Under the pieces are notes generated by a model, which had not been told where the DNA came from, did no database searches, and saw only the letters and a program-made list of their open reading frames with translations. The position numbers were made by a program, and so were the translations under genes. A stretch of 64,000 nucleotides of DNA from an uncultured Verrucomicrobiales bacterium (GTDB lineage: Bacteria > Verrucomicrobiota > Verrucomicrobiia > Verrucomicrobiales > Akkermansiaceae), in contig CBFGTW010000006.1 of the NCBI GenBank assembly GCA_965651855.1, forward strand, positions 716-64,715, read 5' to 3'. Numbering within the stretch: position 1 is the first letter of the stretch; the number at the start of each line of letters is the position of its first letter. Shown piece after piece: positions 1 to 64,000 of this stretch.

Positions 1-97
1 CGAAGGCAACCACGCCCGCCGCGGCGGCGAGGGTGAGCGGAACGAGAATCTTGGGCCCGGGCTTGCGCACGAGGGGAAGCGTGGAACGGCGTCGCGG

Positions 98-853
98 CTA
101 GTAAAGGACTTCCTGCAGGTAGAGCCCGTCCGCTGGCGCGCAAAGCGGCGACTTCCCGAGCGGCAGGCCCGGTGGTTGGTCGAGCAAGGCGGCGAGATCC
201 TCGATCCGCAGCCGGCCTTGGGCGACGTGGACGGCGGCGCCGGTGAGCAGGCGGACCATCTTGTAGAGGAAGCCGTCGCCGCGGAAGGTGATGCGGTAGC
301 CGTCCGGCAGCGTCTCGAGGTCGGCGGCGTGGATGGTGCGCGTCCATTCGGTGTCCGGCGTTTCGTTGCCCCGGTTCGCGGCGAAGGCCTGGAAATCGTG
401 TCGCCCGAGGAAAACCCGGAGCGCCTCGGCCAGCAGATCCGCATCGAGCAAACGCGGCAAATGCCAGGCGAGCCCCGCCTTCAGCGGCGGCAAAACCGGG
501 TCCGTGCAGATGTCGTAATGGTAGATTTTCCCCTTCGCGGAAAAGCGCGCGTGGAACTCCGCGGCGACCTCCTCGCAGCTCATGACGCGGATCGTCGCCG
601 GGAGCTTCGTATTCAGCGCCGGCACCCAGTTGAACGGGTTCATGGAAATCTCCAGCGGCGGATCGAAGTGCGCCGTCTGCCCGAGCGCATGCACGCCGGT
701 ATCGGTCCGCCCCGAGCCTTGGATGCGCACCGGCTTCTTCGCCACCTGCTCCATCGCCGCGTGGATGAAATCCTGCACCGTGTTCCCGCCAACCTGAGAC
801 TGCCAACCTTGGTAAGGCCGGCCGTCGTAGGCGATGGTGAGTTTCAGGCGCAC
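98..853 (-). CDS. truA: tRNA pseudouridine synthase A
   Basis: 251-aa ORF. N-terminus MRLKLTIAYDGRPYQGWQSQ and catalytic Asp motif GRTDTGVHALGQ are typical of the TruA family. Confidence 0.92.
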   Translation of the reverse strand: MRLKLTIAYDGRPYQGWQSQVGGNTVQDFIHAAMEQVAKKPVRIQGSGRTDTGVHALGQTAHFDPPLEISMNPFNWVPALNTKLPATIRVMSCEEVAAEFHARFSAKGKIYHYDICTDPVLPPLKAGLAWHLPRLLDADLLAEALRVFLGRHDFQAFAANRGNETPDTEWTRTIHAADLETLPDGYRITFRGDGFLYKMVRLLTGAAVHVAQGRLRIEDLAALLDQPPGLPLGKSPLCAPADGLYLQEVLY

Positions 854-863
854 GGGGAGGGAA

Positions 864-958
864 GTGATGAATTATGAGTTATGAATGATGAATTGAAGAG
901 GAGTCGCGAGAGAAAGCGGAAGCCGGGAATTCATCACTCATCATTTTGAACTCATCAC
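864..958. repeat. Low-GC imperfect palindrome built from ATGA(A/G)T words, lying between the ruvX stop and the truA start
   Basis: Left arm 864..894 (gtgatgaattatgagttatgaatgatgaatt). The reverse complement of right arm 928..958 matches it at 23 of 31 positions by hand alignment, with the outer 7 and inner 9 bp perfect. The right arm overlaps the ruvX stop codon at 955..957. Confidence 0.6.
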
Positions 959-1389
959 TCGCCGCCCATCCACTCGTTGAGGATTTCGACGGCGGCGGCT
1001 TGGTCGATGACGGACTTCTGGCGCTTGGCGTTGCGGCCGGCCTGGCGGAGCTTTTGGGAGGCGGCGGTGGTGGTGAGGGTTTCGTCGATGAAGACGAGCG
1101 GGATGTCGGGGAGGCGCTGGCGGAGTTTTTCCGCGAAGGCGCGGACCTTTTCCGCGGCGGTGCCTTCGGTGCCGTCCATCCGGACCGGCAGGCCGACGAC
1201 CAGCGTGCCGATCCCGCGCTGTGCGGCGAGCTGCGCGATGCGCTCGATGGGGTCGGCCCTGGCCACATCGATCGTTTCCACCGGATGGGCGAGAATGCCG
1301 AACTCGTCCGTCGCCGCGATGCCGATGCGAGCGTCGCCGTGGTCAATCCCGAGGGCGGGGTGGGGGGATTGGCTCGGGTCGGTTCTCAC
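955..1389 (-). CDS. ruvX: Holliday-junction resolvase-like nuclease RuvX/YqgF
   Basis: 144-aa ORF. The GIDHGDARIGIAATDE motif near the N-terminus and the overall length fit the YqgF/RuvX family. Confidence 0.85.
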   Translation of the reverse strand: MRTDPSQSPHPALGIDHGDARIGIAATDEFGILAHPVETIDVARADPIERIAQLAAQRGIGTLVVGLPVRMDGTEGTAAEKVRAFAEKLRQRLPDIPLVFIDETLTTTAASQKLRQAGRNAKRQKSVIDQAAAVEILNEWMGGE

Positions 1390-1447
1390 GACTGGTTGAA
1401 GAATTTAGCCGCTGATTGACGCAGACGATTGAAGAGATGTCTCTGGA

Positions 1448-1568
1448 AACCGCGAATGAACGCGAATGGCCGCTAATTCAGAGAATTGATAACTCGCCGC
1501 TGCTTCCTCCACGGATCAAATGAGACGATTATCGCAGATCATTGAAAATTCGCGTTCACTCGCGGTTC
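1448..1568. repeat. Low-GC palindromic intergenic element with CGCGAATGAA words, lying between the guanylyltransferase gene stop and the ruvX start
   Basis: Arm 1448..1467 is aaccgcgaatgaacgcgaat. The reverse complement of 1549..1568 is aaccgcgagtgaacgcgaat, a 19/20 match. The spacer is about 80 bp and AT-rich. Confidence 0.7.
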
Positions 1569-1593
1569 TTCCCTCTGTCCAACCTGCTCCAAT

Positions 1594-2676
1594 TCAAAGC
1601 AGTTCCGCCGGGAGGAGGTCGGAGAGTTTCTTGATGTCGTCGGCTTGGTGGCGGTTGGCGATGAGGAGGGCGTCGTCGGTCTGGACGACGATGAGGTCGT
1701 CGACGCCGAGCAGGGCGACGCGGGTGTTCTTGCGGGCGTTGAAGACGATGTTGTTCTCGGAATCGAGCTGGGAGATCGGCTCGTTCGCTTGGTTGTTCTG
1801 GCCGAGGTGCTCGAGGTATTTCGCGATGGAGACCCAGGAACCGACGTCGTCCCAATCGAAGGTGGCCTCGATGTTGAGGACGCGCTCCGCTTTTTCCATG
1901 AGGGCGTAGTCGATCGAGATCGGCGTGAGTTTCGGGAACTGGGCGGCGACGGTGGCGGGGAGGTCGCGGCTGCGGCGGAGTTCGGAAACGAAGTCGGCGA
2001 GCTGCGGCGCATGGGTGGCGAGCTGGCGGATGACGGTTGGCAGCGACCAGACGAACATCCCGGCGTTCCAGGAAAAGCCGCCTTGGCGGAGGAATTGCTC
2101 GGCCAGCTCCGGGTTTGGCTTTTCGCGGAAGCGCAGGACTTCGACCGGCGGGTGCTCGAGCGCCAGACCCGGCAGCGAGGCGCGGTCGCCGCGCTCGATG
2201 TAGCCGTACGACGGGCAGGCCCAAGTCGGGCGGATGCCGATGGTCACGAGGGCGTCGGCTTGGCCGGCGGCGGCGAGGGCGTCGCGCATGACGGCTTGGT
2301 AGGAGGCGGTGTCGCGGATGAGCTGGTCGGCCGGCAGGACCATCATCACGGCGTCGGGATTCCGCGCGGCGACGAGGCCGATGCCGAGCGCGACGGCCGG
2401 GGCGGTGTCGCGTTTCGCCGGCTCGGCGAAGATGTTTTCCGCGGGGAGCATCGACGCGACTTCGCGGACGGCGGCTTCCTGCTGGGCGTTGGTGAGAATG
2501 AGGATGTTCTCCAGGGGGACGAGGCCGTCGAGCCGGTGGATCGTTTGCTCGAGGAGCGTGCCGTCGCCGAAAAGGTCGAGGAGCTGCTTGGGCCGGGCGT
2601 TCCGGCTGAGCGGCCAGAAGCGGGTGCCGGACCCGCCGGCGAGGATGAGCGCGTAGGTGTTTTCCGGGGCAGGCAT
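1594..2676 (-). CDS. Mannose-1-phosphate guanylyltransferase (GDP-mannose pyrophosphorylase)
   Basis: Start re-placed at the ATG at 2676 (MPAPENTYALILAGGSGTRFWPLSR), which is the nucleotidyltransferase G-loop. The rest of the 360 aa is consistent with the ManC/CpsB N-terminal domain family. The ORF extension up to 3045 looks non-coding. Confidence 0.85.
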   Translation of the reverse strand: MPAPENTYALILAGGSGTRFWPLSRNARPKQLLDLFGDGTLLEQTIHRLDGLVPLENILILTNAQQEAAVREVASMLPAENIFAEPAKRDTAPAVALGIGLVAARNPDAVMMVLPADQLIRDTASYQAVMRDALAAAGQADALVTIGIRPTWACPSYGYIERGDRASLPGLALEHPPVEVLRFREKPNPELAEQFLRQGGFSWNAGMFVWSLPTVIRQLATHAPQLADFVSELRRSRDLPATVAAQFPKLTPISIDYALMEKAERVLNIEATFDWDDVGSWVSIAKYLEHLGQNNQANEPISQLDSENNIVFNARKNTRVALLGVDDLIVVQTDDALLIANRHQADDIKKLSDLLPAELL

Positions 2677-2779
2677 CGCGGCGGACCATAGACAAAGGCC
2701 CCGGCCGGGGAAGCGCGAATGCGTGGCAAATCGCTCGCCGCGCTTGTCGCCGCGAGCCTGAGCGGCTAGAGGTTTTCCC

Positions 2780-3106
2780 ATGGCTGACGAGCACTCCGTT
2801 CCCACCCCGGCATGGATCGAGACGACCGCGCTGACCGCACCTGCGTTGCTTGGTGCGGCGGCGGGCTTGCTGCTGGGCGACCTGATGCACCGCAATGCCC
2901 GGCGCGGCATCGGGATCGGTTTGGGGGCGGCCGGCGTGATGGCCTTGTTGCCCTTTGCCATCGGCGGCATCACCGGGCTCGTCAGCGGGCCACGCAGCCG
3001 GCTCGGCGTGCGGCGGAAGATCCAGCGCATCCGGGATGCGGGCATGCAGACCCGCGCGTACCCGGAGGACGTGGAAAGCCAGCTCCGCGAGCAGGGGCTG
3101 CTCTGA
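2780..3106 (+). CDS. Small membrane protein, unknown function
   Basis: 108-aa ORF with two Gly/Ala/Leu-rich hydrophobic segments (LTAPALLGAAAGLLLGDL and IGIGLGAAGVMALLPFAIGGITGLV). It lies directly upstream of the exosortase gene. No family recognised. Confidence 0.5.
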   Translation: MADEHSVPTPAWIETTALTAPALLGAAAGLLLGDLMHRNARRGIGIGLGAAGVMALLPFAIGGITGLVSGPRSRLGVRRKIQRIRDAGMQTRAYPEDVESQLREQGLL

Positions 3107-3179
3107 GCGCGCGGATATTCCGCTTTCCGCGCCGGGCCGCATTCGATTCACTGCCGGGGTCTTCGTCCTCCCTCCGGTC

Positions 3180-4064
3180 GTGAAGCAGCCCGTCGTCCAT
3201 CCGGCGGTGCCCCTCGCGGCGATCGCCGCCTTGTGGGTGCCGGTATATCTGGCCGCCGCGTACGCGTGGCGGAACGGCGACTACTACGACTACGGCTGGT
3301 TCGTGCCGCCGGCCGGGCTGCTGCTGCTCGCGCGGCGCTGGCGGGAAACTCGGGAGCCCTTCGTCCCGCCGCCGGCGAAGTGGCTGATGGCGGCTGTCGC
3401 GCTGCTTTTTCCGGTCTTCCTCGTCCTGCGCGTGCTGAGCTACGCCGATCCGTCGTGGCGCTTGCCGATGGTCCTGCTCGGGCTGACGGCCGCCGGCGCG
3501 ACGCACGTCTTCATCGGTGCCACCCGCGGCTGGAAAACCTCGGCCAGATTCGGGATCGTCACCTTGTTTCTCCTATCCGCCGTGCCGTGGCCTTCGGTGG
3601 CGGAACAGCAGATCGTCCGCACCCTCACTGCCGGGGTGGTCGCCACGGTGGCGGAGGTTTTCCAACTTGTCGGCAAGCCGGTCGAGGTGCTCGGCGACCG
3701 GCTGCGGCTCCACGACCAGACGGTCGAGGTGACCGATGGCTGCAGCGGCGTGCGCTCGTTCCAAAGCTTTCTGATGGCGACGTGGTTTTTCGCCGAACTC
3801 CAGCGCCTCCGCTGGCGGCAGACGCTGCTGCTGCTCGGCTGCGCCTGCGGCCTTGCCTTTGTTGTGAATGCCGGCCGCACCTATGCGCTCGCCCACATCC
3901 GCTTCACCCGCGGCGAGGCGGCCTTCGACCAAGCGCACGACACGCTCGGGCTGCTCGCCTTTGCCGTCACCGCCGTGCTTTTCTACCTCATCTCCGGCTT
4001 GCTCTCGCCCGACCGCCCCCGCCGTACCGTCCGCATCCGCAGGGCCGCCGCCACCTCCGCCTGA
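3180..4064 (+). CDS. Exosortase (PEP-CTERM protein-sorting transpeptidase family)
   Basis: Polytopic membrane ORF carrying the exosortase signature residues: Cys motif VEVTDGCSGVRSF, Arg motif VVNAGRTYAL and His in FDQAHDTLG. PEP-CTERM substrates occur elsewhere in the window. The start is uncertain: GTG at 3180 was chosen, while the listed ORF opens at 2955 and would overlap the upstream gene. Confidence 0.8.
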   Translation: MKQPVVHPAVPLAAIAALWVPVYLAAAYAWRNGDYYDYGWFVPPAGLLLLARRWRETREPFVPPPAKWLMAAVALLFPVFLVLRVLSYADPSWRLPMVLLGLTAAGATHVFIGATRGWKTSARFGIVTLFLLSAVPWPSVAEQQIVRTLTAGVVATVAEVFQLVGKPVEVLGDRLRLHDQTVEVTDGCSGVRSFQSFLMATWFFAELQRLRWRQTLLLLGCACGLAFVVNAGRTYALAHIRFTRGEAAFDQAHDTLGLLAFAVTAVLFYLISGLLSPDRPRRTVRIRRAAATSA

Positions 4065-4075
4065 TTCCGCCAGCC

Positions 4076-5812
4076 ATGAAATCCCGCCTCGACCGCCTCT
4101 GGGACCGCTGGGCGAACCTGCACCCGTTTCTCCGCTTCGCTGTGATCGCGGCCGGCCTCGCGCTGGTGGCGTTCGCCGCCGTGAAGCCGGGCTACCGCGC
4201 CTTCAAGAAGTGGCGGCTCGAGCGGAATCTCGCCGCCGCCAAGGAGGCCGTGGAAGCGGTCCGCATGGATGCCGCTCGCGATTTTTCGCTGACCGTGCTC
4301 CGCGCCGGCGACCCGCGCATCGAGGCCTTCCGCATCCTGGAAACCGCGATGGGCTCGCTCCGCGATCCGCGCCACCCGGACATCGCGCGCGCCTTGATGG
4401 CCCACCCGGAAGGCTCGGCGGACGACCGCCTGAACGGCTTCCGCGGCGTGGCTCCGTCGCTGCCGATGGGCGTGGTCGCGCAGTGCTGGGCCAGCCTGCC
4501 GGAGGCGGACCAGCGCGACCCGCGCTTCGCCGTGGCGCTGGCCGACCGCTTGATCGCGGAAAGCCGGCTCACCGAGGCCGCCTCCTTGCTCGTCGGGATC
4601 GAGCCGCCTGACGAGGCGGTGCGCCAGCGGCTCGTCCGCCTGCTCGTCGCCAGCGGCTCGGCCGAGGCGCTCGATGAAGCGCAGAAACGCCTCGCCGTGG
4701 AATGGCCCGCCGAGGCCGCACCCGGGGAATGGCTCGACATTCTCGCGTCGATCCCGCCCGCCTCGCTGCGCTCCGAGCGGCTCGCTCCGGTCGCGCGGGC
4801 GCTTGCGAAGCATGCCGGTGAAGCGCCGGCTGCCCTGGCCTTGGCGCGGATTTCCTACAGCGCGGACTTCGCGGCCCGGGCGCGGATTCTCGATGAAGCG
4901 GTCGGAAAATGGCGCGACGTCGCCCCCCTCGAAGTCGCCCGGTTCCTGCGCGACCTCGGGCTCGACCGGCGGCTGCGCGAGGTTTTTCCCGCCGGGGCGG
5001 TCGAGGCCGAGCCGGCATTGCTCCCGCTGCTCGCGGACGCCTGCGAGCGCGGCGAGGCGTGGGACGAGCTGGCCGCGCTGCTCGATGCCGAGGGCCAGCG
5101 CCTCCCGGTCTGGGAACAGAACGCCCGGCGGGCGCTGGTCGCCCACCGCACCGGAAACGCGCCGAAGTTCAACGAAGCCTGGTCCGCCGCGCTCGAGGAC
5201 GCGAAGTCGAGCGCCTCGCCCGAGGCCTGCCTCGCGCTCCACCGCTACGCCGCCCGCCACGGCCTCGCGGCGGAAGCGGACCGGGCGATGGTCGAGGCTG
5301 TCCGCCGCGGCCGGGGCCCGCTGCCGCTCTACGCCGACCTCAAGCCGCTGCTCGTCTCGCTCGCGCGCCAGAACCGCGAGCACGAGTTGATCCAGATCTG
5401 CGCGATCTATCTCCACTTCGAGCCGGGGAATCCGGTGCTGCTCACGCAATACGCTTATCTCGCCTGCCTCAACGACCTCGCCGCGCCGGACGTGCTGCTC
5501 AAGGCGGTCGCCCCGCTTGCCGAGGCCTATCCGGAAATCGCGCCGATCCAGTGCGTGCTCGCCACCCTCCAGCTCGCGGCCGGCTCGCCCGCGGTCGCCG
5601 CCGAGGTTCTCGACCGGCTGGACATCGATCCCGATGCGCTCGCGCCGGGCTACCGCGCCACGTGGTTTGTCACCCAAGCCCTGGCCGGCCGGATGACGCC
5701 CGACGACCCGCGGCTGCGGAATTTCCCGTGGAACGAACTCCTGCCGTCCGAGCGGCGGAAGTTCCGCAGTTTTCTCAAGCTGCCCGAGCCCGCTGAAACC
5801 AGCGGCCGCTGA
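4076..5812 (+). CDS. Membrane-anchored helical-repeat (TPR-like) protein, exosortase-adjacent
   Basis: The ATG at 4076 lies 9 nt after the exosortase stop and is in frame with listed ORF 3233..5812. It has an N-terminal TM helix (FLRFAVIAAGLALVAFAAV) followed by about 540 aa of Ala/Leu/Arg-rich helical sequence. No specific family recognised. Confidence 0.6.
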   Translation: MKSRLDRLWDRWANLHPFLRFAVIAAGLALVAFAAVKPGYRAFKKWRLERNLAAAKEAVEAVRMDAARDFSLTVLRAGDPRIEAFRILETAMGSLRDPRHPDIARALMAHPEGSADDRLNGFRGVAPSLPMGVVAQCWASLPEADQRDPRFAVALADRLIAESRLTEAASLLVGIEPPDEAVRQRLVRLLVASGSAEALDEAQKRLAVEWPAEAAPGEWLDILASIPPASLRSERLAPVARALAKHAGEAPAALALARISYSADFAARARILDEAVGKWRDVAPLEVARFLRDLGLDRRLREVFPAGAVEAEPALLPLLADACERGEAWDELAALLDAEGQRLPVWEQNARRALVAHRTGNAPKFNEAWSAALEDAKSSASPEACLALHRYAARHGLAAEADRAMVEAVRRGRGPLPLYADLKPLLVSLARQNREHELIQICAIYLHFEPGNPVLLTQYAYLACLNDLAAPDVLLKAVAPLAEAYPEIAPIQCVLATLQLAAGSPAVAAEVLDRLDIDPDALAPGYRATWFVTQALAGRMTPDDPRLRNFPWNELLPSERRKFRSFLKLPEPAETSGR

Positions 5813-5968
5813 AAAAAGCAGTGCTGCCAGGGAATCCGCGGCAAGTCCGGACAAACTACCGTTGCTCCGATCAAGGCCTGGCGGGGTTCGCTTGCCGAAC
5901 CTCCACGGCCCCTGACAGCGCGGGAAGAAAAGCCGAGCCCGCCCGGCCCTGCAACGCCTTTTTCCGCG

Positions 5969-6373
5969 TCAGGCGAACCACTCCGGCAACGGCGCGGTCA
6001 CCGGCAAGCCGTCGATGCCGTGGAAATGCGCGTCCGACGTGAGGACCGCGGCGCCGAGGCGGAGGGCGCTCGCGGCGATGACGATGTCGCTGCCGGGGAG
6101 GGTCCGGCCGCGGCGGTCGAGCGACCACGCGAGGTCCGCCGCATCGTTCCACAGGCGGGCGTCGCTCGGCACGTTCACCAGCACGTCCATGAAGCCGGAG
6201 AGCGCCCGGCGGAGCTTGAGCGACTTGATGCCGCGCAGCACCTCGAGGCGGATCATCCCGCAGATCGCCAGGTCGCGCGCGCCGGCCCAATCGCCAAGCA
6301 CGCGCGCCGGGTCGCGCCCGGCGCGCAGCAGGTCGATGTAGATTTTGCTGTCGACCAGGATGTCACTTGCCAT
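5969..6373 (-). CDS. vapC: PIN-domain ribonuclease toxin VapC
   Basis: 134 aa. N-terminal ILVDSKIYIDLL (first acidic residue) and C-terminal AAVLTSDAHF are typical of PIN/VapC. It overlaps the upstream antitoxin gene by 11 nt. Confidence 0.8.
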   Translation of the reverse strand: MASDILVDSKIYIDLLRAGRDPARVLGDWAGARDLAICGMIRLEVLRGIKSLKLRRALSGFMDVLVNVPSDARLWNDAADLAWSLDRRGRTLPGSDIVIAASALRLGAAVLTSDAHFHGIDGLPVTAPLPEWFA

Positions 6374-6605
6374 ATCTCTTCGGCTCTTCGGCGACGCGCA
6401 TGGCCAGCGTGTCGTAGCCCGGCTCGACGCCTGCAGCCAATTCGTCCGGGGTCAGGCCCAGGCCGTTCTTCACGTACTCGCGGTAGTGTGCCTTGCGGTC
6501 CATTTCCCGCAGGGCCATTTCCACCGCCTCGGTCTTGCTGGCGCAGCCGTAGCTGTCGATGACGCGGTCCAGCAGGACCTCGTCAATGTGCATCGTCATT
6601 TTCAT
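6363..6605 (-). CDS. vapB: Type II antitoxin VapB (DUF2191-like)
   Basis: MKMTMHIDEVLLDRVIDSYGCASKTEAVEMALREM matches the VapB_antitoxin pattern (T-L-D-I-D-x-x-L-L ... T-K-T-E-A-V-x-x-A-L-R-E). The start could be any of the Met codons between 6593 and 6641. Confidence 0.7.
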   Translation of the reverse strand: MKMTMHIDEVLLDRVIDSYGCASKTEAVEMALREMDRKAHYREYVKNGLGLTPDELAAGVEPGYDTLAMRVAEEPKRYGK

Positions 6606-6650
6606 GCCATACCCAATATGGCACATATCTCCCGCTTGCAAGCCGCTTTT

Positions 6651-7217
6651 TCAGCCGAGCAAAGTGCTGCGGGTGAAAAGCGGGATCACGTGGATGCCGC
6701 GGGCCTCGATGGCCTGGCGGCCGCCTTCCTCGCGATCCACCAGCACGATGGCGAAGGCGACCTTGCCGCCCTCGCGCTCGATGGCGTCGATCGCCTTGAG
6801 CGTCGAGCCGCCGGTGGTGATCACGTCGTCCACGACCACCACGGTGTCGCCGGAGTGGAAGTTGCCTTCGATCTGTTTGCCTTGGCCGTGGCCTTTCGGC
6901 TCCTTGCGGACGGTGAAGACTTGCAGCGCCTCGTGCGGATGTTGCATCGCGGAAGTCATGCCGATCGCCAGCGAAATGGGGTCCGCTCCGAGCGTCATGC
7001 CGCCGATGGCGTCGATCTTGAGGTGCTCGGAGTGGATCTTCGAGCGCACCGCGTGCCAGCCGAGTTCGCCGATGAGCCGGGCGCCGAAGGGGTCGAGCGC
7101 GGTGACGCGGCAGTCGATGTAGAGGTCGCTTTGTTTTCCGGAGGCGAGCGTGAAGGATCCGGTGCGGACGGATTTCTTCAGGAGCAGGGATTTCAGGTCG
7201 GCGGCGGCTTTCTGCAT
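6651..7217 (-). CDS. pyrE: Orotate phosphoribosyltransferase
   Basis: Start re-placed at the ATG at 7217 (MQKAAADLKSLLLKKSVRTGSFTLASGKQSDLYIDCR). PRPP-binding motif VVVVDDVITTGGST is present. The ORF extension up to 7601 is Arg/Pro-rich and looks like an artefact. Confidence 0.9.
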   Translation of the reverse strand: MQKAAADLKSLLLKKSVRTGSFTLASGKQSDLYIDCRVTALDPFGARLIGELGWHAVRSKIHSEHLKIDAIGGMTLGADPISLAIGMTSAMQHPHEALQVFTVRKEPKGHGQGKQIEGNFHSGDTVVVVDDVITTGGSTLKAIDAIEREGGKVAFAIVLVDREEGGRQAIEARGIHVIPLFTRSTLLG

Positions 7218-7252
7218 GGCGCGATGATCGGAACCGCCGGCGCGGCGCGCAA

Positions 7253-8170
7253 TCAGAAGTTCCCGGACTTCAGCGCCACCTCGCTCGCCCCGGCGTGGAG
7301 CGCCATCTGCCGTGCGGCGTCCGGAGCGGCGACGCAGCAGGCGGTGGCGAGGGCGTCGCTGAGTGTGGCGGTGGGGGCGGTGACCCGGGCGGAAACGCCG
7401 CGCGTGAGGCCGAGGCCGGTGGCGGGATCGATGATGTGCGAGTAGCGCGTGCCGGCGATCTCGATGAACTGGTGGAGGTCGCCCGAGGTGGAGACCGCGG
7501 CGTTGGCGAGTTCGATGACGTCCTCTCCCGCGCCGATCTTCCAGGCCGCGGCATCCGGCGGCGGGCCACCGGCGCGGACGTCGCCCCCGGCGGTGATGCA
7601 AGTACGAGGCAGGCCGTACTTGTGGAACACGTCGAGCATCGCGTCCGCGGCTTGGCCTTTGGCGATGCCGCCGAGGTCGAGGCGCATTCCCGGCACGAGC
7701 AGCGTGGCCGTGCGGTCCGCGAGCCGGAGGTTTTCCCAGCCACAGGCGGCGCGGGCTTCCGCGAGGGTCGCCGCGTTCGGTAGCCGGCCGCGGCGGCGGG
7801 ATTCGCGCCAGAGTTTTGTCAGCGGGCCGAGCGTGGGATCGAACAAGCCGCGGGTTTTCTCCGCGAGCGCGATCGCCTCCGAGAGCAGTCGGAACAACAG
7901 CGGGGAAAGCTCCACCGGCTCGCCCGTCGGCGCGCGGGAAAGGCGGAGGATTTCCGAGTCCGCGATGTAGTCGGAGGCCACGGCATTGATTTCATCGGCG
8001 GCTTCGAAGGCGACACGGGCGGCTTCGGTGGCGGCGGCCTTTTCGCCGTGGCAGACGATCGAGAACCGCGTGCCCATCAGCGGGCGCTCGAAGGCGTGCC
8101 GTTCCGCGGCACCGGCGCGGACCGGCAGGAGGGACGCGCCGAGCAACAGCAGCGTGCGGCGGCGGGTCAT
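7253..8170 (-). CDS. apbE: FAD:protein FMN transferase ApbE
   Basis: 305 aa with a signal peptide. Motifs LMGTRFSI, LDLGGIAKGQAAD, GGDVRAGG and YSHIIDPATGLG are typical of ApbE. Confidence 0.88.
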   Translation of the reverse strand: MTRRRTLLLLGASLLPVRAGAAERHAFERPLMGTRFSIVCHGEKAAATEAARVAFEAADEINAVASDYIADSEILRLSRAPTGEPVELSPLLFRLLSEAIALAEKTRGLFDPTLGPLTKLWRESRRRGRLPNAATLAEARAACGWENLRLADRTATLLVPGMRLDLGGIAKGQAADAMLDVFHKYGLPRTCITAGGDVRAGGPPPDAAAWKIGAGEDVIELANAAVSTSGDLHQFIEIAGTRYSHIIDPATGLGLTRGVSARVTAPTATLSDALATACCVAAPDAARQMALHAGASEVALKSGNF

Positions 8171-8171
8171 T

Positions 8172-9272
8172 TCACTCGCTTTCGCCGGGCCCGGTGTTCC
8201 ACCAGCGGTGCATTTCCTCGGCGGGCGGCGTTTCCAGCGGCCGCACGATCCGGAATCCGAGCCAAGGAGCGTCGGTGTAATACCAGATCGACTTCGGAAT
8301 CTGCGGGTCCTTCACCTTCCACGCCGTCGAGCTGCCGAGCCGGGCCGCGCTGCGCAGGTCCGCCGGATCGGCGTCCCAATGGCCGCCGCGCACGGAGGTC
8401 GGATGCCGCTCGACCGGCGGGATCCAGGGATTCGCCGCGCCGTCCTCGAGTTTAGCATACGCTTCGGGAAGATATTGGTCGATGACGTGCTCGGCGACAT
8501 TGCCGTGCATGTCATGAAGACCCCAAGGGTTTGGCTTCTTCATGCCGACCTTCTGGTATTGGAACTCCGAGTTTTCGGTGAACCAGGCGTAGTCGTCGAG
8601 AGCGTCCGGGCTGTCGCCGAAATGCCAGGCGGTGGTGGTGCCGGCGCGGCAGGCGTGTTCCCACTCCGCCTCGGTCGGCAGGCGGTAGAACCGGCCGGTC
8701 TGCGCGCTGAGCCATTCGCAGAATTTGCTGGCGGCGTGCTGGGTCATGCCGACCGCCGGGAATTCGGCGCCGTAGCCATCGGCCATGCCGAAGTGCATCG
8801 GCACGTAGGGCGGCGTCGGTTGCGTCACGGTGTCCACCAGCGTCTCGTCGCCGAGTGCCTCGGGCGCTTCGGAGGTCGTGAGGTCCGAGTCGCGGTTGAG
8901 CGTGCCGTCCTTGTTGCGGCTCATGCCGTTTTCCATGAACGGCCGGTAGAGCGCCCACGTCACCTCAACCTTTCCCATCCAGAACGGATCCACCTTCACG
9001 CGGCGCTGCGGACCTTCGTCGTCGCGGCGCTCCGCTTCGGATTCCGGCGACCCGATGACGAACTCGCCGCCGGGGATCGGCACCATCTCGAGCTTCGCGC
9101 CGCCGGCGAGCGGCGGTTCCTCGGCGTAGGCCTTCATGTCTCCGGCCGCCGGAGCGGGCGATCCGGAGATCTTTTCATGAATGGCGCGGGTCGTCGGGAA
9201 AAGTTGTGGATTCGGCAGCTCGTCGGCGACAGCCATCGCCGCGAATGGAAACAGGGTGAGCAGGACTCGCAT
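8172..9272 (-). CDS. Secreted FGE-sulfatase (SUMF1/EgtB/PvdO) domain protein
   Basis: Signal peptide present. Motifs RLPTEAEWEHACRAGTTTAW, NPWGLHDMHGNVAEHV and VRGGHWDADP are present. It lacks the C-terminal GGSFLCHxSYCxRYR motif seen in the canonical FGE at 55444..56508. Confidence 0.8.
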   Translation of the reverse strand: MRVLLTLFPFAAMAVADELPNPQLFPTTRAIHEKISGSPAPAAGDMKAYAEEPPLAGGAKLEMVPIPGGEFVIGSPESEAERRDDEGPQRRVKVDPFWMGKVEVTWALYRPFMENGMSRNKDGTLNRDSDLTTSEAPEALGDETLVDTVTQPTPPYVPMHFGMADGYGAEFPAVGMTQHAASKFCEWLSAQTGRFYRLPTEAEWEHACRAGTTTAWHFGDSPDALDDYAWFTENSEFQYQKVGMKKPNPWGLHDMHGNVAEHVIDQYLPEAYAKLEDGAANPWIPPVERHPTSVRGGHWDADPADLRSAARLGSSTAWKVKDPQIPKSIWYYTDAPWLGFRIVRPLETPPAEEMHRWWNTGPGESE

Positions 9273-9274
9273 TA

Positions 9275-9412
9275 GATGAATGGAAGAGATGAAACCGCAG
9301 CTGAACGCAGACTACGACAAAGATATAGGGTAATTCGTAATGGCGGGGATTGGGTGAAGCATGTCCGCTCCTCGATGGATTTCACGCCCATCTGCGGTTC
9401 ATTCTTCACGCG
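9275..9412. repeat. Low-GC imperfect palindromic intergenic element with GAA(A)CCGCAG words
   Basis: atgaaaccgcag at 9289..9300 faces ctgcggttcat at 9392..9402. The arms can be extended with indels. The interior is AT-rich. The element lies between an oxidoreductase gene stop (9406) and the FGE-like gene start (9272). Confidence 0.5.
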
Positions 9413-10704
9413 AGCTTGTAGCTTCCGGGTTTCGGAACGTCCGGGATCGGCTTGGCGTCGGAGAAGCCGAGGGTGTCGGGCGCCAGGTCCTGGTCGGCGT
9501 TCCAGAGTTCTTCCCAAGTGACGCGCTGGCCGGTGTGGGCGGCTTCGCGGCCGAGAATGCCGAGCATCGTGCTGTTGGCCATGTATTCGCCGGTGTTGAG
9601 CGCCTCGCCCTTGCGGATCGCGGCGAACCATTCGTTGTGGCAGACTTGGTACATGTTGCCGGCGTCGCCGCGGAACGCCCAGGTGATCTTGCCCGCGGGG
9701 TCCCGCGTCAGCACCCGGTCCGGGGCCTCGAGGGTGCCGCCCTCGCAGAAAACCCGGTCCTTCACTTCGCTGAACGCGCCTTGGAACTGCCGCTGGCCGA
9801 CGTGGCAGAACACGCCGCCGGGATACTCGAAGGTCACCTCGTAGTGGTCCCACACGTTGCCCTCGTCCGAGCGCTGCGTCCGGCCACCACCGCCGCGGGC
9901 GGCGATCGGCGCGACGTCGCCCATGGCCCAGGCGACCTTGTCGACCGTGTGGATCGCCTGCTCGATGAGCGGGCCGCCGGCGAGCCACTCGTGGGCCATC
10001 CAGTTGCGGATCTGCCATTCCACGTCGCCCCAGGCGGCGTCGCGGTGATCCACGGAGGTCGAGGGCTTCGGCACCGACGCGAGATAGGTGCCGTAGATGG
10101 AAACGACGCGCCCGAGCGCGCCCGCGAGGAGTTTCTCGTAGCCGGCGCGGGTGTTCGGCGAGAACCGCCAGCAATAGCCGTGCTGCACGGTCACGCCCTT
10201 TTCCTTCGCCAGCTTCGCGGTTTCCAGGACCGACTTCACGCCGTTCACGTCCACGGCCATCGGCTTTTCAGCGAAGACGTGCTTGCCGGCCTCCACCGCG
10301 GCGCGGAAATGCAGCGGCCGGAATCCGGGCGGCGCGGTGAGCAGGACGACGTCCACGCCGCTGTCGATCACCTGCTGGTAGGCGTCCAGGCCGACGAAGC
10401 GGCGCGCTTTCGGAACGTCCACGCGGGGGCCGAAGTTCGCGAGGTGGTTCAGCGAGTTCTCGATTTGCCCGGCGAAGGCGTCGCCGATTGCCCAGAGCGT
10501 GACGTCCGGGTCGGCGGAAAGCGCTTGGCTGGCGGCGCCGGTGCCGCGTCCGCCCGAGCCGATCAGGCCGATTTTCAGCGGCGCGCGGTTTTCGCCTTGG
10601 GCGCGGATGATGCCGGGAAATCCGGCGATGGCGGCGGTGGCTCCCGCGGTGGCGAGAAATTGGCGGCGGTTGGCGGTTGCGGGTTTCATGGCGTGTGCGT
10701 TCAC
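9406..10704 (-). CDS. Gfo/Idh/MocA-family oxidoreductase with twin-arginine signal
   Basis: N-terminal NRRQFLATAGATAAIAGFPGIIRA resembles a Tat signal. Rossmann motif KIGLIGSGGRGTGAA is present. Length and the remaining sequence fit the family. Confidence 0.85.
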   Translation of the reverse strand: MNAHAMKPATANRRQFLATAGATAAIAGFPGIIRAQGENRAPLKIGLIGSGGRGTGAASQALSADPDVTLWAIGDAFAGQIENSLNHLANFGPRVDVPKARRFVGLDAYQQVIDSGVDVVLLTAPPGFRPLHFRAAVEAGKHVFAEKPMAVDVNGVKSVLETAKLAKEKGVTVQHGYCWRFSPNTRAGYEKLLAGALGRVVSIYGTYLASVPKPSTSVDHRDAAWGDVEWQIRNWMAHEWLAGGPLIEQAIHTVDKVAWAMGDVAPIAARGGGGRTQRSDEGNVWDHYEVTFEYPGGVFCHVGQRQFQGAFSEVKDRVFCEGGTLEAPDRVLTRDPAGKITWAFRGDAGNMYQVCHNEWFAAIRKGEALNTGEYMANSTMLGILGREAAHTGQRVTWEELWNADQDLAPDTLGFSDAKPIPDVPKPGSYKLA

Positions 10705-10778
10705 CCGCTACGGCGGCTGCCGGCACGGGCGTTTCAACCGATTTGCCTACCTTCCACGCGGCGGCTTGGCGAGACGCA

Positions 10779-11717
10779 TCATTCACCGGGGAAAATGACG
10801 CGGGCCGTCACCGGAAAATGATCGGAGACCAGCGGCGGCGGATCGTCTTCCACGGCGGCTTCGAGCACGCGGGCGTCCGGCGAAACGAGGATGTGGTCGA
10901 TCTTGAGCGGCCCGTCGCGCCGGCCGCTCCAGAGGTGGAGCGTGCGGCGGTTCCGCTCCCGCGGGTGGCGGGCGAGGAAGGTCTCCACGAGGCCGGTTTC
11001 CCATTTCCGTTGCCGGCCGGCCACCTCGGCCTCCAGCCCCCGCAGGTAGGCGACGGCGGGGTTTTCCTCCACCGCGTTGAAATCGCCCATGAGAATGACC
11101 GGCTCGTCCGGCCGGCGGCGCTGGTCGATGCGTTCGGCGATGAGCAGGGCGGCGTGTTCGCGCGAGGGCTGCGAGCGGTGGTCCCAGTGCGTGTTGAAGA
11201 CGTAGAAACCGCGGCCGGTCGCGCGGTCCACGAGCCGGAGCCAAGCCGCGGAGCGCGGGATCTCGTTGCCCCAGGTGCGGGAGCCCGGCACGCCCGGAGT
11301 CTCCGAAAGCCAGAACGTTCCGCTGTCCGTCACGTCCGGCTGGAAGCGGCGCTTGTCGTAGAAGATGGCGGCGTATTCGCCTTCGCGCCAGCCGTCGCGG
11401 CGGCCGACGCCATGGAAGCCGTATTCCGGCAGCGAGGCCCACAAATCCGCCGCCGGGCCGTGGAGCGCTTCCTGCACGCCGAGCACGTCGGGGCGCATCC
11501 GCCGGATCAGCCGGATGGCGTGGGTGACGCGCTGTTCCCACGCACGTTGCCCGCGGTCCTCCTTGTTTTCGTAACGGATGTTGAACGTCGCCGCGCGGAT
11601 CTCGAGCGGCGCTTCCAGCCGCGGCGTCGCCGGCGGCGCGAGCGGCTCCGGCTGGCGACCGCACCCGGCGGCCACCCATGCGAATGCCACCGCCATCAAG
11701 ACCCCCGCCGCGCGCAT
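10779..11717 (-). CDS. Endonuclease/exonuclease/phosphatase (EEP) family lipoprotein
   Basis: Motifs ATFNIRYEN, VLGVQE, FNTHWDH, LMGDFN, IDHILVS and SDHFPV are present. The ATG at 11717 gives a lipoprotein-type signal (MRAAGVLMAVAFAWVAAGC). The listed ORF starts at 11768. Confidence 0.85.
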   Translation of the reverse strand: MRAAGVLMAVAFAWVAAGCGRQPEPLAPPATPRLEAPLEIRAATFNIRYENKEDRGQRAWEQRVTHAIRLIRRMRPDVLGVQEALHGPAADLWASLPEYGFHGVGRRDGWREGEYAAIFYDKRRFQPDVTDSGTFWLSETPGVPGSRTWGNEIPRSAAWLRLVDRATGRGFYVFNTHWDHRSQPSREHAALLIAERIDQRRRPDEPVILMGDFNAVEENPAVAYLRGLEAEVAGRQRKWETGLVETFLARHPRERNRRTLHLWSGRRDGPLKIDHILVSPDARVLEAAVEDDPPPLVSDHFPVTARVIFPGE

Positions 11718-11791
11718 GCGCCGGACGTTCCCGCACTTCGCGGAAGAGTCAACGATTTGCAATGCCATCCATTCCGGCTAACAGTGCGGAG

Positions 11792-12238
11792 ATGAATCCC
11801 TCGCCCCGACCCGCCGCCGAGGAAACCCAGCGCGAGCTTTCCACCGAATGGCTCGAACTGAGCGGCCGCATCCGCGAACTGGCCTCGCGCCTCAAGCCGG
11901 ACACCGATCCCGAGGTGCGCCAGCTCGCCCGCGAATCGCTGCGCATGTGCGGCCATGTCGAACGTCTGCACGCCGATGTCGAGCGCTGGCTCGGCGAGCT
12001 CGCGCCCACCGCCGGCGCGGAGCCTGCGCCCCACGATCAGGAGGAGTCCGAGGACGACGAAGCGCTCAACATCCAGCGCGAGATCCACCAGGACAAGGTG
12101 AGCGTCCGGGATGTGATCAAGGCGCTTTTCCTGTGGCAGGACACGCCGGACGACCGGATGCGCCAGCAGCAGGAAGAGCGCGACAAACGCCGCAAGGCGG
12201 AAGAAGCGCTGCGCGAATCCGGTCACGGTTCCGCATAG
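11792..12238 (+). CDS. Hypothetical acidic coiled-coil protein
   Basis: 148 aa from the ATG at 11792 (MNPSPRPAAEETQRELSTEW...). Composition is charged and helical. No family recognised. The 3' end overlaps the convergent CotH-protein gene by 16 nt. Confidence 0.45.
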   Translation: MNPSPRPAAEETQRELSTEWLELSGRIRELASRLKPDTDPEVRQLARESLRMCGHVERLHADVERWLGELAPTAGAEPAPHDQEESEDDEALNIQREIHQDKVSVRDVIKALFLWQDTPDDRMRQQQEERDKRRKAEEALRESGHGSA

Positions 12239-15200
12239 GTCACCCGCAGGCGCAGGAACCGGGGTGCGTCCGCGGACGCCTCGGCCGGATCGTGCAGCGA
12301 GACGGCTTGGTAGCCGTCCGCCGCCGGTTCCACCGCGGGCATGGCCATGACCGGCGCCCACGTTTCCAGATCCGGGCTGGCCAGGAGCGTGAACTGCAGA
12401 CCGGCATGCTCCGCCGGCCACCGGAAACGCAGGCCGGGAAACCGCCGGTCGCCGGACAGCGACCACGCCAGCCGGATTTCCGGCAGGTCGGCGGCCAGCG
12501 GATCGGTCCCGAGCGCGTACTCGAGGAAGTTCGGCCGGCCGTCACCGTCGGGATCGGCCCCGGGCAGGACGACCGCCGGATCCGCGAGTTGGCCTTGGTT
12601 GAAACGTGCGGCCGCCCAAGCGTCGAAGCTGCCGAGCGCCGGAAGGTCCGTGTCTCCGGGCGCGCCGTGGGGACTGCCGCTGGCCCGCCAGCCGGTCGAC
12701 TCGCTGTCTTGGCTCGGATCCCCCGGAAAGCGCGCCACGAGCGCCGGGCCCGAGCCGTCGGCGGCGGTCGACCAGCCACCCGAATCCGCCCACGTCACTT
12801 CGCGGAGGACGGTTTCCTGCGGCGTGTTGAGGACGATCGTCTCGCCGGAGTTGCTGAGGTTTCCGGAGAACTCGCCGGCCACGGGAAGCCCCGCGCCGTG
12901 GCGGAACTCGAAGGCGTCCGCCGTGTCGACCACCAACACGCGCGCGCCAGGGGCCAGGGTGCGGCCGGTCCACGCGCCGGTGAAATCGAAGTCGATGCCG
13001 CCGGAGAGGAACACGCCCTGGAGATCGACGTGTCGCGTGCCGGTGTTGAGCAGCTCGATGTATTCGAAAACCCCGTCATCGGCGAACCCCGCCGCGATTT
13101 CCGCCGGTGTCGGATCGGCCGGATGATACATGATTTTTGAAATGGCGAGGTTGTGGGGAGTGGCCGGCTCGGTATCGACGAGATAGGTCACCTCGGTGAG
13201 CGCGCTCCACGACCCGCCGCTCCTCGCGCGGAACCGCAACACCTGCTCGCCGCCCGCCGCCAAGACCAGCGGGGTGGGGGAGCTGGTCCGCACGGCCGCG
13301 AGCGACAGGTTCATCGAAATGTCCGAACTGCTTGGATTCGCCTGGTGGATCTCCACCGCGACGACATTCCGCCCCACCGCCAGTGCCTCGGCCGGGATTG
13401 TCATCTCAACGACCGTGTCCTCGATCGCGCTGCCGGTGTAATAGTCGTAAGCGGCATCGACCGGCAGGTTGCCCGCGACGCGCGTGCCGTTGAGATAGAC
13501 CGCGTAGGCGTCGTCATACTCGATCCTCAAGGTGAGCTGCTGGATGCCGTCGTCGTCATCGAGGGTGAACTCGCGGCGGAAGTAGCACGTCGCGTGCTTG
13601 TTGCCCGCCGGCGCGGGAATGACGGTGGCCTCGTCGCCGTCGCCGTAGCCGAGCTCGGCCTGGCCGGCCGGCCAGGCGCTGTCGTCGTAGTCCGGCAACC
13701 GCCACGCCGTTCCCAGATTGCTGCCCTGGCCGAAGTAGCGCCAGCCGTGGGCGGACCAGGGAACCAGCGTCTCGCTGGTGGTGGAGGAGCTGTAGGTGAG
13801 CGCTCCGCTCCTCAACGCGCCGCCGATCTGCCGCGGGTCCGAGCGGTCCGGCATGTGGTGGATCGTGCCGTCGGCGGAGACGACGACCTCCGTTCCGGAA
13901 TCGACGAAGCCCGGCGCGGGAAAAACCAACGGCCCGTCGAGCTGGGGGTAGAGCCCGTCGTTCCGCAGTTGCCCCAGCACGATGCCACCGCGCGGCTGGA
14001 AGTAGCCGAGCAGGGAATCGCGCGCGGCCTGCCACGTTTGCCGCGTCCGCGGGTTGGCGACTTTCGAGTCTCCCCAGCGGGCGCTCTCGGCGATGATGGC
14101 GGAATCGACGGTGCCGCCCAGGCGGTCGATCCGGTCGAGCCAGGCGTCCGCGGTGAGCGCGCCGTCGTGGAACAAGTGTTTCTGCACCCGGTCCGCCCAC
14201 CGCATCCGGTATTCGGCGTTGTTCATCAAATCCTGGTGGATGAACATCGGATTGTAGAAATCGAAGTTCGACTCGTTCGCGCTGGGGTACGGGCCGGTGC
14301 GGTCCTCGTTCACGTTGAAGAGCGAGTGCTCGAAGTCGTGGACGAAGAAGCGGAAGCCCTGTCCGGGGTTGTCCACGCGGCGCCGGCTGCCGGACCAGTT
14401 GTTGGCGCGGTCGTTGCCGAGGAATTGCGAGACCGCGCCGTCGAGATTGCCCGTCCAGAAGGTCAGCAGCATGTAGTCGATGAGATTGTCCACATCGAGC
14501 AGCACCGGCTCGCCGGTGGGCGTCACGCCGTCGGCGGCGAGGCCCATCAGCCGGAAATAGTTCTCGTTCGTCGGATTCGCGCGGTGCGCCTTGGCGGCGT
14601 CAAAAAGCTCCCGCCAGACGCCCAGGTCGCCGTCGGTCGCGCCGGTGGTGTACGAGGAATCGGACTCGGCCTTCACCACGTCGTAATCCAGCTCGTCGCC
14701 GCCGAAATAACTTTCGGCGTAGGCGGCTTCCGTCCGTTCGTCCAAGTCGAACAATCCCCAGTAGTGGCCGTTGAGGAAGAGGTGCACATACTTCACGCGC
14801 GAGCCGGGCTGGCCCATCTCGAGTTGGGCCACGCGCGTGGATTCCTCGCGGAGGAAGGTGTTGCGCGTGTCGCCTTCGAAGGACCACGAGTAGTTCTGGG
14901 AAGTCCGCAGGTCGATCTTGTCGAACTCGTCCGCGCCGTTCCGCCCGAAGAGCGGGAAGCGGAGTTTTCCCTCGCCGTAGCTGCTGCGGAAGAAGAAGCG
15001 GAAGGCGTGCTTCGGATTGTCTGTCGAGCGCGAGAATCCGCCGCGCATGCGCACCCCGGCGTCGATCTGGAAGTCGGCGACGCCGTTCGGCGCCTCGGGC
15101 GTGGGCGGGTTGATCCACTCCATGGACGCCGGGCGTTCCCAGGTGAGTCCGCGACCGAAGGGATTCGAGTAAATGCCCTGCGAGCCGTCGATGTTGAAAA

Positions 15201-17241
15201 GATTCGGCAAGTCCGTGGTCACGGACACGGCCGGCAGGGCCAGGAGGGCCGCCTTCACCTGCGCCGGGCCGCCGATTTCCGGGTCGGGGTGGTTCACGAT
15301 CTCCGGATCCATCCCGTAGTCGAGCACCTGCGCGGTGCCGCTGCTCGCCGGCCAGCCGGGCGGCGGGGAGCCGTCGGGCGACTGCCGGATCACGTCGTCG
15401 ACGAAGAGATAGGTGTGCGTGGCGGTGGCGGAAGGCTCCCAGTGCTCGATGAACGCGCGGGCTCGGAGCACGGTGGTGCCGGCGATCTGGAAGGGGCCGG
15501 TGTAGAGCGTGCTGGATTCGTCCGGCACCGAGCCGTTCGTCGTGTAACGGATCTCCGCGCCGGGCGTTTCGGACGCCAACGCGAGGGTGAACGGCGAGTC
15601 GTAAAACCCGCGGCCGACGCTGGCGGACACCGAGGCCACCTTGCCGAGTAGACTCGGCTCGCCATTGATCCAGCCGGGCGTGGCGAGCCCGTCGCCGTAA
15701 AAGACGGCGGGGGCCTCCGCCTCCAGCGTGCCGGCGATGAGCTCGGGAAGGACGAGGAAGGAACTTTCGCCGGCGGAGGCGTTCAGGCCATGGATGGCGA
15801 GGACATTTCCGGTGGGCGCGAGGTTTCCGAGCAGCTCGGTCGCGTTGAAGCCGACCGGGCGGAGGGAAAGCGGGCCGCCGCGCGTCGAGGTGGCCGCCGA
15901 GTTCCACGCGAGCGGGACCGGGGCGCCGGCGGATCCGGCGGGCGAGCCGTTCAGCCAAGCGGCGAAGCCGTCGTTGTAGCGAATCACGAGCGACATAGCG
16001 GCGTGCGATCCCGCATCCGGCGCGGCGAAGGTGTGGCGGAATCCCGCGCCGGTCGCGCCGGCCATCTGCGCGGACAGGTCGGTGCGGATCGCGGTGTCCG
16101 CGCCGCTGGCCATGGAGGTGGCGGCCAACCCGCCGTTCGCCGTGTCGCCCACCAGCCGGAACGAGGCGTCCCAAGCGGTGAATTGCCCCGGCGCCGCGAA
16201 GAACTCGAGCATGTCGCCGCCCGCGCCCTCGAACATGATCACCTCGAAGCTGTGGCTGCCCGCGGTGAGATGGCGCGTGCCGAAGCGGTCCTCCGGACCG
16301 TGGAACGCGTCGTCCACGATCAGGTCCGTCCCGTCGATGCGGAGCCGCGCGCCGTCGTCGCTGCGCGTGCCGAAGGTGTAGAAGCCGGTCGTGGGGATTT
16401 CGACGAAGCCCTCGGCGCGGATCGCGTACTGGTCGCCGCTGCCGCCGGGCGGGGGCACGCTGGAGAACCGCGCGCCGCTGTTGTCGCCGAGGAAATTGAC
16501 CGTCGGCACCACGGCGGTCACCGACCGCAGCACTGTGGGGTGATCGTCCGGCAGCGAAACGAGGTTCACCGCGTCGGCCAGCCCCTGGACGTTGCCATTC
16601 TTGAAAACGTGGCGCACGAGGATGCCCGGCACGGCGATGCCGTGGCCGAAGCCGCTGGGTCCCTGCGCCCACCCGGAATCGGCGAATGCCGGCTCCTGCC
16701 AGCCGGCGGGAAGCGAGCCGGCGTCCGTCGCGACGCGGAACCGCGCGGTGTCGCCCGCGCTCACCAAGGCCGTCGATTCGAACTGCAGGCCGAACGACTC
16801 GTCCGCCGCCTGCGCGGGGAACTGCGGCCCGAAATCCTGCGCCACCGTGCCGTCCGGCCGCACCAGCGCGAGGTATTCGCCGGCCAGCGCCAACGCGAAA
16901 TTCGTGTGCAGCGGCGCCCCCGGCGAGCGGCGGTTCTTGTTGGACGCCCAGACGATGCGGAACTCGCCGGGCGCGAGCGTCACGTCGGGAAAGGTCCAGC
17001 GGGCGAGATCGCCCGCCGTGTCCGTGAGCCTCCAGCCGGCGAGCGGCAACGGCTGGTCGGTCGGGTTGTGGATCTCGATCCAGTCGGACCAACCGCCGTC
17101 TTCGTCGGCGATGGTGGACTTGTTGTCCGCCATGAATTCGGTGATGACCGGTTCGGCGGAAGCGGCGGCGCAAAGCGCGGAAATGCCGAGGCAGAGGGCT
17201 GGGAAGAACTTCACGGGGCTGAGTTTCGCGGAACGTAACAA
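12223..17241 (-). CDS. Giant secreted CotH-kinase-family protein with LTD, PA14 and chitobiase-C-like domains and a TSP3-like C-terminal module
   Basis: 1672 aa with a signal peptide. LTD: VITEFMADN...WIEIHNPT...GWRLTD. PA14: GFYTFGTRSDDGARLRIDG...MFEGAGGDMLEF. CotH core: NYSWSFEGDTRNTFLREE...HLFLNGHYWGLFDLDER...FRFFVHDFEHSL. A second LTD lies near the C-terminus (IMYHPADP...FEYIELLNTG). The C-terminus is DPDGDGRPNFLEYALGTDP...RFLRLRVTYAEP. Confidence 0.85.
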   Translation of the reverse strand: MLRSAKLSPVKFFPALCLGISALCAAASAEPVITEFMADNKSTIADEDGGWSDWIEIHNPTDQPLPLAGWRLTDTAGDLARWTFPDVTLAPGEFRIVWASNKNRRSPGAPLHTNFALALAGEYLALVRPDGTVAQDFGPQFPAQAADESFGLQFESTALVSAGDTARFRVATDAGSLPAGWQEPAFADSGWAQGPSGFGHGIAVPGILVRHVFKNGNVQGLADAVNLVSLPDDHPTVLRSVTAVVPTVNFLGDNSGARFSSVPPPGGSGDQYAIRAEGFVEIPTTGFYTFGTRSDDGARLRIDGTDLIVDDAFHGPEDRFGTRHLTAGSHSFEVIMFEGAGGDMLEFFAAPGQFTAWDASFRLVGDTANGGLAATSMASGADTAIRTDLSAQMAGATGAGFRHTFAAPDAGSHAAMSLVIRYNDGFAAWLNGSPAGSAGAPVPLAWNSAATSTRGGPLSLRPVGFNATELLGNLAPTGNVLAIHGLNASAGESSFLVLPELIAGTLEAEAPAVFYGDGLATPGWINGEPSLLGKVASVSASVGRGFYDSPFTLALASETPGAEIRYTTNGSVPDESSTLYTGPFQIAGTTVLRARAFIEHWEPSATATHTYLFVDDVIRQSPDGSPPPGWPASSGTAQVLDYGMDPEIVNHPDPEIGGPAQVKAALLALPAVSVTTDLPNLFNIDGSQGIYSNPFGRGLTWERPASMEWINPPTPEAPNGVADFQIDAGVRMRGGFSRSTDNPKHAFRFFFRSSYGEGKLRFPLFGRNGADEFDKIDLRTSQNYSWSFEGDTRNTFLREESTRVAQLEMGQPGSRVKYVHLFLNGHYWGLFDLDERTEAAYAESYFGGDELDYDVVKAESDSSYTTGATDGDLGVWRELFDAAKAHRANPTNENYFRLMGLAADGVTPTGEPVLLDVDNLIDYMLLTFWTGNLDGAVSQFLGNDRANNWSGSRRRVDNPGQGFRFFVHDFEHSLFNVNEDRTGPYPSANESNFDFYNPMFIHQDLMNNAEYRMRWADRVQKHLFHDGALTADAWLDRIDRLGGTVDSAIIAESARWGDSKVANPRTRQTWQAARDSLLGYFQPRGGIVLGQLRNDGLYPQLDGPLVFPAPGFVDSGTEVVVSADGTIHHMPDRSDPRQIGGALRSGALTYSSSTTSETLVPWSAHGWRYFGQGSNLGTAWRLPDYDDSAWPAGQAELGYGDGDEATVIPAPAGNKHATCYFRREFTLDDDDGIQQLTLRIEYDDAYAVYLNGTRVAGNLPVDAAYDYYTGSAIEDTVVEMTIPAEALAVGRNVVAVEIHQANPSSSDISMNLSLAAVRTSSPTPLVLAAGGEQVLRFRARSGGSWSALTEVTYLVDTEPATPHNLAISKIMYHPADPTPAEIAAGFADDGVFEYIELLNTGTRHVDLQGVFLSGGIDFDFTGAWTGRTLAPGARVLVVDTADAFEFRHGAGLPVAGEFSGNLSNSGETIVLNTPQETVLREVTWADSGGWSTAADGSGPALVARFPGDPSQDSESTGWRASGSPHGAPGDTDLPALGSFDAWAAARFNQGQLADPAVVLPGADPDGDGRPNFLEYALGTDPLAADLPEIRLAWSLSGDRRFPGLRFRWPAEHAGLQFTLLASPDLETWAPVMAMPAVEPAADGYQAVSLHDPAEASADAPRFLRLRVTYAEP

Positions 17242-17326
17242 ACGTCGCCGGAAGTCCTAGGGTTTTCGTGAATCTCCGCCAGCCCGTGAATTGACGCCTC
17301 TCCGGCCGAATGGAAAACTCCCACGC

Positions 17327-18073
17327 ATGTTGTTTCGGAACGCCATCGCCGCCACCGCCGTGCTCGGTGCCGCGGGCTTGTCGGGCGGCTGCGGCAAGTC
17401 CGCCGCGGATCCGCCGGGCGGCGGCGCCGGCCCGAGCGTGGCGGAAAGCCTCGGAGAAGACCTCGCGGCCGCGGGATTGCGCTTCGGCGATCCGGTCTTC
17501 ATCCGCGCCTTCAAGCGCGAGATGGAGCTGGAGCTTTTCATCCGCGACCGCGCGGACGGGAATTACGAGTTGTTCCGTACTTACGCGGTCGCCGCGGCCT
17601 CCGGCGGTCCGGGGCCGAAGCTGGCGGAGGGCGATTGCCAGGTGCCCGAGGGTTTCTATCACGTGCCGCCATCGGCCATGAAGCCGGACAGCCAGTTCCA
17701 CCTCGCCTTCAACATCGGCTACCCGAACGCCTACGATCGCCACCACGGCCGCACCGGCAGCTACATCATGATCCACGGCAGCGACGTCTCGATCGGCTGC
17801 CTCGCGATGACCGACCCAAAGATCGAGGAGATCTACACGCTCTGCGACGCCGCCCACCGCAACGGCCAGCGCTTCTTCCGCGTGCACCTTTTCCCGTTCC
17901 GCATGACGGAGGAAAACCTCGCCGCCAGCGCCGGGCATGAATGGGAGGATTTCTGGAAGAACCTCAAGGAAGGCTACGATCATTTCGAAACGCACGGCAG
18001 CCCGCCCGATGTCTCCGTGCACGGCGGAAGATATGTCTTCCGGGTGGATGCCAACCGAGCCAGCACGCCATGA
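17327..18073 (+). CDS. YafK-like L,D-transpeptidase lipoprotein
   Basis: The ATG at 17327 gives a lipobox signal (MLFRNAIAATAVLGAAGLSGGCG). Catalytic motif YIMIHGSDVSIGCLAM is present. The stop overlaps the next start in an ATGA arrangement at 18070..18073. Confidence 0.8.
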   Translation: MLFRNAIAATAVLGAAGLSGGCGKSAADPPGGGAGPSVAESLGEDLAAAGLRFGDPVFIRAFKREMELELFIRDRADGNYELFRTYAVAAASGGPGPKLAEGDCQVPEGFYHVPPSAMKPDSQFHLAFNIGYPNAYDRHHGRTGSYIMIHGSDVSIGCLAMTDPKIEEIYTLCDAAHRNGQRFFRVHLFPFRMTEENLAASAGHEWEDFWKNLKEGYDHFETHGSPPDVSVHGGRYVFRVDANRASTP

Positions 18074-18936
18074 ACCGCCGCCACTTCCTCCAATCCGCCG
18101 CCGCCATCGCGCTCGCGCCCCGACTTTCCGCCCAGGACGAGCCGCGCCCCACGATCCCGATCGGCACGAACATCGCCGAAAGCCCCGAGGCCTTCGCCGC
18201 AGCGGGATACGCTTATCTCGAAATGCCGGTGACCCGCTGGCTCGACCCGCGGATCGACGACGAAGCCTTCGCCGCGAAGCTCGCCGAACTGGAGGAATTT
18301 CCCCTGCCGGCCTGGGCGTGGAACGGCTTCCTGCCGGGCAAGGAACTCCAGGCCGTTGGCCTCGAGGCGGAAATCGACGCCATCATCGAGTGGGGCAAGG
18401 TCGCCTTCGCCCGCGCCAAACGCGCCGGCGGGAAGATCGTCACGTTCGGCAGCGGCACCGCCCGCGCCTGCCCGGCCGGATTCCCGCCCGAAAAGGCACG
18501 CCAGCAACTCGCCGCCTTGCTCGGCGAGCTGGCCACCGCCGCCGCGAACGAAGGCATCGTCTTCGCCATCGAGAACCTCAACCGCAGCGAGACGAACCTC
18601 GGCACCACCCTCGCCGAATGCCTCGCGATCGTCGAGGAAAGCGGCAACGAAGCCCTCAAGCTCACCGCCGACATCCATCACATGCTCGTCGAGGACGAGG
18701 GCCCGGAGATTCTCGCCAAAGCCGCGCCGCGCATCGCCCACTGCCACATCGCGGAAAAGGCGGCCCGCACCCAGCCCGGCATCGCCGGCGACGACTTCCG
18801 CCCCTATCTCGCGCCGCTCCTCGCCGCCGGCTACGACGGCCGGATCACCTTCGAATGCAAGTGGCACGGCGAACCCGCTCAAGCCGCCGCCCCGGCGATC
18901 GAAGCCTTCCGCGGGCAGTTGGAGCGCGGACGATAG
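18070..18936 (+). CDS. Sugar-phosphate isomerase/epimerase (xylose-isomerase-like TIM barrel) with Tat-type signal
   Basis: The ATG at 18070 gives MNRRHFLQSAAAIALAPRLSAQ. Motifs IENLNRSETN and HCHIAEK are typical metal-ligand positions of the AP-endonuclease-2/XI-like TIM family. Confidence 0.65.
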   Translation: MNRRHFLQSAAAIALAPRLSAQDEPRPTIPIGTNIAESPEAFAAAGYAYLEMPVTRWLDPRIDDEAFAAKLAELEEFPLPAWAWNGFLPGKELQAVGLEAEIDAIIEWGKVAFARAKRAGGKIVTFGSGTARACPAGFPPEKARQQLAALLGELATAAANEGIVFAIENLNRSETNLGTTLAECLAIVEESGNEALKLTADIHHMLVEDEGPEILAKAAPRIAHCHIAEKAARTQPGIAGDDFRPYLAPLLAAGYDGRITFECKWHGEPAQAAAPAIEAFRGQLERGR

Positions 18937-18993
18937 CCGGGCTCCGGCCACCAGCGTGTCGTCCCAACGGAACCCGAGGCTCCTGGCCCCGTT

Positions 18994-19036
18994 CGCGTGA
19001 GGCATCCGCTGGCGGGGGTGCAGCTTGCCTCACGCG
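18994..19036. terminator. Stem-loop between convergent genes (candidate terminator)
   Basis: cgcgtgaggca (18994..19004) pairs with tgcctcacgcg (19026..19036), an 11-bp perfect stem with a 21-nt loop. There is no clear U-tract. Confidence 0.35.
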
Positions 19037-19070
19037 ATGCCGTGAAGCCGCAAAGGGGTGGACATTCGGC

Positions 19071-20066
19071 TCATCCGAGCCACTGCCACTTCTCAGCGTG
19101 CCAGAGGTAGCCGCCGTCCTGGGCGACCAGATTTCCGAGGCCCGGCCAGGGCACGTGGAAGCCGAGGCAGCGGGTGCGTTCGGCGGCAGCGCGGGCGAAG
19201 ACCTTTTTCCGCGTGGCGATCGATTGCTGCGGGTCGTGGTCGAAGGCGATGTTCCACTCCGGCTTGTGAAACATGAAGCCGTGGTGGTGCGAGAGGTCCA
19301 TCAGGTGGAGCAGCTGCTCGTCGCCGGAGCGGATGCGGAAAATCGCATGCCCGGCGGTGTGCCCGGGGGCGGCCTCGACGGTGACGGCGCCGCCGAAGAG
19401 CTGGTCGCCGTCGTTCACCGGCTGCCAGTTCGGCCGCAGCGCATCGAACTCGCCGCGCACCTGCCGGATCATCCCGGGAAGCTGGTTCTTGTCGCGGCGG
19501 GACTTCGAGAAGTCCGGCTCCTTCGCGTGCCAGAAATCGAACTCGGCGGGCAGATAGTGGAAAGCCGCGTTCGGAAACGCGGGCTTGCCGTCGCGGACGA
19601 AGCCGGCGAGGTGGTCGGCGTGGGCGTGGCTGAGGAAGCCGGCGGTCACGCGGTCCGGCGAGATGCCGATCTGGCGGAGCCCTTCCGCCACCCAGCCGAG
19701 GTTCGGGTTGTTGCCGGGGCCGAAGCCGGCGTCGAAGAGCGCGAATTCATCGCCGATCCGGACGGCGAGCACATTGATGTAGAGCGGGAGTTTGTCAGTG
19801 CTCTCGCCGCGCTCTTCGAGCCATTGTTTCATCTGCGGCCGTTCTTCCTCCGGCCACATCAGGCCGAGGCCCTCGTGGAATTGGAGGCTGCCGTCGCTGA
19901 TCGACCAAGCGTCGAGCTCGCCGATCTTGAAATGGTAGACCAGCGCGTTCCGTTGCGGCCGGACCTCGCCCGTCGCCTCCTGCCCGCGTGCGATCATCGC
20001 GCCGCCCGCCGCCGCCAGCGCGCCGCCGAGGAAGGCGCGTCGTCCGAATCCCGTGGAAATGCTCAT
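19071..20066 (-). CDS. MBL-fold metallo-hydrolase with Tat-type signal
   Basis: N-terminal RRAFLGGALAAAGGAMIARG is followed by the HxHxDH motif (FLSHAHADHLAGF). Confidence 0.85.
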   Translation of the reverse strand: MSISTGFGRRAFLGGALAAAGGAMIARGQEATGEVRPQRNALVYHFKIGELDAWSISDGSLQFHEGLGLMWPEEERPQMKQWLEERGESTDKLPLYINVLAVRIGDEFALFDAGFGPGNNPNLGWVAEGLRQIGISPDRVTAGFLSHAHADHLAGFVRDGKPAFPNAAFHYLPAEFDFWHAKEPDFSKSRRDKNQLPGMIRQVRGEFDALRPNWQPVNDGDQLFGGAVTVEAAPGHTAGHAIFRIRSGDEQLLHLMDLSHHHGFMFHKPEWNIAFDHDPQQSIATRKKVFARAAAERTRCLGFHVPWPGLGNLVAQDGGYLWHAEKWQWLG

Positions 20067-20133
20067 GTCCGTGCCGATACGAAAGGCCCCGCCCCGCCTT
20101 TTCGCAAGCGCGGCGAGCGTCCGCCCATCGTTC

Positions 20134-21102
20134 TCAGCGGAATTTCGGCTCCAGCCAGAAAGCCCAATCTTCCTCCGCGCCGCCCGCCTCGTCCACTTTC
20201 AGGACCAGCCTGTGTGCCGGCGCGAACGAGACTTCGATGTTTTCCTCCCGCCGCTCACGATCCACGGGCTCGCTGCGAAACACCTCGCCCTCCTCGGTTT
20301 CGAGGATGAACACGACTTTTCCCCTGTGCGAGCGTTCTTCCAAGCATCCACGGGCGCTGAAGCCGGTGATCGGCTCGTCGAACTCGAACACGATCCGGCC
20401 GGGCGCATGCGCGTAAAAATATTGCCGCGGCCGGTAGCGCTCGCCGCCGAACTTGATCGACTGGGTCAGGGCTTCGTCGAACATCCCGAGGAAGTACTCG
20501 CTGCCGTCGATGGACGCCCACTTCTTGAGCCGAAGATCTTGCCACGGCCGCTCGTCAGGCGCTTCCGCCTCCTTCGCCGCAATGGCCGCACGGGCTTCGG
20601 CCAAGGTGAGGCTCTCGCGCAACTTGTCGCGTTCGGCGCGGGCTCGCTTCGCGTCCTCGATCCGGTCCGCCGCCACCAGCGCTTTTTCCAACATCCGGAG
20701 CTTCGCCTCGTAGTCGTCGTGCCAAGCCACGAGCGCCGCGTGCTTGTGCAGCTCGCGGCTGGCGCTCTCGGCTTCGTAAACATCCCGCAGGCGCGCGATT
20801 TCCGGCACCTCTGCCGGCGCGGGAGCCGCCAAGGTGTCGGCTTGACGGGACGCGATCTCCGCCTCGAACGCAGCCACCAGATCCAGGTCTCCGGCTTTCC
20901 GCGCGGTTTCGCGCCCCGCCTCCAGCGCTTTGATCAACTGCCCGTCGAGCGTTTCCATTCCGTTGCGATACTGCTCGCCGATCTTGTCAAACCGCTCGCT
21001 GAACTGCTCCTGCAGTTTCCCCAACGACTCGTCGCCGCGCGCGATCGAAGCCATGGTCAGCACCGCCGCAAGGATCAGGAGGCAGTGGAGCCCCGAATTC
21101 AT
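20134..21102 (-). CDS. Secreted protein with an N-terminal coiled coil and a C-terminal NPCBM-like domain
   Basis: Signal peptide MNSGLHCLLILAAVLTMASIARG, then about 170 aa of heptad-like helical sequence. The C-terminus (YFYAHAPGRIVFEFD...GKVVFILETEEGEVFRS...DWAFWLEP) resembles the NPCBM/NEW2 pattern. The family call is tentative. Confidence 0.5.
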   Translation of the reverse strand: MNSGLHCLLILAAVLTMASIARGDESLGKLQEQFSERFDKIGEQYRNGMETLDGQLIKALEAGRETARKAGDLDLVAAFEAEIASRQADTLAAPAPAEVPEIARLRDVYEAESASRELHKHAALVAWHDDYEAKLRMLEKALVAADRIEDAKRARAERDKLRESLTLAEARAAIAAKEAEAPDERPWQDLRLKKWASIDGSEYFLGMFDEALTQSIKFGGERYRPRQYFYAHAPGRIVFEFDEPITGFSARGCLEERSHRGKVVFILETEEGEVFRSEPVDRERREENIEVSFAPAHRLVLKVDEAGGAEEDWAFWLEPKFR

Positions 21103-21213
21103 CCGCGGAATGAGCTACAGTCGCCCGAACATGTCAACTTCGGAGGAAACGGCGAACATCGGCCGGCGGCGAAAGATAAGCGTCGCCGCCCGACGTGCGG
21201 ACGGTACTTCCGC

Positions 21214-21318
21214 TCAGCGGCGGCGCCGGCTGGCGAGCAGCCCGAGGGAAACACCATACAACAATACCGCGGAAGGTTCCGGTACCGACACCAGCCCGAA
21301 GTTCGAGAACGTTGGAAT
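21214..21318 (-). pseudogene. Orphan PEP-CTERM sorting-signal remnant
   Basis: The minus-strand frame ends in IPTFSNFGLVSVPEPSAVLLYGVSLGLLASRRRR followed by a stop, which is a complete PEP motif, TM helix and Arg cluster. The upstream in-frame sequence is Arg/Gly-rich and looks non-coding, with no signal peptide. Confidence 0.55.
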
Positions 21319-21409
21319 GTCCTGGCTCCCGGCCGTGCCGCCCACGTGATCGCGTGAGTGACTTGCGTCGGTGCGCGTGCGATAAGCCGAGAGCAATCCC
21401 CCCTGTCCC

Positions 21410-22357
21410 ATGTCCCTGCCCGTCCCCCCACGGGCGGAACGCGCTGTGCCGCCCCATCCCTCGCGGGCGGCCGCGTGGTTCCGCCGAATTCTGCCCGTCC
21501 CCTTGTTGTCCGGCCTGTGCACCTTCGCGTGCGCCGATCCGGTTTTCTGGGGGAGCCGTGCGTTTGGCGCGCACGAAACGAGTGGCGGCAAGGCATGGGG
21601 ACCGGAGTTCACGCTGGAACTCGGCGTGTTCCGCGGCGGCTTCCGGCCGACCCCGGAAAATGTCGACGACTGGCCGGCGCGGTGGATCGCGCTGGGGACC
21701 GCGGTGTTCGATCCCGAGGAAGGTCGCTACGCCGGCCTGGCCGATGATTCCCACCCGCTTCCAGCCGGCGCCGGAGACCGCGTGTTCTTCTGGGCCAGCG
21801 ACGGGAGCGACCTGACGCGCGGCCCGGAGTGGCTGCTGCTCGCGCATCCGGACTGGACGTGGAGCGGGCGGCCCGGCGGACCGCCGGGCTTGCCGAATAT
21901 CTGGATTGCCGAGCAAGCGGCCGAAGCGGTGGTGGGGGAAACGGGCGGCGACCGGCTGGCGACCGTCGCCCTGCGGCCGGCGCCGGTGCCTCTCGAGGCT
22001 TGGCTCGCGCGGTGGTTTCCCCAGGATGTCGGGCTGCGCGATCCCGACGCCGATCCGGACGGCGACGGCTTGAGCAACCGCGCCGAGTACCTGCTCGGCA
22101 GCGACCCGACGGAGGCGACCGCCGGCACGCCTCGGATGAGCTTCACGCCGCACGGGGTCCGGCTGGCGCTCGAGCGGAATCCGTACGCACTCTCCACCGC
22201 CGTCCTCGAGACCAGCGCCGACCTTCGAACCTGGACGCCGGCCGACGCGACGACCGAAACCGAGCGCCCGGACCGGATCGAAATGCTGGCCATCCCGCGG
22301 CCGGGCGAGCGTGCCCGGTTTTTCCGCTTCAACCTCCAACCGGCCGTCGCGGAATGA
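21410..22357 (+). CDS. Secreted protein: unknown ~170-aa domain plus TSP3-like C-terminal module
   Basis: 315 aa with a signal-like N-terminus (WFRRILPVPLLSGLCTFACA). The core is homologous to the protein at 26751..27389 (ELGVFRGGF / ELGAFASGF; EWLLLAHPDWTW / EWLIVGAAEWTW). It ends DPDADPDGDGLSNRAEYLLGSDP...RFFRFNLQP. The stop overlaps the next start (ATGA at 22354..22357). Confidence 0.7.
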   Translation: MSLPVPPRAERAVPPHPSRAAAWFRRILPVPLLSGLCTFACADPVFWGSRAFGAHETSGGKAWGPEFTLELGVFRGGFRPTPENVDDWPARWIALGTAVFDPEEGRYAGLADDSHPLPAGAGDRVFFWASDGSDLTRGPEWLLLAHPDWTWSGRPGGPPGLPNIWIAEQAAEAVVGETGGDRLATVALRPAPVPLEAWLARWFPQDVGLRDPDADPDGDGLSNRAEYLLGSDPTEATAGTPRMSFTPHGVRLALERNPYALSTAVLETSADLRTWTPADATTETERPDRIEMLAIPRPGERARFFRFNLQPAVAE

Positions 22358-25300
22358 AGCGCCTTCTCCTTTGGCTCGCGCTGGCCGGCCCGGCCGCCGC
22401 CGCTCCGGGGCTCGACTCGCCGGAGCCGGTCGCCCCGTTTCTCGACGCGATCTTTCCCACGACCACGCCGGGCCCGACCGGTTCGTGGGCGGTGGCGGAT
22501 GCCTTTCCGAACCTGACGTTCACCGATCCGGTGCGGATGGTGAAGGACCCGCGCGGTCCCGAGCATGTCTACATCGTGTGCCGCAACGGCGAGGTCTGGC
22601 GGATTCCGTTCCGGAACTCGGCGACGCAGGCGGAGAAAGTGCGGGTGCTCGACCGCCGCGCCAACACCTGGGGTTGGTGGGACGCGGGGATGATGTCGAT
22701 CTGCTTCCATCCGGACTTCGGCAAACCGGGAGATCCGAACCGCGGCTATGTGTATGTTTTTTATCAATATGTACCGCAGCAGCCGTCGCCGCAGTCGGTG
22801 GGTTCGCCGTCCTACATGCGGCTCTCGCGCTTCACGGTGCCGGACGGCCAGGTCGCCTTCGATCCGGCGTCGGAGTTCGTGCTGATCCAGCAGTTCGACC
22901 GACACAACTGGCACAACGGCGGCCAGATGTTCTTCGGGCCGGACCGCTTCCTGCACGTGGTCGTTGGCGACGAGGGCGACGCGAACGACTCCCACGGCGT
23001 GGCCCAGAAGATCGACGACCGCCTGTTTTCCGGCATCCTGCGGATCGACGTGGACCGGGACCCGGCGCGCTCGCACCCGATCCGCCGCCAACCGCGGACC
23101 ATCGCGCGCCCGAGCGGCTGGCCGGCGAGCTTCACGCAAGGCTACTCCATTCCCAACGACAACCCGTGGCAGGACCCGGCCGGCGCCATCCTCGAGGAGT
23201 TCTGGACGATCGGCACGCGCAGCCCGCATTCGATGCACTTCGACGACGAGACCGGCGAAATCTGGATCGCGGAGGTCGGGCAGGGGGCGCGCGAGGAGAT
23301 CACCGTCGCGCGCAAGGCCGGCAACCACCAGTGGCCGTTCAAGGAAGGCTTCGTCAACGGGCCGAAAAGCAAGCCCGCCAACCTGATCGGCACCGAGGTG
23401 CCACCGGTGTATGATTACCCGCGATCGATTGGCGGCTGCGTGATCGGCGGCATCGTCTACCGCGGCACGGCTCATCTCGCCGCGCTCGACGGCAAATATA
23501 TCTTCGGCGATCACAACACGCGGGCGCTCTACAGCCTGAAGCGCGTGGACGGCGGGCCGCCGCAGGTCGAGTATCTCACGTCCGTGAACCGCAGCGGCGG
23601 CGACAAGCGCGGCCTCGCCGGCATCTGCGAGGGCCCTGACGGCGAGGTCTACTTCATGGAGCTCGGAGACAACGGCACGAACACCGGAAAAATCCTCAAG
23701 CTCGTCCGCAACGGCACGCCGGTGGCCGATCCGCCGCAGTGGCTATCTCAAACCGGCGCGTTCAGCGACATCGCGACGCTCACGCCCCGCTCCGGATTGA
23801 TGCCCTTCGGCGTGAACGCGGCGTTGTGGACCGACGGCGCGGTGAAGAGCCGCTGGATCGCGGTGCCGAACGACGGCAGCCACGACACCGCCGCGGAACA
23901 GGTGACCTACCGCGAGGAAGGCGCTTTCGATTTCCCGGTCGGGACGGTGCTGGTGAAGCACTTCGCCTTGCCGGTCGACGCGCGCGATCCCTCGGTGGTC
24001 GAGCCGGTGGAGACGCGCTTCCTCGTTCATGGCACCAGCGGGTGGTACGGCGTGACCTACCGGTGGAACGAGGATGGGACCGACGCGGAACTGCTCCCCG
24101 GCGGTGCGACGCGGGACTTCACGATCACCGCGGAAGACGGCTCGCAACACGTGCAGCGCTGGAGTTTTCCCAGCCGCTCGGACTGCCGGACGTGCCACAC
24201 CGCCGAGGCCGGTCATGTCCTCGGAGCGCGCTCGCACCAGTTGAACGGAAGTTATACCTACCCGCAAACCGGCCGCATCGCGAACCAGCTCGAGACATGG
24301 AACGCGCTCGGCATCTTCGGGATGTCGTTCGGCGGACGCGAGCCGGCGGCGCTGCCGCGGTCGGTGGATCCGCACGATCCGCACGCCTCGCTGGACCACC
24401 GGGTGCGGTCGTATCTCGACTCGAATTGCTCGCACTGCCACCACCCCGGCGGCGTGACGGCGAACTTCGACGCGCGTTTTTCCACGCGGCTCATCGCGCA
24501 GAACTTCGTCGGTGGCGCGGTGAACCGCCCGTTCCACAGCCCGCACGAGCGCGTGGTGAAGGCCGGCGATCCGGCGCTCTCACTGCTCCACATCCGCAAC
24601 GCCGCCGTGGGCGCGGGGCAGATGCCGCCGCTCGGAAAGAACGTCGTGGACGCCGCCGCGGTGGCGCTGATCGAGGATTGGATCCGCGGCCTGGACGAAG
24701 CCACCTTCACCGCCACCACTCCGGCGGAGCGGGGCATCGAGGGGAACTACTACGCCGGCCGTAATTTCGGCGCGCCGGCGTTCACGCGCACCGATGCGGC
24801 GATCGACTTCGACTGGGGCAGCGGCTCGCCGGGCGGATCGCTCGGGGTGGACGATTTCTCCGTCCGCTGGCGCGCGTGGATCGTGCCGCCGGCAGCGGGG
24901 AGTTACACCTTCTTCACCACCACGGACGACGGCGTGCGGTTGTGGATCGACGGCACGCTGGTGATCGACAAGTGGCAGGACCAGTCGCCGACCGAGCACT
25001 CGGGCAGCATCACGCTCACCGGCGATCCGGTGGAAATGGTGATGGAATACTACGAGAATGGCGGCGGTGCGGTGGCGAAACTCGCGTGGTCCGGCCCCGG
25101 GCTGGCCAAGCAGATCATCCCGGCTTCCGCCTTCTTCAGCACCTTCGGCGAAAACGCGGGCCCGGTCGCGGAAGACGACGATTTCGAAGCGACGCACGCC
25201 GCGGTGGCGCCGCTCGATGTTCTCGGAAATGACAGCGACGACAGCCTGCCCGGGATCCATGGCATCGCCATCGTGACCCCGCCGCGGCATGGCACCGTCC

Positions 25301-26736
25301 GGATCAGCGGCGCGCAGAAGCGGCTGATCTACACCCACGCCGGCACCGGCCGACACGATTCGTTCCAGTACACGCTCACCGATCCACACGGCGAAACCTC
25401 CGCGCCGGCAACAGTCGCTCTTTTCATGCCCTACGACTTCGCCGCCTGGGCCGCGGAAACGCCGGGTGCCGACGGAAATCCGGCGTCGAACGGCGATGGC
25501 GACCTCTTTCCCGATCTGCTCGAGTTCGCGCTCGGCGGCGATCCCGCAAGCGGCGCGGATGCGGGTGGCATCGAGATCGAGGCGGATGGAAATGACATCT
25601 CGCTCGTGCTGCGGAGACCGGAAGGGCGCGATGGCGTGAGTTATGCCATCGAGACCAGCGCCGATCTTGCGTCGTGGAACGATGCCGGCGAGCTCCTCCC
25701 GGCGGGAGAGGTTTTCCGCCTCGACGGGCTCCAGCATCAGCCGGGGCTTTCCGCCGACCACGGCTTCGCGCGCTTGCGCGTTACGGGCGGCGGCGCGTCC
25801 ATCGCCACGCTGCCGCTCGGCTGGCGGGCGGTGACGCTGGCCGAGCCGCGGAGCTTCGGCATCCCGTTCCGGAATCCGCCGGTGTTTTCCTCGGCGGTTG
25901 TGGGAATGGACGGCCTGACGCTCCACGTCCACGGCGAACCGCCGGCAACCTTCAGCGGCTACGTGGAGGTGATTGCGGGCGACCATGCCGGCCACCGCTT
26001 CGAGGCGACCGGAATCGCGGACGGCGAAGTCCTGCTGCGCGCCGAGGGACCCCACACGCTCGCGCCGGTGCCGGATCTCACCGGCCAGCGGATCGTGCTG
26101 AGCGCGCACCACACGCTGGGCGGGGTGTTCGACAAGGACGCCTTCGTCGGCTCGACCAATCCCGCTGCGGCGGATCAGGTGCAGATGTATCTGAATGATG
26201 GTGTTTCTCCCCCCGGGTTCGTCTTGTATTATCTCCTCGACGCGCGGCCGAACAATCCGGCCCACCAGTGGCGCGCCTTCCTGCCCGGCGGTGGCAACCA
26301 GGACGACCGGCCGATCCGGCCGGGCCAAGGCGTCTTCGTCAAACGTCCGCCCGACGCCGCTCCCGTCCGCCTGTTGCTCACCGGCCAAGTGCGGGCGAAC
26401 CGTTTCGTCCAGCCGCTGCAACCTGGCGTGAATCTCGTCGGCTCGCCCTTCCCGCTGCCGCTCACGCCGCGGCTGCGCGGTCTGCTCGACCCGGCGGCCG
26501 GGTTTGTCCCCTCCACCAACCTGAACGCGGCCGACCAAGTCCATCTCCATCGCGACGGCGCGTTCCGGATTTACTATTTCCTCGACCACCCGAGTCTGCC
26601 GGACTATTGGCGTGAGGCTGTTCCGGCCAGCCCGAACGCGAACGACCTGCCGCTCTTCTCCCCCGATGAGGCGGTGTTTCTGAAACGTTCGGCGGCGTCT
26701 CCGCTCCATGCGGTGCCGCAGCCGTGGACGCCCTGA
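22354..26736 (+). CDS. Giant secreted multidomain protein: PQQ-dependent sugar-dehydrogenase-like beta-propeller, 2x CxxCH region, PA14, cadherin-like Ig, internal TSP3-like module and a C-terminal ~330-aa domain
   Basis: The ATG at 22354 gives MKRLLLWLALAGPAAAAP. Propeller motifs: HNGGQMFFGPDRFLHVVVGDEG, ILRIDVD, GTRSPHSMHFD and IWIAEVGQGAREEI. CRTCH and CSHCH are present. PA14: GSYTFFTTTDDGVRLWIDG...MEYYENGGGA. Ig-like: LDVLGNDSD...SFQYTLTD. The listed ORF start at 21829 is an out-of-gene extension. Confidence 0.8.
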   Translation: MKRLLLWLALAGPAAAAPGLDSPEPVAPFLDAIFPTTTPGPTGSWAVADAFPNLTFTDPVRMVKDPRGPEHVYIVCRNGEVWRIPFRNSATQAEKVRVLDRRANTWGWWDAGMMSICFHPDFGKPGDPNRGYVYVFYQYVPQQPSPQSVGSPSYMRLSRFTVPDGQVAFDPASEFVLIQQFDRHNWHNGGQMFFGPDRFLHVVVGDEGDANDSHGVAQKIDDRLFSGILRIDVDRDPARSHPIRRQPRTIARPSGWPASFTQGYSIPNDNPWQDPAGAILEEFWTIGTRSPHSMHFDDETGEIWIAEVGQGAREEITVARKAGNHQWPFKEGFVNGPKSKPANLIGTEVPPVYDYPRSIGGCVIGGIVYRGTAHLAALDGKYIFGDHNTRALYSLKRVDGGPPQVEYLTSVNRSGGDKRGLAGICEGPDGEVYFMELGDNGTNTGKILKLVRNGTPVADPPQWLSQTGAFSDIATLTPRSGLMPFGVNAALWTDGAVKSRWIAVPNDGSHDTAAEQVTYREEGAFDFPVGTVLVKHFALPVDARDPSVVEPVETRFLVHGTSGWYGVTYRWNEDGTDAELLPGGATRDFTITAEDGSQHVQRWSFPSRSDCRTCHTAEAGHVLGARSHQLNGSYTYPQTGRIANQLETWNALGIFGMSFGGREPAALPRSVDPHDPHASLDHRVRSYLDSNCSHCHHPGGVTANFDARFSTRLIAQNFVGGAVNRPFHSPHERVVKAGDPALSLLHIRNAAVGAGQMPPLGKNVVDAAAVALIEDWIRGLDEATFTATTPAERGIEGNYYAGRNFGAPAFTRTDAAIDFDWGSGSPGGSLGVDDFSVRWRAWIVPPAAGSYTFFTTTDDGVRLWIDGTLVIDKWQDQSPTEHSGSITLTGDPVEMVMEYYENGGGAVAKLAWSGPGLAKQIIPASAFFSTFGENAGPVAEDDDFEATHAAVAPLDVLGNDSDDSLPGIHGIAIVTPPRHGTVRISGAQKRLIYTHAGTGRHDSFQYTLTDPHGETSAPATVALFMPYDFAAWAAETPGADGNPASNGDGDLFPDLLEFALGGDPASGADAGGIEIEADGNDISLVLRRPEGRDGVSYAIETSADLASWNDAGELLPAGEVFRLDGLQHQPGLSADHGFARLRVTGGGASIATLPLGWRAVTLAEPRSFGIPFRNPPVFSSAVVGMDGLTLHVHGEPPATFSGYVEVIAGDHAGHRFEATGIADGEVLLRAEGPHTLAPVPDLTGQRIVLSAHHTLGGVFDKDAFVGSTNPAAADQVQMYLNDGVSPPGFVLYYLLDARPNNPAHQWRAFLPGGGNQDDRPIRPGQGVFVKRPPDAAPVRLLLTGQVRANRFVQPLQPGVNLVGSPFPLPLTPRLRGLLDPAAGFVPSTNLNAADQVHLHRDGAFRIYYFLDHPSLPDYWREAVPASPNANDLPLFSPDEAVFLKRSAASPLHAVPQPWTP

Positions 26737-26750
26737 CATTCCCCCCTGTC

Positions 26751-27389
26751 ATGAAAACATCCCTGTCATCCCCCCGTGGCGGTCTGATCCTGCTCGCAAG
26801 CGCGGGCATTTCATCCGCGCAGAACCTCACGCTGCCGGGCACCCAGATCGCCTGGGCGAGCGACGCCTTTGCCACCAATCTGATGGCCGATGGCATCACC
26901 ACCTTCGAGGCCAGCGGCAAGACGATCCATTTCGAGCTCGGCGCCTTCGCCAGCGGCTTCGATCCCGGCAGCGCCACGCCCGAGGCGCTGATCCTGAACT
27001 GGACGCCCATCCAGTCCACGCACTACGACCCGGACGACCAGCAGTTCATCCAGACCGCGGACCTGCTGAACAATGACGCGCCGTTCACCTTCGGAGGCCA
27101 AGCCTACATCTGGGGTTACACCAGCAGGGACCTGGAGAACGACGCCGAATGGCTGATTGTCGGCGCCGCGGAGTGGACCTGGCCGAGTGCGAGCGCCCCG
27201 TTGCCGACGACCTTCTCGATGGGCGACGCCAGCCCCGGCGAGGCACTCGTGGGCGCGGTGAACAGCGGGAGTTTCCACATGAAGCTTGGCTCCGTCACCG
27301 CCACGGCGATCCCCGAGCCGGCGGCGCCGCTGCTGCTGGCGGCCGCCGCCTTCGCCTTCGGAACGAGGAGAAACCGGACGCGCTGTTAG
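26751..27389 (+). CDS. PEP-CTERM protein, paralogue of the core of 21410..22357
   Basis: The ATG at 26751 gives signal peptide MKTSLSSPRGGLILLASAGISSAQ. The C-terminus is AIPEPAAPLLLAAAAFAFGTRRNRTRC. Confidence 0.8.
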   Translation: MKTSLSSPRGGLILLASAGISSAQNLTLPGTQIAWASDAFATNLMADGITTFEASGKTIHFELGAFASGFDPGSATPEALILNWTPIQSTHYDPDDQQFIQTADLLNNDAPFTFGGQAYIWGYTSRDLENDAEWLIVGAAEWTWPSASAPLPTTFSMGDASPGEALVGAVNSGSFHMKLGSVTATAIPEPAAPLLLAAAAFAFGTRRNRTRC

Positions 27390-27808
27390 AAATACTGCGT
27401 GTGGTCCGCCTCCAGCGCGATCTCGCGGAGGAAGTCGCCGGGATCGATGATGCCGGCGCTTTCCGGAAGGAGGTCGTCCTCCGCCACATCGAAGGTGCCG
27501 GCGGCGAGCCGGCAGGCGTGGAGCCGGACGCGGCCGGTGCGGTGGAGCGCCGTGAGGTAGTCGCGGATTTCCGTGGGTTCGTCATCGCGGACGAGGGGGT
27601 CCGCGAGCCATTGGTCGCGTTCGTCCCGCGGGCGGCGGGAGTGTTCGTCCGAGCCGCGGGCAGTGAGCAGGCGGACGGACCAGAGGACGAAGAGCATGTC
27701 CACCCGCGCGCCCTTCTTCGCCGCTTCCCAGGCGAAGGCGAGGGGTGTGAGGAGACGGTCCCAGGAGTCGTCGCGGACGACGATGGCGAGGCGGTCGAGA
27801 GTTTTCAT
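27386..27808 (-). CDS. DsrE/DsrF/DrsH-like family protein
   Basis: 140 aa. LAIVVRDDSWDRLLTPLAFAWEAAKKGARVDMLFVLWSV and the C-terminal LHACRLAAGTFDV...FL pattern resemble the DsrE-like peroxiredoxin-type family. Moderate confidence only. Confidence 0.5.
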   Translation of the reverse strand: MKTLDRLAIVVRDDSWDRLLTPLAFAWEAAKKGARVDMLFVLWSVRLLTARGSDEHSRRPRDERDQWLADPLVRDDEPTEIRDYLTALHRTGRVRLHACRLAAGTFDVAEDDLLPESAGIIDPGDFLREIALEADHTQYF

Positions 27809-27845
27809 TTGATGATGGTTCTGGAGTTGTTTGAAGAAAAGGGGT

Positions 27846-27992
27846 GAACCACGGAATACACGGAAAACACGGAAGGAAGATAAATGGAACGGATTTTCCG
27901 TTATGTTTATCTGTGGCTCGTTTTCCGTGGCATCAGGCTCGAGCGGATCCTCTCATGGCAAGTTTCCATGACTTCCCTGTATTCCGTGGTTC
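27846..27992. repeat. Low-GC nested palindromic intergenic element built from CACGGAA words
   Basis: gaaccacggaataca (27846..27860) is the exact reverse complement of tgtattccgtggttc (27978..27992). An inner pair is cacggaaaac (27859..27868) and gttttccgtg (27920..27929). CACGGAA occurs three times in the left arm. Confidence 0.75.
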
Positions 27993-28002
27993 GACAACTC
28001 GC

Positions 28003-28956
28003 TCACGCCGCCGAAGCGCCTTCGAAGCAGGCTTCGCAGATGGCGGCGATGTGGCGGTGGTCGGTGCCGCAACAACCGCCGAAGACGTTGAGATTCGGCA
28101 GCAGCTGCTGGAGTTCGCGGTAGAGCCGGCCGAGCTGCCGGGGATCGCCGATGTCGAGTTCGGTGCTTTCGTCGAGTTCGGCGTGACTCCGGCACGAGGC
28201 GTTGGCGCGGATGCCTCGGATGCGTTCAAGCCAATCCTCGCCTTCCGCCAATGCCGGGAGAAAGTGCGTGGGATGCGCGCAGTTGATCATGTAGTAGGCG
28301 GGCGGGCTGTCGGCATGGGCGTCCACCAGCGCGATGGCTTCCCTCAGCGTCTGGCCGGTAGGGAGTTTGCCGTCGGTCTCGACGGTGAATGAGATCACCG
28401 CCGGGATGTCCAGGGAGGCCGCGGCGTTGGCGATGCCGAGGGCTTCCTCGACGTAGTTCATCGTGAAGGCGCTGACCATGTCCGCGCCGGCATCGCGGAA
28501 GACCCGGAGCTGCGTGGCATGATAGCTCCGGGCGTCTTCGGGCGTCATCAGCGCGGATGGCCGGTAGCCGTCGCCGCGCGGCCCGACGCAGCCGCTGACG
28601 ACCATCGGGTTCTCCGGCGTTTCGAATTTTTCGCGGATCTCGTGCATCAGGCCGATGGCGTCGGCGTTGGCGCGTTCGAGTTCGCGGTGGCTCCAGCCGA
28701 GCGGCCCGGCCCAGTCCGGGCTGGCGCGCCACGTCGGGCTCTCCAGGATGAAGCCGGTCCGGTGACGGCGGGCGACCTGGAAGTAGTCGTCGAAATACTC
28801 GCGGAGCACGCGGCGTCCGGCATCGCTCGCGATCATCGCGATGGCGGAAAAGGCCGGGAGTTCGATTCCCCGATGGAAGATGAGGGTGGTTTCCAGGCCG
28901 CCGTCGCTGATGAAGAGGCGGTCGGTTTGATGCGGGAGTTTCGTTCTGGTGGTCAT
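28003..28956 (-). CDS. Homocysteine S-methyltransferase family protein
   Basis: LFISDGGLETTLIF lies at the N-terminus. Zinc-ligand regions NCAHPTHF and GGCCGTDHRHIAAI are present. Start chosen at the ATG at 28956. Confidence 0.85.
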   Translation of the reverse strand: MTTRTKLPHQTDRLFISDGGLETTLIFHRGIELPAFSAIAMIASDAGRRVLREYFDDYFQVARRHRTGFILESPTWRASPDWAGPLGWSHRELERANADAIGLMHEIREKFETPENPMVVSGCVGPRGDGYRPSALMTPEDARSYHATQLRVFRDAGADMVSAFTMNYVEEALGIANAAASLDIPAVISFTVETDGKLPTGQTLREAIALVDAHADSPPAYYMINCAHPTHFLPALAEGEDWLERIRGIRANASCRSHAELDESTELDIGDPRQLGRLYRELQQLLPNLNVFGGCCGTDHRHIAAICEACFEGASAA

Positions 28957-29038
28957 GGCAGGATGGTCTTGCATTCACCCACCATGGCGTGAGCCGCCGC
29001 CTCACATTGTGAGGTGGCGGAGATGAATTTCCGCTCGA

Positions 29039-30817
29039 TCAGACGTGCCAACGCGTCGTTTTCTCCGGCGAGTAGCGGCAGAAAGCGCCGGTGCGCACCG
29101 AATTCGAGAGGTGCCGGCCGAGCGCGGGATGGACGGCCTCGAGCTTCTTGATCGCGTGCCGGATCCGCCAGGTGACGGCGGTGCGCGCCTTTTCGGCGAC
29201 GCCGCCGGTCGCCCGGACACGCCCGCCGATGCCGGTGGCGGAGCCGATTTCGCGGAGCAAGTGCTCGCGCTCGCGTTCGAGCGCGATCGCGCGGCGCTCG
29301 TCCGCGATGGCACAGGCCTGCTCGAGATCCGCATCGAGATCGCGGAGGCGCTCGCGGTAGGCGCGCAACGCCCGTTCGTCGAGCCGCTCGATGCCGGCGG
29401 AATGAAGCGCGGCCCCGGCGAGTTCCGCGCTGGGAATTTCCTCGCCGGGGCGGGCGAGAAGCCGGCGCAGATCGTGCAATCCACGCATGTCCGGGAGCTG
29501 GGCGACATTTCCTTCAAACGAGATCGTCCACCAGCCGCCCTCGCGGCGGAAGATGTTGGCGACCGGCCAAGGCACCGGCGGCGCGGCGGAGCGAGGCTTC
29601 GGCTTTCCGGCCAAGCCGGCGCGGCGCAGGCCTTCGGCGAAATGCCGGAGATCGGCGTCGTCGCGGTAGGGATTCACATGCAGGACCCAGCGGAAGAGTT
29701 CGGCGTCGTCGGGTTTCCGGCCGCAGGCGATGCGCTGCGTGAAATCCGCGCGGAACTCCGCGAGCGCGGCCGAGGCTTCGTCGCGCTGCCCGAGGTAGGC
29801 GTGGGCGGCGGCGCGATAGGCCGGCACGTCCACCACCAGGCCGGGCGGGGCCTTCCGCGCCGCGGCGAGGAATTCGGTGTAGCGCCGCATGGCGAAGAGC
29901 GGCAGCGAGGCGAAGCAGAAATACCACGGCGGGCAGAGCGGGTTCAGCTCGAGCGCGCGCTCCGCCGCATCCAGCGCGAGTTCTGGATTTCCCTGCAGCG
30001 TCTGGGTCAAGCCGAGCTGAACGAGGATGCCGGCGTCGTTCGGCGCGAGGCGGCGCGCCAGCTCGAGCCGCGGCCCGGCGCGGTCGAACTCCCGCCGGTA
30101 TTGCTCGATCCGCGCGAGGATCATCTGGACCAACGCGTCGTCGGGATCGAGTGCCTCGGCCTGGGTCGCGTGGTCGTAGGCGAGGCGTTCCTTTTCTTCC
30201 CACAACTCCCAGGTCTGGCAGCTCCATTCATTGAAATGGGAAAGAGACATGCCGGCGTGGGCCCGGGCATCGTGCGGGTCCGCGGCGAGCGCCCGCTCGA
30301 AGAACGCGCGGCCCTCGGCATCCGCCTCCGCCGTTCCGCGCTGCAGGCATTCCATGCCGCGCAGCCAGCACTCGTAGGCGGCGAGGGAGGCGGGTTGGCG
30401 GCGACGCGCGGCGGCGAGCAGCGACTGGTCGAGGTGCACGGCGAGCGCGTTGGCGATCTTCGCGGCGATCTCGTCGTGAACCGTCGGCAGGTCCTCCTCG
30501 TCGAAACGCGCGGCCCACAAGTGGTGGCCGGTGTCCGCTTCGAGCAACTGCACGCTGATGCGGAGCGCCTCTCCGTGGCGGCGCAGGCTGCCGCGCAGGA
30601 GGTGGCGCACGCGGAGTTCGCGCGCGATTTCCGTGGTGCTCTTGCCGTCGCAGCCCGTGGCGAACACCGAGTCGGCGGCGATCACCCCGAGAGCCGGAAA
30701 CCGCGCGAGCTCCGTGATCAGGTCCTGGACGAATCCGCGCGCCAGGCGCGCATCTTCGTCCGCGCCCGAGAGGTTTTCCAGCGGCAGGAGCGCCAGATTG
30801 ACAGGTCGGCGGCTCAT
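29039..30817 (-). CDS. TPR-repeat regulatory-type protein with an N-terminal TolB-N-like module and a conserved C-terminal helical module
   Basis: N-terminus: LALLPLENLSGADEDARLARGFVQDLITELARFPALGVIA...LLRGSLRR...LRISVQLLEADTGHHLWAARFD. The centre carries TPR-like repeats. The C-terminus is GLHDLRRLLARPGEEIPSAEL...RAYRERLRDLDADLEQA...KARTAVTWRIRHAIKKLEAVHPALGRHLSNSVRTGAFCRY. I recall this pattern from uncharacterised regulator-like proteins, but I cannot name a family. Confidence 0.6.
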   Translation of the reverse strand: MSRRPVNLALLPLENLSGADEDARLARGFVQDLITELARFPALGVIAADSVFATGCDGKSTTEIARELRVRHLLRGSLRRHGEALRISVQLLEADTGHHLWAARFDEEDLPTVHDEIAAKIANALAVHLDQSLLAAARRRQPASLAAYECWLRGMECLQRGTAEADAEGRAFFERALAADPHDARAHAGMSLSHFNEWSCQTWELWEEKERLAYDHATQAEALDPDDALVQMILARIEQYRREFDRAGPRLELARRLAPNDAGILVQLGLTQTLQGNPELALDAAERALELNPLCPPWYFCFASLPLFAMRRYTEFLAAARKAPPGLVVDVPAYRAAAHAYLGQRDEASAALAEFRADFTQRIACGRKPDDAELFRWVLHVNPYRDDADLRHFAEGLRRAGLAGKPKPRSAAPPVPWPVANIFRREGGWWTISFEGNVAQLPDMRGLHDLRRLLARPGEEIPSAELAGAALHSAGIERLDERALRAYRERLRDLDADLEQACAIADERRAIALEREREHLLREIGSATGIGGRVRATGGVAEKARTAVTWRIRHAIKKLEAVHPALGRHLSNSVRTGAFCRYSPEKTTRWHV

Positions 30818-30948
30818 GGTGGGGATCGCTTGGCAGCATGGAAGCACGGCGGCCCGGGTGTCGAGGCCGCAGTCCGTCGGCGGAAGTTCATTTGACCGGG
30901 ATGGGATGCCGGAGAAAGTGGGCCGGGCCAGTGCGCGCCGATTCCATC

Positions 30949-32484
30949 ATGAATTTCCGCCCACTCGCGACTGCCGCCGCCTCCGCGGGTTTGGCCGTGG
31001 CCGGCGCGGCGGAGATCCGCGACTACGATCCGCCGCGGCACGACCGGTTCACCGGCTTTCCCGAAGCGCCGGCATGGAACGACGCGGCTTGGTTCGGTAG
31101 CCGGGACTACAGCGCCGTCGGATGGTCCACGGTGAATCCGCGCTTCCAGTATGCTCTCGTCTCGCCGCGGCACTTCGTCTACGCCGCGCACAACGCCCCC
31201 GTCGGCGGCACGATCCTCCGGTTTCTCGACAAACAGGGAAATCTTGTCGAGCGCGGCATCGCGGCCCGCGAGGTGATCCGGAACGCCGACGGCACCGCCA
31301 CCGATCTCGCACTCGGGACGCTCGACGCGCCGGTCGGGGAGAGCGTCGGATTCTTTCCCGTGTTGAACTTGCCGTCGGACTCCGCCTATCCCGGCACGGA
31401 GCTGGTGGTCTTCGGTTGGGACGCGCGCGCCGGCCGCAGTGTGTTCGACGGCTTCCACGACGGGGTGATTTCCGGCACGGGCGAGACGCGTCTCTACAAG
31501 TTCCTCTATCGCAAGAACGGCGGCAGCGGGGATGACATTTATCTGGTTCACGGCGATTCCGGCAGCCCGACTTTCGGTCTGGCGGGCGGCGCGCCGGCCT
31601 TGGTCGGCACGCACTCGGCGGCCGCGGAAAACACGGTGACGCGCACGAGTTATGACACGTTCGTGCCGGCCTATCTCGCGCAGCTCGACGCGGCGATGGA
31701 CCCGCTCGGCCATCGGATCACCCGCGCCTATCCGGAGCCGGTCGAGCTGGCGGCGGGTCTGGAAACCGCCCCCGCCACGCTCCGGCAAGCCGCCGCGGGC
31801 AGTGCGACGTTTTCCATCTCGAACGCCGCTGCGGCCGATGCGGCGAACGTCCGGTTCACGCTCGCCTTCCCGCAAGACGCCCCGCCGGACGAGCTCGTCG
31901 CGGGCGAGGGCTGGATCGTGGAAACCGCGGGAACCCCCGCGTGGACGCTCCGCCGCGGCGGCATCGACGCCGCGGAATCCGCCACCGTCACCGCCAGTTG
32001 GGACGCCCTGCCCACCGTGGACGAGCTGCGGGTTTCCCTGACTTGGCTCGCGGACGGCAGCCCGCTGAAAACGCGGGAGTTCGATCTCGCGCCGGCGCCG
32101 TCCTACGTCGCGTGGAGCGCCGGGCTGCCGGATGCGGATCCCGCCGCCGATCCGGACGACGATGAAGTGCCGAATCTCCTCGAATACGCCTTCGGCGGCG
32201 ATCCCTCGCTGCCGGACCGCGCCTCCATCATGCCGGTGTTCTCGATCGACGGAGGGCGCGGGACGCTGACGTTTCCCATGCGGACGGACGCGGAACTACG
32301 AGGCATCTCGTACTTCGTCGAGTGGTCCTCGTCGCTCGACGGCTGGTCGTCCGACCCGCCGCCCGGCTGGACGACGGAGAACGTCGCGGCGGGCGAGGGC
32401 TTCGTGCGGCGGATCGTTTCCTTCGACGCCAGCGGCCGCTTGTTCGGCAGGGTGCGCGTCCAGCTCGACGAAACCGCGGATTGA
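30949..32484 (+). CDS. Secreted trypsin-like serine protease with TSP3-like C-terminal module
   Basis: The ATG at 30949 gives signal MNFRPLATAAASAGLAVAGAAE. Catalytic triad candidates are YAAHN, TDLALG and GDSGSPTFG. The C-terminus is DADPAADPDDDEVPNLLEYAFGGDP...LFGRVRVQLDE. Confidence 0.75.
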   Translation: MNFRPLATAAASAGLAVAGAAEIRDYDPPRHDRFTGFPEAPAWNDAAWFGSRDYSAVGWSTVNPRFQYALVSPRHFVYAAHNAPVGGTILRFLDKQGNLVERGIAAREVIRNADGTATDLALGTLDAPVGESVGFFPVLNLPSDSAYPGTELVVFGWDARAGRSVFDGFHDGVISGTGETRLYKFLYRKNGGSGDDIYLVHGDSGSPTFGLAGGAPALVGTHSAAAENTVTRTSYDTFVPAYLAQLDAAMDPLGHRITRAYPEPVELAAGLETAPATLRQAAAGSATFSISNAAAADAANVRFTLAFPQDAPPDELVAGEGWIVETAGTPAWTLRRGGIDAAESATVTASWDALPTVDELRVSLTWLADGSPLKTREFDLAPAPSYVAWSAGLPDADPAADPDDDEVPNLLEYAFGGDPSLPDRASIMPVFSIDGGRGTLTFPMRTDAELRGISYFVEWSSSLDGWSSDPPPGWTTENVAAGEGFVRRIVSFDASGRLFGRVRVQLDETAD

Positions 32485-32485
32485 T

Positions 32486-34414
32486 TCACGGCACGATCTT
32501 CACCCGGTCGCCGTGGCGCATCGTCGAGAACAGGCGCGCGGCGTCGGCCGGCGGCACGCGGATGCAGCCGTGCGACGCCGGGTAGCCCGGGACGTGGCCG
32601 GCGTGCAGGCCGAAGTCGCTGCAGCTCAGGCGTTGGAAATAGGGCATCGAGGCGTCGTAGAGCGTCGAGGTCCAGTGGCGGTGTTTGTTCGTGACGACGA
32701 ACTCGCCCTGCGGCGTCTCGTAGCCGCGGCGACCGGTGGAGACGCGGGTGGCGAGGACTTCGTTGCCGTCGGCGTCGAAGAGCCGCGCGCGTTGTTCGGA
32801 GAGCGAGATGATCAGGTGGCGCTCCTCGCGGTGCGGGTGCTGGCCGAGCAGCAGGCGCATCATCGGGATGTCGTTGCGGCGGGAGGCGAAATTGATCGGC
32901 CAGAGTCGTGCGGTCCCCGTCCAGGCGCTGGTCTTCGCGCCGGCGTCGAGCAGGGCGCGGGCGACCTCGAGGTTTCCGGAATCCGCCGCGATCATGAGCA
33001 GCGTGGCGTTCCGGTCCCTCGTGAGCACCCAGCGCATCACGCCCGGGCGGATGTGGGCGATGAAGGCCCCGGATGGCGGGCGGCTGAAGACGGCGTTCGG
33101 GTCGGCGCCGTACTCGAGAAGCCGGCGGGTGGTGCGGGGCAGGCCTTTGGCGACGGCCAGGTGCAGCGGCGGCTCGCCTCCGGGCAGGTGGATGTCCGGG
33201 TTCGCGCCGTGTTCCAAGAGCAGCACCGCGAGGGCGTCGTGCCCGCCGGCGAGCGCGGCCGCGAACGGCGAGCCGGTGGTCGGGGTGCGCGCGGAATTGG
33301 GGGCAACGCCGCAGGCCAGCAGCAGCTTGGCTGTGGCGACATCCCCGCGCGCGCAGGCGATCTCAAGCGACCGCCCCGGCGGATGGCCGGAGGCGAGGAG
33401 CAGCTTCAGGAAGGAATCGTTGCCGCGTGCCGCGGCGGCCTCGAGCCACTCGGAGGGAACCGCCGGCCGCGCGCCGTGGCGCAGCAACAACGCGGCGGTG
33501 CGGACATCCCGCGCCAGGAGGGTGTGGAGGAACAGCGGCGACCAGTCGCCCGCGGGACGTGCGCCGTTCTCCAAAAGGAAGTCGATCGCCTCGCGGTCGG
33601 CGGCATGGAGGGCGGAGGCGAGCATCGTCCGGCCCGAGGCATCGGGGAGGTTCCAATCCGCGCCGGCTTCCGCGAGGCGGCGCATCCCCGTGAACCAGCG
33701 GGCGCGCATCGCGAAATGGCCCGCGGTTTCGCCCGTGGCGCCCGGGAGGTTCGGATCGGCGCGATGCGCGAGAAGCGCGGCAAGCAGCGGCCCGTCCCGC
33801 CGCTCGATCGCCTTCATCAGCGGCGTCGCGCCGGAAGCATCCGGTGCGTCCGGGTCCGCGCCCGCCGCGAGCAGGGCGGGGGCGATCTCGGTGAACCCGC
33901 GGTCGAGCGCCGGGTGGAGCGCTTCGCCGTGGGCGAGGCCGGCGGCGAGCAGCCGCGCCGCCAACTCGCGACGGTCGCCGAGGACGCACCAGCGCACCAC
34001 CGGCGTGCCGTCGGGCATCGTGGCGGCCGCGTTTGGGCCTGCTGCGGCGAGCAATTCGATGATCCGTTCGTGGCCGGCAAGCAGCGCGGCTCCGAGCGCC
34101 GCCGCATCCGCCGCTCCGGCATCAAGCAACAGCTTCGCGCAGCGGGCATCGCCGTTCTCCACGGCGATGCCGAGCGGCGTGCGACCCGTGGCATCGCGGC
34201 TTCCGGCGTGGACGCGCGCCTGGAGCAACCACGCGGCGGTTTCCGCATCCCGCCGCGAAACGGCCTCCACCAACGACGCGCCGGTGGGCTCCACGCCACT
34301 CGCCGCGAGAGCCCGCAGCGCCTGGCGCTCCGGCGAGTCGCACGACGCCACGAGCAGCAACACCGGGACGATCAGCCCCAGCGTCGCGCGTTCGGGAAGC
34401 GTCCTGAAGTTCAC
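32486..34414 (-). CDS. Lipoprotein with about 12 ankyrin repeats fused to a C-terminal YkuD L,D-transpeptidase domain
   Basis: Lipobox LLLVASC. Repeated G-x-TPL-x-x-A-x-x-x-G/R-H-x-x-x-x-x-LL-x-x-GA-D/N units are present. The C-terminus is HLIISLSEQRARLF...FGLHAGHVPGYPASHGCIRV. Confidence 0.85.
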   Translation of the reverse strand: MNFRTLPERATLGLIVPVLLLVASCDSPERQALRALAASGVEPTGASLVEAVSRRDAETAAWLLQARVHAGSRDATGRTPLGIAVENGDARCAKLLLDAGAADAAALGAALLAGHERIIELLAAAGPNAAATMPDGTPVVRWCVLGDRRELAARLLAAGLAHGEALHPALDRGFTEIAPALLAAGADPDAPDASGATPLMKAIERRDGPLLAALLAHRADPNLPGATGETAGHFAMRARWFTGMRRLAEAGADWNLPDASGRTMLASALHAADREAIDFLLENGARPAGDWSPLFLHTLLARDVRTAALLLRHGARPAVPSEWLEAAAARGNDSFLKLLLASGHPPGRSLEIACARGDVATAKLLLACGVAPNSARTPTTGSPFAAALAGGHDALAVLLLEHGANPDIHLPGGEPPLHLAVAKGLPRTTRRLLEYGADPNAVFSRPPSGAFIAHIRPGVMRWVLTRDRNATLLMIAADSGNLEVARALLDAGAKTSAWTGTARLWPINFASRRNDIPMMRLLLGQHPHREERHLIISLSEQRARLFDADGNEVLATRVSTGRRGYETPQGEFVVTNKHRHWTSTLYDASMPYFQRLSCSDFGLHAGHVPGYPASHGCIRVPPADAARLFSTMRHGDRVKIVP

Positions 34415-34464
34415 GACAATCCGGAGATTATGACAAATCTCCGGCCGATCAAGGTCGTGACGCT

Positions 34465-34941
34465 TCAGCTCATCGCATATTCAAGCAGAAGCCCTTGGAT
34501 GGTTTGGTAAAACTGCGACCGGAAAAACGCCGAACGCTTCCGCATGTCGAGCGCCTTCGGATCGATGTCCACCCGCGGTCCGAACCGGTGGCGTTCCTCG
34601 ATGGCGAGGCGCGCCTGGTTGAGCGCGCCATACCAGCGGAGCGCGTCCTCGCGGTGGATCCACAGCGGGCCGGCGTCGTTCTCGTCCGCCTTTTCCCGCG
34701 CCTCTTGGATCGCGATGTCGACGTGGTTGAGCTGGTCGTCGAAATTCTGGCGCAGGTCCGGGACGACGAAATCCTCCCAGTCCGAGGCGTGCGGATCTTC
34801 CGCCATCAGGCCGCCGAGTTGATCCGCGAGATCGCCGCCCTCGGCGCGGGCGTCGCGGGTGATCGCTTCGAGCAGCGCCCAGTCCGTGGCGCTCTCCGCG
34901 TCGATGCGCAGCCCGCCTTCAATCGTCGGCATCACGTTCAT
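34465..34941 (-). CDS. DUF2017-like protein (ClpS-associated)
   Basis: 158-aa acidic protein overlapping the clpS stop by 4 nt. The ...WYGALNQARLAIEE... pattern resembles DUF2017, which is typically encoded beside clpS. The family call is from memory. Confidence 0.5.
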   Translation of the reverse strand: MNVMPTIEGGLRIDAESATDWALLEAITRDARAEGGDLADQLGGLMAEDPHASDWEDFVVPDLRQNFDDQLNHVDIAIQEAREKADENDAGPLWIHREDALRWYGALNQARLAIEERHRFGPRVDIDPKALDMRKRSAFFRSQFYQTIQGLLLEYAMS

Positions 34942-35219
34942 GCGACCTTTTCCAAGGAGGTTTTCAGTTGGAACGACTGGAGCTGCTGGGCGTAGAACTC
35001 CGCCTTCTCGCGCTCGCCGGACCAGACGATCGACCGGCCGCGCTCGTGGACCTCGAGCATCAGGCGCGTCGCCTTGGTCTCGTCATAGCCGAAGATCTTC
35101 ATCAGGACCCAAGTCACGTAGTCCATCAGGTTCACCGGATCGTCATGAACGACCACGTTCCACGGGACGTCGAGCGCGACGTCCGCGCGCGTCTGGGTGA
35201 GTGTGTCGCTGTCGGCCAT
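34938..35219 (-). CDS. clpS: ATP-dependent Clp protease adaptor ClpS
   Basis: 93 aa. WNVVVHDDPVNLMDYVTWVLMKIFGYDETKATRLMLEVHERGRSIV is a typical ClpS core. Confidence 0.92.
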   Translation of the reverse strand: MADSDTLTQTRADVALDVPWNVVVHDDPVNLMDYVTWVLMKIFGYDETKATRLMLEVHERGRSIVWSGEREKAEFYAQQLQSFQLKTSLEKVA

Positions 35220-35228
35220 GAGGGATGC

Positions 35229-37817
35229 TCAAACTTCGGCGGGTTCCTCGCGGGGGGCGTCGATCCATTTCCCGTGCTCGCGGATCAGGTCGATCAGGCG
35301 CTCCACGGCCTCGCCTTCGGGAATGTTGAACTTCACCGCGGTCTTGCCGACATACAAGTTGATCTTTCCCGGTGCGCCGCCGACATAGCCGAAGTCCGCG
35401 TCCGCCATCTCGCCGGGGCCGTTGACGATGCAGCCCATCACGGCGATCCGCACGCCCTTGAGGTGGCCGGTGGCGGCGCGGATCTTCTGCGTGGTGTGCT
35501 GGAGGTTGAAGAGCGTGCGGCCGCAGCTCGGGCAGGCGACGTAGTCGGTCTTGAAAATCCGGGTGCCGGCGGCCTGCAGGATGTTGTAGGCGAGCCGCAG
35601 CGACTGGCCCGGCGCCTTTTCGCCGCGCACGAGGATCGCGTCGCCGATGCCGTCGCAGAGCAAAGAGCCGATGTTCCGCGCGGCGACCAGCAGGGCCTCG
35701 ACGAAATCCGTCTCCTCCTGCGGCGGGTGCAGCGTGTCCTTCAGCAGCACTGGATGCCGCGGGTCCGCGCGGAACGCGAGCAGGCGGAAGGCGTGGATCG
35801 GCTCGAGGTCGAGGCCGTCCTTCACCGTGACCAGCCGCGGGCTCTCCTCCGCATTCAGCTCCGCGACCGTCGCATCGTCGCGCGGGTCGATTTCCAACGC
35901 GCCGGCCTTTTCGAAAACAATCTCCGGCTTGAAGTCGCCCATCTGGGAAATCTTGTGCGCCACCGCGTTCCAGCGCTCCTGCGTGGTGAAGACCCGCACC
36001 GTCCGGTCCCCGCCGAGCTCGTGGCCCTGGATTTCGAGCACGGAACTACGGCGTCTCTCGTAGTTAAAGGGGTTGTAGGAGGGGGTGGTTGCGGCGTCAG
36101 CCGCAACCGTGGCTGGTGCTTCCAGCTCCAGTCCGTTGTCGGAGCATCCTGCTCCGACAATCTTCTCCCAGGACTCCGCATACCTCGATCCCGTCCGTTC
36201 CGCCGACACACCCGCACGCCGAGGGTTTTCCAGCACATATCTCACCTGATGGCGGAAGTCTTCCCCGTCGCGGACAATGTGATCGAAATACTCCTGCTGC
36301 CAGAAACTTCCGTCTCTTCCGAGAAGCTCGTTCGCCCGCTTGGCCGTGAATGATTTCCAGGAGTGGATGATTTTCTCCAGCTCCTCGTCTTCGTTGGGCT
36401 TCACGATGACATGCACGTGATTCGGCATCACCGACCAGGCGATCAGCTCGTAGCGCTGGCCGTCAAAGTGTTTGAGGGCGTTCTCGACTACTGAGGCGAC
36501 CTCCGGATTCGTCAGCGGACACGAGCCGAGGCCGCGATCCAACGCGTGATCGACGGTCTTTTCATGAAAGCCCGCGATTTCCTTTCTCAGGGACAACAGC
36601 TCGGGCAGGATGTCGCGTGATCCGGCGCGCGATTTGAGTTCCTCGAGGCGCTGCGCGAGGATTTGCTTCTTGCGGTTGCAGTCTTCGAGAACATCGGCCG
36701 GCAGTGAATCCTGGACGCGGAAGGTGACGGCGTAGGTGGCTCCGGGGATGCGCCAGTGGGGGAGGAAGGTGGAGTCCTTCTTGAGGAGGAGATTCCAGTC
36801 GGGGCGAGTCGCTTGGGCATCGGAAGAGAAGGAGCGAGACGCTCCTTCAACGGACTGGGGCGAGACGCCCCAGCCACGCTGCTCGCTCCGCGAGGGCGCT
36901 TCTTTTGCTCCGTCGCGTTGATTGAACGGCCGCGCCAGCGCCTTGGCCACGGGGATCTCGTGGATGGCGTCTTCGGTCAGGGAGACGCGGATGGTGTCGC
37001 CGATGCCGTCGGCGAGCAGCGAGCCGATGCCGATCGCGCTCTTGATGCGGCCGTCCTCGCCGTCGCCGGCTTCGGTGACGCCGAGGTGGATCGGGTAATT
37101 CCAATCCGGACCCTCGACATCGAGCCGCGCGACGAGCAGGCGGTAGGCCTCGATCATGACCTTCGGGTTCGAGGCCTTCATCGAGAAAACGAAGTTGTGG
37201 TAGTTCTCGTCGCGGGCAATGCGGGCGAATTCGAGCGCGCTCTCGACCATGCCGAGCGGCGTGTCGCCGTAGCGGTTCATGATGCGGTCGGAAAGCGAGC
37301 CGTGGTTCGTGCCGATGCGCATCGCGCGGCCGAGGTCCTTGCACAGGTGGACGAGCGGGACGAACTGCTCGCGGATGCGCTGGAGCTCCGCCTCGTACTC
37401 GGCGTCGCTGTATTCGCGGACCTCGAACTTCTTCTTGTCCGCGTAGTTGCCGGGATTCACGCGGACTTTCTCGACCCATTTCGCCGCTTCGAGCGCGGCG
37501 TCCGGCTTGAAGTGGATGTCGGCGACGAGTGGCACCTGGCAGCCGGCGGCGCGCACCTCGCGGGCGATGTTTTCCAAGTTCGCCGCGTAGACTTTCGTCT
37601 GCGCCGTGATGCGGACGACTTCGCAGCCGGCATCCGCCAGCGCCAGCACCTCGCGCACGCAGGCGGGTGTGTCGCGCGTGTCCGAGGTGATCATCGACTG
37701 CACGCGGATCGGGTTGTTCCCGCCGACGCCGACGTCCCCGACCTTCACCTCGCGGGTGGCGCGGCGCTGGTAGCGGAGGAGGTCCGGGCAGTAGTGGAGG
37801 AGCTCGGCTGCGTTCAT
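35229..37817 (-). CDS. ispG: 4-hydroxy-3-methylbut-2-enyl diphosphate synthase IspG (long A-A*-B type) carrying an in-frame ~262-codon Y1-transposase-like insertion
   Basis: The ATG at 37817 gives MNAAELLHY... A domain: GGNNPIRVQSMITSDTRDT, RITAQT, IHLGVTEAGDGEDGRIKSAIGIG. B domain: DYVACPSCGRT, VMGCIVNGPGE. Between ...IPVAKALARPFNQR and SYNPFNYERRR... the frame runs through foreign-looking sequence (see the mobile_element feature). Confidence 0.85.
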   Translation of the reverse strand: MNAAELLHYCPDLLRYQRRATREVKVGDVGVGGNNPIRVQSMITSDTRDTPACVREVLALADAGCEVVRITAQTKVYAANLENIAREVRAAGCQVPLVADIHFKPDAALEAAKWVEKVRVNPGNYADKKKFEVREYSDAEYEAELQRIREQFVPLVHLCKDLGRAMRIGTNHGSLSDRIMNRYGDTPLGMVESALEFARIARDENYHNFVFSMKASNPKVMIEAYRLLVARLDVEGPDWNYPIHLGVTEAGDGEDGRIKSAIGIGSLLADGIGDTIRVSLTEDAIHEIPVAKALARPFNQRDGAKEAPSRSEQRGWGVSPQSVEGASRSFSSDAQATRPDWNLLLKKDSTFLPHWRIPGATYAVTFRVQDSLPADVLEDCNRKKQILAQRLEELKSRAGSRDILPELLSLRKEIAGFHEKTVDHALDRGLGSCPLTNPEVASVVENALKHFDGQRYELIAWSVMPNHVHVIVKPNEDEELEKIIHSWKSFTAKRANELLGRDGSFWQQEYFDHIVRDGEDFRHQVRYVLENPRRAGVSAERTGSRYAESWEKIVGAGCSDNGLELEAPATVAADAATTPSYNPFNYERRRSSVLEIQGHELGGDRTVRVFTTQERWNAVAHKISQMGDFKPEIVFEKAGALEIDPRDDATVAELNAEESPRLVTVKDGLDLEPIHAFRLLAFRADPRHPVLLKDTLHPPQEETDFVEALLVAARNIGSLLCDGIGDAILVRGEKAPGQSLRLAYNILQAAGTRIFKTDYVACPSCGRTLFNLQHTTQKIRAATGHLKGVRIAVMGCIVNGPGEMADADFGYVGGAPGKINLYVGKTAVKFNIPEGEAVERLIDLIREHGKWIDAPREEPAEV
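36087..36873 (-). mobile_element. IS200/RAYT-like Y1 (HUH) transposase module with flanking stem-loops, inserted in frame within ispG
   Basis: Motifs LPHWRIPGATYAVTFRV, HUH MPNHVHVIV and Tyr helix RYVLENPRRAG are present. Perfect hairpins lie at 36087..36108 (9 bp), 36136..36160 (11 bp), 36828..36848 (9 bp, AGA loop) and 36855..36873 (8 bp, AGA loop). GC is lower than in the flanks: 33/60 at 36301..36360 versus 41/60 at 36961..37020, counted by hand. The boundaries are approximate. Confidence 0.7.
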
Positions 37818-37888
37818 CGTTTCCCCGCTATAGACGAGGACCGCGGCCTCGGCAACGGCGGCGGACGGCGGAAAAATCGGGTCGTCCC

Positions 37889-38125
37889 TCAGCCTCCCGC
37901 GAGGTTCCTGAAGAACGCGACGATTGGCACGGCCAGCCCGAAGGCAAACCACAGGCAGGCACCAGCGACCGCGATCGTGAAGAGCCACAACACGACGGTC
38001 ACGCCGCGATCGGTGGCGTCGTGACCCGGCCGCAGCCGCTCGAGGTCGTCACGCCAACGCGGAAACATCGAGGCGCACCACGCGACGCCGAGGGCGAAGA
38101 GCAGGGCTTGGAGGATCAATGGCAT
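37889..38125 (-). CDS. Small two-TM membrane protein, unknown function
   Basis: 78 aa from the ATG at 38125 (MPLILQALLFALGVAWCASMF...VVLWLFTIAVAGACLWFAFGLAVPIVAFF). The listed ORF extension up to 38278 is Arg-rich and looks like an artefact. Confidence 0.45.
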   Translation of the reverse strand: MPLILQALLFALGVAWCASMFPRWRDDLERLRPGHDATDRGVTVVLWLFTIAVAGACLWFAFGLAVPIVAFFRNLAGG

Positions 38126-38168
38126 CGTGGGAGCCTCTCCGATCCGCCGTCGCCGTGCGAGCCGTTTC

Positions 38169-39656
38169 CTACGGCAGCTTCGTCGCCTGGTAGTAGAGCA
38201 CCTTGCCCTCCAGCTCCGCGCCGGAACGCGAGCGGGCGGAGGCGAGGTCGACGCGGTGGACGAAGCCTTCCTTCGCATCGAACGAGATCCGCGCGAGGCG
38301 GCCGTCGTCGGCGAGTTCGACTTCGGAGGAAACCTCGGCGCGGTCGATCTTGGGCGAGCCGTAGGGCTGATGGTAGTGGTAGGTGTAGCGCTCCACCGGC
38401 GCGGCGGAGAAAGACGGATCGACCGGCTGGCTGAAGCGCAGCTCGAGCGCGTGGCCGCGGCCGTTTTTCACGAGCTTGGTGGACGTGACGGAGAAGACTT
38501 CGTCCGCGTCCGGCGGCGCGATTTTCCACAGCCCTTCCGCGCCGGCCCACGAGAGGTGCGTCTTGCCGACCCACAGCGTCCCGTCCGGCGCGAACGCGAG
38601 CCGGTGGTTGCCGTTGCCGAGCTCGGTGCCGTCGAACATCGGGACGAGCGCGCCTTGGCGAAAACCGTTCACCTCGTCCGCGAGGAACCGGACCATGCGC
38701 TTCTGGTTCATCTCGCCGATCAGGACCTGCCCGGCATAAGGCCCCCAGGATTCCGGAAAAACGATCGGCTGGGTCGGCGAGTTCGCGAGGTCGCCCTGCG
38801 GGAAACGCGCGGTTTCCGGCGTGCGCAGCTTGTCGAGTTGGCGCACCGGCAGCTTCCGCGGGTCGCCGTCGCGCCAATTTTCCCGCCACACGAGCGAGGC
38901 CGGATGGCCGTGGAAGCCGTCCTTTTTCACCGTGTAGAGCGGCGAGGTGCCGCGCCAGTCGCCTTCGTTGTCGGTGACGAGCAGGTTGCCCTCGCCGTCG
39001 AAGCCGATGCCGTTCGGCGAGCGGAAGCCCATCGCGAACGGCTCCATCGACTTCCCGTCCGGGGAAATCCGGAGCACCCAGCCGCGCCACGCCGCCCGCG
39101 AATACATGCGGCCGGCTTTCTCGGCGCGGTCGCGCCATTTTCCATCGTGGACCATCGACTCGCGGTCGAGCTCGCCGATCTCCGACCACTCGCCGCGGAT
39201 TTCCTCGCGGATGCCCGCGCCGTTCGACGCGAGGTTCAGCGCGATGTAGAGCGAGCCGTCCGGTCCCTTCGCCGGGCCGAAGGCGAACTCGTGGTAGTTC
39301 CCGGTCATGCCGAAGTCGTCGAAGAACGTTTCATAAATCTCCGCCGTGCCGTCGCCATCCTCGTCGCGCAGGCGGGTCAGCTCGGCGCGCTGCATGACGA
39401 GCAGCGATTGCGGCGACTCCGCGATGACGCCGAGCGGCTCGTGCAGGCCTTCGGCGAAGCGCTGCCACGTCTCGCTCTCCGGCTGATAGATCATCACCTC
39501 GCCGCGGTGGAAGGCGGCGACGACGCGGCCGTCCGGAAGCACGTCCAGCCCGCCGACTTGCGGGTCGATGCCGGCCGGATTCGGCGCGCGGTCGATCTGG
39601 AAATCCGCCGCGAAGGCCGAGGCGGCGAGCGAGAGGAACAAGATGGCGGCTTTCAT
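38169..39656 (-). CDS. Secreted beta-propeller protein (sugar-dehydrogenase-like / membrane-bound-dehydrogenase-domain type)
   Basis: The ATG at 39656 gives signal MKAAILFLSLAASAFAADF. Motifs VLPDGRVVAAFHRGEV, DGDGTAEIYETF, GPDGSLYIAL, SPNGIGFDGEGNLLVTDNEG and APDGTLWVG are present. The start overlaps the upstream stop in an ATGA arrangement. Confidence 0.6.
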   Translation of the reverse strand: MKAAILFLSLAASAFAADFQIDRAPNPAGIDPQVGGLDVLPDGRVVAAFHRGEVMIYQPESETWQRFAEGLHEPLGVIAESPQSLLVMQRAELTRLRDEDGDGTAEIYETFFDDFGMTGNYHEFAFGPAKGPDGSLYIALNLASNGAGIREEIRGEWSEIGELDRESMVHDGKWRDRAEKAGRMYSRAAWRGWVLRISPDGKSMEPFAMGFRSPNGIGFDGEGNLLVTDNEGDWRGTSPLYTVKKDGFHGHPASLVWRENWRDGDPRKLPVRQLDKLRTPETARFPQGDLANSPTQPIVFPESWGPYAGQVLIGEMNQKRMVRFLADEVNGFRQGALVPMFDGTELGNGNHRLAFAPDGTLWVGKTHLSWAGAEGLWKIAPPDADEVFSVTSTKLVKNGRGHALELRFSQPVDPSFSAAPVERYTYHYHQPYGSPKIDRAEVSSEVELADDGRLARISFDAKEGFVHRVDLASARSRSGAELEGKVLYYQATKLP

Positions 39657-40504
39657 TTCCAGCGGACGGTGAGGGTGAAGGACTGCGCGGCGGCGGCTTG
39701 GATGGCCTGGCCGCCGGTGCTCGTGGTGACGATCGCGCCGGACGGCTGCTTCACCCGCAGCGCCGCGCGGCCGTCGGTGGTGAATATCCGCTCGATGCCG
39801 CCGCCGTCGGGCAGCGGGCGGAGCGTTTCGCTGAAGCGCACGCCGCCGCGTTCGTAGAGGAAGGTCGGCAGGCCGTCCTCCATCCGGTAGCCGAGGAATT
39901 TCGGCGCCGCGCTCGAGCCGCCCGCGATCTCGAGCGGGAACTCGTCCTCGCGGTAGATGATGCCGCCGTCGATCTTCGCCAGCGAGCTGCCGTTTCCTTT
40001 CCAGTGCTCCTCGCCGTCGATGAACCCGCCGCGCCAGACGTAGCGCAGCCGGCATTCCGCACCATCGAAGCAGTAGGAAAGATCGCCCGGCAGCGCCACG
40101 GCGATCGCCGCCGGCGAGACGTCCGGCAGGAAAATCCGCTGCACCCGCGGCCGGCGGACGTCGTCCGAGAAATCCTCCACCGCCGGGGCCGCCCGCTCGG
40201 TTTTTCCGGCCGCGGCATCGAGGACGTAAGCATGCAGCGCCGCGAGCGCCTCCTCGCCGAGGTGGCCCATTGCCGGCATTTCCACCGCCTGCGGGCGCTT
40301 GCGGCCCGGCTTCAGGCACCAGGCCACGAATCCCTCGCGGTCGTCTTGATAGATGGAGGAGATTTCCACCAGCGACGGCCCGACCAAGGCGTGGTCGACC
40401 GCGTGGCAGGCACCGCAGTGGATGGCGAAAATCTCGGACGGCTCTTGGCCGGACGCGAGGCCAGCGGCCGCGCTGGCGGCTATCGAGAGGACAATCGTTC
40501 GCAT
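39653..40504 (-). CDS. Secreted c-type cytochrome domain protein
   Basis: The ATG at 40504 gives signal MRTIVLSIAASAAAGLASG. Haem motif CGACH is followed by a distal Met region (VEMPAMGHL), then a ~170-aa C-terminal domain of unknown function. Confidence 0.7.
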   Translation of the reverse strand: MRTIVLSIAASAAAGLASGQEPSEIFAIHCGACHAVDHALVGPSLVEISSIYQDDREGFVAWCLKPGRKRPQAVEMPAMGHLGEEALAALHAYVLDAAAGKTERAAPAVEDFSDDVRRPRVQRIFLPDVSPAAIAVALPGDLSYCFDGAECRLRYVWRGGFIDGEEHWKGNGSSLAKIDGGIIYREDEFPLEIAGGSSAAPKFLGYRMEDGLPTFLYERGGVRFSETLRPLPDGGGIERIFTTDGRAALRVKQPSGAIVTTSTGGQAIQAAAAQSFTLTVRWK

Positions 40505-40591
40505 GACAAAAGGGTCTCCGCTAAACGTGAGGCGGGGTGGAAAGTTGTCGGACAACCGCCCCCGCGGACGAGAAAAATCCCCCGCGCGGGG

Positions 40592-41851
40592 TCAGGTGCG
40601 CCGCTGGAGCCACTCCGCGGCCTGCCATCCGGCCGCCGAGTCCCCCGCGCCATCCCGCCACTGGCCGGGAGTCATTCCGTGGTGGTCCTTGAACAACCGG
40701 CAGAGGTTCTTCGCGTTCGTCAGGCCGCACTCCATGGCGATGGTCTCGAGCTTGAGCCCGGTCTCGCGGAGCAGCCGGCCGGCGGCGTCGAGGCGGCGGC
40801 GCATGAGATCCTCGCTGATCGTCGTGCCGACCATGGCCGGATACAGCCGCTGCAGCGTCCGGGTCGAGACCCCGGCCTCGCGGGCGAGGAGGGAAACGCT
40901 CAAGGGCTGGGCGAAATCGCGCCGGATGCGCATCACCACCTTCGAGATCGCCGGGTCCGGGCAGACGAAGGTGGCGGTGGACCTCCGCTCTTCCACGCGC
41001 ACCGGCGGCACCACCGCGCGGCGGGCACGCAGCGGTTTCCCATCCATGAGCCGCTGCAGCATCAGCGCGGCCGTTTGCCCGGCGACGGCCAGGTTCATGT
41101 CGATCGACGAGACGGGCACCGGCGACCGCCCGTGAATCAGCGCGCGGTTCTCGCAGCCGAGCACGGCGAGATCGTGCGGCACGTCGAGACCGAGTTCGAG
41201 AGCCACCGTCACCGCGTCGAGGGCGAAACGGTCGTCATCGGTCATCAGGCCGCACGGCAGCGGCAGGGCGGCGAGTTGTTTCTCCAGCCAGTCGCGGCGG
41301 TGGACGCGCGTCATTCGCTCGAGCGGCAGGTGGTCGGCGTGGGCCGCCGTGTAATCGAGCACCAACGGCCGCACCCCCGCCGCGGCGCAGGTGTCCATGA
41401 ACGAGCGGAACAAGTCCTGGTCGGTGCGGGAGTGGCAAAAGCGGTAGTAGGCGAGGTGCGGCATGCCGAGCGAGAGCAGGTGCCGCGCGGCCATCTCGCC
41501 GGCGCGGTTGAAGCCGAGCTCGACGGTCGGCAGGTTGTCCGGCGGCAGGTCCTGCGTCGAGGGCGCGGCGTCCGCAAGCAGGCGCACCAGCGGCCCCTTG
41601 AAATCCCGCGCCCAGCCGGCGACCAGGTCGGTCTCGGTGGTGCAGATCACGCCGTCAGGCGTCCAGTCGGACGGAAAAGGCTGGCCATGGTGGCCGCGGC
41701 AGCGCTCGTCCTCGAGATCCCAGTCCAGCGCCTTCGCCGCCTCCACCACGCCGGCGTGCAGCTCCGGGTAGTAGTGGTCCAGCACCAGGAACACGACCTT
41801 GCGCCGGCTCCTCGCCTGCGATCGCCGCGGCCCGCGTTTCCCGTCGTCCAT
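40592..41851 (-). CDS. XylR-like AraC-family transcriptional regulator (periplasmic-binding-protein-like sensor plus HTH_AraC)
   Basis: The C-terminus LSVSLLAREAGVSTRTLQRLY...IAMECGLTNAKNLCRLFKDHHGMTPGQWR is a classic AraC HTH pair. The N-terminal ~270 aa is LacI/PBP-like. Start chosen at the ATG at 41851. Confidence 0.8.
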   Translation of the reverse strand: MDDGKRGPRRSQARSRRKVVFLVLDHYYPELHAGVVEAAKALDWDLEDERCRGHHGQPFPSDWTPDGVICTTETDLVAGWARDFKGPLVRLLADAAPSTQDLPPDNLPTVELGFNRAGEMAARHLLSLGMPHLAYYRFCHSRTDQDLFRSFMDTCAAAGVRPLVLDYTAAHADHLPLERMTRVHRRDWLEKQLAALPLPCGLMTDDDRFALDAVTVALELGLDVPHDLAVLGCENRALIHGRSPVPVSSIDMNLAVAGQTAALMLQRLMDGKPLRARRAVVPPVRVEERRSTATFVCPDPAISKVVMRIRRDFAQPLSVSLLAREAGVSTRTLQRLYPAMVGTTISEDLMRRRLDAAGRLLRETGLKLETIAMECGLTNAKNLCRLFKDHHGMTPGQWRDGAGDSAAGWQAAEWLQRRT

Positions 41852-42050
41852 GTTCCCGCCTCTAGCCAGCCGCCGGTCATCGCACAAGGGGGAACGACGG
41901 TGGCGCGAACCGGGGATCGAATGGCGCGGACCGGGAATTCTTTCCCATCGCCATCCTGTGGCTGTCATACAAGTTGGCTACCCCATTCCGGGGATGGGCG
42001 TGCGACAGCGCCAATTCCCGGGAGGGCCTTCCAGAACCCCAAGTACCCGA

Positions 42051-43841
42051 ATGAAACCAAGAAACCCCAGCCACTTGCTGGCGGCCGGCGCGCTCGCGTT
42101 GGTCTTCTCCGCCTCCGACTCCCATGCCCAGACCGACCGGATCTGGACGCCCGGCGACCAAGGCGACTTCAGCGATTCCGCGAACTACGACAACGGCGCG
42201 CCCGTCGCGGGCGATTCCGTTTTCTCCGACGGCAGCGGGTCCATCATCGAGTTCGGCGCGGACGACAGCATCTCGCTGAACGTCCTCCGCCTGAACGGCA
42301 ACAGCGGCGCGACCGTCTTCAACCACGACGGCGGCACGCTCACGGTGAACACCCTGACCTTCGGCGGCGCGGGCGGCTCGCGGAATCCCACCTACAACCT
42401 CTCGGCCGGCACCCTCAACACCCAGACCGCCTTCACCTGGGGCAGCGGCAGCAACGCCCGCTTCAACATGACCGGCGGCACCGTGAACCACGCGCCCGGC
42501 AACTTCTTCAGCCTCGGCACGGCCGGCGGAGCGAATGGTGCGATCGTCATGAGCGGCGGCACCTTCAACGCCAACGCGGTGACCAACTTCCGCCTCGGCG
42601 GATCCAATGGCGGGACCGGCGGCCTCGACCTCTCGGGCGACGCCGTCTTCAGCGCCACCGCCAGCGGCACGACCTACCTGGGCAACAACGGCGGCTCGGG
42701 CTACATCACGATGAGCGGAAACTCCCAGCTCGACCTCGATGCCATGGCCGTCTCGATCGGCCAGTTCGGCAACGGCACGGGCACGCTCACCATGGCGGAC
42801 GACGCCACGCTCACCGCCGGACGGATCGTCATCGGCGGCGACAACAACTCCAGTGCGATCACCGGCGTCATCCACCTCGACGGCGGCACGATCGCGACCG
42901 CTGCGATTCAGCGCGGTTCGAGCAGCGTCGCTCCCAGTGCCACCCAGAATGTCCTCCACGGCAATGGCGGCACGATCCGGGTGACGGCGGACGCGCGGAA
43001 CGCCGACTTCTTCGGCCGCAACGACGGCAGCGCCGGCGGCCTCTACGTGAACCTCGAGGCCGGCGGGCTGAACTTCGACACCAACGGCAACGCCACCACC
43101 ATCGCCGACGACGTGACGGTGGCCGGGACCGGCGGGCTGACGAAGCAAGGCGCCGGCACGCTCACCCTCAACGCCACCACCACCTACGCCGGTCTCACCC
43201 GCATCGAAGGCGGCACGCTCGCCCTCGGCGGGGACGGCTCGGTGACGGACAGCTCGGGCATCGACATCGCGACAGGCGCGGCGCTCGACGTTTCCGGCCT
43301 GAATGCCGCGACCTTCACCGTCGGCTCGGGCCAGACCTTGTCCGGCTCCGGCGCGATCGTCGCCACCGGCAAGACCGTCCAGATCGACGGCGCGTTGAAC
43401 ATCGGCGCCAGCCCCGGGCTGATGACCGTCACCGGCAGCGTCAATCTCGCCGGCACGACCTTCATGGAAATCGACGGCCCGGGAGCCGCGGGCGTCGGCT
43501 ACGACTCGCTCTCGGTTTCCGAAACCTTGAGCTATGGCGGCGACCTCAGCGTGCTCTTCGGCGCGGCGCTCACCAGCGGGACGTTCAATCTCTTCGAAGC
43601 GGACACGCTCGCGGACAGCTCGAACTTCACGACCGTCTCGGTGAACGGCTACGGCGACGATCCGATCGATCTGAGCCGCACGGACCGACTGTGGACCGGC
43701 GGCGACGGCAACGGGATCACGTTCAGCTTCGATGAAGCGAGCGGCGTGTTCACCGTGGTGCCGGAGCCCTCGCAGGCGGTGTTGGCCGCCCTCGGCGCGC
43801 TGGCGCTTGGCATTCGCCGAAGCCGGGCCGTCCGGGCCTGA
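42051..43841 (+). CDS. PATR (autotransporter-associated beta-strand repeat) protein with PEP-CTERM anchor
   Basis: The ATG at 42051 is followed by a signal peptide. PATR unit: LTKQGAGTLTLNATTTYAGLTRIEGGTLALGG. The C-terminus is VVPEPSQAVLAALGALALGIRRSRAVRA. Confidence 0.85.
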   Translation: MKPRNPSHLLAAGALALVFSASDSHAQTDRIWTPGDQGDFSDSANYDNGAPVAGDSVFSDGSGSIIEFGADDSISLNVLRLNGNSGATVFNHDGGTLTVNTLTFGGAGGSRNPTYNLSAGTLNTQTAFTWGSGSNARFNMTGGTVNHAPGNFFSLGTAGGANGAIVMSGGTFNANAVTNFRLGGSNGGTGGLDLSGDAVFSATASGTTYLGNNGGSGYITMSGNSQLDLDAMAVSIGQFGNGTGTLTMADDATLTAGRIVIGGDNNSSAITGVIHLDGGTIATAAIQRGSSSVAPSATQNVLHGNGGTIRVTADARNADFFGRNDGSAGGLYVNLEAGGLNFDTNGNATTIADDVTVAGTGGLTKQGAGTLTLNATTTYAGLTRIEGGTLALGGDGSVTDSSGIDIATGAALDVSGLNAATFTVGSGQTLSGSGAIVATGKTVQIDGALNIGASPGLMTVTGSVNLAGTTFMEIDGPGAAGVGYDSLSVSETLSYGGDLSVLFGAALTSGTFNLFEADTLADSSNFTTVSVNGYGDDPIDLSRTDRLWTGGDGNGITFSFDEASGVFTVVPEPSQAVLAALGALALGIRRSRAVRA

Positions 43842-43857
43842 ACGACTTCCCGGGCAA

Positions 43858-43903
43858 CCGCGGGCGCGCCGTCTTTTTCTTGGGTCTTCCGGCGCGCCCG
43901 CGG
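43858..43903. other. GC-rich stem-loop between tandem PATR genes
   Basis: ccgcgggcgcgccg (43858..43871) pairs with cggcgcgcccgcgg (43890..43903), a 14-bp perfect stem with an 18-nt T-rich loop. It is flanked on both sides by the direct repeat gcaaccgc. Confidence 0.5.
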
Positions 43904-44013
43904 CAACCGCCTGCCTCGAAAGAGGGAGGCCGGCGGAGCCTTCGCACCTTGCGGGGCCGCGGCCGGCTCCCGAATCTCATCCGTCCTTTCCCAAACCCTT
44001 CGAACCCATCTTG

Positions 44014-47013
44014 ATGAAACGCAGATATCTCTGTTCCGCCTCGCGCCGCCATGCCGGCGCGGCAGGCACCGCCCTCATTGTACTCGCCTTCAGCCAGGCC
44101 CACGCGCAGACGCTGCGGACGTGGATTTCCGGCACCGAAGGAAACTTCGGCACGGCCGAAAATTACGTCGACGGCATCGCCCCGGTGGCCGGCGATTCGG
44201 TCGATGTCAACGGCGCCGGCAGCGTCGTCGAGTTCACCGAAGCGAACACCATCACGCTCGTGAACCTCCGTCTCGCCGAGCCGGCGACGGGTGGCACGCC
44301 GGTCTTCAACCACACCGGCGGCGACCTCACCTTGACCGGCCTCCTCCAGCTCAGCGGCGGCGGCGCGAGCCGGAATCCGACCTACAACCTGAGCGGCGGC
44401 ACCTTGACCACGCCGACCCTCGCCTGGAGCCAAGGCAGCAATGTCACCTACAACCAGACCGGCGGCGTGGCGGACATCACCGGCACGGCCGACTTCAACA
44501 TCGCGCGCCGCGGTTCGTTCAGCCTGGCGAACGACGCGGTTTTCAATGCGGCGGCCACCGGTGCGATCTTCACGGCCAACGGCGGCGGCGCGGTCGGCAA
44601 TGTCTTCCTCGGCGGCACCGCGCGGTTCAACGCCCCGGACGCCACCTTCGTCGTCGGCCAGTTCGGCGACGGAGCCAGCGCGACGCTCCTGATCCAGGAC
44701 GCTGCGGAACTGACGGTGGAAGCCATCACCGTCGGCAACAACAACGCGGGCAGCGCCACCAACGGCATGATCTACCTCGACGGCGGTGTCATCACCACCG
44801 GCTCGATCCACAAGGGCGCCAGCTCGCTCACCGCCGGGCCGACCCAACTCGCCCTGATCGCCAACGGCGGCACGGTCCGCGCGTCGGCGCACGCGAACAA
44901 CGCCAACTTCTTCCAGAATTTGTACGTGGATCTGGACGCCGGCGGCCTGACCTTCGACACCAACGACAACTTCGTCATCATCGCCAACACCCTCCACGGG
45001 ACCGGCGGCCTGACCAAGACCGGTGGAGACGCCCTGCAACTCAACGGCTTCAACACCTACTCCGGCGACACGGTCGTGGAGCAAGGCACGCTGGTCCTCA
45101 ACAGCGCCAGCCTGCACGACGAGAGCGCGTTGACCGTCGCGGATGACGCCGTCGTGGATCTCCTCCACGGAGTTGAGGACCGGGTGGCTTCCCTCACGCT
45201 CGGAACGCAGACCTTCACCACCGGGACGTTCGGCTCGCCGTTCTCCAATGCCGACAACAAGAGCGACTACTTCGCGGGCACGGGCCTCATCCGGCTCGGC
45301 GAAGCACCGGAAGGTCGCGAACTCGTCTGGACCGGGGCCGAGAGTTCGTTCTGGGGCACGCTCTTCGCCGAGGACAACTTCGTTCTCGCCGGCACGGAAA
45401 CCGCCGCCGCATTCCAAAACGGCGACCACGTCACCTTCGACGACAGCGGGGTGATCCTCGAGCCCGAGGACCCGAGCGACGAAAACAGCCCGCTGGTCCC
45501 CCGCCCGGTGAACATCGATGCGGTGCAGCCTGGCAGCACGACCGTCGAAGGCACCGCGGACTGGATCTTCCAGGCGAGCACCGGCGGCATCGCCGGCGAC
45601 GGCGGAATCACCTCGAGCACCAGCGGCACCGTCAGTCTCGGCGGCACGAACACCTTCCTCGGACCGGTGGAGGTGAATGCCGGCCGGATCGTGATGACCA
45701 CCAACCAAGCCCTCGGCAACAGCTCCGGCGTGACCGTCGCCGAAGGCGCGCAAGTGGACATCGGCGGCGCCGCTCCCGGGGCGCTCTACACCTTCACCAT
45801 CGCCGGGGACGGACCGGACGGCGCGGGCGCGATCACCAACACCGGCGGCGAGGTCTTCAGCGCCAGCCCGGTGAAAGACCTGGTGCTCGCCGGCGATGCC
45901 AGCATCGGCGGCGACGGCGCGCGCTTCGACATCGGCGGTGGCGGCGGAATCCTCACGGCAAACGGTCACACGCTGACCAAGACCGGCACGAACACGATGG
46001 GCTTCCGCGCCGACGCGGAGGGAGCGGCGATCGTCATCGAGGAAGGATCCGTGTTCGGCCAGGGCAGCGGCAATGCCTTCGGCGGCACGAGCGGCTCGCT
46101 CACCATCCGCAACGGCGCGCGCGCCGGATCATGGCAGTCGCTGACCATCCCCACCGCGGTCACGATCGAGGACGGAGGCGCGCTCTACAACCAAGGCGCC
46201 GGCACCGGCACCTGGAGCGGCGCGTTCACCTTGCAAGGAAACGTGACGGTCGACGCCGGTGACGGACCGATCCAGATGACGGGCGCCGTCAGTGGCACGG
46301 CGAATCTGACCAAGACCGGCGGCAACACGCTCACCCTCGCCAACCCCGGCCACGCCGGCGACACGACGGTGGACGCCGGCACGCTCAGCCTCGGTGCGGC
46401 CGGCCTTGCGGACACCGGAAACGTGGCGGTCAACGGCACGGCGGTGCTCGACCTCGCCCACGGCGCCGAAGACACCGTCGCCACCCTGACATTCGATGGT
46501 CAACCCGCCGCCACGGGCACCTGGGGAGCGCCCGGCTCGGGCGCGGCGAACATCGACGAGGCCCGCTTCACCGGCTCCGGCACCCTGCTCGTGCTCGACC
46601 AACTCGAGCCGCCCGCCGGATACGCCTCGTGGGCTGCGGGCTTCGGCCTCGAAGGCGCCGAGGCAGCGCCCGATGCCGATCCGGATGGCGACGGCATCGC
46701 GAATGCCCTCGAGTTTGTCCTCGGCGGTGATCCGACCCTCCCGTCACAGGACCTGCTGCCCACGGTATCCGCCAACGGCGAAACCGTGACCTTCACCTTC
46801 CTGCGGGACGACGCTTCGGAAACGTCGGGCACCGCCGTGTCCGTCCAGCACAGCGACGATCTGGAAACCTGGACCACCCTCGACATCGGCGCGGCCTCCG
46901 CAGGTGAAGTCACCATCGAGGAAAATGGCGACGAACCGGACCTCGTGACCGTCACGCTGCCGAAGAACGGCGACACCCATCTCTTCCTCCGCCTGCGCGT
47001 GGTGGTGGATTGA
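44014..47013 (+). CDS. PATR-repeat protein with TSP3-like C-terminal module, tandem paralogue of 42051..43841
   Basis: The ATG at 44014 is followed by a signal ending AFSQAHAQ. PATR units: LTKTGGDALQLNGFNTYSGDTVVEQGTLVL and LTKTGGNTLTLANPGHAGDTTVDAGTLSLG. The C-terminus is DADPDGDGIANALEFVLGGDP...LFLRLRVVVD. Confidence 0.85.
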   Translation: MKRRYLCSASRRHAGAAGTALIVLAFSQAHAQTLRTWISGTEGNFGTAENYVDGIAPVAGDSVDVNGAGSVVEFTEANTITLVNLRLAEPATGGTPVFNHTGGDLTLTGLLQLSGGGASRNPTYNLSGGTLTTPTLAWSQGSNVTYNQTGGVADITGTADFNIARRGSFSLANDAVFNAAATGAIFTANGGGAVGNVFLGGTARFNAPDATFVVGQFGDGASATLLIQDAAELTVEAITVGNNNAGSATNGMIYLDGGVITTGSIHKGASSLTAGPTQLALIANGGTVRASAHANNANFFQNLYVDLDAGGLTFDTNDNFVIIANTLHGTGGLTKTGGDALQLNGFNTYSGDTVVEQGTLVLNSASLHDESALTVADDAVVDLLHGVEDRVASLTLGTQTFTTGTFGSPFSNADNKSDYFAGTGLIRLGEAPEGRELVWTGAESSFWGTLFAEDNFVLAGTETAAAFQNGDHVTFDDSGVILEPEDPSDENSPLVPRPVNIDAVQPGSTTVEGTADWIFQASTGGIAGDGGITSSTSGTVSLGGTNTFLGPVEVNAGRIVMTTNQALGNSSGVTVAEGAQVDIGGAAPGALYTFTIAGDGPDGAGAITNTGGEVFSASPVKDLVLAGDASIGGDGARFDIGGGGGILTANGHTLTKTGTNTMGFRADAEGAAIVIEEGSVFGQGSGNAFGGTSGSLTIRNGARAGSWQSLTIPTAVTIEDGGALYNQGAGTGTWSGAFTLQGNVTVDAGDGPIQMTGAVSGTANLTKTGGNTLTLANPGHAGDTTVDAGTLSLGAAGLADTGNVAVNGTAVLDLAHGAEDTVATLTFDGQPAATGTWGAPGSGAANIDEARFTGSGTLLVLDQLEPPAGYASWAAGFGLEGAEAAPDADPDGDGIANALEFVLGGDPTLPSQDLLPTVSANGETVTFTFLRDDASETSGTAVSVQHSDDLETWTTLDIGAASAGEVTIEENGDEPDLVTVTLPKNGDTHLFLRLRVVVD

Positions 47014-47027
47014 CGCAACCGACACAG

Positions 47028-47064
47028 GAAAGCCCGCCCCCGGAACGGCCGGGGGCGGGCTTTT
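47028..47064. terminator. Bidirectional intrinsic terminator between convergent genes
   Basis: aaagcccgcccccgg / ccgggggcgggcttt forms a 15-bp perfect stem with a 5-nt loop. It is followed by TTTT on the plus strand and preceded by AAA, which reads as U on the minus transcript. Confidence 0.8.
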
Positions 47065-47083
47065 CAACGAGGCATTCCGCCGC

Positions 47084-48553
47084 TCACTTGGCCTCCGGGT
47101 GGCGTGCGAGGATGGACCGGAGTTCTTCCACCACCTCCGGCTGGCGCTCGGCGAGGTTCCGGTATTCGGGCCGCTCGGCTTGGTAGTCGTAGAGTTCGAG
47201 TTCCGCGGTCTCCGCCGGCGCGCGCGGGCGCTTCCACTCGACCAAGCGGTATCGGCCGGTGCGGATGGCACGCCCCATGCGGCCCTCGCCGCGCGGGAAG
47301 CAGTGGTAGGCGTGGTCGCGCACGGTGCTGTCCGGGTTTTTCAGCACCGGCACGAGGCTCAGGCCGTCGTGCGGCTGCTTGCCGTCGGGCGCGGGCAGGC
47401 CGGCGAGTTCGGTCAGCGTCGGATAAATGTCGACCGTTTCGGCGAAGGCCTTGGTTGCCCCCGGTTTCGCCACGCCCGGCGCGACAACCAAGAGCGGGAT
47501 GCGGTTCGCCTCCTCGTAGTTGGTGTGCTTCGTCCAGATGCCATGCTCGCCGAAGTGCCAGCCGTGGTCGCCCCACAGGACGACGATGGTGTTTTCCGCC
47601 AGGCCGAGGCGGTCGAGCTCGTCGATCACGCGGCCGATCTGCGCGTCGGCATAACTGGTGGCGGCGTAGTAGCCGTGCATCAGCTTGCGGGACGTCTCCT
47701 CGTCCGGCAGTCCGTTCGCCGGCACCGGATCGTAGTTGGAGATCTCATGACCGCGCTTCAAGGCGTAGCGCGGCGCGCCGTGCGGCGTGTCGCGGTCCAT
47801 GACGACCTCGAACTTCGACGGGTCGTGCATGTCCCAGTATTTCCGCGGCGCGGTGAACGGCAGGTGCGGCTTGACGAAGCCGAGCGCGAGGAAAAACGGC
47901 TCGTCGCGTTCCTTCGCGGCGCGGAGGCGGGCGATGCCTTCCTTGGCGATCCGGCCGTCGGCGTAGGCGTCGTCGTCCACGTCCGCGGCCTCCCAGGCCA
48001 TGCCCTTCGGCAGTTCGCCGATGCGGTGCAGCTCGCGGTTCGTGAAATACGCCTCCTCGCGCGTGAGCTGGCCGCCGTGGGTGCTCTCGGGTTTCAGATA
48101 TTCCACCACGCCGTCGGTGATCGCCGGCGGCACGCTCCAGGAGGCCTTGTCCTCGGTGTTGCCGTGGCCGGTGTGGAAGATCTTGCCGATCGACTCGGCG
48201 CGGTAGCCGTGCCGGATGAAATGCTCGCTCAAGGTCACCGCGCCGGGCACCACTTCGCGGAACTTCCGGCCGAAGTTGTAGATGCCCGTCGAGGTGGAGC
48301 GCGAGCCGAGCATCAGGTTCAGCCGCGACGGACCGCATACGGCTTGATTGCAGTAGGCGGCGTCGAAGCGCATCCCGCGGGCGGCGAGGCGATCGATGTT
48401 CGGCGTCTTGGCCAGCTTGTCGCCGTAGCAGCCGAGCGCCGGTTTCAGGTCGTCGACGGCGATGAAAAGGACGTTCGGCTTTTCGGCGGCGGCGGCCAGC
48501 GGCAGGAAGGCCAGCCAGCCGAGGACGCGGAGTTTCTGTCTCAGGTAGGTCAT
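47084..48553 (-). CDS. Cys-type sulfatase (iduronate-2-sulfatase-like)
   Basis: The ATG at 48553 is followed by a signal peptide. PNVLFIAVDDL precedes the sulfatase signature CGPSRLNLMLG (C-x-P-x-R), with HTGHG and WGDHGW also present. Confidence 0.9.
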   Translation of the reverse strand: MTYLRQKLRVLGWLAFLPLAAAAEKPNVLFIAVDDLKPALGCYGDKLAKTPNIDRLAARGMRFDAAYCNQAVCGPSRLNLMLGSRSTSTGIYNFGRKFREVVPGAVTLSEHFIRHGYRAESIGKIFHTGHGNTEDKASWSVPPAITDGVVEYLKPESTHGGQLTREEAYFTNRELHRIGELPKGMAWEAADVDDDAYADGRIAKEGIARLRAAKERDEPFFLALGFVKPHLPFTAPRKYWDMHDPSKFEVVMDRDTPHGAPRYALKRGHEISNYDPVPANGLPDEETSRKLMHGYYAATSYADAQIGRVIDELDRLGLAENTIVVLWGDHGWHFGEHGIWTKHTNYEEANRIPLLVVAPGVAKPGATKAFAETVDIYPTLTELAGLPAPDGKQPHDGLSLVPVLKNPDSTVRDHAYHCFPRGEGRMGRAIRTGRYRLVEWKRPRAPAETAELELYDYQAERPEYRNLAERQPEVVEELRSILARHPEAK

Positions 48554-48570
48554 GATTCGTTCGGTGCCGC

Positions 48571-51500
48571 TCACGGGCTCACAGCGGAAACGCGCACGAA
48601 GAGCTTCGGCTTTCCATTCCAATCGGCCGCCGGCAGTTCGAGGCTCACCGCTTCATAGCCCTCGCTGGCGGGCAGCGCGGTGGCCGCCACCTGCGATGGG
48701 AAAACTTCCGTCCATGCCTCGAGGTCCTCGCTGACGTGGTAGCGGAAGCCGGCCCCCGCGGCGGCGAAGGCCGCGAGCCGGCGGTGGGCGAAGCGCAGGC
48801 TGCCCGCTTCCAGCACGATCGAGGTGGCCGCGACCTCGCCGTCCGCGCGCGCCGGATTCGTGCCGAAGGCCCACTCGCCGAAGTTTGGCAGGCCGTCGCC
48901 GTCCGGGTCCGCGTCCGGTGCGCTGTCCGCGCCGTCGAGCCCGGCGGAGATGGCGTGGTCGATCGCCCAGGCACCGGCGAGCGGCAGGCGACGCACGGCG
49001 AAATTGTCCACCCACACGTGGGCGGAGGCCCGGGCGCTGAGCGCCACGTGATTCGCGTCGCTCTCGCTCCAGGTGAAGGTGCCGGCGGTTCCGAGGTCGA
49101 GCGGTTCGCCGTCGAACCAGAGGGAGACCGTGACGGTCGATCCCGCCGCGAAGCTGTCGCACTCGAAGGCGGCGGTGATCGTGCCTGCGGTTTTTCCGAC
49201 GGGCACGGTGGCGCGCAAGGTGCCGCCGGTCCACAGCTTGACGTTGCCGTTGAGGTCCAGCTCGACGAAGCAATCCGCGCGGCCGGGGTTTCCGCCGCCA
49301 TTGCCGCGGATCGCCGGGTTGGCGGGATCATGGGTGCCGATGTCGTTGCCGGCGGCGGCATCCGCGGCGTTCAGCCCGACGCCGAAGCCGGCATAGCGGT
49401 TCGCCAGGTCGCTCAGCTCGCTCTCGATCTGGAGGACGCGCAACGAGACGGAAAACCCGCCGGCCGCGAGGATGTCCGGGCCGATGAAGTTGTGGTCCAC
49501 GCCGGTCTCGCTCATGCCGGCGCCGGTGGCCATCTGCAGGATGTTGTCCGCGATTTGCAGCGAGCCGGTCCCGCTGCCTTCGAAGCCCTCGAACCACGCC
49601 GCGCCCGTGCCGATCGGCGGCACGCGGCTGCCGGCCATGCCTTCGGCGGAATCGTCGATGTTCACGTTGTCGGCGCGGTTGAAGGTGTCGACGAACAAGT
49701 CGCCGGCGGTCGGGCCGGGCGTGACATTCACCGGCGGCGGCGGGATCTGGCGCGCGGCGGGCAGGCCGACGCGGGTCGCCCAGGCGTTCCACTCGTCCAC
49801 CAGCTCGACGACCTTTTCCGGGTGTTGTGCGGCGAGGTTCACCGTTTCGCCCGGGTCGGCATCCATGTCGTAAAGCAGCCGCTGGTGGGCGCGGAACTCG
49901 TTGTCGTGGGCCGTCCACGCCTCGGTGACGAGCTTCCATTTCCCCTTGCGGACCATGCGGTTCGCCTCGTGCTCGACGAACAAGCTGCGCTCGGGGATCG
50001 ACTCGCCGCGCAGCAGCGGCAGCAGGCTCTCGCCCTCGAGCGGCAGCACCGGGTGGTTGTTGAAGGTTTCCGGGTAATCCGCGCCGGTGGCGTCGACGAT
50101 CGTGGCCATGATGTCGATCAGGTGCACCGGTGTTTCCGCCCAGACGTTCTCCGCCTCGAAGCCGTCCGGCCAATGCGCGATGAGCGGCGAGCGGATGCCG
50201 CCTTCGTGGGTGAAGTGCTTGCTGAGCTTGAGCGGCGAGTTGCTGACATTCGACCAAGCGCCGCCGTAGTGGATGCCGTCGTTGGCGGTGCCGCTCGGGC
50301 CGGGCTGGCCCATGTCGGCGAGCGCTTGGCCGGTGAGCGGCCCGGGATCGGCGGGACCGGTCCACGTGCCGAACACGCCGCGCTCGTGGTTGCCGCCGTT
50401 GTCGGACATGAACAGGATCAGCGTGTCGTCGAGGCGGTTGGTTTCCCGCAGGCGCTCGACCACCTTGCCGACGTTCTCGTCGAGCTTCTCGACCATCGCG
50501 GCGTAGAGCGCCATGCGGCGGGTCGAGTCCGCCTTGCGTGCCGCGGAAAGCGGGTCCCAGGCGGGGATCGCGACGATCGGCTCCTGCTGGTGCGGCCCCA
50601 CGCCGCCGCGCGGGAGGAAGGGGTAACGTTCGTCGATCACGCCCATCGCGAGCTGGCGGTCGTAGCGCTCGCGGCGCAGCACGTCCCAGCCGCGGGCGTA
50701 GGTTTCCTGATAGGCGTCCGCTAGTTCCGCCGGGGCCTGGATCGGGAAATGCGGCGCGCCGAAGGAGAGGAACATCGCGAACGGCCGGTCGTCGCCCTTC
50801 GCCACGCTGTGGTTCACGAAGTCGGTGCCGTAGTCGCCGATGGCGTCGGTCTGGTAGAACTGCGCGCCGCTGCCGGTGTAGTCGCGGAAGGCGATCTCGT
50901 TGTTCTGCGAGACGAGCGTGTAGGCGCTCTGGTTCCACTGGTTGGTGTTGTTCGCCTGGCCGTCGCCCATCCGCCAGACGTGCTGGAACCCGCGATTTTC
51001 CGGGAGATACGCGCCGTTTCCGAGGTGCCACTTGCCGGCGAGGTAGGTGCGGTAGCCCTGCGAGCCGAGCAGCTCGGCGAAGGTCACGTTGTTGTCGTTC
51101 CGCAGGTCCGGCAGGGCGGCCGCCGGATTCACCGCGCCCTGCTGCGGGTAGAGTCCGGTGAGGAGCGAGACGCGCGTCGGGCTGCACCGCGCGGAGTTGT
51201 AGAACTGCCGGAAGCGCACCCCGTCCGCCGCGAGCGCGTCGAGATGGGGCGTGGCGATCTCGCCGCCGTAAGAACCGAGGTCGCCCCAGCCGAGGTCGTC
51301 CGCGAGGATGACCACGACGTTCGGGCCTTCCGGCGGCGGGACGGGCGTCCACGTTTCCACCGCGAAATTGTCGAAGGTCACGCCGGTGCCGTCGCGCGCG
51401 TCGAGCCCGATGTGGTTTTCCTCGGTGCCGGTCCAAGGAAACGACCCGCGCCCGACGAGCGCGCCGTTGACCAGCACCTCGAATTGGACGGTGCTGCCGT

Positions 51501-52194
51501 CGTTGAAATCCGGCACCGCGAAGCGCGCGGTGATCGTGCCGGTCTTCGCGCCGACGTTGGCGGTGCCGAAGAGCGCGGTGTCGCTGGCGGCGCCGGTGAT
51601 CGCGTTGCCGCGGCCGCCCCACGCGAGGGTGCTGTTGCCGCGCAGGACGACCCAGAAGTCGGACACCGCGACGTGCCCGGCGCCATTGAACTCGCCGTCC
51701 GCGAAGCCGTCCTGGATCTTGCCTGTGCCGCTGATCGCGTCTCCGGCCGCCAGCGCTTCGTCTCGGCTCATGCCGATGCCGAAACCGCCGCCCTGCCCGG
51801 GGCTCCCGCCGGCGAAGGCCGTGACGTCCACGGAAACCGAAAAGCCGCCGGCGGCCAGGATCGCGGCATCGGTGAAATTGCGGTCCACCACCGCGTTCGA
51901 CGTGCCCGCGCCGACGGCAAGCTCGAGCCGATTCGTCGCGATCCGCGCGCCGCCGCCATTCGTCGGATCGCCGTCCTGGACGCCGAACGCTGGACCGCGG
52001 TTCAGTTCGTCGAGAAACGGCTGCAACCAATGCGGCGAGGAAAGCTCCAAGCCCGCCGCGGCGGTCACGCCTGCGGTGCTGGCGGCGATGTCCCGGCTGT
52101 CCGGCCGGTCGAAGGTGTCTCGGAACAAGAGCTCCTGCGCGGTGGCCGGAAAGGCGCCCGCGAGCAGCAGGCAAAGCGGAATGCGGTGGTTCAT
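48571..52194 (-). CDS. Multidomain Cys-type arylsulfatase flanked by two copies of an unknown FDRPD-type ~250-aa domain, with a TSP3-like C-terminal module
   Basis: 1207 aa with a signal peptide. Domain copy 1: LLFRDTFDRPDSRDIAASTAG. Sulfatase core: PNVVVILADDLGWGDLG...CSPTRVSLLTG. Domain copy 2: DLFVDTFNRADNVNIDDSAEG. The C-terminus is DADPDGDGLPNFGEWAFGTNP...LFVRVSAVSP. Confidence 0.88.
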   Translation of the reverse strand: MNHRIPLCLLLAGAFPATAQELLFRDTFDRPDSRDIAASTAGVTAAAGLELSSPHWLQPFLDELNRGPAFGVQDGDPTNGGGARIATNRLELAVGAGTSNAVVDRNFTDAAILAAGGFSVSVDVTAFAGGSPGQGGGFGIGMSRDEALAAGDAISGTGKIQDGFADGEFNGAGHVAVSDFWVVLRGNSTLAWGGRGNAITGAASDTALFGTANVGAKTGTITARFAVPDFNDGSTVQFEVLVNGALVGRGSFPWTGTEENHIGLDARDGTGVTFDNFAVETWTPVPPPEGPNVVVILADDLGWGDLGSYGGEIATPHLDALAADGVRFRQFYNSARCSPTRVSLLTGLYPQQGAVNPAAALPDLRNDNNVTFAELLGSQGYRTYLAGKWHLGNGAYLPENRGFQHVWRMGDGQANNTNQWNQSAYTLVSQNNEIAFRDYTGSGAQFYQTDAIGDYGTDFVNHSVAKGDDRPFAMFLSFGAPHFPIQAPAELADAYQETYARGWDVLRRERYDRQLAMGVIDERYPFLPRGGVGPHQQEPIVAIPAWDPLSAARKADSTRRMALYAAMVEKLDENVGKVVERLRETNRLDDTLILFMSDNGGNHERGVFGTWTGPADPGPLTGQALADMGQPGPSGTANDGIHYGGAWSNVSNSPLKLSKHFTHEGGIRSPLIAHWPDGFEAENVWAETPVHLIDIMATIVDATGADYPETFNNHPVLPLEGESLLPLLRGESIPERSLFVEHEANRMVRKGKWKLVTEAWTAHDNEFRAHQRLLYDMDADPGETVNLAAQHPEKVVELVDEWNAWATRVGLPAARQIPPPPVNVTPGPTAGDLFVDTFNRADNVNIDDSAEGMAGSRVPPIGTGAAWFEGFEGSGTGSLQIADNILQMATGAGMSETGVDHNFIGPDILAAGGFSVSLRVLQIESELSDLANRYAGFGVGLNAADAAAGNDIGTHDPANPAIRGNGGGNPGRADCFVELDLNGNVKLWTGGTLRATVPVGKTAGTITAAFECDSFAAGSTVTVSLWFDGEPLDLGTAGTFTWSESDANHVALSARASAHVWVDNFAVRRLPLAGAWAIDHAISAGLDGADSAPDADPDGDGLPNFGEWAFGTNPARADGEVAATSIVLEAGSLRFAHRRLAAFAAAGAGFRYHVSEDLEAWTEVFPSQVAATALPASEGYEAVSLELPAADWNGKPKLFVRVSAVSP

Positions 52195-52267
52195 GGGAAA
52201 TGGCTGGAAAAAGAGGCCGGGCGGCCACCCGGCCGCCCGGCGTTGTGGTACCCCAATGAAAATCCGA

Positions 52268-53176
52268 TCAGCGGCGGCGGCGGAGAAGCGCGGCCGCGCC
52301 GAGCAGCCCGAGCAGAGCGGCGGACGGCTCGGGGATGGTTTCGACCACGAAGTTGTCGAACGACGTGCCGCTGCTGCGGGCGTCCAGGCCGATGTAGTTC
52401 TCGTTGGTCCCGGTCCAGGTGAAGGTGCCGGTGCCCTGCGAGGTGGAATCGAGGAACACCTCGTAGTTCACGGTGCTGCCGTCGCTGAAATCGCCGAGCA
52501 GGAAATCCACGCTGATCGTACCGGTCTTCGCCGTCAGGCCGCCGACGCCCATCACGTTTCCGGTCCGGCCGCCCCAGACGAGCGAGTTGTTGCCGCGGAG
52601 CGCCACCCAGAAGTCGGAGACGATGTTCGTCGGATCGGGAGCGACCGGCGCGCCGATGAAGCCGTTCGGATCCGGCGTGAAGGCCCCGACCATCGAAGGC
52701 GTGGAAGTGAGATAGGGATCCGCGGCGGAATTCGCGCCGTCCAGCGACATGCCGACCGCGAAGCCGCCGCCGAACTGCCGCTCGGAGTTCGGGTAGGCCG
52801 TGACGTCCACGGTGACGCGGAAGCCGCCCGCGGCGAGGATCGAGCTGTTGACGAAGTTGTGGTTGACGAACGCGTTGGACGTGCCGGTCCCGGTCGCGAG
52901 TTCCAGGGTGTTGCTGATGATCCGGGCGCCCCCGCCATTCGCGCCCTCACCGTCTTGCACGCCGTACGTGGGGGCATCGTTGTTCGGATCGATGAAGCCG
53001 TGGATCCAGGTGTTTTCGGTCCCCAGTGCGCTGCCGGTGTTGTTGGTGATGCCGGCGGTCGAGCCGTCGATGTTCCGGTTGTCCGGGCGGTCGAACGAGT
53101 CCGCGAAGAGGATCGCGGCGGAGGAGGTCTGCGCGAGCGGCAGGGCGAGGAGTAAGGTGGCGAGGTTTTTTTTCAT
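52268..53176 (-). CDS. PEP-CTERM protein consisting of a single FDRPD-type domain
   Basis: Signal peptide is followed by ILFADSFDRPDNRNIDGSTAG...ILAAGGFRVTVDVT...GGFAVGMS. This is homologous to both flanking domains of the neighbouring sulfatase. The C-terminus is IPEPSAALLGLLGAAALLRRRR. Confidence 0.85.
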   Translation of the reverse strand: MKKNLATLLLALPLAQTSSAAILFADSFDRPDNRNIDGSTAGITNNTGSALGTENTWIHGFIDPNNDAPTYGVQDGEGANGGGARIISNTLELATGTGTSNAFVNHNFVNSSILAAGGFRVTVDVTAYPNSERQFGGGFAVGMSLDGANSAADPYLTSTPSMVGAFTPDPNGFIGAPVAPDPTNIVSDFWVALRGNNSLVWGGRTGNVMGVGGLTAKTGTISVDFLLGDFSDGSTVNYEVFLDSTSQGTGTFTWTGTNENYIGLDARSSGTSFDNFVVETIPEPSAALLGLLGAAALLRRRR

Positions 53177-53356
53177 GGATGTGGGTTCGAATGAGCCGCG
53201 GGCGGCGCCGGCTCCCCGCGGGCACGGGTCCCGCGGGGAGGTGGGTTTCGGAGTATCCGCACGGCGCGGCGTGCCGCTGGAGCGGTTGATCAGAGGTGTC
53301 GCGGGACGAGGCCGCGTTCCGCGAAAATTTTTTCCCCCCGCACGCCGGGCCCGGCG

Positions 53357-54751
53357 TCACTCCTCTTCCACGATCACCCGCACGTCGTCCGTGGAAACGC
53401 CGGCGTAGAAGCGCACGTGCACGGTCCGGCGGTCCTCGGAGAGGGTCACGGTGTCCGGCGGATTGAGGTGCTGCTCGATTTCGATGCCGCGGTAAATCCC
53501 GCCCCACTCGCCGATGGTGAAGGCGGGATCGGTCGCCTCGAGGGCATCGATCTTGCAGGCGATGGCCACCACCGGGCGGTCGAAGGTGACCTCGCCCTCG
53601 AATTCGAGGAAGTGCTCCTCGGAGAACACGCCGACCGGGTTGTAGCGGATCAGGTAGCTGCCGAGGCGCTTGCCGGGCTGCGGCTCGAGGACGTGCAGCC
53701 GGCCGTCGAAATCGCCGGGCAAAGTGCCGGGCTTGATAATCTCGGCGCGGATCGGCTGCTCGAAGCGGACGTCGCGCCGTTCGGGAATCACCAGCACGTG
53801 GTGGTCGTCTTCCACGGACACGAGCTTTTCCGGGACATCCGGGCGCACCGGCATGAGCGCGCCGCGGGTGGCGAGGATGCCGTGGGAGAGCGCCCAGGTC
53901 TTGTGGAAGCCGGAGGGGTCGAAAACGATGTCGCGCAGGGGCTCGGCGAGCGTTGTTTCCACCGCGTCCCCCATGGCCAGCTGTCGTTTGTCCTCGCCCT
54001 TCTCGACTTCGACGCGGCCGTCCAGCACCATGAACTTCGCTCGGCCGGCGCTGGCGTTGACGCCGAAGGAAGTGCCGAGATCGGTAAGCGAGGCGGAGGC
54101 GGTGGTGACCCGGAAGCCATGCGCCGATTCCGGGCACCAGCCGTTGAGGCGTCCGCGCCCGAGGGCCACTTCCATGCCGGAGACCACCGTGAGGTCGGCC
54201 GGGGCCTCGACGGCGATCACCGCGCCATTCGCGAATTCCAGGCGGATCCAGCCGGCGTCCTCCACCAGCCGGCCGCCGGCGCGGACCGTCCCGTGGCCGA
54301 TGATTTCGCCCGAGGCGTCCATTCGCTCGAGGCGTGCCACCGCCGGTGGCTGTGGGTCCGCCGCACCGGCCGTCGCCGGCTTGCTCCCGCCGTCCTGCCG
54401 GAACAGCAAGGGCAGCAGCGCCAGCGCGGCCATGGCAGCCACGGCCAGCCCGAAAGCCACTCGCCGGCGCACGATCCGCCGCGTCACCCGCCGGGGGAAG
54501 CTGTCCTCGGCCTCGGCCGCGATCTTGACGACGTGAGCCGCCGTGCGGTCCGCGAAGTCGTCCTCCGCGTCCTCCGCCGCGGTCATGCCGGTGAGCAGGC
54601 CGCCTACCTCGAGATGGCCGCGCACCTCGTCGAGAAGGTCGGGATTTTCCCGCAGCATGGCGACGAGCCGCTCGTGTCCGGGCTCGTCGAGGGCGCCTTC
54701 GCAAAGCGATTCGAAGAGTTCGATGAACTCGTCTGGAGTGTCCCGGTTCAT
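53357..54751 (-). CDS. FecR-family anti-sigma factor with extended C-terminal domain
   Basis: The ATG at 54751 overlaps the sigma gene stop (ATGA). An N-terminal cytoplasmic anti-sigma helix region is followed by one TM segment (VAFGLAVAAMAALALLPLLF) and a FecR-like region (GWIRLEFANGAVIAVEAPADLTV...VLDGRVEVEKG). About 200 further residues are of unknown fold. Confidence 0.75.
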   Translation of the reverse strand: MNRDTPDEFIELFESLCEGALDEPGHERLVAMLRENPDLLDEVRGHLEVGGLLTGMTAAEDAEDDFADRTAAHVVKIAAEAEDSFPRRVTRRIVRRRVAFGLAVAAMAALALLPLLFRQDGGSKPATAGAADPQPPAVARLERMDASGEIIGHGTVRAGGRLVEDAGWIRLEFANGAVIAVEAPADLTVVSGMEVALGRGRLNGWCPESAHGFRVTTASASLTDLGTSFGVNASAGRAKFMVLDGRVEVEKGEDKRQLAMGDAVETTLAEPLRDIVFDPSGFHKTWALSHGILATRGALMPVRPDVPEKLVSVEDDHHVLVIPERRDVRFEQPIRAEIIKPGTLPGDFDGRLHVLEPQPGKRLGSYLIRYNPVGVFSEEHFLEFEGEVTFDRPVVAIACKIDALEATDPAFTIGEWGGIYRGIEIEQHLNPPDTVTLSEDRRTVHVRFYAGVSTDDVRVIVEEE

Positions 54752-55281
54752 CCGTTCGCGTCCGCCAGTTTCTGTTTCAGACAATCGGCCAATGCCTGCC
54801 GGGCATGGAAGAGCGTTTTTCGCACCGCGGCCGGCTTCATCGCGAGTTCGCGCCCGATTTCGCCGGAGTTCCGGTCCTTGAAGTAGCGGGACTCGATCGC
54901 CGTGCGGGCCCGTCCGGTCAAGCGGCCGAGGCAGGCCCGGAGCGCGTCGCGCCGCACCTCGAGATCGGAAAGTTCGCCGGCCTCGCGTTCGTCGCCTTCG
55001 CCGGCCTCGATCAACAAGGTGGTCAGGTTTTCGTTGAGCAGGCGCTGGCGGCGGTTGAGTTTCGCGGTCTCGTTGAGGACCACGTTGCGTGCGATCGCCC
55101 GCAGCCAGGCGCCGGGATTTTCCACCGTCTCGAATTCCTCCCACTTCCGGTAAGCGATGAGAAAGGCGTCCTGCGCCACGTCGTCCACCCACGCGGCGTT
55201 CACCCCGAGCCCGTGGATGAAGTAACGCAGGCTGGAATGATGCTCGCGGATGACGCGGGTGAATTCTCCGAGATCGGGCAT
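54748..55281 (-). CDS. ECF-type RNA polymerase sigma factor
   Basis: 177 aa from the ATG at 55281. Region 2: DDVAQDAFLIAYRKWEEF...WLRAIARN. Region 4: RYFKDRNSGEIGRELAMKPAAVRKTLFHARQAL. Confidence 0.88.
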   Translation of the reverse strand: MPDLGEFTRVIREHHSSLRYFIHGLGVNAAWVDDVAQDAFLIAYRKWEEFETVENPGAWLRAIARNVVLNETAKLNRRQRLLNENLTTLLIEAGEGDEREAGELSDLEVRRDALRACLGRLTGRARTAIESRYFKDRNSGEIGRELAMKPAAVRKTLFHARQALADCLKQKLADANG

Positions 55282-55443
55282 GTCCTCCGTGGAACGTGTC
55301 GCGGCGGTGTCCGGCGTTCCCCTTCCGTTTGGAAAAACATTAAGCCTTTTCCCGCCGGCCTGGAACAGTCCCTCTTGTCCGCGAAACCCGCTTTGGAAAC
55401 CGGCGATGGACGAACCGGCCCCGGCCGAGCGCTCACCTGTCAC

Positions 55444-56508
55444 ATGAAAACCCCGCGATTTTTCCTCACGTTCCTGCCGTTTGTCTTCGCCGCGGGTTGT
55501 TCGGACGAGCGCCCGGCGGCGTCCGGAGAGCCTGCCGCCGTGCTCGGCCGGGCCGGGGGCATGGTCCACCTCGCGGGCGGCACCTACACCCGCGGCCACG
55601 ACGGCGGCTTCGACACGCCGTACGGCCGGAAGGAGTTCCCCGAGGAACAACCCGCGCGCCGCACGACCGTCGGGCCGTTCTGGATCGACGTCACCGAGGT
55701 GACCAACGCGCAATTCGCGGAATTCGTCGCCGCCACCGGCTACGTCACCTTCGCCGAGCGGCCGCTCGATGTTTCGTCGCTGCCGGCGGAAGCCCGCGCC
55801 CAGCTCCCGCCCGGCGAGGTGCGGAACGGCGCGTTGGTTTTCCTCGAAACGCCGGTCGAGGGCGATCCGAACCAGCCCGGAGCCGAGCTCCAGTGGTGGA
55901 AATGGGAGCCGGCCGCCTCGTGGCGCGCCCCGGAAGGCGTGGGCAGCACGATCGAGGGGAAGGACGAGCATCCCGTCGTCTGCGTGAACCACGAGGACGC
56001 CGCCGCCTACGCGGCCTGGGCCGGCAAGCGCCTGCCCACCGAGGCGGAGTGGGAGTTCGCCGCGCGCGGCGGCCTCGAGCGCAAGGTGTTCACCTGGGGC
56101 GACGAGCTGAAACCGGACGGCCGCTGGATGGCGAACACCTGGCAAGGCGAGTTTCCCTCGGAGAACACCGCCGAGGACGGCTTCACCCGCAGCGCTCCGG
56201 CCGGCAGTTTTCCACCGAATGGCTTCGGCCTCCACGATATGGCCGGAAACGTCTGGGAAATCTGCGCCGATCTCTTCGATCCCGGCCACCTCGGCGTGTG
56301 CGCCGCCGAGGACCCGCAGGGGCCGGCCACCTGGTTCGATCCGGACACCGGCCGCCACGGCACCGGCGCCCCCCGCCACGTCATCAAGGGCGGCTCGTTT
56401 CTCTGCCATGTCTCCTACTGCATGCGCTACCGCCCCGCCGCCCGCCACTCGCAAGCCGGCGATTCCCCCACGAACCACACCGGTTTCCGCTGCGTGAAGG
56501 ACGGGTGA
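55444..56508 (+). CDS. Formylglycine-generating enzyme (canonical FGE/SUMF1-type), lipoprotein
   Basis: The ATG at 55444 gives lipobox FVFAAGC. Motifs RLPTEAEWEFAARGG, NGFGLHDMAGNVWE and KGGSFLCHVSYCMRYRPAAR (catalytic Cys pair region) are present. Confidence 0.88.
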   Translation: MKTPRFFLTFLPFVFAAGCSDERPAASGEPAAVLGRAGGMVHLAGGTYTRGHDGGFDTPYGRKEFPEEQPARRTTVGPFWIDVTEVTNAQFAEFVAATGYVTFAERPLDVSSLPAEARAQLPPGEVRNGALVFLETPVEGDPNQPGAELQWWKWEPAASWRAPEGVGSTIEGKDEHPVVCVNHEDAAAYAAWAGKRLPTEAEWEFAARGGLERKVFTWGDELKPDGRWMANTWQGEFPSENTAEDGFTRSAPAGSFPPNGFGLHDMAGNVWEICADLFDPGHLGVCAAEDPQGPATWFDPDTGRHGTGAPRHVIKGGSFLCHVSYCMRYRPAARHSQAGDSPTNHTGFRCVKDG

Positions 56509-56573
56509 AGCGGAGTTCGCCTGCGGATTTCCCCTGCTTGACTCGCCGGGGAGGCTTTTCATGATCCGCGACC

Positions 56574-56705
56574 ATGAAACGTCCCGTCGCCCTCGCCGCC
56601 CTGCTCGTGGCCGCGCTCCTGCTGTCCTCGTGCGGCTTGGCCAAGAATACGGCCAACACCCTCGGCCGGACGGTGCAGGGCGTGACCCGTTCGGTGGGCC
56701 TCTAA
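56574..56705 (+). CDS. 43-aa entericidin-like small lipoprotein (not in the supplied ORF track)
   Basis: Hand translation gives MKRPVALAALLVAALLLSSCGLAKNTANTLGRTVQGVTRSVGL then a stop. It has a lipobox (LSSC), a Gly/Thr-rich mature peptide and a strong terminator downstream. Confidence 0.55.
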   Translation: MKRPVALAALLVAALLLSSCGLAKNTANTLGRTVQGVTRSVGL

Positions 56706-56755
56706 CACCTGGGGCCTTGACCTGAAGCGGGCGGAGCGGCTATGCCTTAGGGCGG

Positions 56756-56796
56756 AAATCCGTCCGGCCCGCCGTCAGTGCAGCGGACGGATTTTT
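56756..56796 (+). terminator. Intrinsic terminator downstream of the small lipoprotein gene
   Basis: aaatccgtccg (56756..56766) pairs with cggacggattt (56784..56794), an 11-bp stem with a 17-nt loop. The stem runs into a T5 tract. Confidence 0.65.
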
Positions 56797-56821
56797 CCGT
56801 ATCGGAAGAACCCGCGCCGCC

Positions 56822-59017
<2,196 letters not shown>

Positions 59018-59167
59018 AGGGGGGGCTGCCTGAAATGGGGGGGCGGCGCGCCGCGGATTTGGCTCGATTGGTCCTTCGCCGGGCACCATGCCTTATGCGC
59101 GGAGTCCCCATTGCCCTCGCGCGCCCTGCGCAAGCCATGGGCGGTTCCGTCCGAACCCCCAAACCCA

Positions 59168-61657
59168 ATGAAACTGAAATACCTGCCGTCCAAGCGCGGC
59201 GGCTTCAACAACATCATCACGTCCGTCAGCCTTCCCGCGATCCGGACGTGCGGCGGCGCGGCATTGACCGCGGCATTCATCCTCGGTGCCCATTCCCTCC
59301 ACGCCGCGGACGTCGTCTGGGACGGCGGCGGCGATGGCGTGTCCTTGGACCAACCGGAGAACTGGACCGGCGACGCCCTGCCCAGCCTCGCGACACCGGA
59401 CACCGGCGTTTTCGACGGAACCGCCGCCGGCGATTTGTCGCTCACGTACGGCGGAGGACTCGGTGGAAGCCCCGGCAACCTCGGGCTCAACCTGCAGCTC
59501 GCCGGCACCCAGACCTCTCCGGTCTCGCTCGACAGCGGACTGGTGACCGGGGCCTTGCGGCTCAACAACATCACCCTCGATTCCGGCTCCGGGGCGTTCA
59601 CGCTCGGCGACGGCAGCGATGTGTTCAACATCACTCTCGGCGGTGCTGGTGGACAAACCCACACCTGGACCAACAACTCGTCCAACACCGCGACCATCCG
59701 CTCCGACGTGAGCTTTGGCATGGGCGGAGGCGGAAGCCACGTCCTCGCGTTGACCGGCTCGGGCAACTGGGCGGCGCAGAACAACCTGGCTCCGTCGAAC
59801 GCGGCGGTGCTCAACCTTCTGAAGACCGGCTCGGGCTCGGCCACCTTGTCCGGCGGCGGGACCTTCGGCACCGGTGCGATCGGCGGCTTCGGCAACGGCA
59901 CCTTCTCCGCCGTCTTCCGTGGCGGCACCACCACCCTCGCCGGCGGGAACTTCACTTCCGCGGGCGAACTGGTGGTCGGCGGGGTTGTCACCAACGGTGA
60001 AGCCGGAGTGAACACCAACCTCACCGTGGATGCAGGCTCCCTAACGGTGAACAGCTGGCTCTCCATAGGCCGCGGCAATGGCACCGGCGGCGTCTCGTCG
60101 GACCTGACCTTGAACAACTCGGCCGTCGTCACCGCGACGAACTTCTCGGGTGGCTTCAACTCGGGCAGCACCCTGAACATGGCCAAGGGCGTGATCACCC
60201 TCAACGATTCCTCGAGGCTGAGCGTCGTGAACGCCGTGAACATCGCGGAATCGGCGGGCTCCGACATCACGCTCAATATCAACGGCGGCGCCCTGTTCGA
60301 GCAGACGGCCAACTCGCAGCAGACCCGCCTGGGCATGGCCGATGGAGCTGTCGGCAGGATCAACGTCAACGGCGGAACCGCCACGTTCCACCGGGATCTG
60401 ATCGTCGGCAGCGGCGGCACGGGCTCGGGGATCATCACGTTGGAGAGCGGCACCATCAATGCCGCCACCACGGTCAAACGCTGGCTGATCGTCGGCCAGA
60501 ACAACGCCGCGAGCGGCGGGATTGTCGTCGATGGGGGCAACCTCAACCTCAACACCAACACCGACCTCCGCTTCAGCACGACCAACACGGCTGCCGGAAC
60601 CAACGTGGTGACGCTCAACGATGGCGCGATCACCTCGTTCACCGGCAACGCGACGGGCGACAACGGCGCCGGTGTGGTGGACCTGATGCAGTCGGGAACG
60701 GCCACCGCCAACAACACGTTCAACTTGAACGGCGGCACGCTCGCCGTCCGGCAGGTGATCTCGGCCACCAACAACGGCACGCGAACCTTGAACTTCAATG
60801 GCGGCACGCTGCGCGCGACGGGTGACACGGCGGCCCTCGTCAATCTTGGCACCGGCAACGCGTTCGCCAACGTGCGCGATGGTGGCGCGGTGATCGACAC
60901 CAACGGCTTCAGCGTCACCGTTCCCCAAGCTCTCGTCCACAGCAACATCGTGGACGACGCCGCGATCGACGGCGGTCTCACCAAGACCGGCGCCGGCACG
61001 CTGACGCTCTCCGGCACGAACACCTACACCGGTCTGACCACCGTCTCGGCGGGCACGCTCGCTCTCGCGGCGGGCGGTTCCATCGACGACAGCGCGGGCG
61101 TGGAGATCGCCACCGGGGCCACCTTCGACGTGAGCGCCAAGGCGGGTTACACGGTCGGGTCGGTCACCGGCGTCGGCAACGTGGTCGGCGCGCTGACCGT
61201 CTCCACCCAGCTGTCGATCGGCAACTCGCCGGGAACGATGGCGTTTGGCGGCGACCTCACGCTCGGCACCGGCGGCGCGCCGTTCGCCAACGCGATGTTC
61301 GAAGTCGTCGGCGGTGGAACCTCCGCGGATCTCGGCATCGTTTCCGGCACGCTCGACCTGAACGGCGTGACGCTCGATCTGGTCCAGCTCGGAAGTTATA
61401 CCTTCGGTGACACGTTCACGCTCTTCGCGGCCAGCGACGGCGTGACCGGCGCCTTCGAGGGCCTGGCCGAGGGTTCCTCCTTCACCGCTGCCGGCGGCGA
61501 GTGGATGATCACCTACAGCGCCACCACCGAAGGCCAGAACTGGTCCGGCGATCCGACGGGTTTCTCCTTCGTCAACGTCATGGCCGTTCCCGAGCCAAGC
61601 GTCGCAGTCCTCGGAGTTCTCGGCGCGCTCGCGTTGCTCCGCCGCCGCCGCGCCTGA
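59168..61657 (+). CDS. PATR-repeat protein with PEP-CTERM anchor
   Basis: The ATG at 59168 is followed by a long signal region ending HSLHAADVVW. PATR unit: LTKTGAGTLTLSGTNTYTGLTTVSAGTLALAAGG. The C-terminus is MAVPEPSVAVLGVLGALALLRRRRA. Confidence 0.85.
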   Translation: MKLKYLPSKRGGFNNIITSVSLPAIRTCGGAALTAAFILGAHSLHAADVVWDGGGDGVSLDQPENWTGDALPSLATPDTGVFDGTAAGDLSLTYGGGLGGSPGNLGLNLQLAGTQTSPVSLDSGLVTGALRLNNITLDSGSGAFTLGDGSDVFNITLGGAGGQTHTWTNNSSNTATIRSDVSFGMGGGGSHVLALTGSGNWAAQNNLAPSNAAVLNLLKTGSGSATLSGGGTFGTGAIGGFGNGTFSAVFRGGTTTLAGGNFTSAGELVVGGVVTNGEAGVNTNLTVDAGSLTVNSWLSIGRGNGTGGVSSDLTLNNSAVVTATNFSGGFNSGSTLNMAKGVITLNDSSRLSVVNAVNIAESAGSDITLNINGGALFEQTANSQQTRLGMADGAVGRINVNGGTATFHRDLIVGSGGTGSGIITLESGTINAATTVKRWLIVGQNNAASGGIVVDGGNLNLNTNTDLRFSTTNTAAGTNVVTLNDGAITSFTGNATGDNGAGVVDLMQSGTATANNTFNLNGGTLAVRQVISATNNGTRTLNFNGGTLRATGDTAALVNLGTGNAFANVRDGGAVIDTNGFSVTVPQALVHSNIVDDAAIDGGLTKTGAGTLTLSGTNTYTGLTTVSAGTLALAAGGSIDDSAGVEIATGATFDVSAKAGYTVGSVTGVGNVVGALTVSTQLSIGNSPGTMAFGGDLTLGTGGAPFANAMFEVVGGGTSADLGIVSGTLDLNGVTLDLVQLGSYTFGDTFTLFAASDGVTGAFEGLAEGSSFTAAGGEWMITYSATTEGQNWSGDPTGFSFVNVMAVPEPSVAVLGVLGALALLRRRRA

Positions 61658-61678
61658 TCCGTCGTTGTTGTCGTCCTG

Positions 61679-61714
61679 CGGCCGCGCGTTCTCCGGAGCG
61701 CGCGGCCGTTTCTT
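61679..61714 (+). terminator. Intrinsic terminator after the PATR gene
   Basis: cggccgcgcg (61679..61688) pairs with cgcgcggccg (61699..61708), a 10-bp stem with a 10-nt loop. It is followed by TTTCTT. Confidence 0.6.
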
Positions 61715-61778
61715 GTCTCAGGGGGCAACCTCCGCGGGGGATTGTGGCATCGCGCCGGATATGCATCATCGTCCCGAA

Positions 61779-62978
61779 ATGAAAACTCCGGCCGTTCTCC
61801 TCATGCTCGCCGCGCTGAACCTCGGCGCGCTTTCCGCGCAACAGCCGCGGACGTGGACCGACCGCCAGGGCCGCACGCTCGAGGCGACCTATCTCGGGCA
61901 GGATGGGGAGAACGTCCACGTGCGCCGCACCACCGGCGGCGAGGTGAGAATTCCCAAGGAGACCTTGAGCGAGGCGGATCTTGCTTGGGTCGGAGCGGTC
62001 GCCGACCTTCCGGCGGGAACCGGCGGGCGTTTCAACGACGTGACCTTGCCCGTGGACTCGTGGCGGCCGCTGCCGGGCGGCCTGAAACTCGGCGGCCTCC
62101 ATTATTCCGAAACGCTCGAGACTGACCATTTCATCTTCGCCGGCGAGGCGCGGCTGCGCTCGAACATCCTCGCCGCGCACGCCGACGCCGCCGAGCGCCT
62201 GTGGCACGACATGGTCGCCGACTACCCCGGCCTCGCCGCCGCTTTCAAGGAGCGGAAAATGGTGATCCTGCTTCTCGATGGAAACGAGCAGGCGGACCGG
62301 CTCTCCGCTTGGCTGCGTTCCCACACCCGCGAGCATCCCGACGCCACCTACAGCGCCGGGCTGCGGACCAACTACATCCCGAGCATCACCTTCGGCCGGG
62401 AATTCGCGGCGGAGCACGGTTTCACCGCCGTCTCGCGGATGTTCCGCGTGGACACCACCAAGACCGAGCACCTCCGGCGCACTTGGGGCGAGCGGATCCA
62501 TTTCGTAAGTTCGGACATCCTCCGCCACTGGCTCGGCGCTCCAAACCGCACGGACGGCTCCACCTTCGCCCTGGTCCGGTTCTGCATGAGCTACTACCGC
62601 GAAGGCTCCATCTGTGGAAAAATCGAGTCGATCGTGGTCTTCGGCAGCTCCGCTCCGGTGGAGGGATTCAGCAACGGCAAGAATTGGCCCGGCGCCACCA
62701 AGAAACTCATCAAGGATGGCGCCGCGCCGGACATCGTGGAGTTTCTCAAGATCTCGCCGAGCGAGGCTCAGCCGCGCGACCTCGGCTTCGGCTACGGGCT
62801 GATGCGTTTCATCCACGACGATCCCACCCGCCTCGCCGGCTTCAACAAGATGCTCGGAACGATCGCGGAATCCGGTAACTCGCCCACGCCGCAGCAGTTC
62901 GCCGAGGCGCTCGGCTTCGCCTCGCCGGATGCGCTCAACATCGAGTGGCTCGCCTACATGAACAGCGACGCCTTCTGA
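61779..62978 (+). CDS. Secreted protein with N-terminal SHD1-like domain, unknown function
   Basis: Signal peptide MKTPAVLLMLAALNLGALSAQ. RTWTDRQGRTLEATYLGQDGENVHVRRTTGGEVRIPKETLSEADLAWV fits the SLA1-homology-domain-1 pattern common in Planctomycetes and Verrucomicrobia. The remaining ~320 aa are unassigned. An alternative ATG lies at 61761. Confidence 0.6.
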   Translation: MKTPAVLLMLAALNLGALSAQQPRTWTDRQGRTLEATYLGQDGENVHVRRTTGGEVRIPKETLSEADLAWVGAVADLPAGTGGRFNDVTLPVDSWRPLPGGLKLGGLHYSETLETDHFIFAGEARLRSNILAAHADAAERLWHDMVADYPGLAAAFKERKMVILLLDGNEQADRLSAWLRSHTREHPDATYSAGLRTNYIPSITFGREFAAEHGFTAVSRMFRVDTTKTEHLRRTWGERIHFVSSDILRHWLGAPNRTDGSTFALVRFCMSYYREGSICGKIESIVVFGSSAPVEGFSNGKNWPGATKKLIKDGAAPDIVEFLKISPSEAQPRDLGFGYGLMRFIHDDPTRLAGFNKMLGTIAESGNSPTPQQFAEALGFASPDALNIEWLAYMNSDAF

Positions 62979-64000
62979 GCCGCCGCCGCGTCCTCGGGCT
63001 GCCGCCGTTCTCGCAGCCGGATCTGCAAATCCGCCAGCGCGTTCATGAAATAGATATAGGCGTCGTAGGGGCTGGGATATGGCGTGAAATACGTGTGCAC
63101 ATCCCCGTCCGTGCCGTCCTTGGTGGACATCCAGTAGAAGTGGTCGGAGGTTTGCATCTTCGCCCAGGTGGCCGCGAGATCCGGATCCTTCGCGTCGAGC
63201 ACCGCCTGTTCGAGCCGGTGGATTTTCGCCAGCGCTTCCTGCTGCATCGGATTGCCCGCCCAGGCGGAAAGATCGCGCTCGCCGTCGGCCCAGGACGTGA
63301 GGAAATGGCAGTCGTACTCCCGCGCGGCCCGGTAGAGGGTGACCGCCTCGGTGGGTGTGACCCACTGCGAGCCCGCCTCGATCACCGCCTCGGGAAGGGC
63401 GCGCCAGAAGTCGAAGATCCCGGAGTCTTTCCCCTGATGCTCGCCGATCGACTCGTAGTCCATGCAGAGGTTCACCACGTCGCCGTCGCAGGCCGCGAGC
63501 CAAGCGGCGAACTTGTCGGCGGTGAGCGGCCGCTCGCACCAGTTCGGATCGGAATAGCGGAACGCGAGGTCGTCCGAGAGCGGGATGTTCCGCAGCAGCG
63601 TCTTGATCCGGGCGGTGTCCGGGGCGCGGTAGAGGAAGTTCGGCGACTGGCCGTTGAGCGTCCACGGCACGCCCTCGGCGAGAATGCCCTCGAAGCCCAG
63701 GGTTTCCGCCTGCGCGGCGATCGCGTTGTTGTAGATCAGCTCGGTGTTGCGGAACACCCGTGGACGCACGTGGAAGACCGCCTCGAGCTTGTCGAGATGC
63801 AGCTCCACCTGACGCTCGAATTCCTTCGTCGAGTGCACGAAGGCCAGCGAGTGATAATAGGTTTCCGCCAGCAGCTCGACGCCACCCGTGGCCACCAGTT
63901 CCTGAAACGACTCGAGCACGTCGGGCCGGTGGCGCTCCATCTGCTCGATCGCCGTTCCGCTGATCGAAAGCGCCAGGCGGAACCTCCCGCCGTGCTCTTC
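62954..64000 (-). CDS. Glycoside hydrolase family 57 (alpha-amylase-type) protein, 5'-truncated by the window edge
   Basis: The frame stays open to position 64000 (...EEHGGRFRLALSISGTAIEQMERHRP...). Motifs ETYYHSLAF, RNTELIYNN, VNLCMDYESIGEH and HFYWMSTK are typical of GH57. Confidence 0.75.
   Translation of the reverse strand, partial: EEHGGRFRLALSISGTAIEQMERHRPDVLESFQELVATGGVELLAETYYHSLAFVHSTKEFERQVELHLDKLEAVFHVRPRVFRNTELIYNNAIAAQAETLGFEGILAEGVPWTLNGQSPNFLYRAPDTARIKTLLRNIPLSDDLAFRYSDPNWCERPLTADKFAAWLAACDGDVVNLCMDYESIGEHQGKDSGIFDFWRALPEAVIEAGSQWVTPTEAVTLYRAAREYDCHFLTSWADGERDLSAWAGNPMQQEALAKIHRLEQAVLDAKDPDLAATWAKMQTSDHFYWMSTKDGTDGDVHTYFTPYPSPYDAYIYFMNALADLQIRLRERRQPEDAAAAQKASLFM

What the first reader, a model, noticed from the sequence alone, without database searches (positions are those of the whole stretch)
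22041..22354. Recurrent C-terminal module (DxDxDGDG-xN-xxEY-xxG-xDP plus ~90 aa ending F/L-x-R-L/V-R/K-V) on six unrelated secreted proteins: a candidate second sorting or anchoring tag alongside PEP-CTERM
**Where it occurs.** The same ~105-115-aa module ends five proteins and occurs once internally.
- CotH giant protein, 12226..12565: DPDGDGRPNFLEYALGTDP...SPDLETW...RFLRLRVTYAEP.
- The 315-aa protein, 22041..22354: DPDGDGLSNRAEYLLGSDP...SADLRTW...RFFRFNLQP.
- Trypsin-like protease, 32131..32481: DPDDDEVPNLLEYAFGGDP...SSLDGW...LFGRVRVQL.
- PATR protein, 46672..47010: DPDGDGIANALEFVLGGDP...SDDLETW...LFLRLRVVVD.
- Arylsulfatase, 48574..48925: DPDGDGLPNFGEWAFGTNP...SEDLEAW...LFVRVSAVSP.
- Internal copy in the giant dehydrogenase-like protein, 25478..25795: NGDGDLFPDLLEFALGGDP...SADLASW...GFARLRVTGG.

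**Shared layout.** Each copy has a TSP3-like calcium-binding loop, then the E-Y/F-x-x-G-x-D/N-P turn. Next come a few predicted beta strands, an S-x-D-L-x-x-W motif and a terminal hydrophobic-Arg-hydrophobic-Arg/Lys-Val strand.

**Why it looks like a tag.** It decorates enzymatically unrelated cargo (a kinase-like protein, a protease, a sulfatase and adhesin-like repeat proteins). It is mutually exclusive with PEP-CTERM on the same protein. That is the behaviour expected of a sorting, attachment or secretion tag rather than a catalytic domain. I cannot name a curated family that covers the whole module.
Basis: partly seen in the sequence, partly recalled or inferred. Interest (0 to 1): 0.72.

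Follow-up and report, generated by a model that had tools for sequence, protein, structure and literature searches.

The report
Uncurated C-terminal calcium-loop beta-sandwich domain
Six exported proteins in this window carry the same roughly 120-residue end-piece, a calcium-binding loop packed on a small beta-sandwich; it sits at the very C-terminus of thousands of unrelated Verrucomicrobiota proteins, has no curated family, and probably targets or holds them at the cell envelope.

Summary
Six copies of a 105-135 aa module lie at the stated places: five at the C-terminus and one internal. A beta-only HMM built from 52 outside sequences finds exactly these six (E 6e-18 to 8e-10).

Each unit has a short aromatic-x-x-W helix, an EF-hand/TSP3-like 12-residue loop and a six-stranded beta-sandwich ending F-x-R-h-x-h. 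AlphaFold2 gives one compact domain (pLDDT 91.5, pTM 0.81).

- **No known family.** Nothing covers the beta part in Pfam, NCBIfam, PDB sequences, or Foldseek against PDB and BFVD.
- **Position.** In a loop-seeded sample of GTDB genomes, 69 of 98 complete ORFs place the loop 96-130 aa before the stop. About 94% of recognised modules are terminal, nearly all in Verrucomicrobiota.
- **Cargo.** It is very diverse, and most members start with signal-peptide-like N-termini.
- **PEP-CTERM swap.** Three paralogue pairs in the window carry either PEP-CTERM or the module.

The "tag" reading is only partly supported. Tandem arrays and internal copies exist, one module-plus-PEP-CTERM hybrid was found, no linked machinery gene recurs, and cleavage is untested.

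My best reading is a calcium-stabilised envelope-retention domain. A T9SS-CTD-like export signal remains a serious rival.

The parts
21989..22354 (+). Module of the 315-aa protein (gene 21410-22357). It has a helix (PLEAWLARW), an EF-hand-like loop DPDGDGLSNRAE at 22052-22087, a six-strand beta-sandwich and a last strand FFRFNL at 22319-22336, followed by a 6-aa tail.
   Evidence: AF2 model: pLDDT 91.5, pTM 0.81. Orthologues in Akkermansiaceae keep the module.
12226..12630 (-). Terminal module of the 1672-aa LTD/PA14/CHB_HEX_C/CotH protein (gene 12223-17241). The loop is at 12520-12555 and the last strand FLRLRV at 12241-12258. The protein ends ...TYAEP.
32101..32481 (+). Terminal module of the protease-like protein (ORF 30838-32484; the likely start is 30949, MNFRPL...). 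The loop DPDDDEVPNLLE is at 32149-32184 and the last strand FGRVRV at 32443-32460.
   Evidence: The trypsin similarity is only E 0.006.
46618..47010 (+). Terminal module of the PATR beta-helix protein (likely gene 44014-47013). The loop is at 46678-46713 and the last strand FLRLRV at 46984-47001.
   Evidence: It is 38% identical over about 500 aa to the adjacent PATR protein 41799-43841, which ends in PEP-CTERM.
48574..48978 (-). Terminal module of the 1207-aa sulfatase (gene 48571-52194). The loop is at 48874-48909 and the last strand FVRVSA at 48583-48600. The protein ends ...AVSP.
   Evidence: The domain just upstream (aa 829-1071) is homologous to the PEP-CTERM protein 52271-53176.
25432..25788 (+). 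Internal module copy in the 1461-aa GSDH / dihaem cytochrome / PA14 / Big_9 protein (gene about 22351-26736). The loop NGDGDLFPDLLE is at 25489-25524 and the last strand FARLRV at 25765-25782. About 315 aa of an unassigned conserved domain follow it.
   Evidence: The same module-then-C-terminal-domain layout is seen in P0218, P0143, P0073, P0077 and P0196.
41799..43841 (+). PATR protein ending in PEP-CTERM. It is the paralogue of the module-bearing PATR protein next to it.
52268..53176 (-). 302-aa protein ending in PEP-CTERM. It is the paralogue of sulfatase residues 1-289 (47% identity) and 829-1071 (33%).
26724..27389 (+). 221-aa PEP-CTERM protein whose N-domain is homologous to the N-domain of the 315-aa module protein (27% over 112 aa, E 1e-10).

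Best explanation
The module is an autonomous C-terminal domain of about 105-135 residues. One EF-hand/TSP3-like calcium loop, flanked by short helices, packs against a six-stranded beta-sandwich. It belongs to a very large family, essentially confined to Verrucomicrobiota, that no curated model covers.

Proposed mechanism (inferred, not shown):
1. The carrier protein is exported by Sec.
2. Outside the cytoplasm the loop binds calcium and the domain folds.
3. The domain then holds its cargo at the cell envelope by non-covalent binding to an envelope component, such as LPS or exopolysaccharide, or to a protein partner.

On this view it plays the same positional role as PEP-CTERM on sister proteins. 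Tandem copies would add avidity.
For: **Shown**
- Six homologous copies, detected independently of the loop.
- A compact, confident fold: 3 helices plus 6 strands, pLDDT 91.5, pTM 0.81.
- EF-hand ligand positions 1, 3, 5, 9 and 12 (D26, D28, D30, N34, E37) are at least 90% conserved in 58 sequences.
- The only PDB sequence resemblance is to calmodulin and calcineurin-B calcium loops, and it is sub-threshold.
- Placement is terminal: 65 of 75, 69 of 98 and 62 of 66. Usually only 0-7 residues follow the last strand.
- Cargo is unrelated: 55 Pfam families in 52 proteins, many of them non-enzymatic adhesin-like repeats and propellers.
- N-termini look like signal peptides.
- Three paralogue pairs in this window have the same cargo ending either in PEP-CTERM or in the module. 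One pair is PATR passengers, which normally need a C-terminal anchor or translocator.
- Tandem arrays of 2-5 units occur, as is typical of avidity-based binding modules.
- Among orthologues the module is as conserved as its cargo (44-52% against 45% identity).
- No dedicated gene recurs nearby.
Against: - No ligand or partner is identified.
- Calcium binding is inferred from sequence only.
- Ordinary binding modules (CBMs, Ig/Fn3) are not usually this strictly terminal, and most carriers have a single copy (58 of 66). Both features fit a recognition signal better.
- Half of the terminal copies end in proline (35 of 69), which this model does not explain.
- Localisation of any carrier has not been measured.
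Confidence: 0.4

Rival explanations
1. Export or attachment signal read by dedicated machinery. The folded C-terminal domain would be recognised in the periplasm by a still unknown Verrucomicrobiota outer-membrane translocation or sortase-like system, as the T9SS C-terminal domain is in Bacteroidota. It might then be removed or covalently attached.
For: - The statistics match T9SS CTDs: a beta-sandwich of about 100 aa, single copy in most carriers (58 of 66), and an end within a few residues of the stop.
- Carriers are Sec-dependent and cargo is highly diverse.
- The family is restricted to one phylum and is dense here, with six copies in 64 kb.
- It swaps with PEP-CTERM, a true sorting signal, on paralogues.
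- A C-terminal proline is strongly enriched (35 of 69), which hints at a constraint on the free end.
Against: - There is no match to T9SS CTD models (NCBIfam and Pfam) and no CTD structure is retrieved by Foldseek.
- Tandem arrays and internal copies exist, including the GSDH copy here.
- One protein has the module followed by PEP-CTERM.
- No recurrent neighbouring gene was found, though T9SS genes are also unlinked from their cargo.
- No machinery candidate was identified.
Confidence: 0.27
2. Ordinary ligand- or substrate-binding or structural beta-sandwich domain (CBM/discoidin/Fn3-like) with no targeting role. Its C-terminal bias would simply reflect easy gain of 3' cassettes.
For: - There is weak similarity of the beta part to the C-terminal half of F5/8 type C (E 0.017-0.13) and to DUF3999 (E 0.002-0.025).
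- Three of 52 outside members reach E 8e-10 against DUF3999.
- Tandem and internal copies exist.
- The window carriers are rich in other accessory domains (PA14, Big_9, CHB_HEX_C).
Against: - All these matches are below the curated cut-offs.
- Foldseek finds no CBM or discoidin fold (TM at most 0.42).
- About 90% terminal placement with tails of 0-7 aa is unusual for accessory domains.
- Much of the cargo is not carbohydrate-active: CotH kinase-like, PQQ dehydrogenase/cytochrome, PATR, RCC1 and propellers.
- It alternates with PEP-CTERM.
Confidence: 0.2
3. Dockerin-like assembly module. The calcium-dependent C-terminal domain would plug diverse enzymes onto a scaffold protein with cohesin-like receptors.
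For: - It carries a calcium-loop-plus-helix element at the C-terminus of many unrelated secreted proteins.
- That combination is the hallmark of dockerins.
Against: - There is a single loop, not the duplicated 22-residue dockerin segments.
- There is no Pfam dockerin hit even at E up to 1.
- A beta-sandwich is fused to the loop.
- No scaffold-like partner was seen in the window or in 68 loci.
Confidence: 0.06

Closest known systems
T9SS C-terminal domain (CTD) of Bacteroidota cargo (abstracts of PMC4804311 and PMC11285876, seen)
   Same: - It is a folded beta-sandwich of about 80-100 aa at the extreme C-terminus of Sec-exported proteins.
- It decorates functionally unrelated cargo.
- It occurs in many copies per genome and is restricted to one phylum.
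   Different: - Sequence: there is no similarity (no TIGR04183-type hit).
- Fold: the CTD is a 3+4 seven-strand Ig-like sandwich, whereas this model has six strands plus an EF-hand-like helix-loop-helix.
- Copy number: this module also occurs in tandem and internally.
- Host: the host phylum is not known to have a T9SS (from the cited abstracts, not tested here).
- Processing: cleavage is untested.
PEP-CTERM / exosortase sorting signal
   Same: - It is a C-terminal appendage of secreted proteins in the same genome.
- It is interchangeable with the module on three paralogue pairs in this window.
   Different: - PEP-CTERM is a motif of about 25 aa: PEP, a transmembrane helix and a basic tail.
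- The module is a soluble folded domain with none of these features.
Bacterial TSP3 repeat (Pfam PF18884) / canonical EF-hand loop
   Same: - The loop D-x-D-x-D-G-x-x-N-x-x-E has ligand positions 1, 3, 5, 9 and 12 conserved.
- It scores at the borderline of TSP3_bac (25.7 bits against a cut-off of 25).
- Calmodulin loops are its best PDB sequence matches.
   Different: - There is one loop per unit, not arrays of TSP3 repeats or paired EF-hands.
- The loop is an integral part of a larger domain whose beta part has no family.
Type I dockerin
   Same: - It is a calcium-loop-based module.
- It is mostly C-terminal and sits on diverse secreted enzymes.
   Different: - No dockerin HMM match was found.
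- It has a single loop and a beta-sandwich is attached.
- No cohesin-like partner is known.
F5/8 type C (discoidin) domain and DUF3999 (PF13163)
   Same: - It shares the S-x-D-x-x-x-W hairpin and the terminal aromatic-x-R-h-x-h strand pattern.
- Weak HMM matches fall on the C-terminal half of those models.
   Different: - All matches are below the gathering cut-offs.
- The module has roughly half the strands of a discoidin jelly roll.
- No structural match was found.

Membership tests
Pfam TSP3_bac (PF18884) | HMM score at or above the gathering cut-off (25 bits) | tested here: inconclusive
   - The 315-aa protein's module scores 25.7 bits alone and 23.6 bits as part of the whole protein.
- The CotH copy scores 13.1 bits.
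- The other four copies give no hit.
Pfam TSP3_bac (PF18884) | Occurs as arrays of several consecutive repeats | tested here: not met
   There is one loop per module in all six copies. Multi-TSP3 proteins are a different set of hits.
EF-hand calcium loop | 12-residue loop with oxygen ligands at positions 1, 3, 5, 9 and 12, and Gly at position 6 | tested here: met
   - D26, D28, D30 and N34 are at least 90% conserved and E37 is invariant in the 58-sequence alignment A2.
- The exit helix begins at loop position 9-10 in the model.
- Actual calcium binding was not testable.
EF-hand calcium loop | Paired helix-loop-helix motifs forming an EF-hand domain; Pfam EF-hand match | tested here: not met
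   - There is a single loop per unit.
- The only Pfam EF-hand_1 hit, on one sister-branch sequence, is at E 0.074.
- The PDB profile search gives calmodulin at E 0.014-0.7 only.
T9SS C-terminal domain | Match to the curated CTD models (TIGR04183 / Por_Secre_tail, type B CTD) | tested here: not met
   NCBIfam and Pfam scans of the six modules at E up to 1 gave no such hit.
T9SS C-terminal domain | Seven-strand 3+4 Ig-like beta-sandwich | tested here: not met
   - The model has six strands plus three helices.
- Foldseek against PDB gives no hit at E below 0.07 and retrieves no CTD structure.
T9SS C-terminal domain | Strictly C-terminal on Sec-exported, functionally diverse cargo | tested here: met
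   About 6-10% of copies are exceptions, and tandem copies exist.
T9SS C-terminal domain | Host encodes T9SS (PorK/L/M/N, SprA, PorU/V); CTD removed by PorU | not testable with these tools
   - Only a 64-kb window is available, and it holds no such genes.
- The cited abstracts state that T9SS is restricted to Bacteroidota.
PEP-CTERM | PEP motif, hydrophobic transmembrane stretch and basic tail at the C-terminus | tested here: not met
   A regex that recognises the four window PEP-CTERM proteins is negative for all six module proteins. Pfam and NCBIfam give no PEP-CTERM hit on them.
Dockerin (PF00404) | Two duplicated calcium-loop/helix segments; HMM match | tested here: not met
   There is no dockerin hit at E up to 1, and each unit has a single loop.
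F5/8 type C / DUF3999 (galactose-binding-like) | HMM score above the gathering cut-off; eight-strand jelly roll | tested here: not met
   - The best scores are 15.7 and 17.7 bits against cut-offs of 28.2 and 30.
- The model has six strands and no structural match.
- Three of 52 outside members reach E 8e-10 to DUF3999, so a remote relationship is possible.

The most novel reading that the evidence does not exclude
The module is the cargo signal of an undescribed outer-membrane export or surface-attachment system of Verrucomicrobiota and Kiritimatiellota. It would be a functional counterpart of the T9SS C-terminal domain, operating alongside PEP-CTERM/exosortase. Its machinery could be found by phylogenetic profiling against per-genome module counts.
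Probability: 0.25. Interest if true: 0.85.

Novelty: new variant of a known kind. Interest (0 to 1): 0.62.

Why it matters
Verrucomicrobiota are major degraders of sulfated and other complex polysaccharides, and they export hundreds of enzymes and adhesins. How these proteins cross or stay on the outer membrane is largely unknown apart from PEP-CTERM.

This is a single domain with no curated model. The six-copy profile drew 35,005 cluster representatives at E up to 0.001, although about half of the 149 best were multi-TSP3 proteins without the beta part. The domain ends proteins of many unrelated kinds and alternates with PEP-CTERM on paralogues, which gives a concrete handle on that question.

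- **Annotation.** An HMM for it would give a domain assignment to the currently unassigned C-terminal region of many proteins.
- **Genomics.** The family is testable by phylogenetic profiling.
- **Experiment.** It is testable by reporter fusions and C-terminal proteomics in cultured Luteolibacter, Haloferula or Prosthecobacter.

If it proves to be an anchor or export signal, it would also be a tool for surface display in these organisms.

Tried and rejected
- **Curated libraries.** Pfam and NCBIfam scans of the six modules, the whole proteins and the sister branch gave only borderline TSP3_bac hits for the loop. The beta part drew only weak, sub-threshold hits to DUF3999 and F5/8 type C.
- **Solved structures by sequence.** A profile search of PDB sequences found only sub-threshold calmodulin loops.
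- **Structure comparison.** Foldseek of the confident model against PDB and BFVD found nothing at E below 0.02. Only generic Ig/Fn3-like folds appeared, with TM at most 0.42.
- **Related loci from alignments.** I replaced it with a degenerate DNA pattern scan.
- **Representative search.** The list from the six-copy profile was half made up of multi-TSP3 proteins. I filtered it with a beta-only HMM.
- **Source organism.** The exact proteins are in an unnamed 65,290-bp NCBI/ENA contig, and the look-up of encoding contigs returned nothing. The closest named orthologue is from an Akkermansiaceae MAG.
- **Second structure prediction.** AF2 of the internal copy plus the following 310-aa domain, using a five-sequence alignment, failed (pLDDT 41). 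That domain stays unassigned.
- **Cargo-less proteins.** Small two-module proteins looked like cargo-less carriers but are N-terminally truncated fragments. I dropped that argument.
- **Neighbourhood clustering.** In 68 loci no gene recurred in more than four loci.
- **Literature.** Five full-text searches found no description of the module.
- **Rejected ideas.**
  - Type I secretion: the carriers have Sec signal peptides.
  - Autotransporter barrel: the fold is a soluble six-strand sandwich.
  - L,D-transpeptidase attachment through a conserved C-terminal residue: the last residues are not conserved, apart from frequent Pro.
Full report
**1. The observation**

Translating the six ORFs shows the described module in each. 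The window has 68% G+C, and the carriers have the GC3 profile of real genes.

MAFFT of the six copies gives 23-34% pairwise identity to the first copy. Invariant residues include P, D and D of the loop, E and G of the E-Y-x-x-G turn, P of D-P, S/L/W of S-x-D-L-x-x-W, and F and R of the last strand.

An HMM built from the six finds only those six in a six-frame translation of the window, but that test is circular. I therefore built an HMM of the beta part alone, from 52 external sequences and without the calcium loop. It again finds exactly the six copies (E 6e-18 to 8e-10) and nothing else among 497 translated segments.

The unit is longer than described. A conserved aromatic-x-x-W helix lies 20-25 residues upstream of the loop in every copy. 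The quoted start, 22041, is one base out of codon phase, which is immaterial.

**2. The carriers**

| Carrier | Pfam/NCBIfam content |
|---|---|
| 1672-aa protein | LTD, PA14, CHB_HEX_C, CotH |
| 1207-aa protein | Sulfatase |
| PATR protein | PATR / TIGR02601 repeats |
| 1461-aa protein | GSDH, SO2930-type dihaem cytochrome, PA14, Big_9 |
| Protease-like protein | Trypsin at E 0.006 only |
| 315-aa protein, N-domain | no family |

All six begin with signal-peptide-like N-termini, judged by reading the sequence.

**3. What the module is**

No curated model covers it.
- Pfam gives only TSP3_bac for the loop (25.7 bits at best, cut-off 25).
- The beta part gets sub-threshold hits to DUF3999 and to the C-terminal half of F5/8 type C.
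- NCBIfam gives nothing.

The loop reads D-P-D-G-D-G-x-x-N-x-x-E. In a 58-sequence alignment, D26, D28, D30, N34 and E37 are invariant or at least 90% conserved. These are EF-hand ligand positions 1, 3, 5, 9 and 12. A profile search of PDB sequences returns only calmodulin and calcineurin-B loops, sub-threshold, aligned on exactly this stretch.

AlphaFold2 with that alignment gives a single compact domain (pLDDT 91.5, pTM 0.81). It has helices at 6-13, 18-21 and 34-40 and six strands. The model amounts to one helix-loop-helix calcium site packed on a small sandwich.

Foldseek finds no specific relative. Against PDB the best E is 0.07 and TM is at most 0.40. Against BFVD the best E is 0.02 and TM is at most 0.42. 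Only generic Ig/Fn3/cytokine-receptor folds appear.

**4. How widespread, and where in proteins**

*Representative search.* The six-copy profile against 1.84 billion cluster representatives gives 35,005 hits at E up to 0.001 and 4,575 at E up to 1e-10. About half of the best 149 are multi-TSP3 proteins without the beta part. Of the 75 that do have the beta domain:
- 65 have their last copy within 15 residues of the C-terminus.
- 47 carry 2-5 tandem units. This figure is inflated because summed scores favour multi-copy proteins.
- Two of the remaining 10 end in divergent terminal copies.

*Fragments.* Among 64 short fragments from the word-indexed search, nearly all full-length modules end 0-5 residues from the stop.

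*Loop-seeded sample.* For a sample not chosen on the beta part, I scanned one genome per GTDB species for the loop-plus-turn DNA pattern. The scan stopped at 120 loci.
- 69 of 98 complete ORFs have the loop 96-130 residues before the stop.
- In Verrucomicrobiota the figure is 62 of 73. Two further cases are in Kiritimatiellota.
- Archaeal, Lentisphaerota, Planctomycetota and other hits mostly show the loop in other contexts.
- With the full-module HMM, 62 of 66 recognised modules are terminal once four early-ending alignments are corrected, and 58 are single-copy.
- 50 of the 69 end with [FY]-x-R-h-x-h in the last 15 residues, against 2 of 29 of the others.
- 35 of the 69 have proline as the very last residue.

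*Sister branch.* A second branch (…E-F-x-A-G-T-D-P-T-N-x-x-S … F-Y-R-V-R-L-x-P) is missed by the beta HMM. It has the same length and ending, and it is homologous by profile-profile comparison of the beta parts alone (hhalign probability 88%, E 3e-6). It too lacks a curated family.

*Cargo and export.* Cargo in 52 outside carriers spans 55 Pfam families: LamG, beta-propellers, alpha-amylase/CBM48, RCC1, Big_9, SASA, PKD, Fn3, PATR, PA14, pentaxin and others. Forty of 52 full-length carriers have a signal-peptide-like hydrophobic segment, against 4 of 52 in a control region. The rest look N-terminally truncated.

**5. Relation to PEP-CTERM**

The window holds four PEP-CTERM proteins and one relic tail. 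Three of the four are paralogues of module carriers.

| PEP-CTERM protein | Module carrier | Similarity |
|---|---|---|
| PATR protein 41799-43841 | adjacent PATR protein | 38% over about 500 aa |
| 302-aa protein 52271-53176 | sulfatase aa 1-289 | 47% |
| 302-aa protein 52271-53176 | sulfatase aa 829-1071, the domain just before the module | 33% |
| 221-aa protein 26724-27389 | 315-aa protein, N-domain | E 1e-10 |

So the same cargo takes either ending. Outside the window, only one of about 300 proteins combines both: P0050, where the module is followed by PEP-CTERM.

**6. Search for machinery**

- The window holds no plausible machinery. Its other genes are metabolic, regulatory or further secreted proteins.
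- Clustering all ORFs of 68 module-bearing loci finds no neighbour family in more than four loci.
- A dedicated system, if it exists, is therefore unlinked from its cargo, as is true of T9SS.

**7. Interpretation**

*Shown.* This is a folded, conserved domain. Among orthologues it is as conserved as its cargo. It carries an EF-hand-type site, sits almost always at the extreme C-terminus of Sec-exported proteins of unrelated function, is concentrated in Verrucomicrobiota, and alternates with PEP-CTERM.

*Inferred.* It directs or holds cargo at the envelope. I favour non-covalent, calcium-stabilised retention (confidence 0.40), for three reasons:
- The unit is a complete domain.
- Tandem arrays and some internal copies exist.
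- No machinery is evident.

The T9SS-CTD-like signal model (0.27) is a close rival. It fits the mostly single-copy, strictly terminal placement and the unexplained C-terminal proline. A plain binding or structural domain (0.20) and a dockerin-like module (0.06) are less likely.

- There is no lack of C-terminal bias.
- There is no match to a characterised CBM or Ig family.
- The machinery and cleavage test remains open.

**8. Novelty**

Five full-text searches found no description of the module. The T9SS literature provides the nearest analogue. The calcium loop is a known motif, but the whole unit is an uncurated domain family, so I rate it a new variant of a known kind (C-terminal targeting or anchoring domains).

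**9. Limits**

The closest named orthologue is from an Akkermansiaceae MAG.
- No coordinates of the model were available for surface analysis.
- The domain that follows the internal copy could not be modelled.
- Calcium binding, ligand, localisation and processing are all untested.

Noticed in passing
window 21214-21411 (-): A 65-codon ORF ends in a perfect PEP-CTERM tail (…VSVPEPSAVLLYGVSLGLLASRRRR). It has no signal peptide, and its start abuts the start of the 315-aa gene on the other strand. It looks like the relic 3' end of a PEP-CTERM gene.
   Followed up: partly
window 25800-26733 (+): About 310 aa of a conserved, unassigned domain follow the internal module copy (motifs STNPAAADQ…YYLLDARP…HQWRAF and ADQ…FRIYYFLDHP…WREA). 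The same module-then-domain layout recurs in P0218, P0143, P0073, P0077 and P0196. There is no Pfam or NCBIfam hit, and AF2 with five sequences failed (pLDDT 41).
   Followed up: partly
loci L002-L120: Half of the terminal modules (35 of 69) end with proline as the very last residue, usually 1-4 residues after the F-x-R-h-x-h strand. Two window copies do so (…TYAEP, …AVSP). This is unexplained.
   Followed up: partly
loci L012, L021, L027, L055, L080, L082, L113 and others: A sister branch of the module (E-F-x-A-G-T-D-P-T-N-x-x-S … R-Y/F-Y-R-V-R-L-V-P) has the same length and terminal position. It is homologous by hhalign (probability 88%) and also lacks a curated family.
   Followed up: yes
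P0050 (148-aa fragment, outside the window): This is the only protein seen with the module followed by a PEP-CTERM tail. The two endings are therefore not absolutely exclusive.
   Followed up: partly
window 35232-37988 (-): A 919-aa GcpE/IspG ORF has an additional Pfam Y1_Tnp (IS200-like transposase) match at residues 509-574 (E 7e-9), inside or after the enzyme domains.
   Followed up: no
window 32489-34414 (-) and 17291-18070 (+): There are two YkuD L,D-transpeptidase genes. One is fused to a long ankyrin-repeat region (642 aa) and lies immediately downstream of the protease-like module carrier on the opposite strand.
   Followed up: no
window 53360-56562 (-): An ECF-type sigma factor (sigma-70 r2/r4 at the C-terminal end of a 604-codon ORF, so the real gene is probably shorter) sits with a FecR-domain protein. 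The pair is directly beside the PEP-CTERM paralogue and the module-bearing sulfatase.
   Followed up: no
window 8175-9272 (-) and 47087-48622 (-): An FGE-sulfatase (formylglycine-generating enzyme-like) gene and a second, plain 512-aa sulfatase without the module lie in the same window as the module-bearing sulfatase.
   Followed up: no
loci L009, L042, L046, L052, L067, L068, L070, L072 and others: The exact loop-plus-turn motif also occurs in archaeal (Poseidoniales, Thermoplasmatota) and other non-Verrucomicrobiota MAGs. There it is mostly not 96-130 residues from a stop and has no recognisable beta part.
   Followed up: partly

Follow-up and report, generated by a model that had tools for sequence, protein, structure and literature searches.

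The ispG gene of the window (the whole 64-kb stretch of DNA that was analysed) is interrupted, without loss of its reading frame, by a RAYT/REP unit in the linker that joins domains A and A* of the encoded enzyme. We consider it likely that this unit is expressed as an internal domain of IspG and that it is exchanged at this site. If so, over 100 taxa would have an essential Fe-S enzyme that harbours, as a translated internal domain, a whole RAYT/REP unit whose catalytic residues are intact. The features referred to below, given in the direction of the gene, are the following.

35229..37817, minus strand: coding sequence of ispG (GcpE), 862 aa of the three-domain A-A*-B type, in which the RAYT/REP element is nested in frame (open reading frame and translation)
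36921..37817, minus strand: IspG A domain (TIM barrel), aa 1-299, ending ...EIPVAKALARPFN (orthologue alignment, AF2 model)
36084..36878, minus strand: RAYT/REP element, 795 nt (265 codons), inverted GTGG tags at its bounds, absent from 66 of 76 orthologous loci
36855..36878, minus strand: upstream outer REP, gene strand CGTGG-CTGGGGCG-TCT-CGCCCCAG, encoding RGWGVSPQ; perfect 8-bp stem at 36855-36873
36828..36854, minus strand: upstream inner REP, gene strand CCGTTG-AAGGAGCG-TCT-CGCTCCTT; perfect 9-bp stem at 36828-36848
36183..36764, minus strand: core of the RAYT (a Y1/HUH transposase), aa 352-545, which begins at LPHW and ends shortly after the Tyr helix (Pfam PF01797, 4ER8, pLDDT 84-96)
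36408..36428, minus strand: HUH motif MPNHVHV, aa 464-470 (sequence, conservation)
36219..36242, minus strand: catalytic Tyr helix RYVLENPR (Y527), with Y527 and N531 invariant
36136..36160, minus strand: downstream inner REP, encoding part of GAGCSDN; its 11-bp stem is perfect and its orientation opposite to that of the upstream REPs
36108..36131, minus strand: downstream middle REP, plus strand CGTGG-CTGGTGC-TTCCA-GCTCCAG, encoding LELEAPAT; imperfect, one mismatch
36084..36108, minus strand: downstream outermost (third) REP, plus strand GGTGG-TTGCGGC-GTCA-GCCGCAA; perfect 9-bp stem at 36087-36108, with GTGG just 5' of it
35229..36080, minus strand: IspG A* and B domains, aa 580-862, beginning SYNPFNYERR (alignment, conservation)

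The host gene and the site of the nested element

The ispG frame runs on the minus strand from an ATG at 37817, a start backed by alignment with 18 orthologues, to a stop at 35229-35231, and was stop-free through the extra segment, as an earlier sequence-only reading had reported. The Pfam match to GcpE was split into two stretches (E 5e-125). All parts of a three-domain (A-A*-B) IspG were found, namely the TIM barrel, A*, and a B domain with three Cys and a Glu as ligands. Specifically, the AF2 model of the A domain matched 4MWA with a TM of 0.87-0.89, the 4Fe-4S ligands C762, C765, C796, and E803 were invariant in the orthologue comparison, and GcpE_C (PF26540) was found in relatives of this IspG. 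The parts of IspG that flank the insert had dN/dS values of 0.011-0.18 in the two pairs compared. The gene order ispG-clpS-DUF2017 was conserved, and the filled allele occupied the same locus as the empty alleles. Taken together, these sequence data suggest that the enzyme stays functional with its insert and that an IspG-RAYT fusion polypeptide would be made, be stable, and have IspG activity.

Orthologue alignment located the element, in frame, in the variable linker between A and A*, where it had been proposed to lie, and comparison with empty orthologues gave it 265 codons; the earlier claim of an in-frame extra segment thus stood, with its size of about 262 codons amended. The junctions of element and host read ...PFNQR/DGAK... 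and ...ATTP/SYNPF. An empty site, sought among orthologues, was recovered in 66 of 76 verrucomicrobial ispG loci, in which the linker measured 30-96 nt. GC content was 0.56-0.58 at 36200-36599, inside the element, versus 0.63-0.70 in the flanks, a depression that had already been noticed by eye. No stop occurred across the element in the IspG frame, as against four to seven in each of the other five frames. In agreement with the sequence-only reading, no in-frame ATG, GTG, or TTG was present between the upstream hairpins and the LPHW motif, and no promoter or terminator match was found on the gene strand of the element. Moreover, all 14 copies examined as DNA, and over 120 proteins, had the frame open throughout the element, as one would expect only of a translated element.

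We propose that the element is transcribed and translated only together with ispG, whose product would contain it as an internal domain. The REP DNA would be read as two disordered tethers rich in Gly, Ser, Pro, and Ala, and the transposase would fold as an independent HUH domain hanging off a functional enzyme. Residence in ispG would supply expression to the element, a frameshift or nonsense mutation within it would be lethal or costly for the host, and the element could be removed only by a clean in-frame deletion.

The transposase domain, its REP hairpins, and the class of the element

The motifs LPHWRIPGATYAVTFRV, MPNHVHV, and RYVLENPR, which had been put forward as Y1/HUH hallmarks, are all present in the insert, and a profile search bore out the assignment, in that aa 452-517 matched Y1_Tnp (PF01797) at 36.4 bits, above the cut-off of 23. 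The best match by sequence was TnpA_REP of E. coli, 4ER8 (E 7.8e-8), with the IS200/IS605 TnpA of ISDra2 at E 0.14; 4ER8 was also the top Foldseek match (E 5.2e-7, TMt 0.60), with ISDra2 at 1.6e-4. Residues H354, W355, Y362, N466, H467, K488, W506, E509, D512, H513, Y527, and N531 were invariant in 70 IspG-resident copies and remained so after the addition of 65 free RAYTs, save for W355, which was at least 90% conserved. Likewise, H469 was at least 90% conserved across these 135 sequences, and in the Y-x3-N-P helix Y527, N531, and P532 were invariant or nearly so. The RAYT core had a dN/dS of ~0.13. This conservation demonstrates purifying selection on the catalytic residues and an element that is evidently still working rather than a passive spacer. 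Catalytic motifs were damaged in some copies (HVN in P0180, and loss of the D of YYDH in the ValRS copy P0247), and not all copies are active. In the AF2 model, pLDDT was 84-96 for aa 330-555 and below 50 for aa 303-327 and 555-577, so that the RAYT is confidently predicted to be an independent domain, a possibility that the sequence-only reading had raised for checking, on disordered, REP-encoded tethers at a surface-exposed linker.

Two GT[A/G]G-tagged hairpins lie upstream of the transposase and three, inverted, downstream. The four perfect hairpins described at first inspection, with GTGG 5' of the one at 36087-36108, were all recovered; perfect hairpins whose stem reaches 7 bp or more number 29 in the 64-kb window, and four inside 795 nt correspond to a Poisson P of ~3e-4. 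The upstream inner REP is a direct repeat of the outer one at a spacing of 26 nt, and the downstream outermost stem is of the GCGGC type found in two relatives (L004 and L008). Together the ends form an imperfect terminal inverted repeat of 48 nt (36108-36155 versus 36831-36878, 79% complementary), which, like the imperfect fifth hairpin at 36108-36131, had gone unnoticed in the sequence-only reading. Among the hairpins of the window, those of the element alone bore a GT[AG]G tag, with GTGG at both element ends, and GTAG or GTGG stood at nearly all ends in the 13 relatives examined. Upstream and downstream outer stems were identical within ~8 of 14 elements, by our own reading, and differed between elements. 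Double-sided changes were seen at 7 of 8 stem pairs (73 cells, 34 REPs), and the stem covariation score was 0.76 versus 0.19 in shuffles, in a set picked as perfect Watson-Crick hairpins, a choice that leaves out G-T pairs and makes the paired percentage too high. By this comparison of stems, the DNA hairpins are demonstrably kept in a paired state through compensatory changes. A search for further hairpin copies recovered no REP outside ispG, either in the window or in the ~180 kb flanking 13 other filled loci, and no second copy of the element was present in the window. In metagenome contigs, an identical REP occurred as at least 90 solo copies, and several of these contigs were verrucomicrobial by DNA similarity.

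On these sequence features, the element is a RAYT/REP unit, because 4ER8 is its best match by both sequence and fold and because its ends are inverted GT[AG]G-tagged REP doublets. The original label, an IS200/RAYT-like Y1 element with terminal hairpins, was retained in its RAYT and Y1/HUH parts and dropped in its IS200 part, as was the description of ~790 bp as a minimal IS200-type architecture. An IS200-type insertion sequence was ruled out by the poor sequence match to TnpA and by ends that are not asymmetric subterminal LE/RE hairpins; the ends are, rather, the 48-nt inverted repeat of REP doublets, and the element is single-copy in the window. An intein was also rejected. Pfam returned only GcpE and Y1_Tnp in the protein, with no Hint domain, and no intein junction residues (Cys/Ser ... 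His-Asn-Cys/Ser/Thr) were found at the element ends. The third candidate, a self-splicing intron or IStron, was discarded after an Rfam scan of the whole window at gathering thresholds, in which no intron or ribozyme, of group I or group II, was detected in ispG. Elsewhere in the window, an SRP RNA at 5822-5917 was the sole Rfam match.

Exchange, distribution, and competing explanations

Hosts with 98-99% identical IspG bore inserts that were 34-50% divergent. Specifically, inserts 49% apart were found in hosts 2% apart, whereas inserts only 12-14% divergent were found in hosts whose IspG was 10-13% divergent, and host and insert distances correlated weakly (r = 0.24). Three deeply diverged cassette types were swapped among hosts with near-identical IspG, and two or more deep insert types were present in 8 of 11 tight host clusters. 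For one pair of loci (L081/L082), host dS was 0.28-0.40 and third-position identity of the insert was 0.30 (saturated); for another (L083/L084), host dS was 0.03-0.14 and insert dS 1.93. Identity fell within a single 60-nt interval at the GT[AG]GC tags. Divergent inserts in near-identical hosts, with the break at the hairpin tags, demonstrate that the cassette has been exchanged between strains at a fixed site, independently of the host gene. The exchange may have come about in either of two ways: the ispG flanks, which are highly conserved, may have recombined homologously, with the breakpoints falling at the REPs or inside them, or the RAYT may have catalysed a replacement.

At least 120 distinct IspG protein clusters carry a RAYT at the same site, and the architecture is not a one-off. 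Cultured carriers included Luteolibacter ambystomatis, L. pohnpeiensis, and Haloferula helveola, and carrier assemblies included complete genomes of 4-5.7 Mb. Empty loci included close relatives nested among carriers. At least one empty linker, that of L010, still showed a degenerate REP together with its tag and a spacer, clearly the scar of an imprecise deletion and not of a clean excision. In neighbour-joining trees, which carry no support values, the 119 site-1 cores formed one pure clade relative to 98 free, nine other-host, and three site-2 RAYTs. Because all site-1 copies form one clade, the lineage entered site 1 once; deletions later removed the element from some lineages. Relatives of these RAYTs also occupy a second site in IspG and are nested, likewise in frame, in ValRS and Sua5. 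Among the three options initially raised, a tolerated in-frame insertion in a permissive interdomain loop was the best supported. A fixed domesticated domain was set aside, because empty and filled alleles coexist in one clade and cassette types are exchanged, and so was excision or splicing.

The alternative that survives best, an improbable one in our judgement, is an exapted domain, with the RAYT recruited for a host role in IspG (regulation, localisation, or nucleic-acid binding) and kept for IspG rather than for its REPs. Persistence in so many protein clusters, purifying selection on the domain (dN/dS 0.13), its confidently predicted fold, and the generally housekeeping-like nature of RAYTs (PMC5581495) agree with such a role. 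However, most orthologous loci are without the domain, some of them nested among carriers, three deep cassette types replace one another at 98-99% IspG identity, and the same RAYT family is nested in the unrelated enzymes ValRS and Sua5. Moreover, the hairpins encode only disordered, variable linkers and yet are conserved by compensatory changes; such a constraint acts on the DNA and would be superfluous for a protein domain that had been exapted.

Very improbable is the removal of the element before the enzyme is made, by DNA excision in most cells, mRNA splicing, or protein cut-out, such that mature IspG would be without it. Precise excision from single-stranded DNA is known for the Y1 transposases of IS200/IS605, hairpins bound the element, and relatives have empty alleles; against this stand the lack of any Rfam intron or ribozyme in ispG, of a Hint domain and of intein junction residues, the 795-nt frame that is open in every DNA copy examined, and the one clear scar, which is imprecise.

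A purely vertical relic, in which one ancient insertion was passively inherited and diverged under relaxed constraint, with no mobility or exchange, would account for the single clade of site-1 RAYTs, the shared site of all carriers, and the REP scars in empty alleles, which suggest ancestral presence. It is scarcely probable, given insert dS values that are saturated or 1.93 as against 0.03-0.40 outside, a discontinuity that falls at the REP tags, and insert divergences that range from similar to those of the hosts to far in excess of them. An artefact or a dying gene, that is, a chimeric assembly or a pseudogenised ispG with an intact paralogue, is extremely improbable: the window shows only 64 kb of the genome and the exact 862-aa protein was not in the public collection, but the same architecture recurs in more than 120 independent assemblies, complete genomes among them, the flanking codons are under strong purifying selection, synteny is conserved, and a second ispG was not seen in 10 carrier genomes among the best 80 loci listed in the genome scan, a weak point.

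Wider reading and relation to known systems

Beyond the preferred reading of an in-frame RAYT/REP unit that is expressed within IspG and exchanged at its site, we tentatively raise the possibility, itself rather doubtful, of a lineage-rich RAYT/REP family in the PVC superphylum with an intein-like but non-splicing life. Its members would reside in frame in interdomain linkers of essential enzymes (IspG and ValRS at two sites each, and Sua5), be expressed solely as their internal domains, be protected from decay by host essentiality, and re-invade or replace one another at the same site by transposase-catalysed, hairpin-guided homing instead of ordinary homologous recombination. Residence inside a host gene with cassette swapping has not been described for the RAYT family, and a transposase persisting in frame in an essential gene would represent a natural intein-like strategy without splicing. 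The cultures of Luteolibacter and Haloferula make RAYT activity and REP mobility testable on a defined substrate pair, and permissive domain-insertion sites in IspG, ValRS, and Sua5 would have been mapped by nature. There is also a warning for annotation, in that proteins of this kind bear simply the name IspG or the label 'class I tRNA ligase, partial', and RAYT surveys discarded such long proteins; Quentin 2018 attributed 'unexpectedly long proteins' to fusion or misannotation and left them out (PMC6006769).

With IS200/IS605 elements the ispG element shares the Y1 HUH superfamily, hairpin-bearing ends, and a size of ~0.7-0.8 kb, but IS200/IS605 elements end in asymmetric subterminal hairpins, lack terminal inverted repeats, and occur in multiple copies per genome. 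IStrons of Clostridioides are group I introns fused to IS200/IS605-like genes, in which ribozyme splicing restores the mRNA. They too are transposase-bearing elements that sit inside genes without destroying them, whereas the ispG element has no ribozyme detectable with Rfam and its open frame argues for translation.

Rickettsia palindromic elements, reportedly described by Ogata in 2000, are said to lie in frame in protein genes and to be translated in a manner compatible with function. Intragenic REPs are likewise palindromic repeats in frame in coding genes (Di Nocera 2013, PMC3733652). The REP-derived tethers here resemble such translated extra peptide segments, but those elements are short (20-150 bp), non-coding, and without a transposase, while the ispG element brings a full transposase gene that would form a folded internal domain of ~195 aa. 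As with inteins, a selfish element lies in frame in an essential gene, would be expressed via its host and shielded by essentiality, is present or absent at one fixed site, and has a phylogeny discordant with that of its host. Unlike inteins, it has neither a Hint splicing domain nor a homing endonuclease, lies not in a conserved active-site motif but in a variable linker, and is apparently kept in the mature protein.

The closest relatives are the RAYT/REP (REPIN) systems, with TnpA_REP of E. coli and Pseudomonas, which are said to have been described by Nunvar in 2010, Bertels and Rainey in 2011, and Ton-Hoang in 2012; the TnpA_REP structure, PDB 4ER8, reportedly stems from Messing in 2012. 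Shared features are the Y1/HUH transposase with its HUH motif and Y-x3-NP helix, inverted REP flanks with a 5' GT[A/G]G tag, and identical REPs dispersed as solo copies, here in metagenome contigs. The usual view of RAYTs is that of 'domesticated' transposases, free-standing, present in a single copy, inherited vertically, and of unknown cellular role, and classical ones are intergenic genes with their own start and stop codons, whereas the ispG-nested unit lies in frame inside an essential open reading frame and has no start or stop codon of its own. Known RAYTs have been reported to be largely vertically inherited (PMC5581495), a behavioural trait of known groups and not a structural criterion (Bertels 2017). 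In contrast, the ispG unit is exchanged between near-identical hosts, and its weak distance correlation, its dS contrast, and its mixed insert types depart from that vertical pattern.

A RAYT/REP cassette in the reading frame of ispG

The ispG gene proved to be a single open reading frame (35229..37817, minus strand) with an 862-aa product, as the sequence-only reading had described it, and the Y1 transposase that this reading placed inside IspG was recovered by Pfam: GcpE (IspG) matched the protein at E 5e-125 in two stretches, with Y1_Tnp (PF01797; 36.4 bits, cut-off 23) in between. The motifs and all four hairpins named in that reading were found again at their positions, as was the lower GC content of the insert (0.56–0.58 inside the segment versus 0.63–0.70 outside), and there was indeed no in-frame start codon from the upstream hairpins to the LPHW motif. 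Measured against the hairpin density of the window itself, four perfect hairpins within 795 nt had P ~3e-4. Across the element the IspG frame contained 0 stops and was the sole open frame of six, the other five having 4–7 stops each.

Searches for a promoter or terminator belonging to the element gave zero matches on the gene strand; two terminator-like matches lay on the opposite strand, at chance level. A scan of the window with Rfam exposed no ribozyme or intron in the element, its sole match being a bacterial small SRP RNA (RF00169, 52 bits; 5822-5917, minus strand). An apparent second Y1-like gene at 44662-44832 (weak tblastn match, E 0.003) was dismissed as chance: the match falls in a large plus-strand ORF, in a frame that is spurious.

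The earlier label of an IS200-type element did not hold. By sequence, the closest solved relative was the E. coli RAYT (REP-associated tyrosine transposase) TnpA_REP, 4ER8 (E 7.8e-8), versus 0.14 for IS200/IS605 TnpA. The insert was modelled alone for the fold search because the full-length model had returned only IspG and TIM-barrel matches; with pLDDT >90 over most of its core, this model again had 4ER8 as its top match (E 5.2e-7). Since 4ER8 was best by both sequence and fold, we reassigned the element to a RAYT/REP unit. Each REP consisted of a GT[A/G]G tag, a ~8-bp stem (CTG-N5 ... N5-CAG) and a TCY loop, and REPs stood in tandem at each element end with a spacing of 26 nt to the next unit, two upstream and three, inverted, downstream in the window element. 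The outermost downstream REP set the element bounds.

Features of the ispG locus (window coordinates)
36084..36878, minus strand: element, 795 nt (265 codons)
36084-36108: outermost downstream REP, a GTGG-tagged hairpin
36108-36155 versus 36831-36878: imperfect terminal inverted repeat of 48 nt
36380-36540: two-helix insertion in the RAYT (insert aa 75-128 of the 277-aa segment; predicted helices 75-97 and 102-128)
34938-35219, minus strand: clpS, directly after ispG
34465-34941, minus strand: DUF2017 gene, after clpS

The two-helix insertion, of ~55 aa, is predicted in RAYTs of the insert's family to separate the first strand from the remainder of the HUH fold, and is absent from E. coli TnpA_REP. 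Elsewhere in the window, ankyrin-like repeats were, by eye, numerous in a 642-aa ORF (32486-34414, minus strand), the C-terminal part of which looked like a YkuD-type L,D-transpeptidase (...HGCIRV...).

We defined the insertion site by alignment to 18 orthologues, and then by linker length in 76 verrucomicrobial loci. The alignment confirmed the proposed position in the linker between the A and A* domains and revealed the empty site in relatives. The variable linker extends from ...EIPVAxALxxPFN, at the end of the A domain, to (F)TPSYDPFSYERR, at the start of A*. An empty linker of 30-96 nt was present in 66 of the 76 loci, while an insert of 759-825 nt occupied the same place in the other ten, nine complete and one partial, each in frame and open. 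One apparent 303-nt linker (L080) was set aside, being simply an A* domain that is divergent, longer than usual and free of REPs, and a seemingly disrupted allele (L017), with its stop 21 nt from a contig end at 2.7x coverage, was left uncounted. Filled and empty alleles had the ispG-clpS-DUF2017 locus in common: clpS was directly downstream of ispG in 25/76 loci, including both filled and nearby empty alleles, and five carrier contigs had the complete clpS-DUF2017 pair among their gene calls.

When the whole protein was modelled with AlphaFold, pLDDT was 84-96 across the RAYT domain (aa 330-555), and the IspG A domain matched solved IspG with TM 0.87-0.89. The REP-encoded segments (aa 303-327 and 555-577) had pLDDT <50, and would therefore act as flexible tethers.

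Distribution of the cassette and selection upon it

In a search with the full protein, the best 120 clusters were all insert-bearing IspGs of 812-923 aa, annotated plainly as IspG; at least 120 clusters, these being the best 120 of the search, have the architecture. Carriers included Luteolibacter ambystomatis, L. pohnpeiensis and Haloferula helveola, on contigs of 4-5.7 Mb. The in-frame RAYT/REP cassette in ispG is a real and reproducible feature. An alignment of 70 copies showed no variation in the Fe-S ligands or across most of the A and B domains, and for host codons flanking the insert two pairs of loci gave dN/dS values of 0.011-0.18. The filled allele is, we infer, a working ispG, with the insert probably translated as part of an IspG fusion protein that retains IspG activity.

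The transposase itself was conserved. Thirteen residues (H354, Y362, F451, W461, N466, H467, K488, W506, E509, D512, H513, Y527 and N531) were invariant in the 70 copies and remained so when 65 free-standing RAYTs were added; another five invariant in the 70 (W355, F366, Y456, M464 and P532) were then still >=90% conserved. The RAYT core had dN/dS 0.13. Hairpin stems varied among elements by fully compensatory changes: in a set that had been selected as perfect hairpins, double-sided changes occurred at 7/8 stem pairs (73 cells), with a covariation score of 0.76 versus 0.19 in shuffles. By our own reading of the stem comparison, outer stems at both ends were identical within ~8/14 elements. 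Because the hairpins encode solely disordered, variable peptides, their conservation reflects constraint on the DNA and not on the protein. As judged from these sequence comparisons, the element is under selection of its own.

Catalytic motifs were damaged in some nested copies, showing that decay occurs in them: in P0180, the IspG of locus L081, HVH had become HVN, and in P0247, a copy in a valyl-tRNA synthetase (ValRS), the Asp of the YYDH motif was gone.

Origin, loss and exchange at a fixed site

In a neighbor-joining reconstruction with 98 free, 9 other-host and 3 second-IspG-site RAYTs, the 119 RAYT cores from the A/A* linker (site 1) formed one pure clade, and carriers were distributed patchily on the IspG tree. 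The empty linker of locus L010 (6898-6954) reads AGTGGC-CCGGACGACGGAC-CGCAGCGGAGCGCCCCAG-GCACT, encoding SGPDDGPQRSAPGT; this allele kept a tag, spacer and degenerate REP, and looks like the deletion scar of a past RAYT/REP cassette. A possible weaker scar was seen in three other loci (L013, L014 and L016: GGTAGCTTCGG).

Host and insert divergence were nearly uncoupled (r = 0.24). There were three deep insert types, mixed within 8/11 tight host clusters, and inserts 12-14% divergent were found in hosts 10-13% apart. Exchange was tested on the DNA of two pairs of loci with 98-99% identical IspG.

Divergence of host gene and RAYT in the two pairs
L081/L082: host dS 0.28-0.40; RAYT third-position identity 0.30, saturated
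L083/L084: host dS 0.03-0.14; RAYT dS 1.93

Identity fell from >0.9 to ~0.5 over a single 60-nt stretch located at the GT[AG]GC tags. Since insert dS greatly exceeds host dS and the break falls at the tags, the history of the cassette is much deeper than that of the surrounding gene, and the cassette is exchanged at a fixed site. The second pair (L083/L084) had the outermost downstream REP in common, and ispG had diverged four times as much in its 5′ half as in its 3′ half, a pattern consistent with a homologous recombination breakpoint inside a REP. For L081/L082, breaks in identity coincided with both tags, fitting either homologous recombination or RAYT-catalysed replacement. Overall, the reconstructions indicate one origin at site 1, followed by loss and exchange.

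REP populations, other nested RAYTs and known systems

Tagged REPs were confined to ispG, both in the 64-kb window and in ~180 kb of sequence around 13 other carrier loci. In metagenome contigs, the exact REP, GT[AG]GCTGGAGCGTCYCGCTCCAG, was present in at least 120 stretches. In 80 metagenome loci (L087-L166, for example L130:2643-9132 and L092:1911-2057), 90/95 exact copies were solo, with up to five copies of the exact 23-nt REP per 13 kb, and one contig had three REPs in tandem at 62-nt spacing. Sixteen of these 80 loci had 67-91% DNA identity to verrucomicrobial ispG neighbourhoods. The solo REPs in these contigs therefore suggest that REP populations of the element's family exist in the clade.

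RAYTs were also nested at other sites. Two IspG proteins, P0121 and P0144, each contained two in-frame RAYTs; together with P0003 they measured 1133-1141 aa. The second RAYT of all three followed HPILLKDTL in the A* domain, came from a different RAYT clade and was flanked by GFQP-type REP peptides. Among the best 120 homologues of the insert, ~16 had a second, unrelated host domain. In ValRS P0241, a RAYT of the same family lay in frame at the Rossmann/CP1 junction, with full read-through into ...TVATTRPETMLGD, and in P0255 a RAYT was read through at a second ValRS site. The RAYT-bearing ValRS entries (P0241, P0247, P0255, P0004, P0020 and L085) were from Planctomycetota, with the in-frame RAYT at the Rossmann/CP1 junction apart from the second site of P0255, and many were annotated 'class I tRNA ligase, partial'; L085, in which the contig end cuts the gene, was set aside as a case. 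RAYTs also occurred between the YrdC-like and Sua5_C domains of Sua5/TsaC proteins (P0039, P0014, P0074 and L086:3253-4942). The P0039 copy was fully in frame, and in L086 the gene formed two ORFs, one for the N domain and the other for RAYT-Sua5_C.

Both in-frame REPs and the palindromic elements of Rickettsia are already known (PMC3733652). Quentin et al. noted in-frame REP insertions but set aside 'unexpectedly long proteins', which they took for fusions or errors of annotation (PMC6006769). In the full-text literature searched, the coverage of which was incomplete, no host ORF was described as containing a nested RAYT, so that this is absence of evidence only. In structural terms the unit is a RAYT/REP system, with the HUH motif, the catalytic Tyr, resemblance to TnpA_REP and inverted REPs of GTAG type. 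The unit differs from described RAYTs, which Bertels et al. found to be housekeeping-like and vertical (PMC5581495), in being located inside an ORF, in having no expression signals of its own and in not being vertically congruent with its host. Although the cassette has neither a Hint domain nor a sign of splicing by Pfam and Rfam, inteins are its nearest analogue in behaviour.
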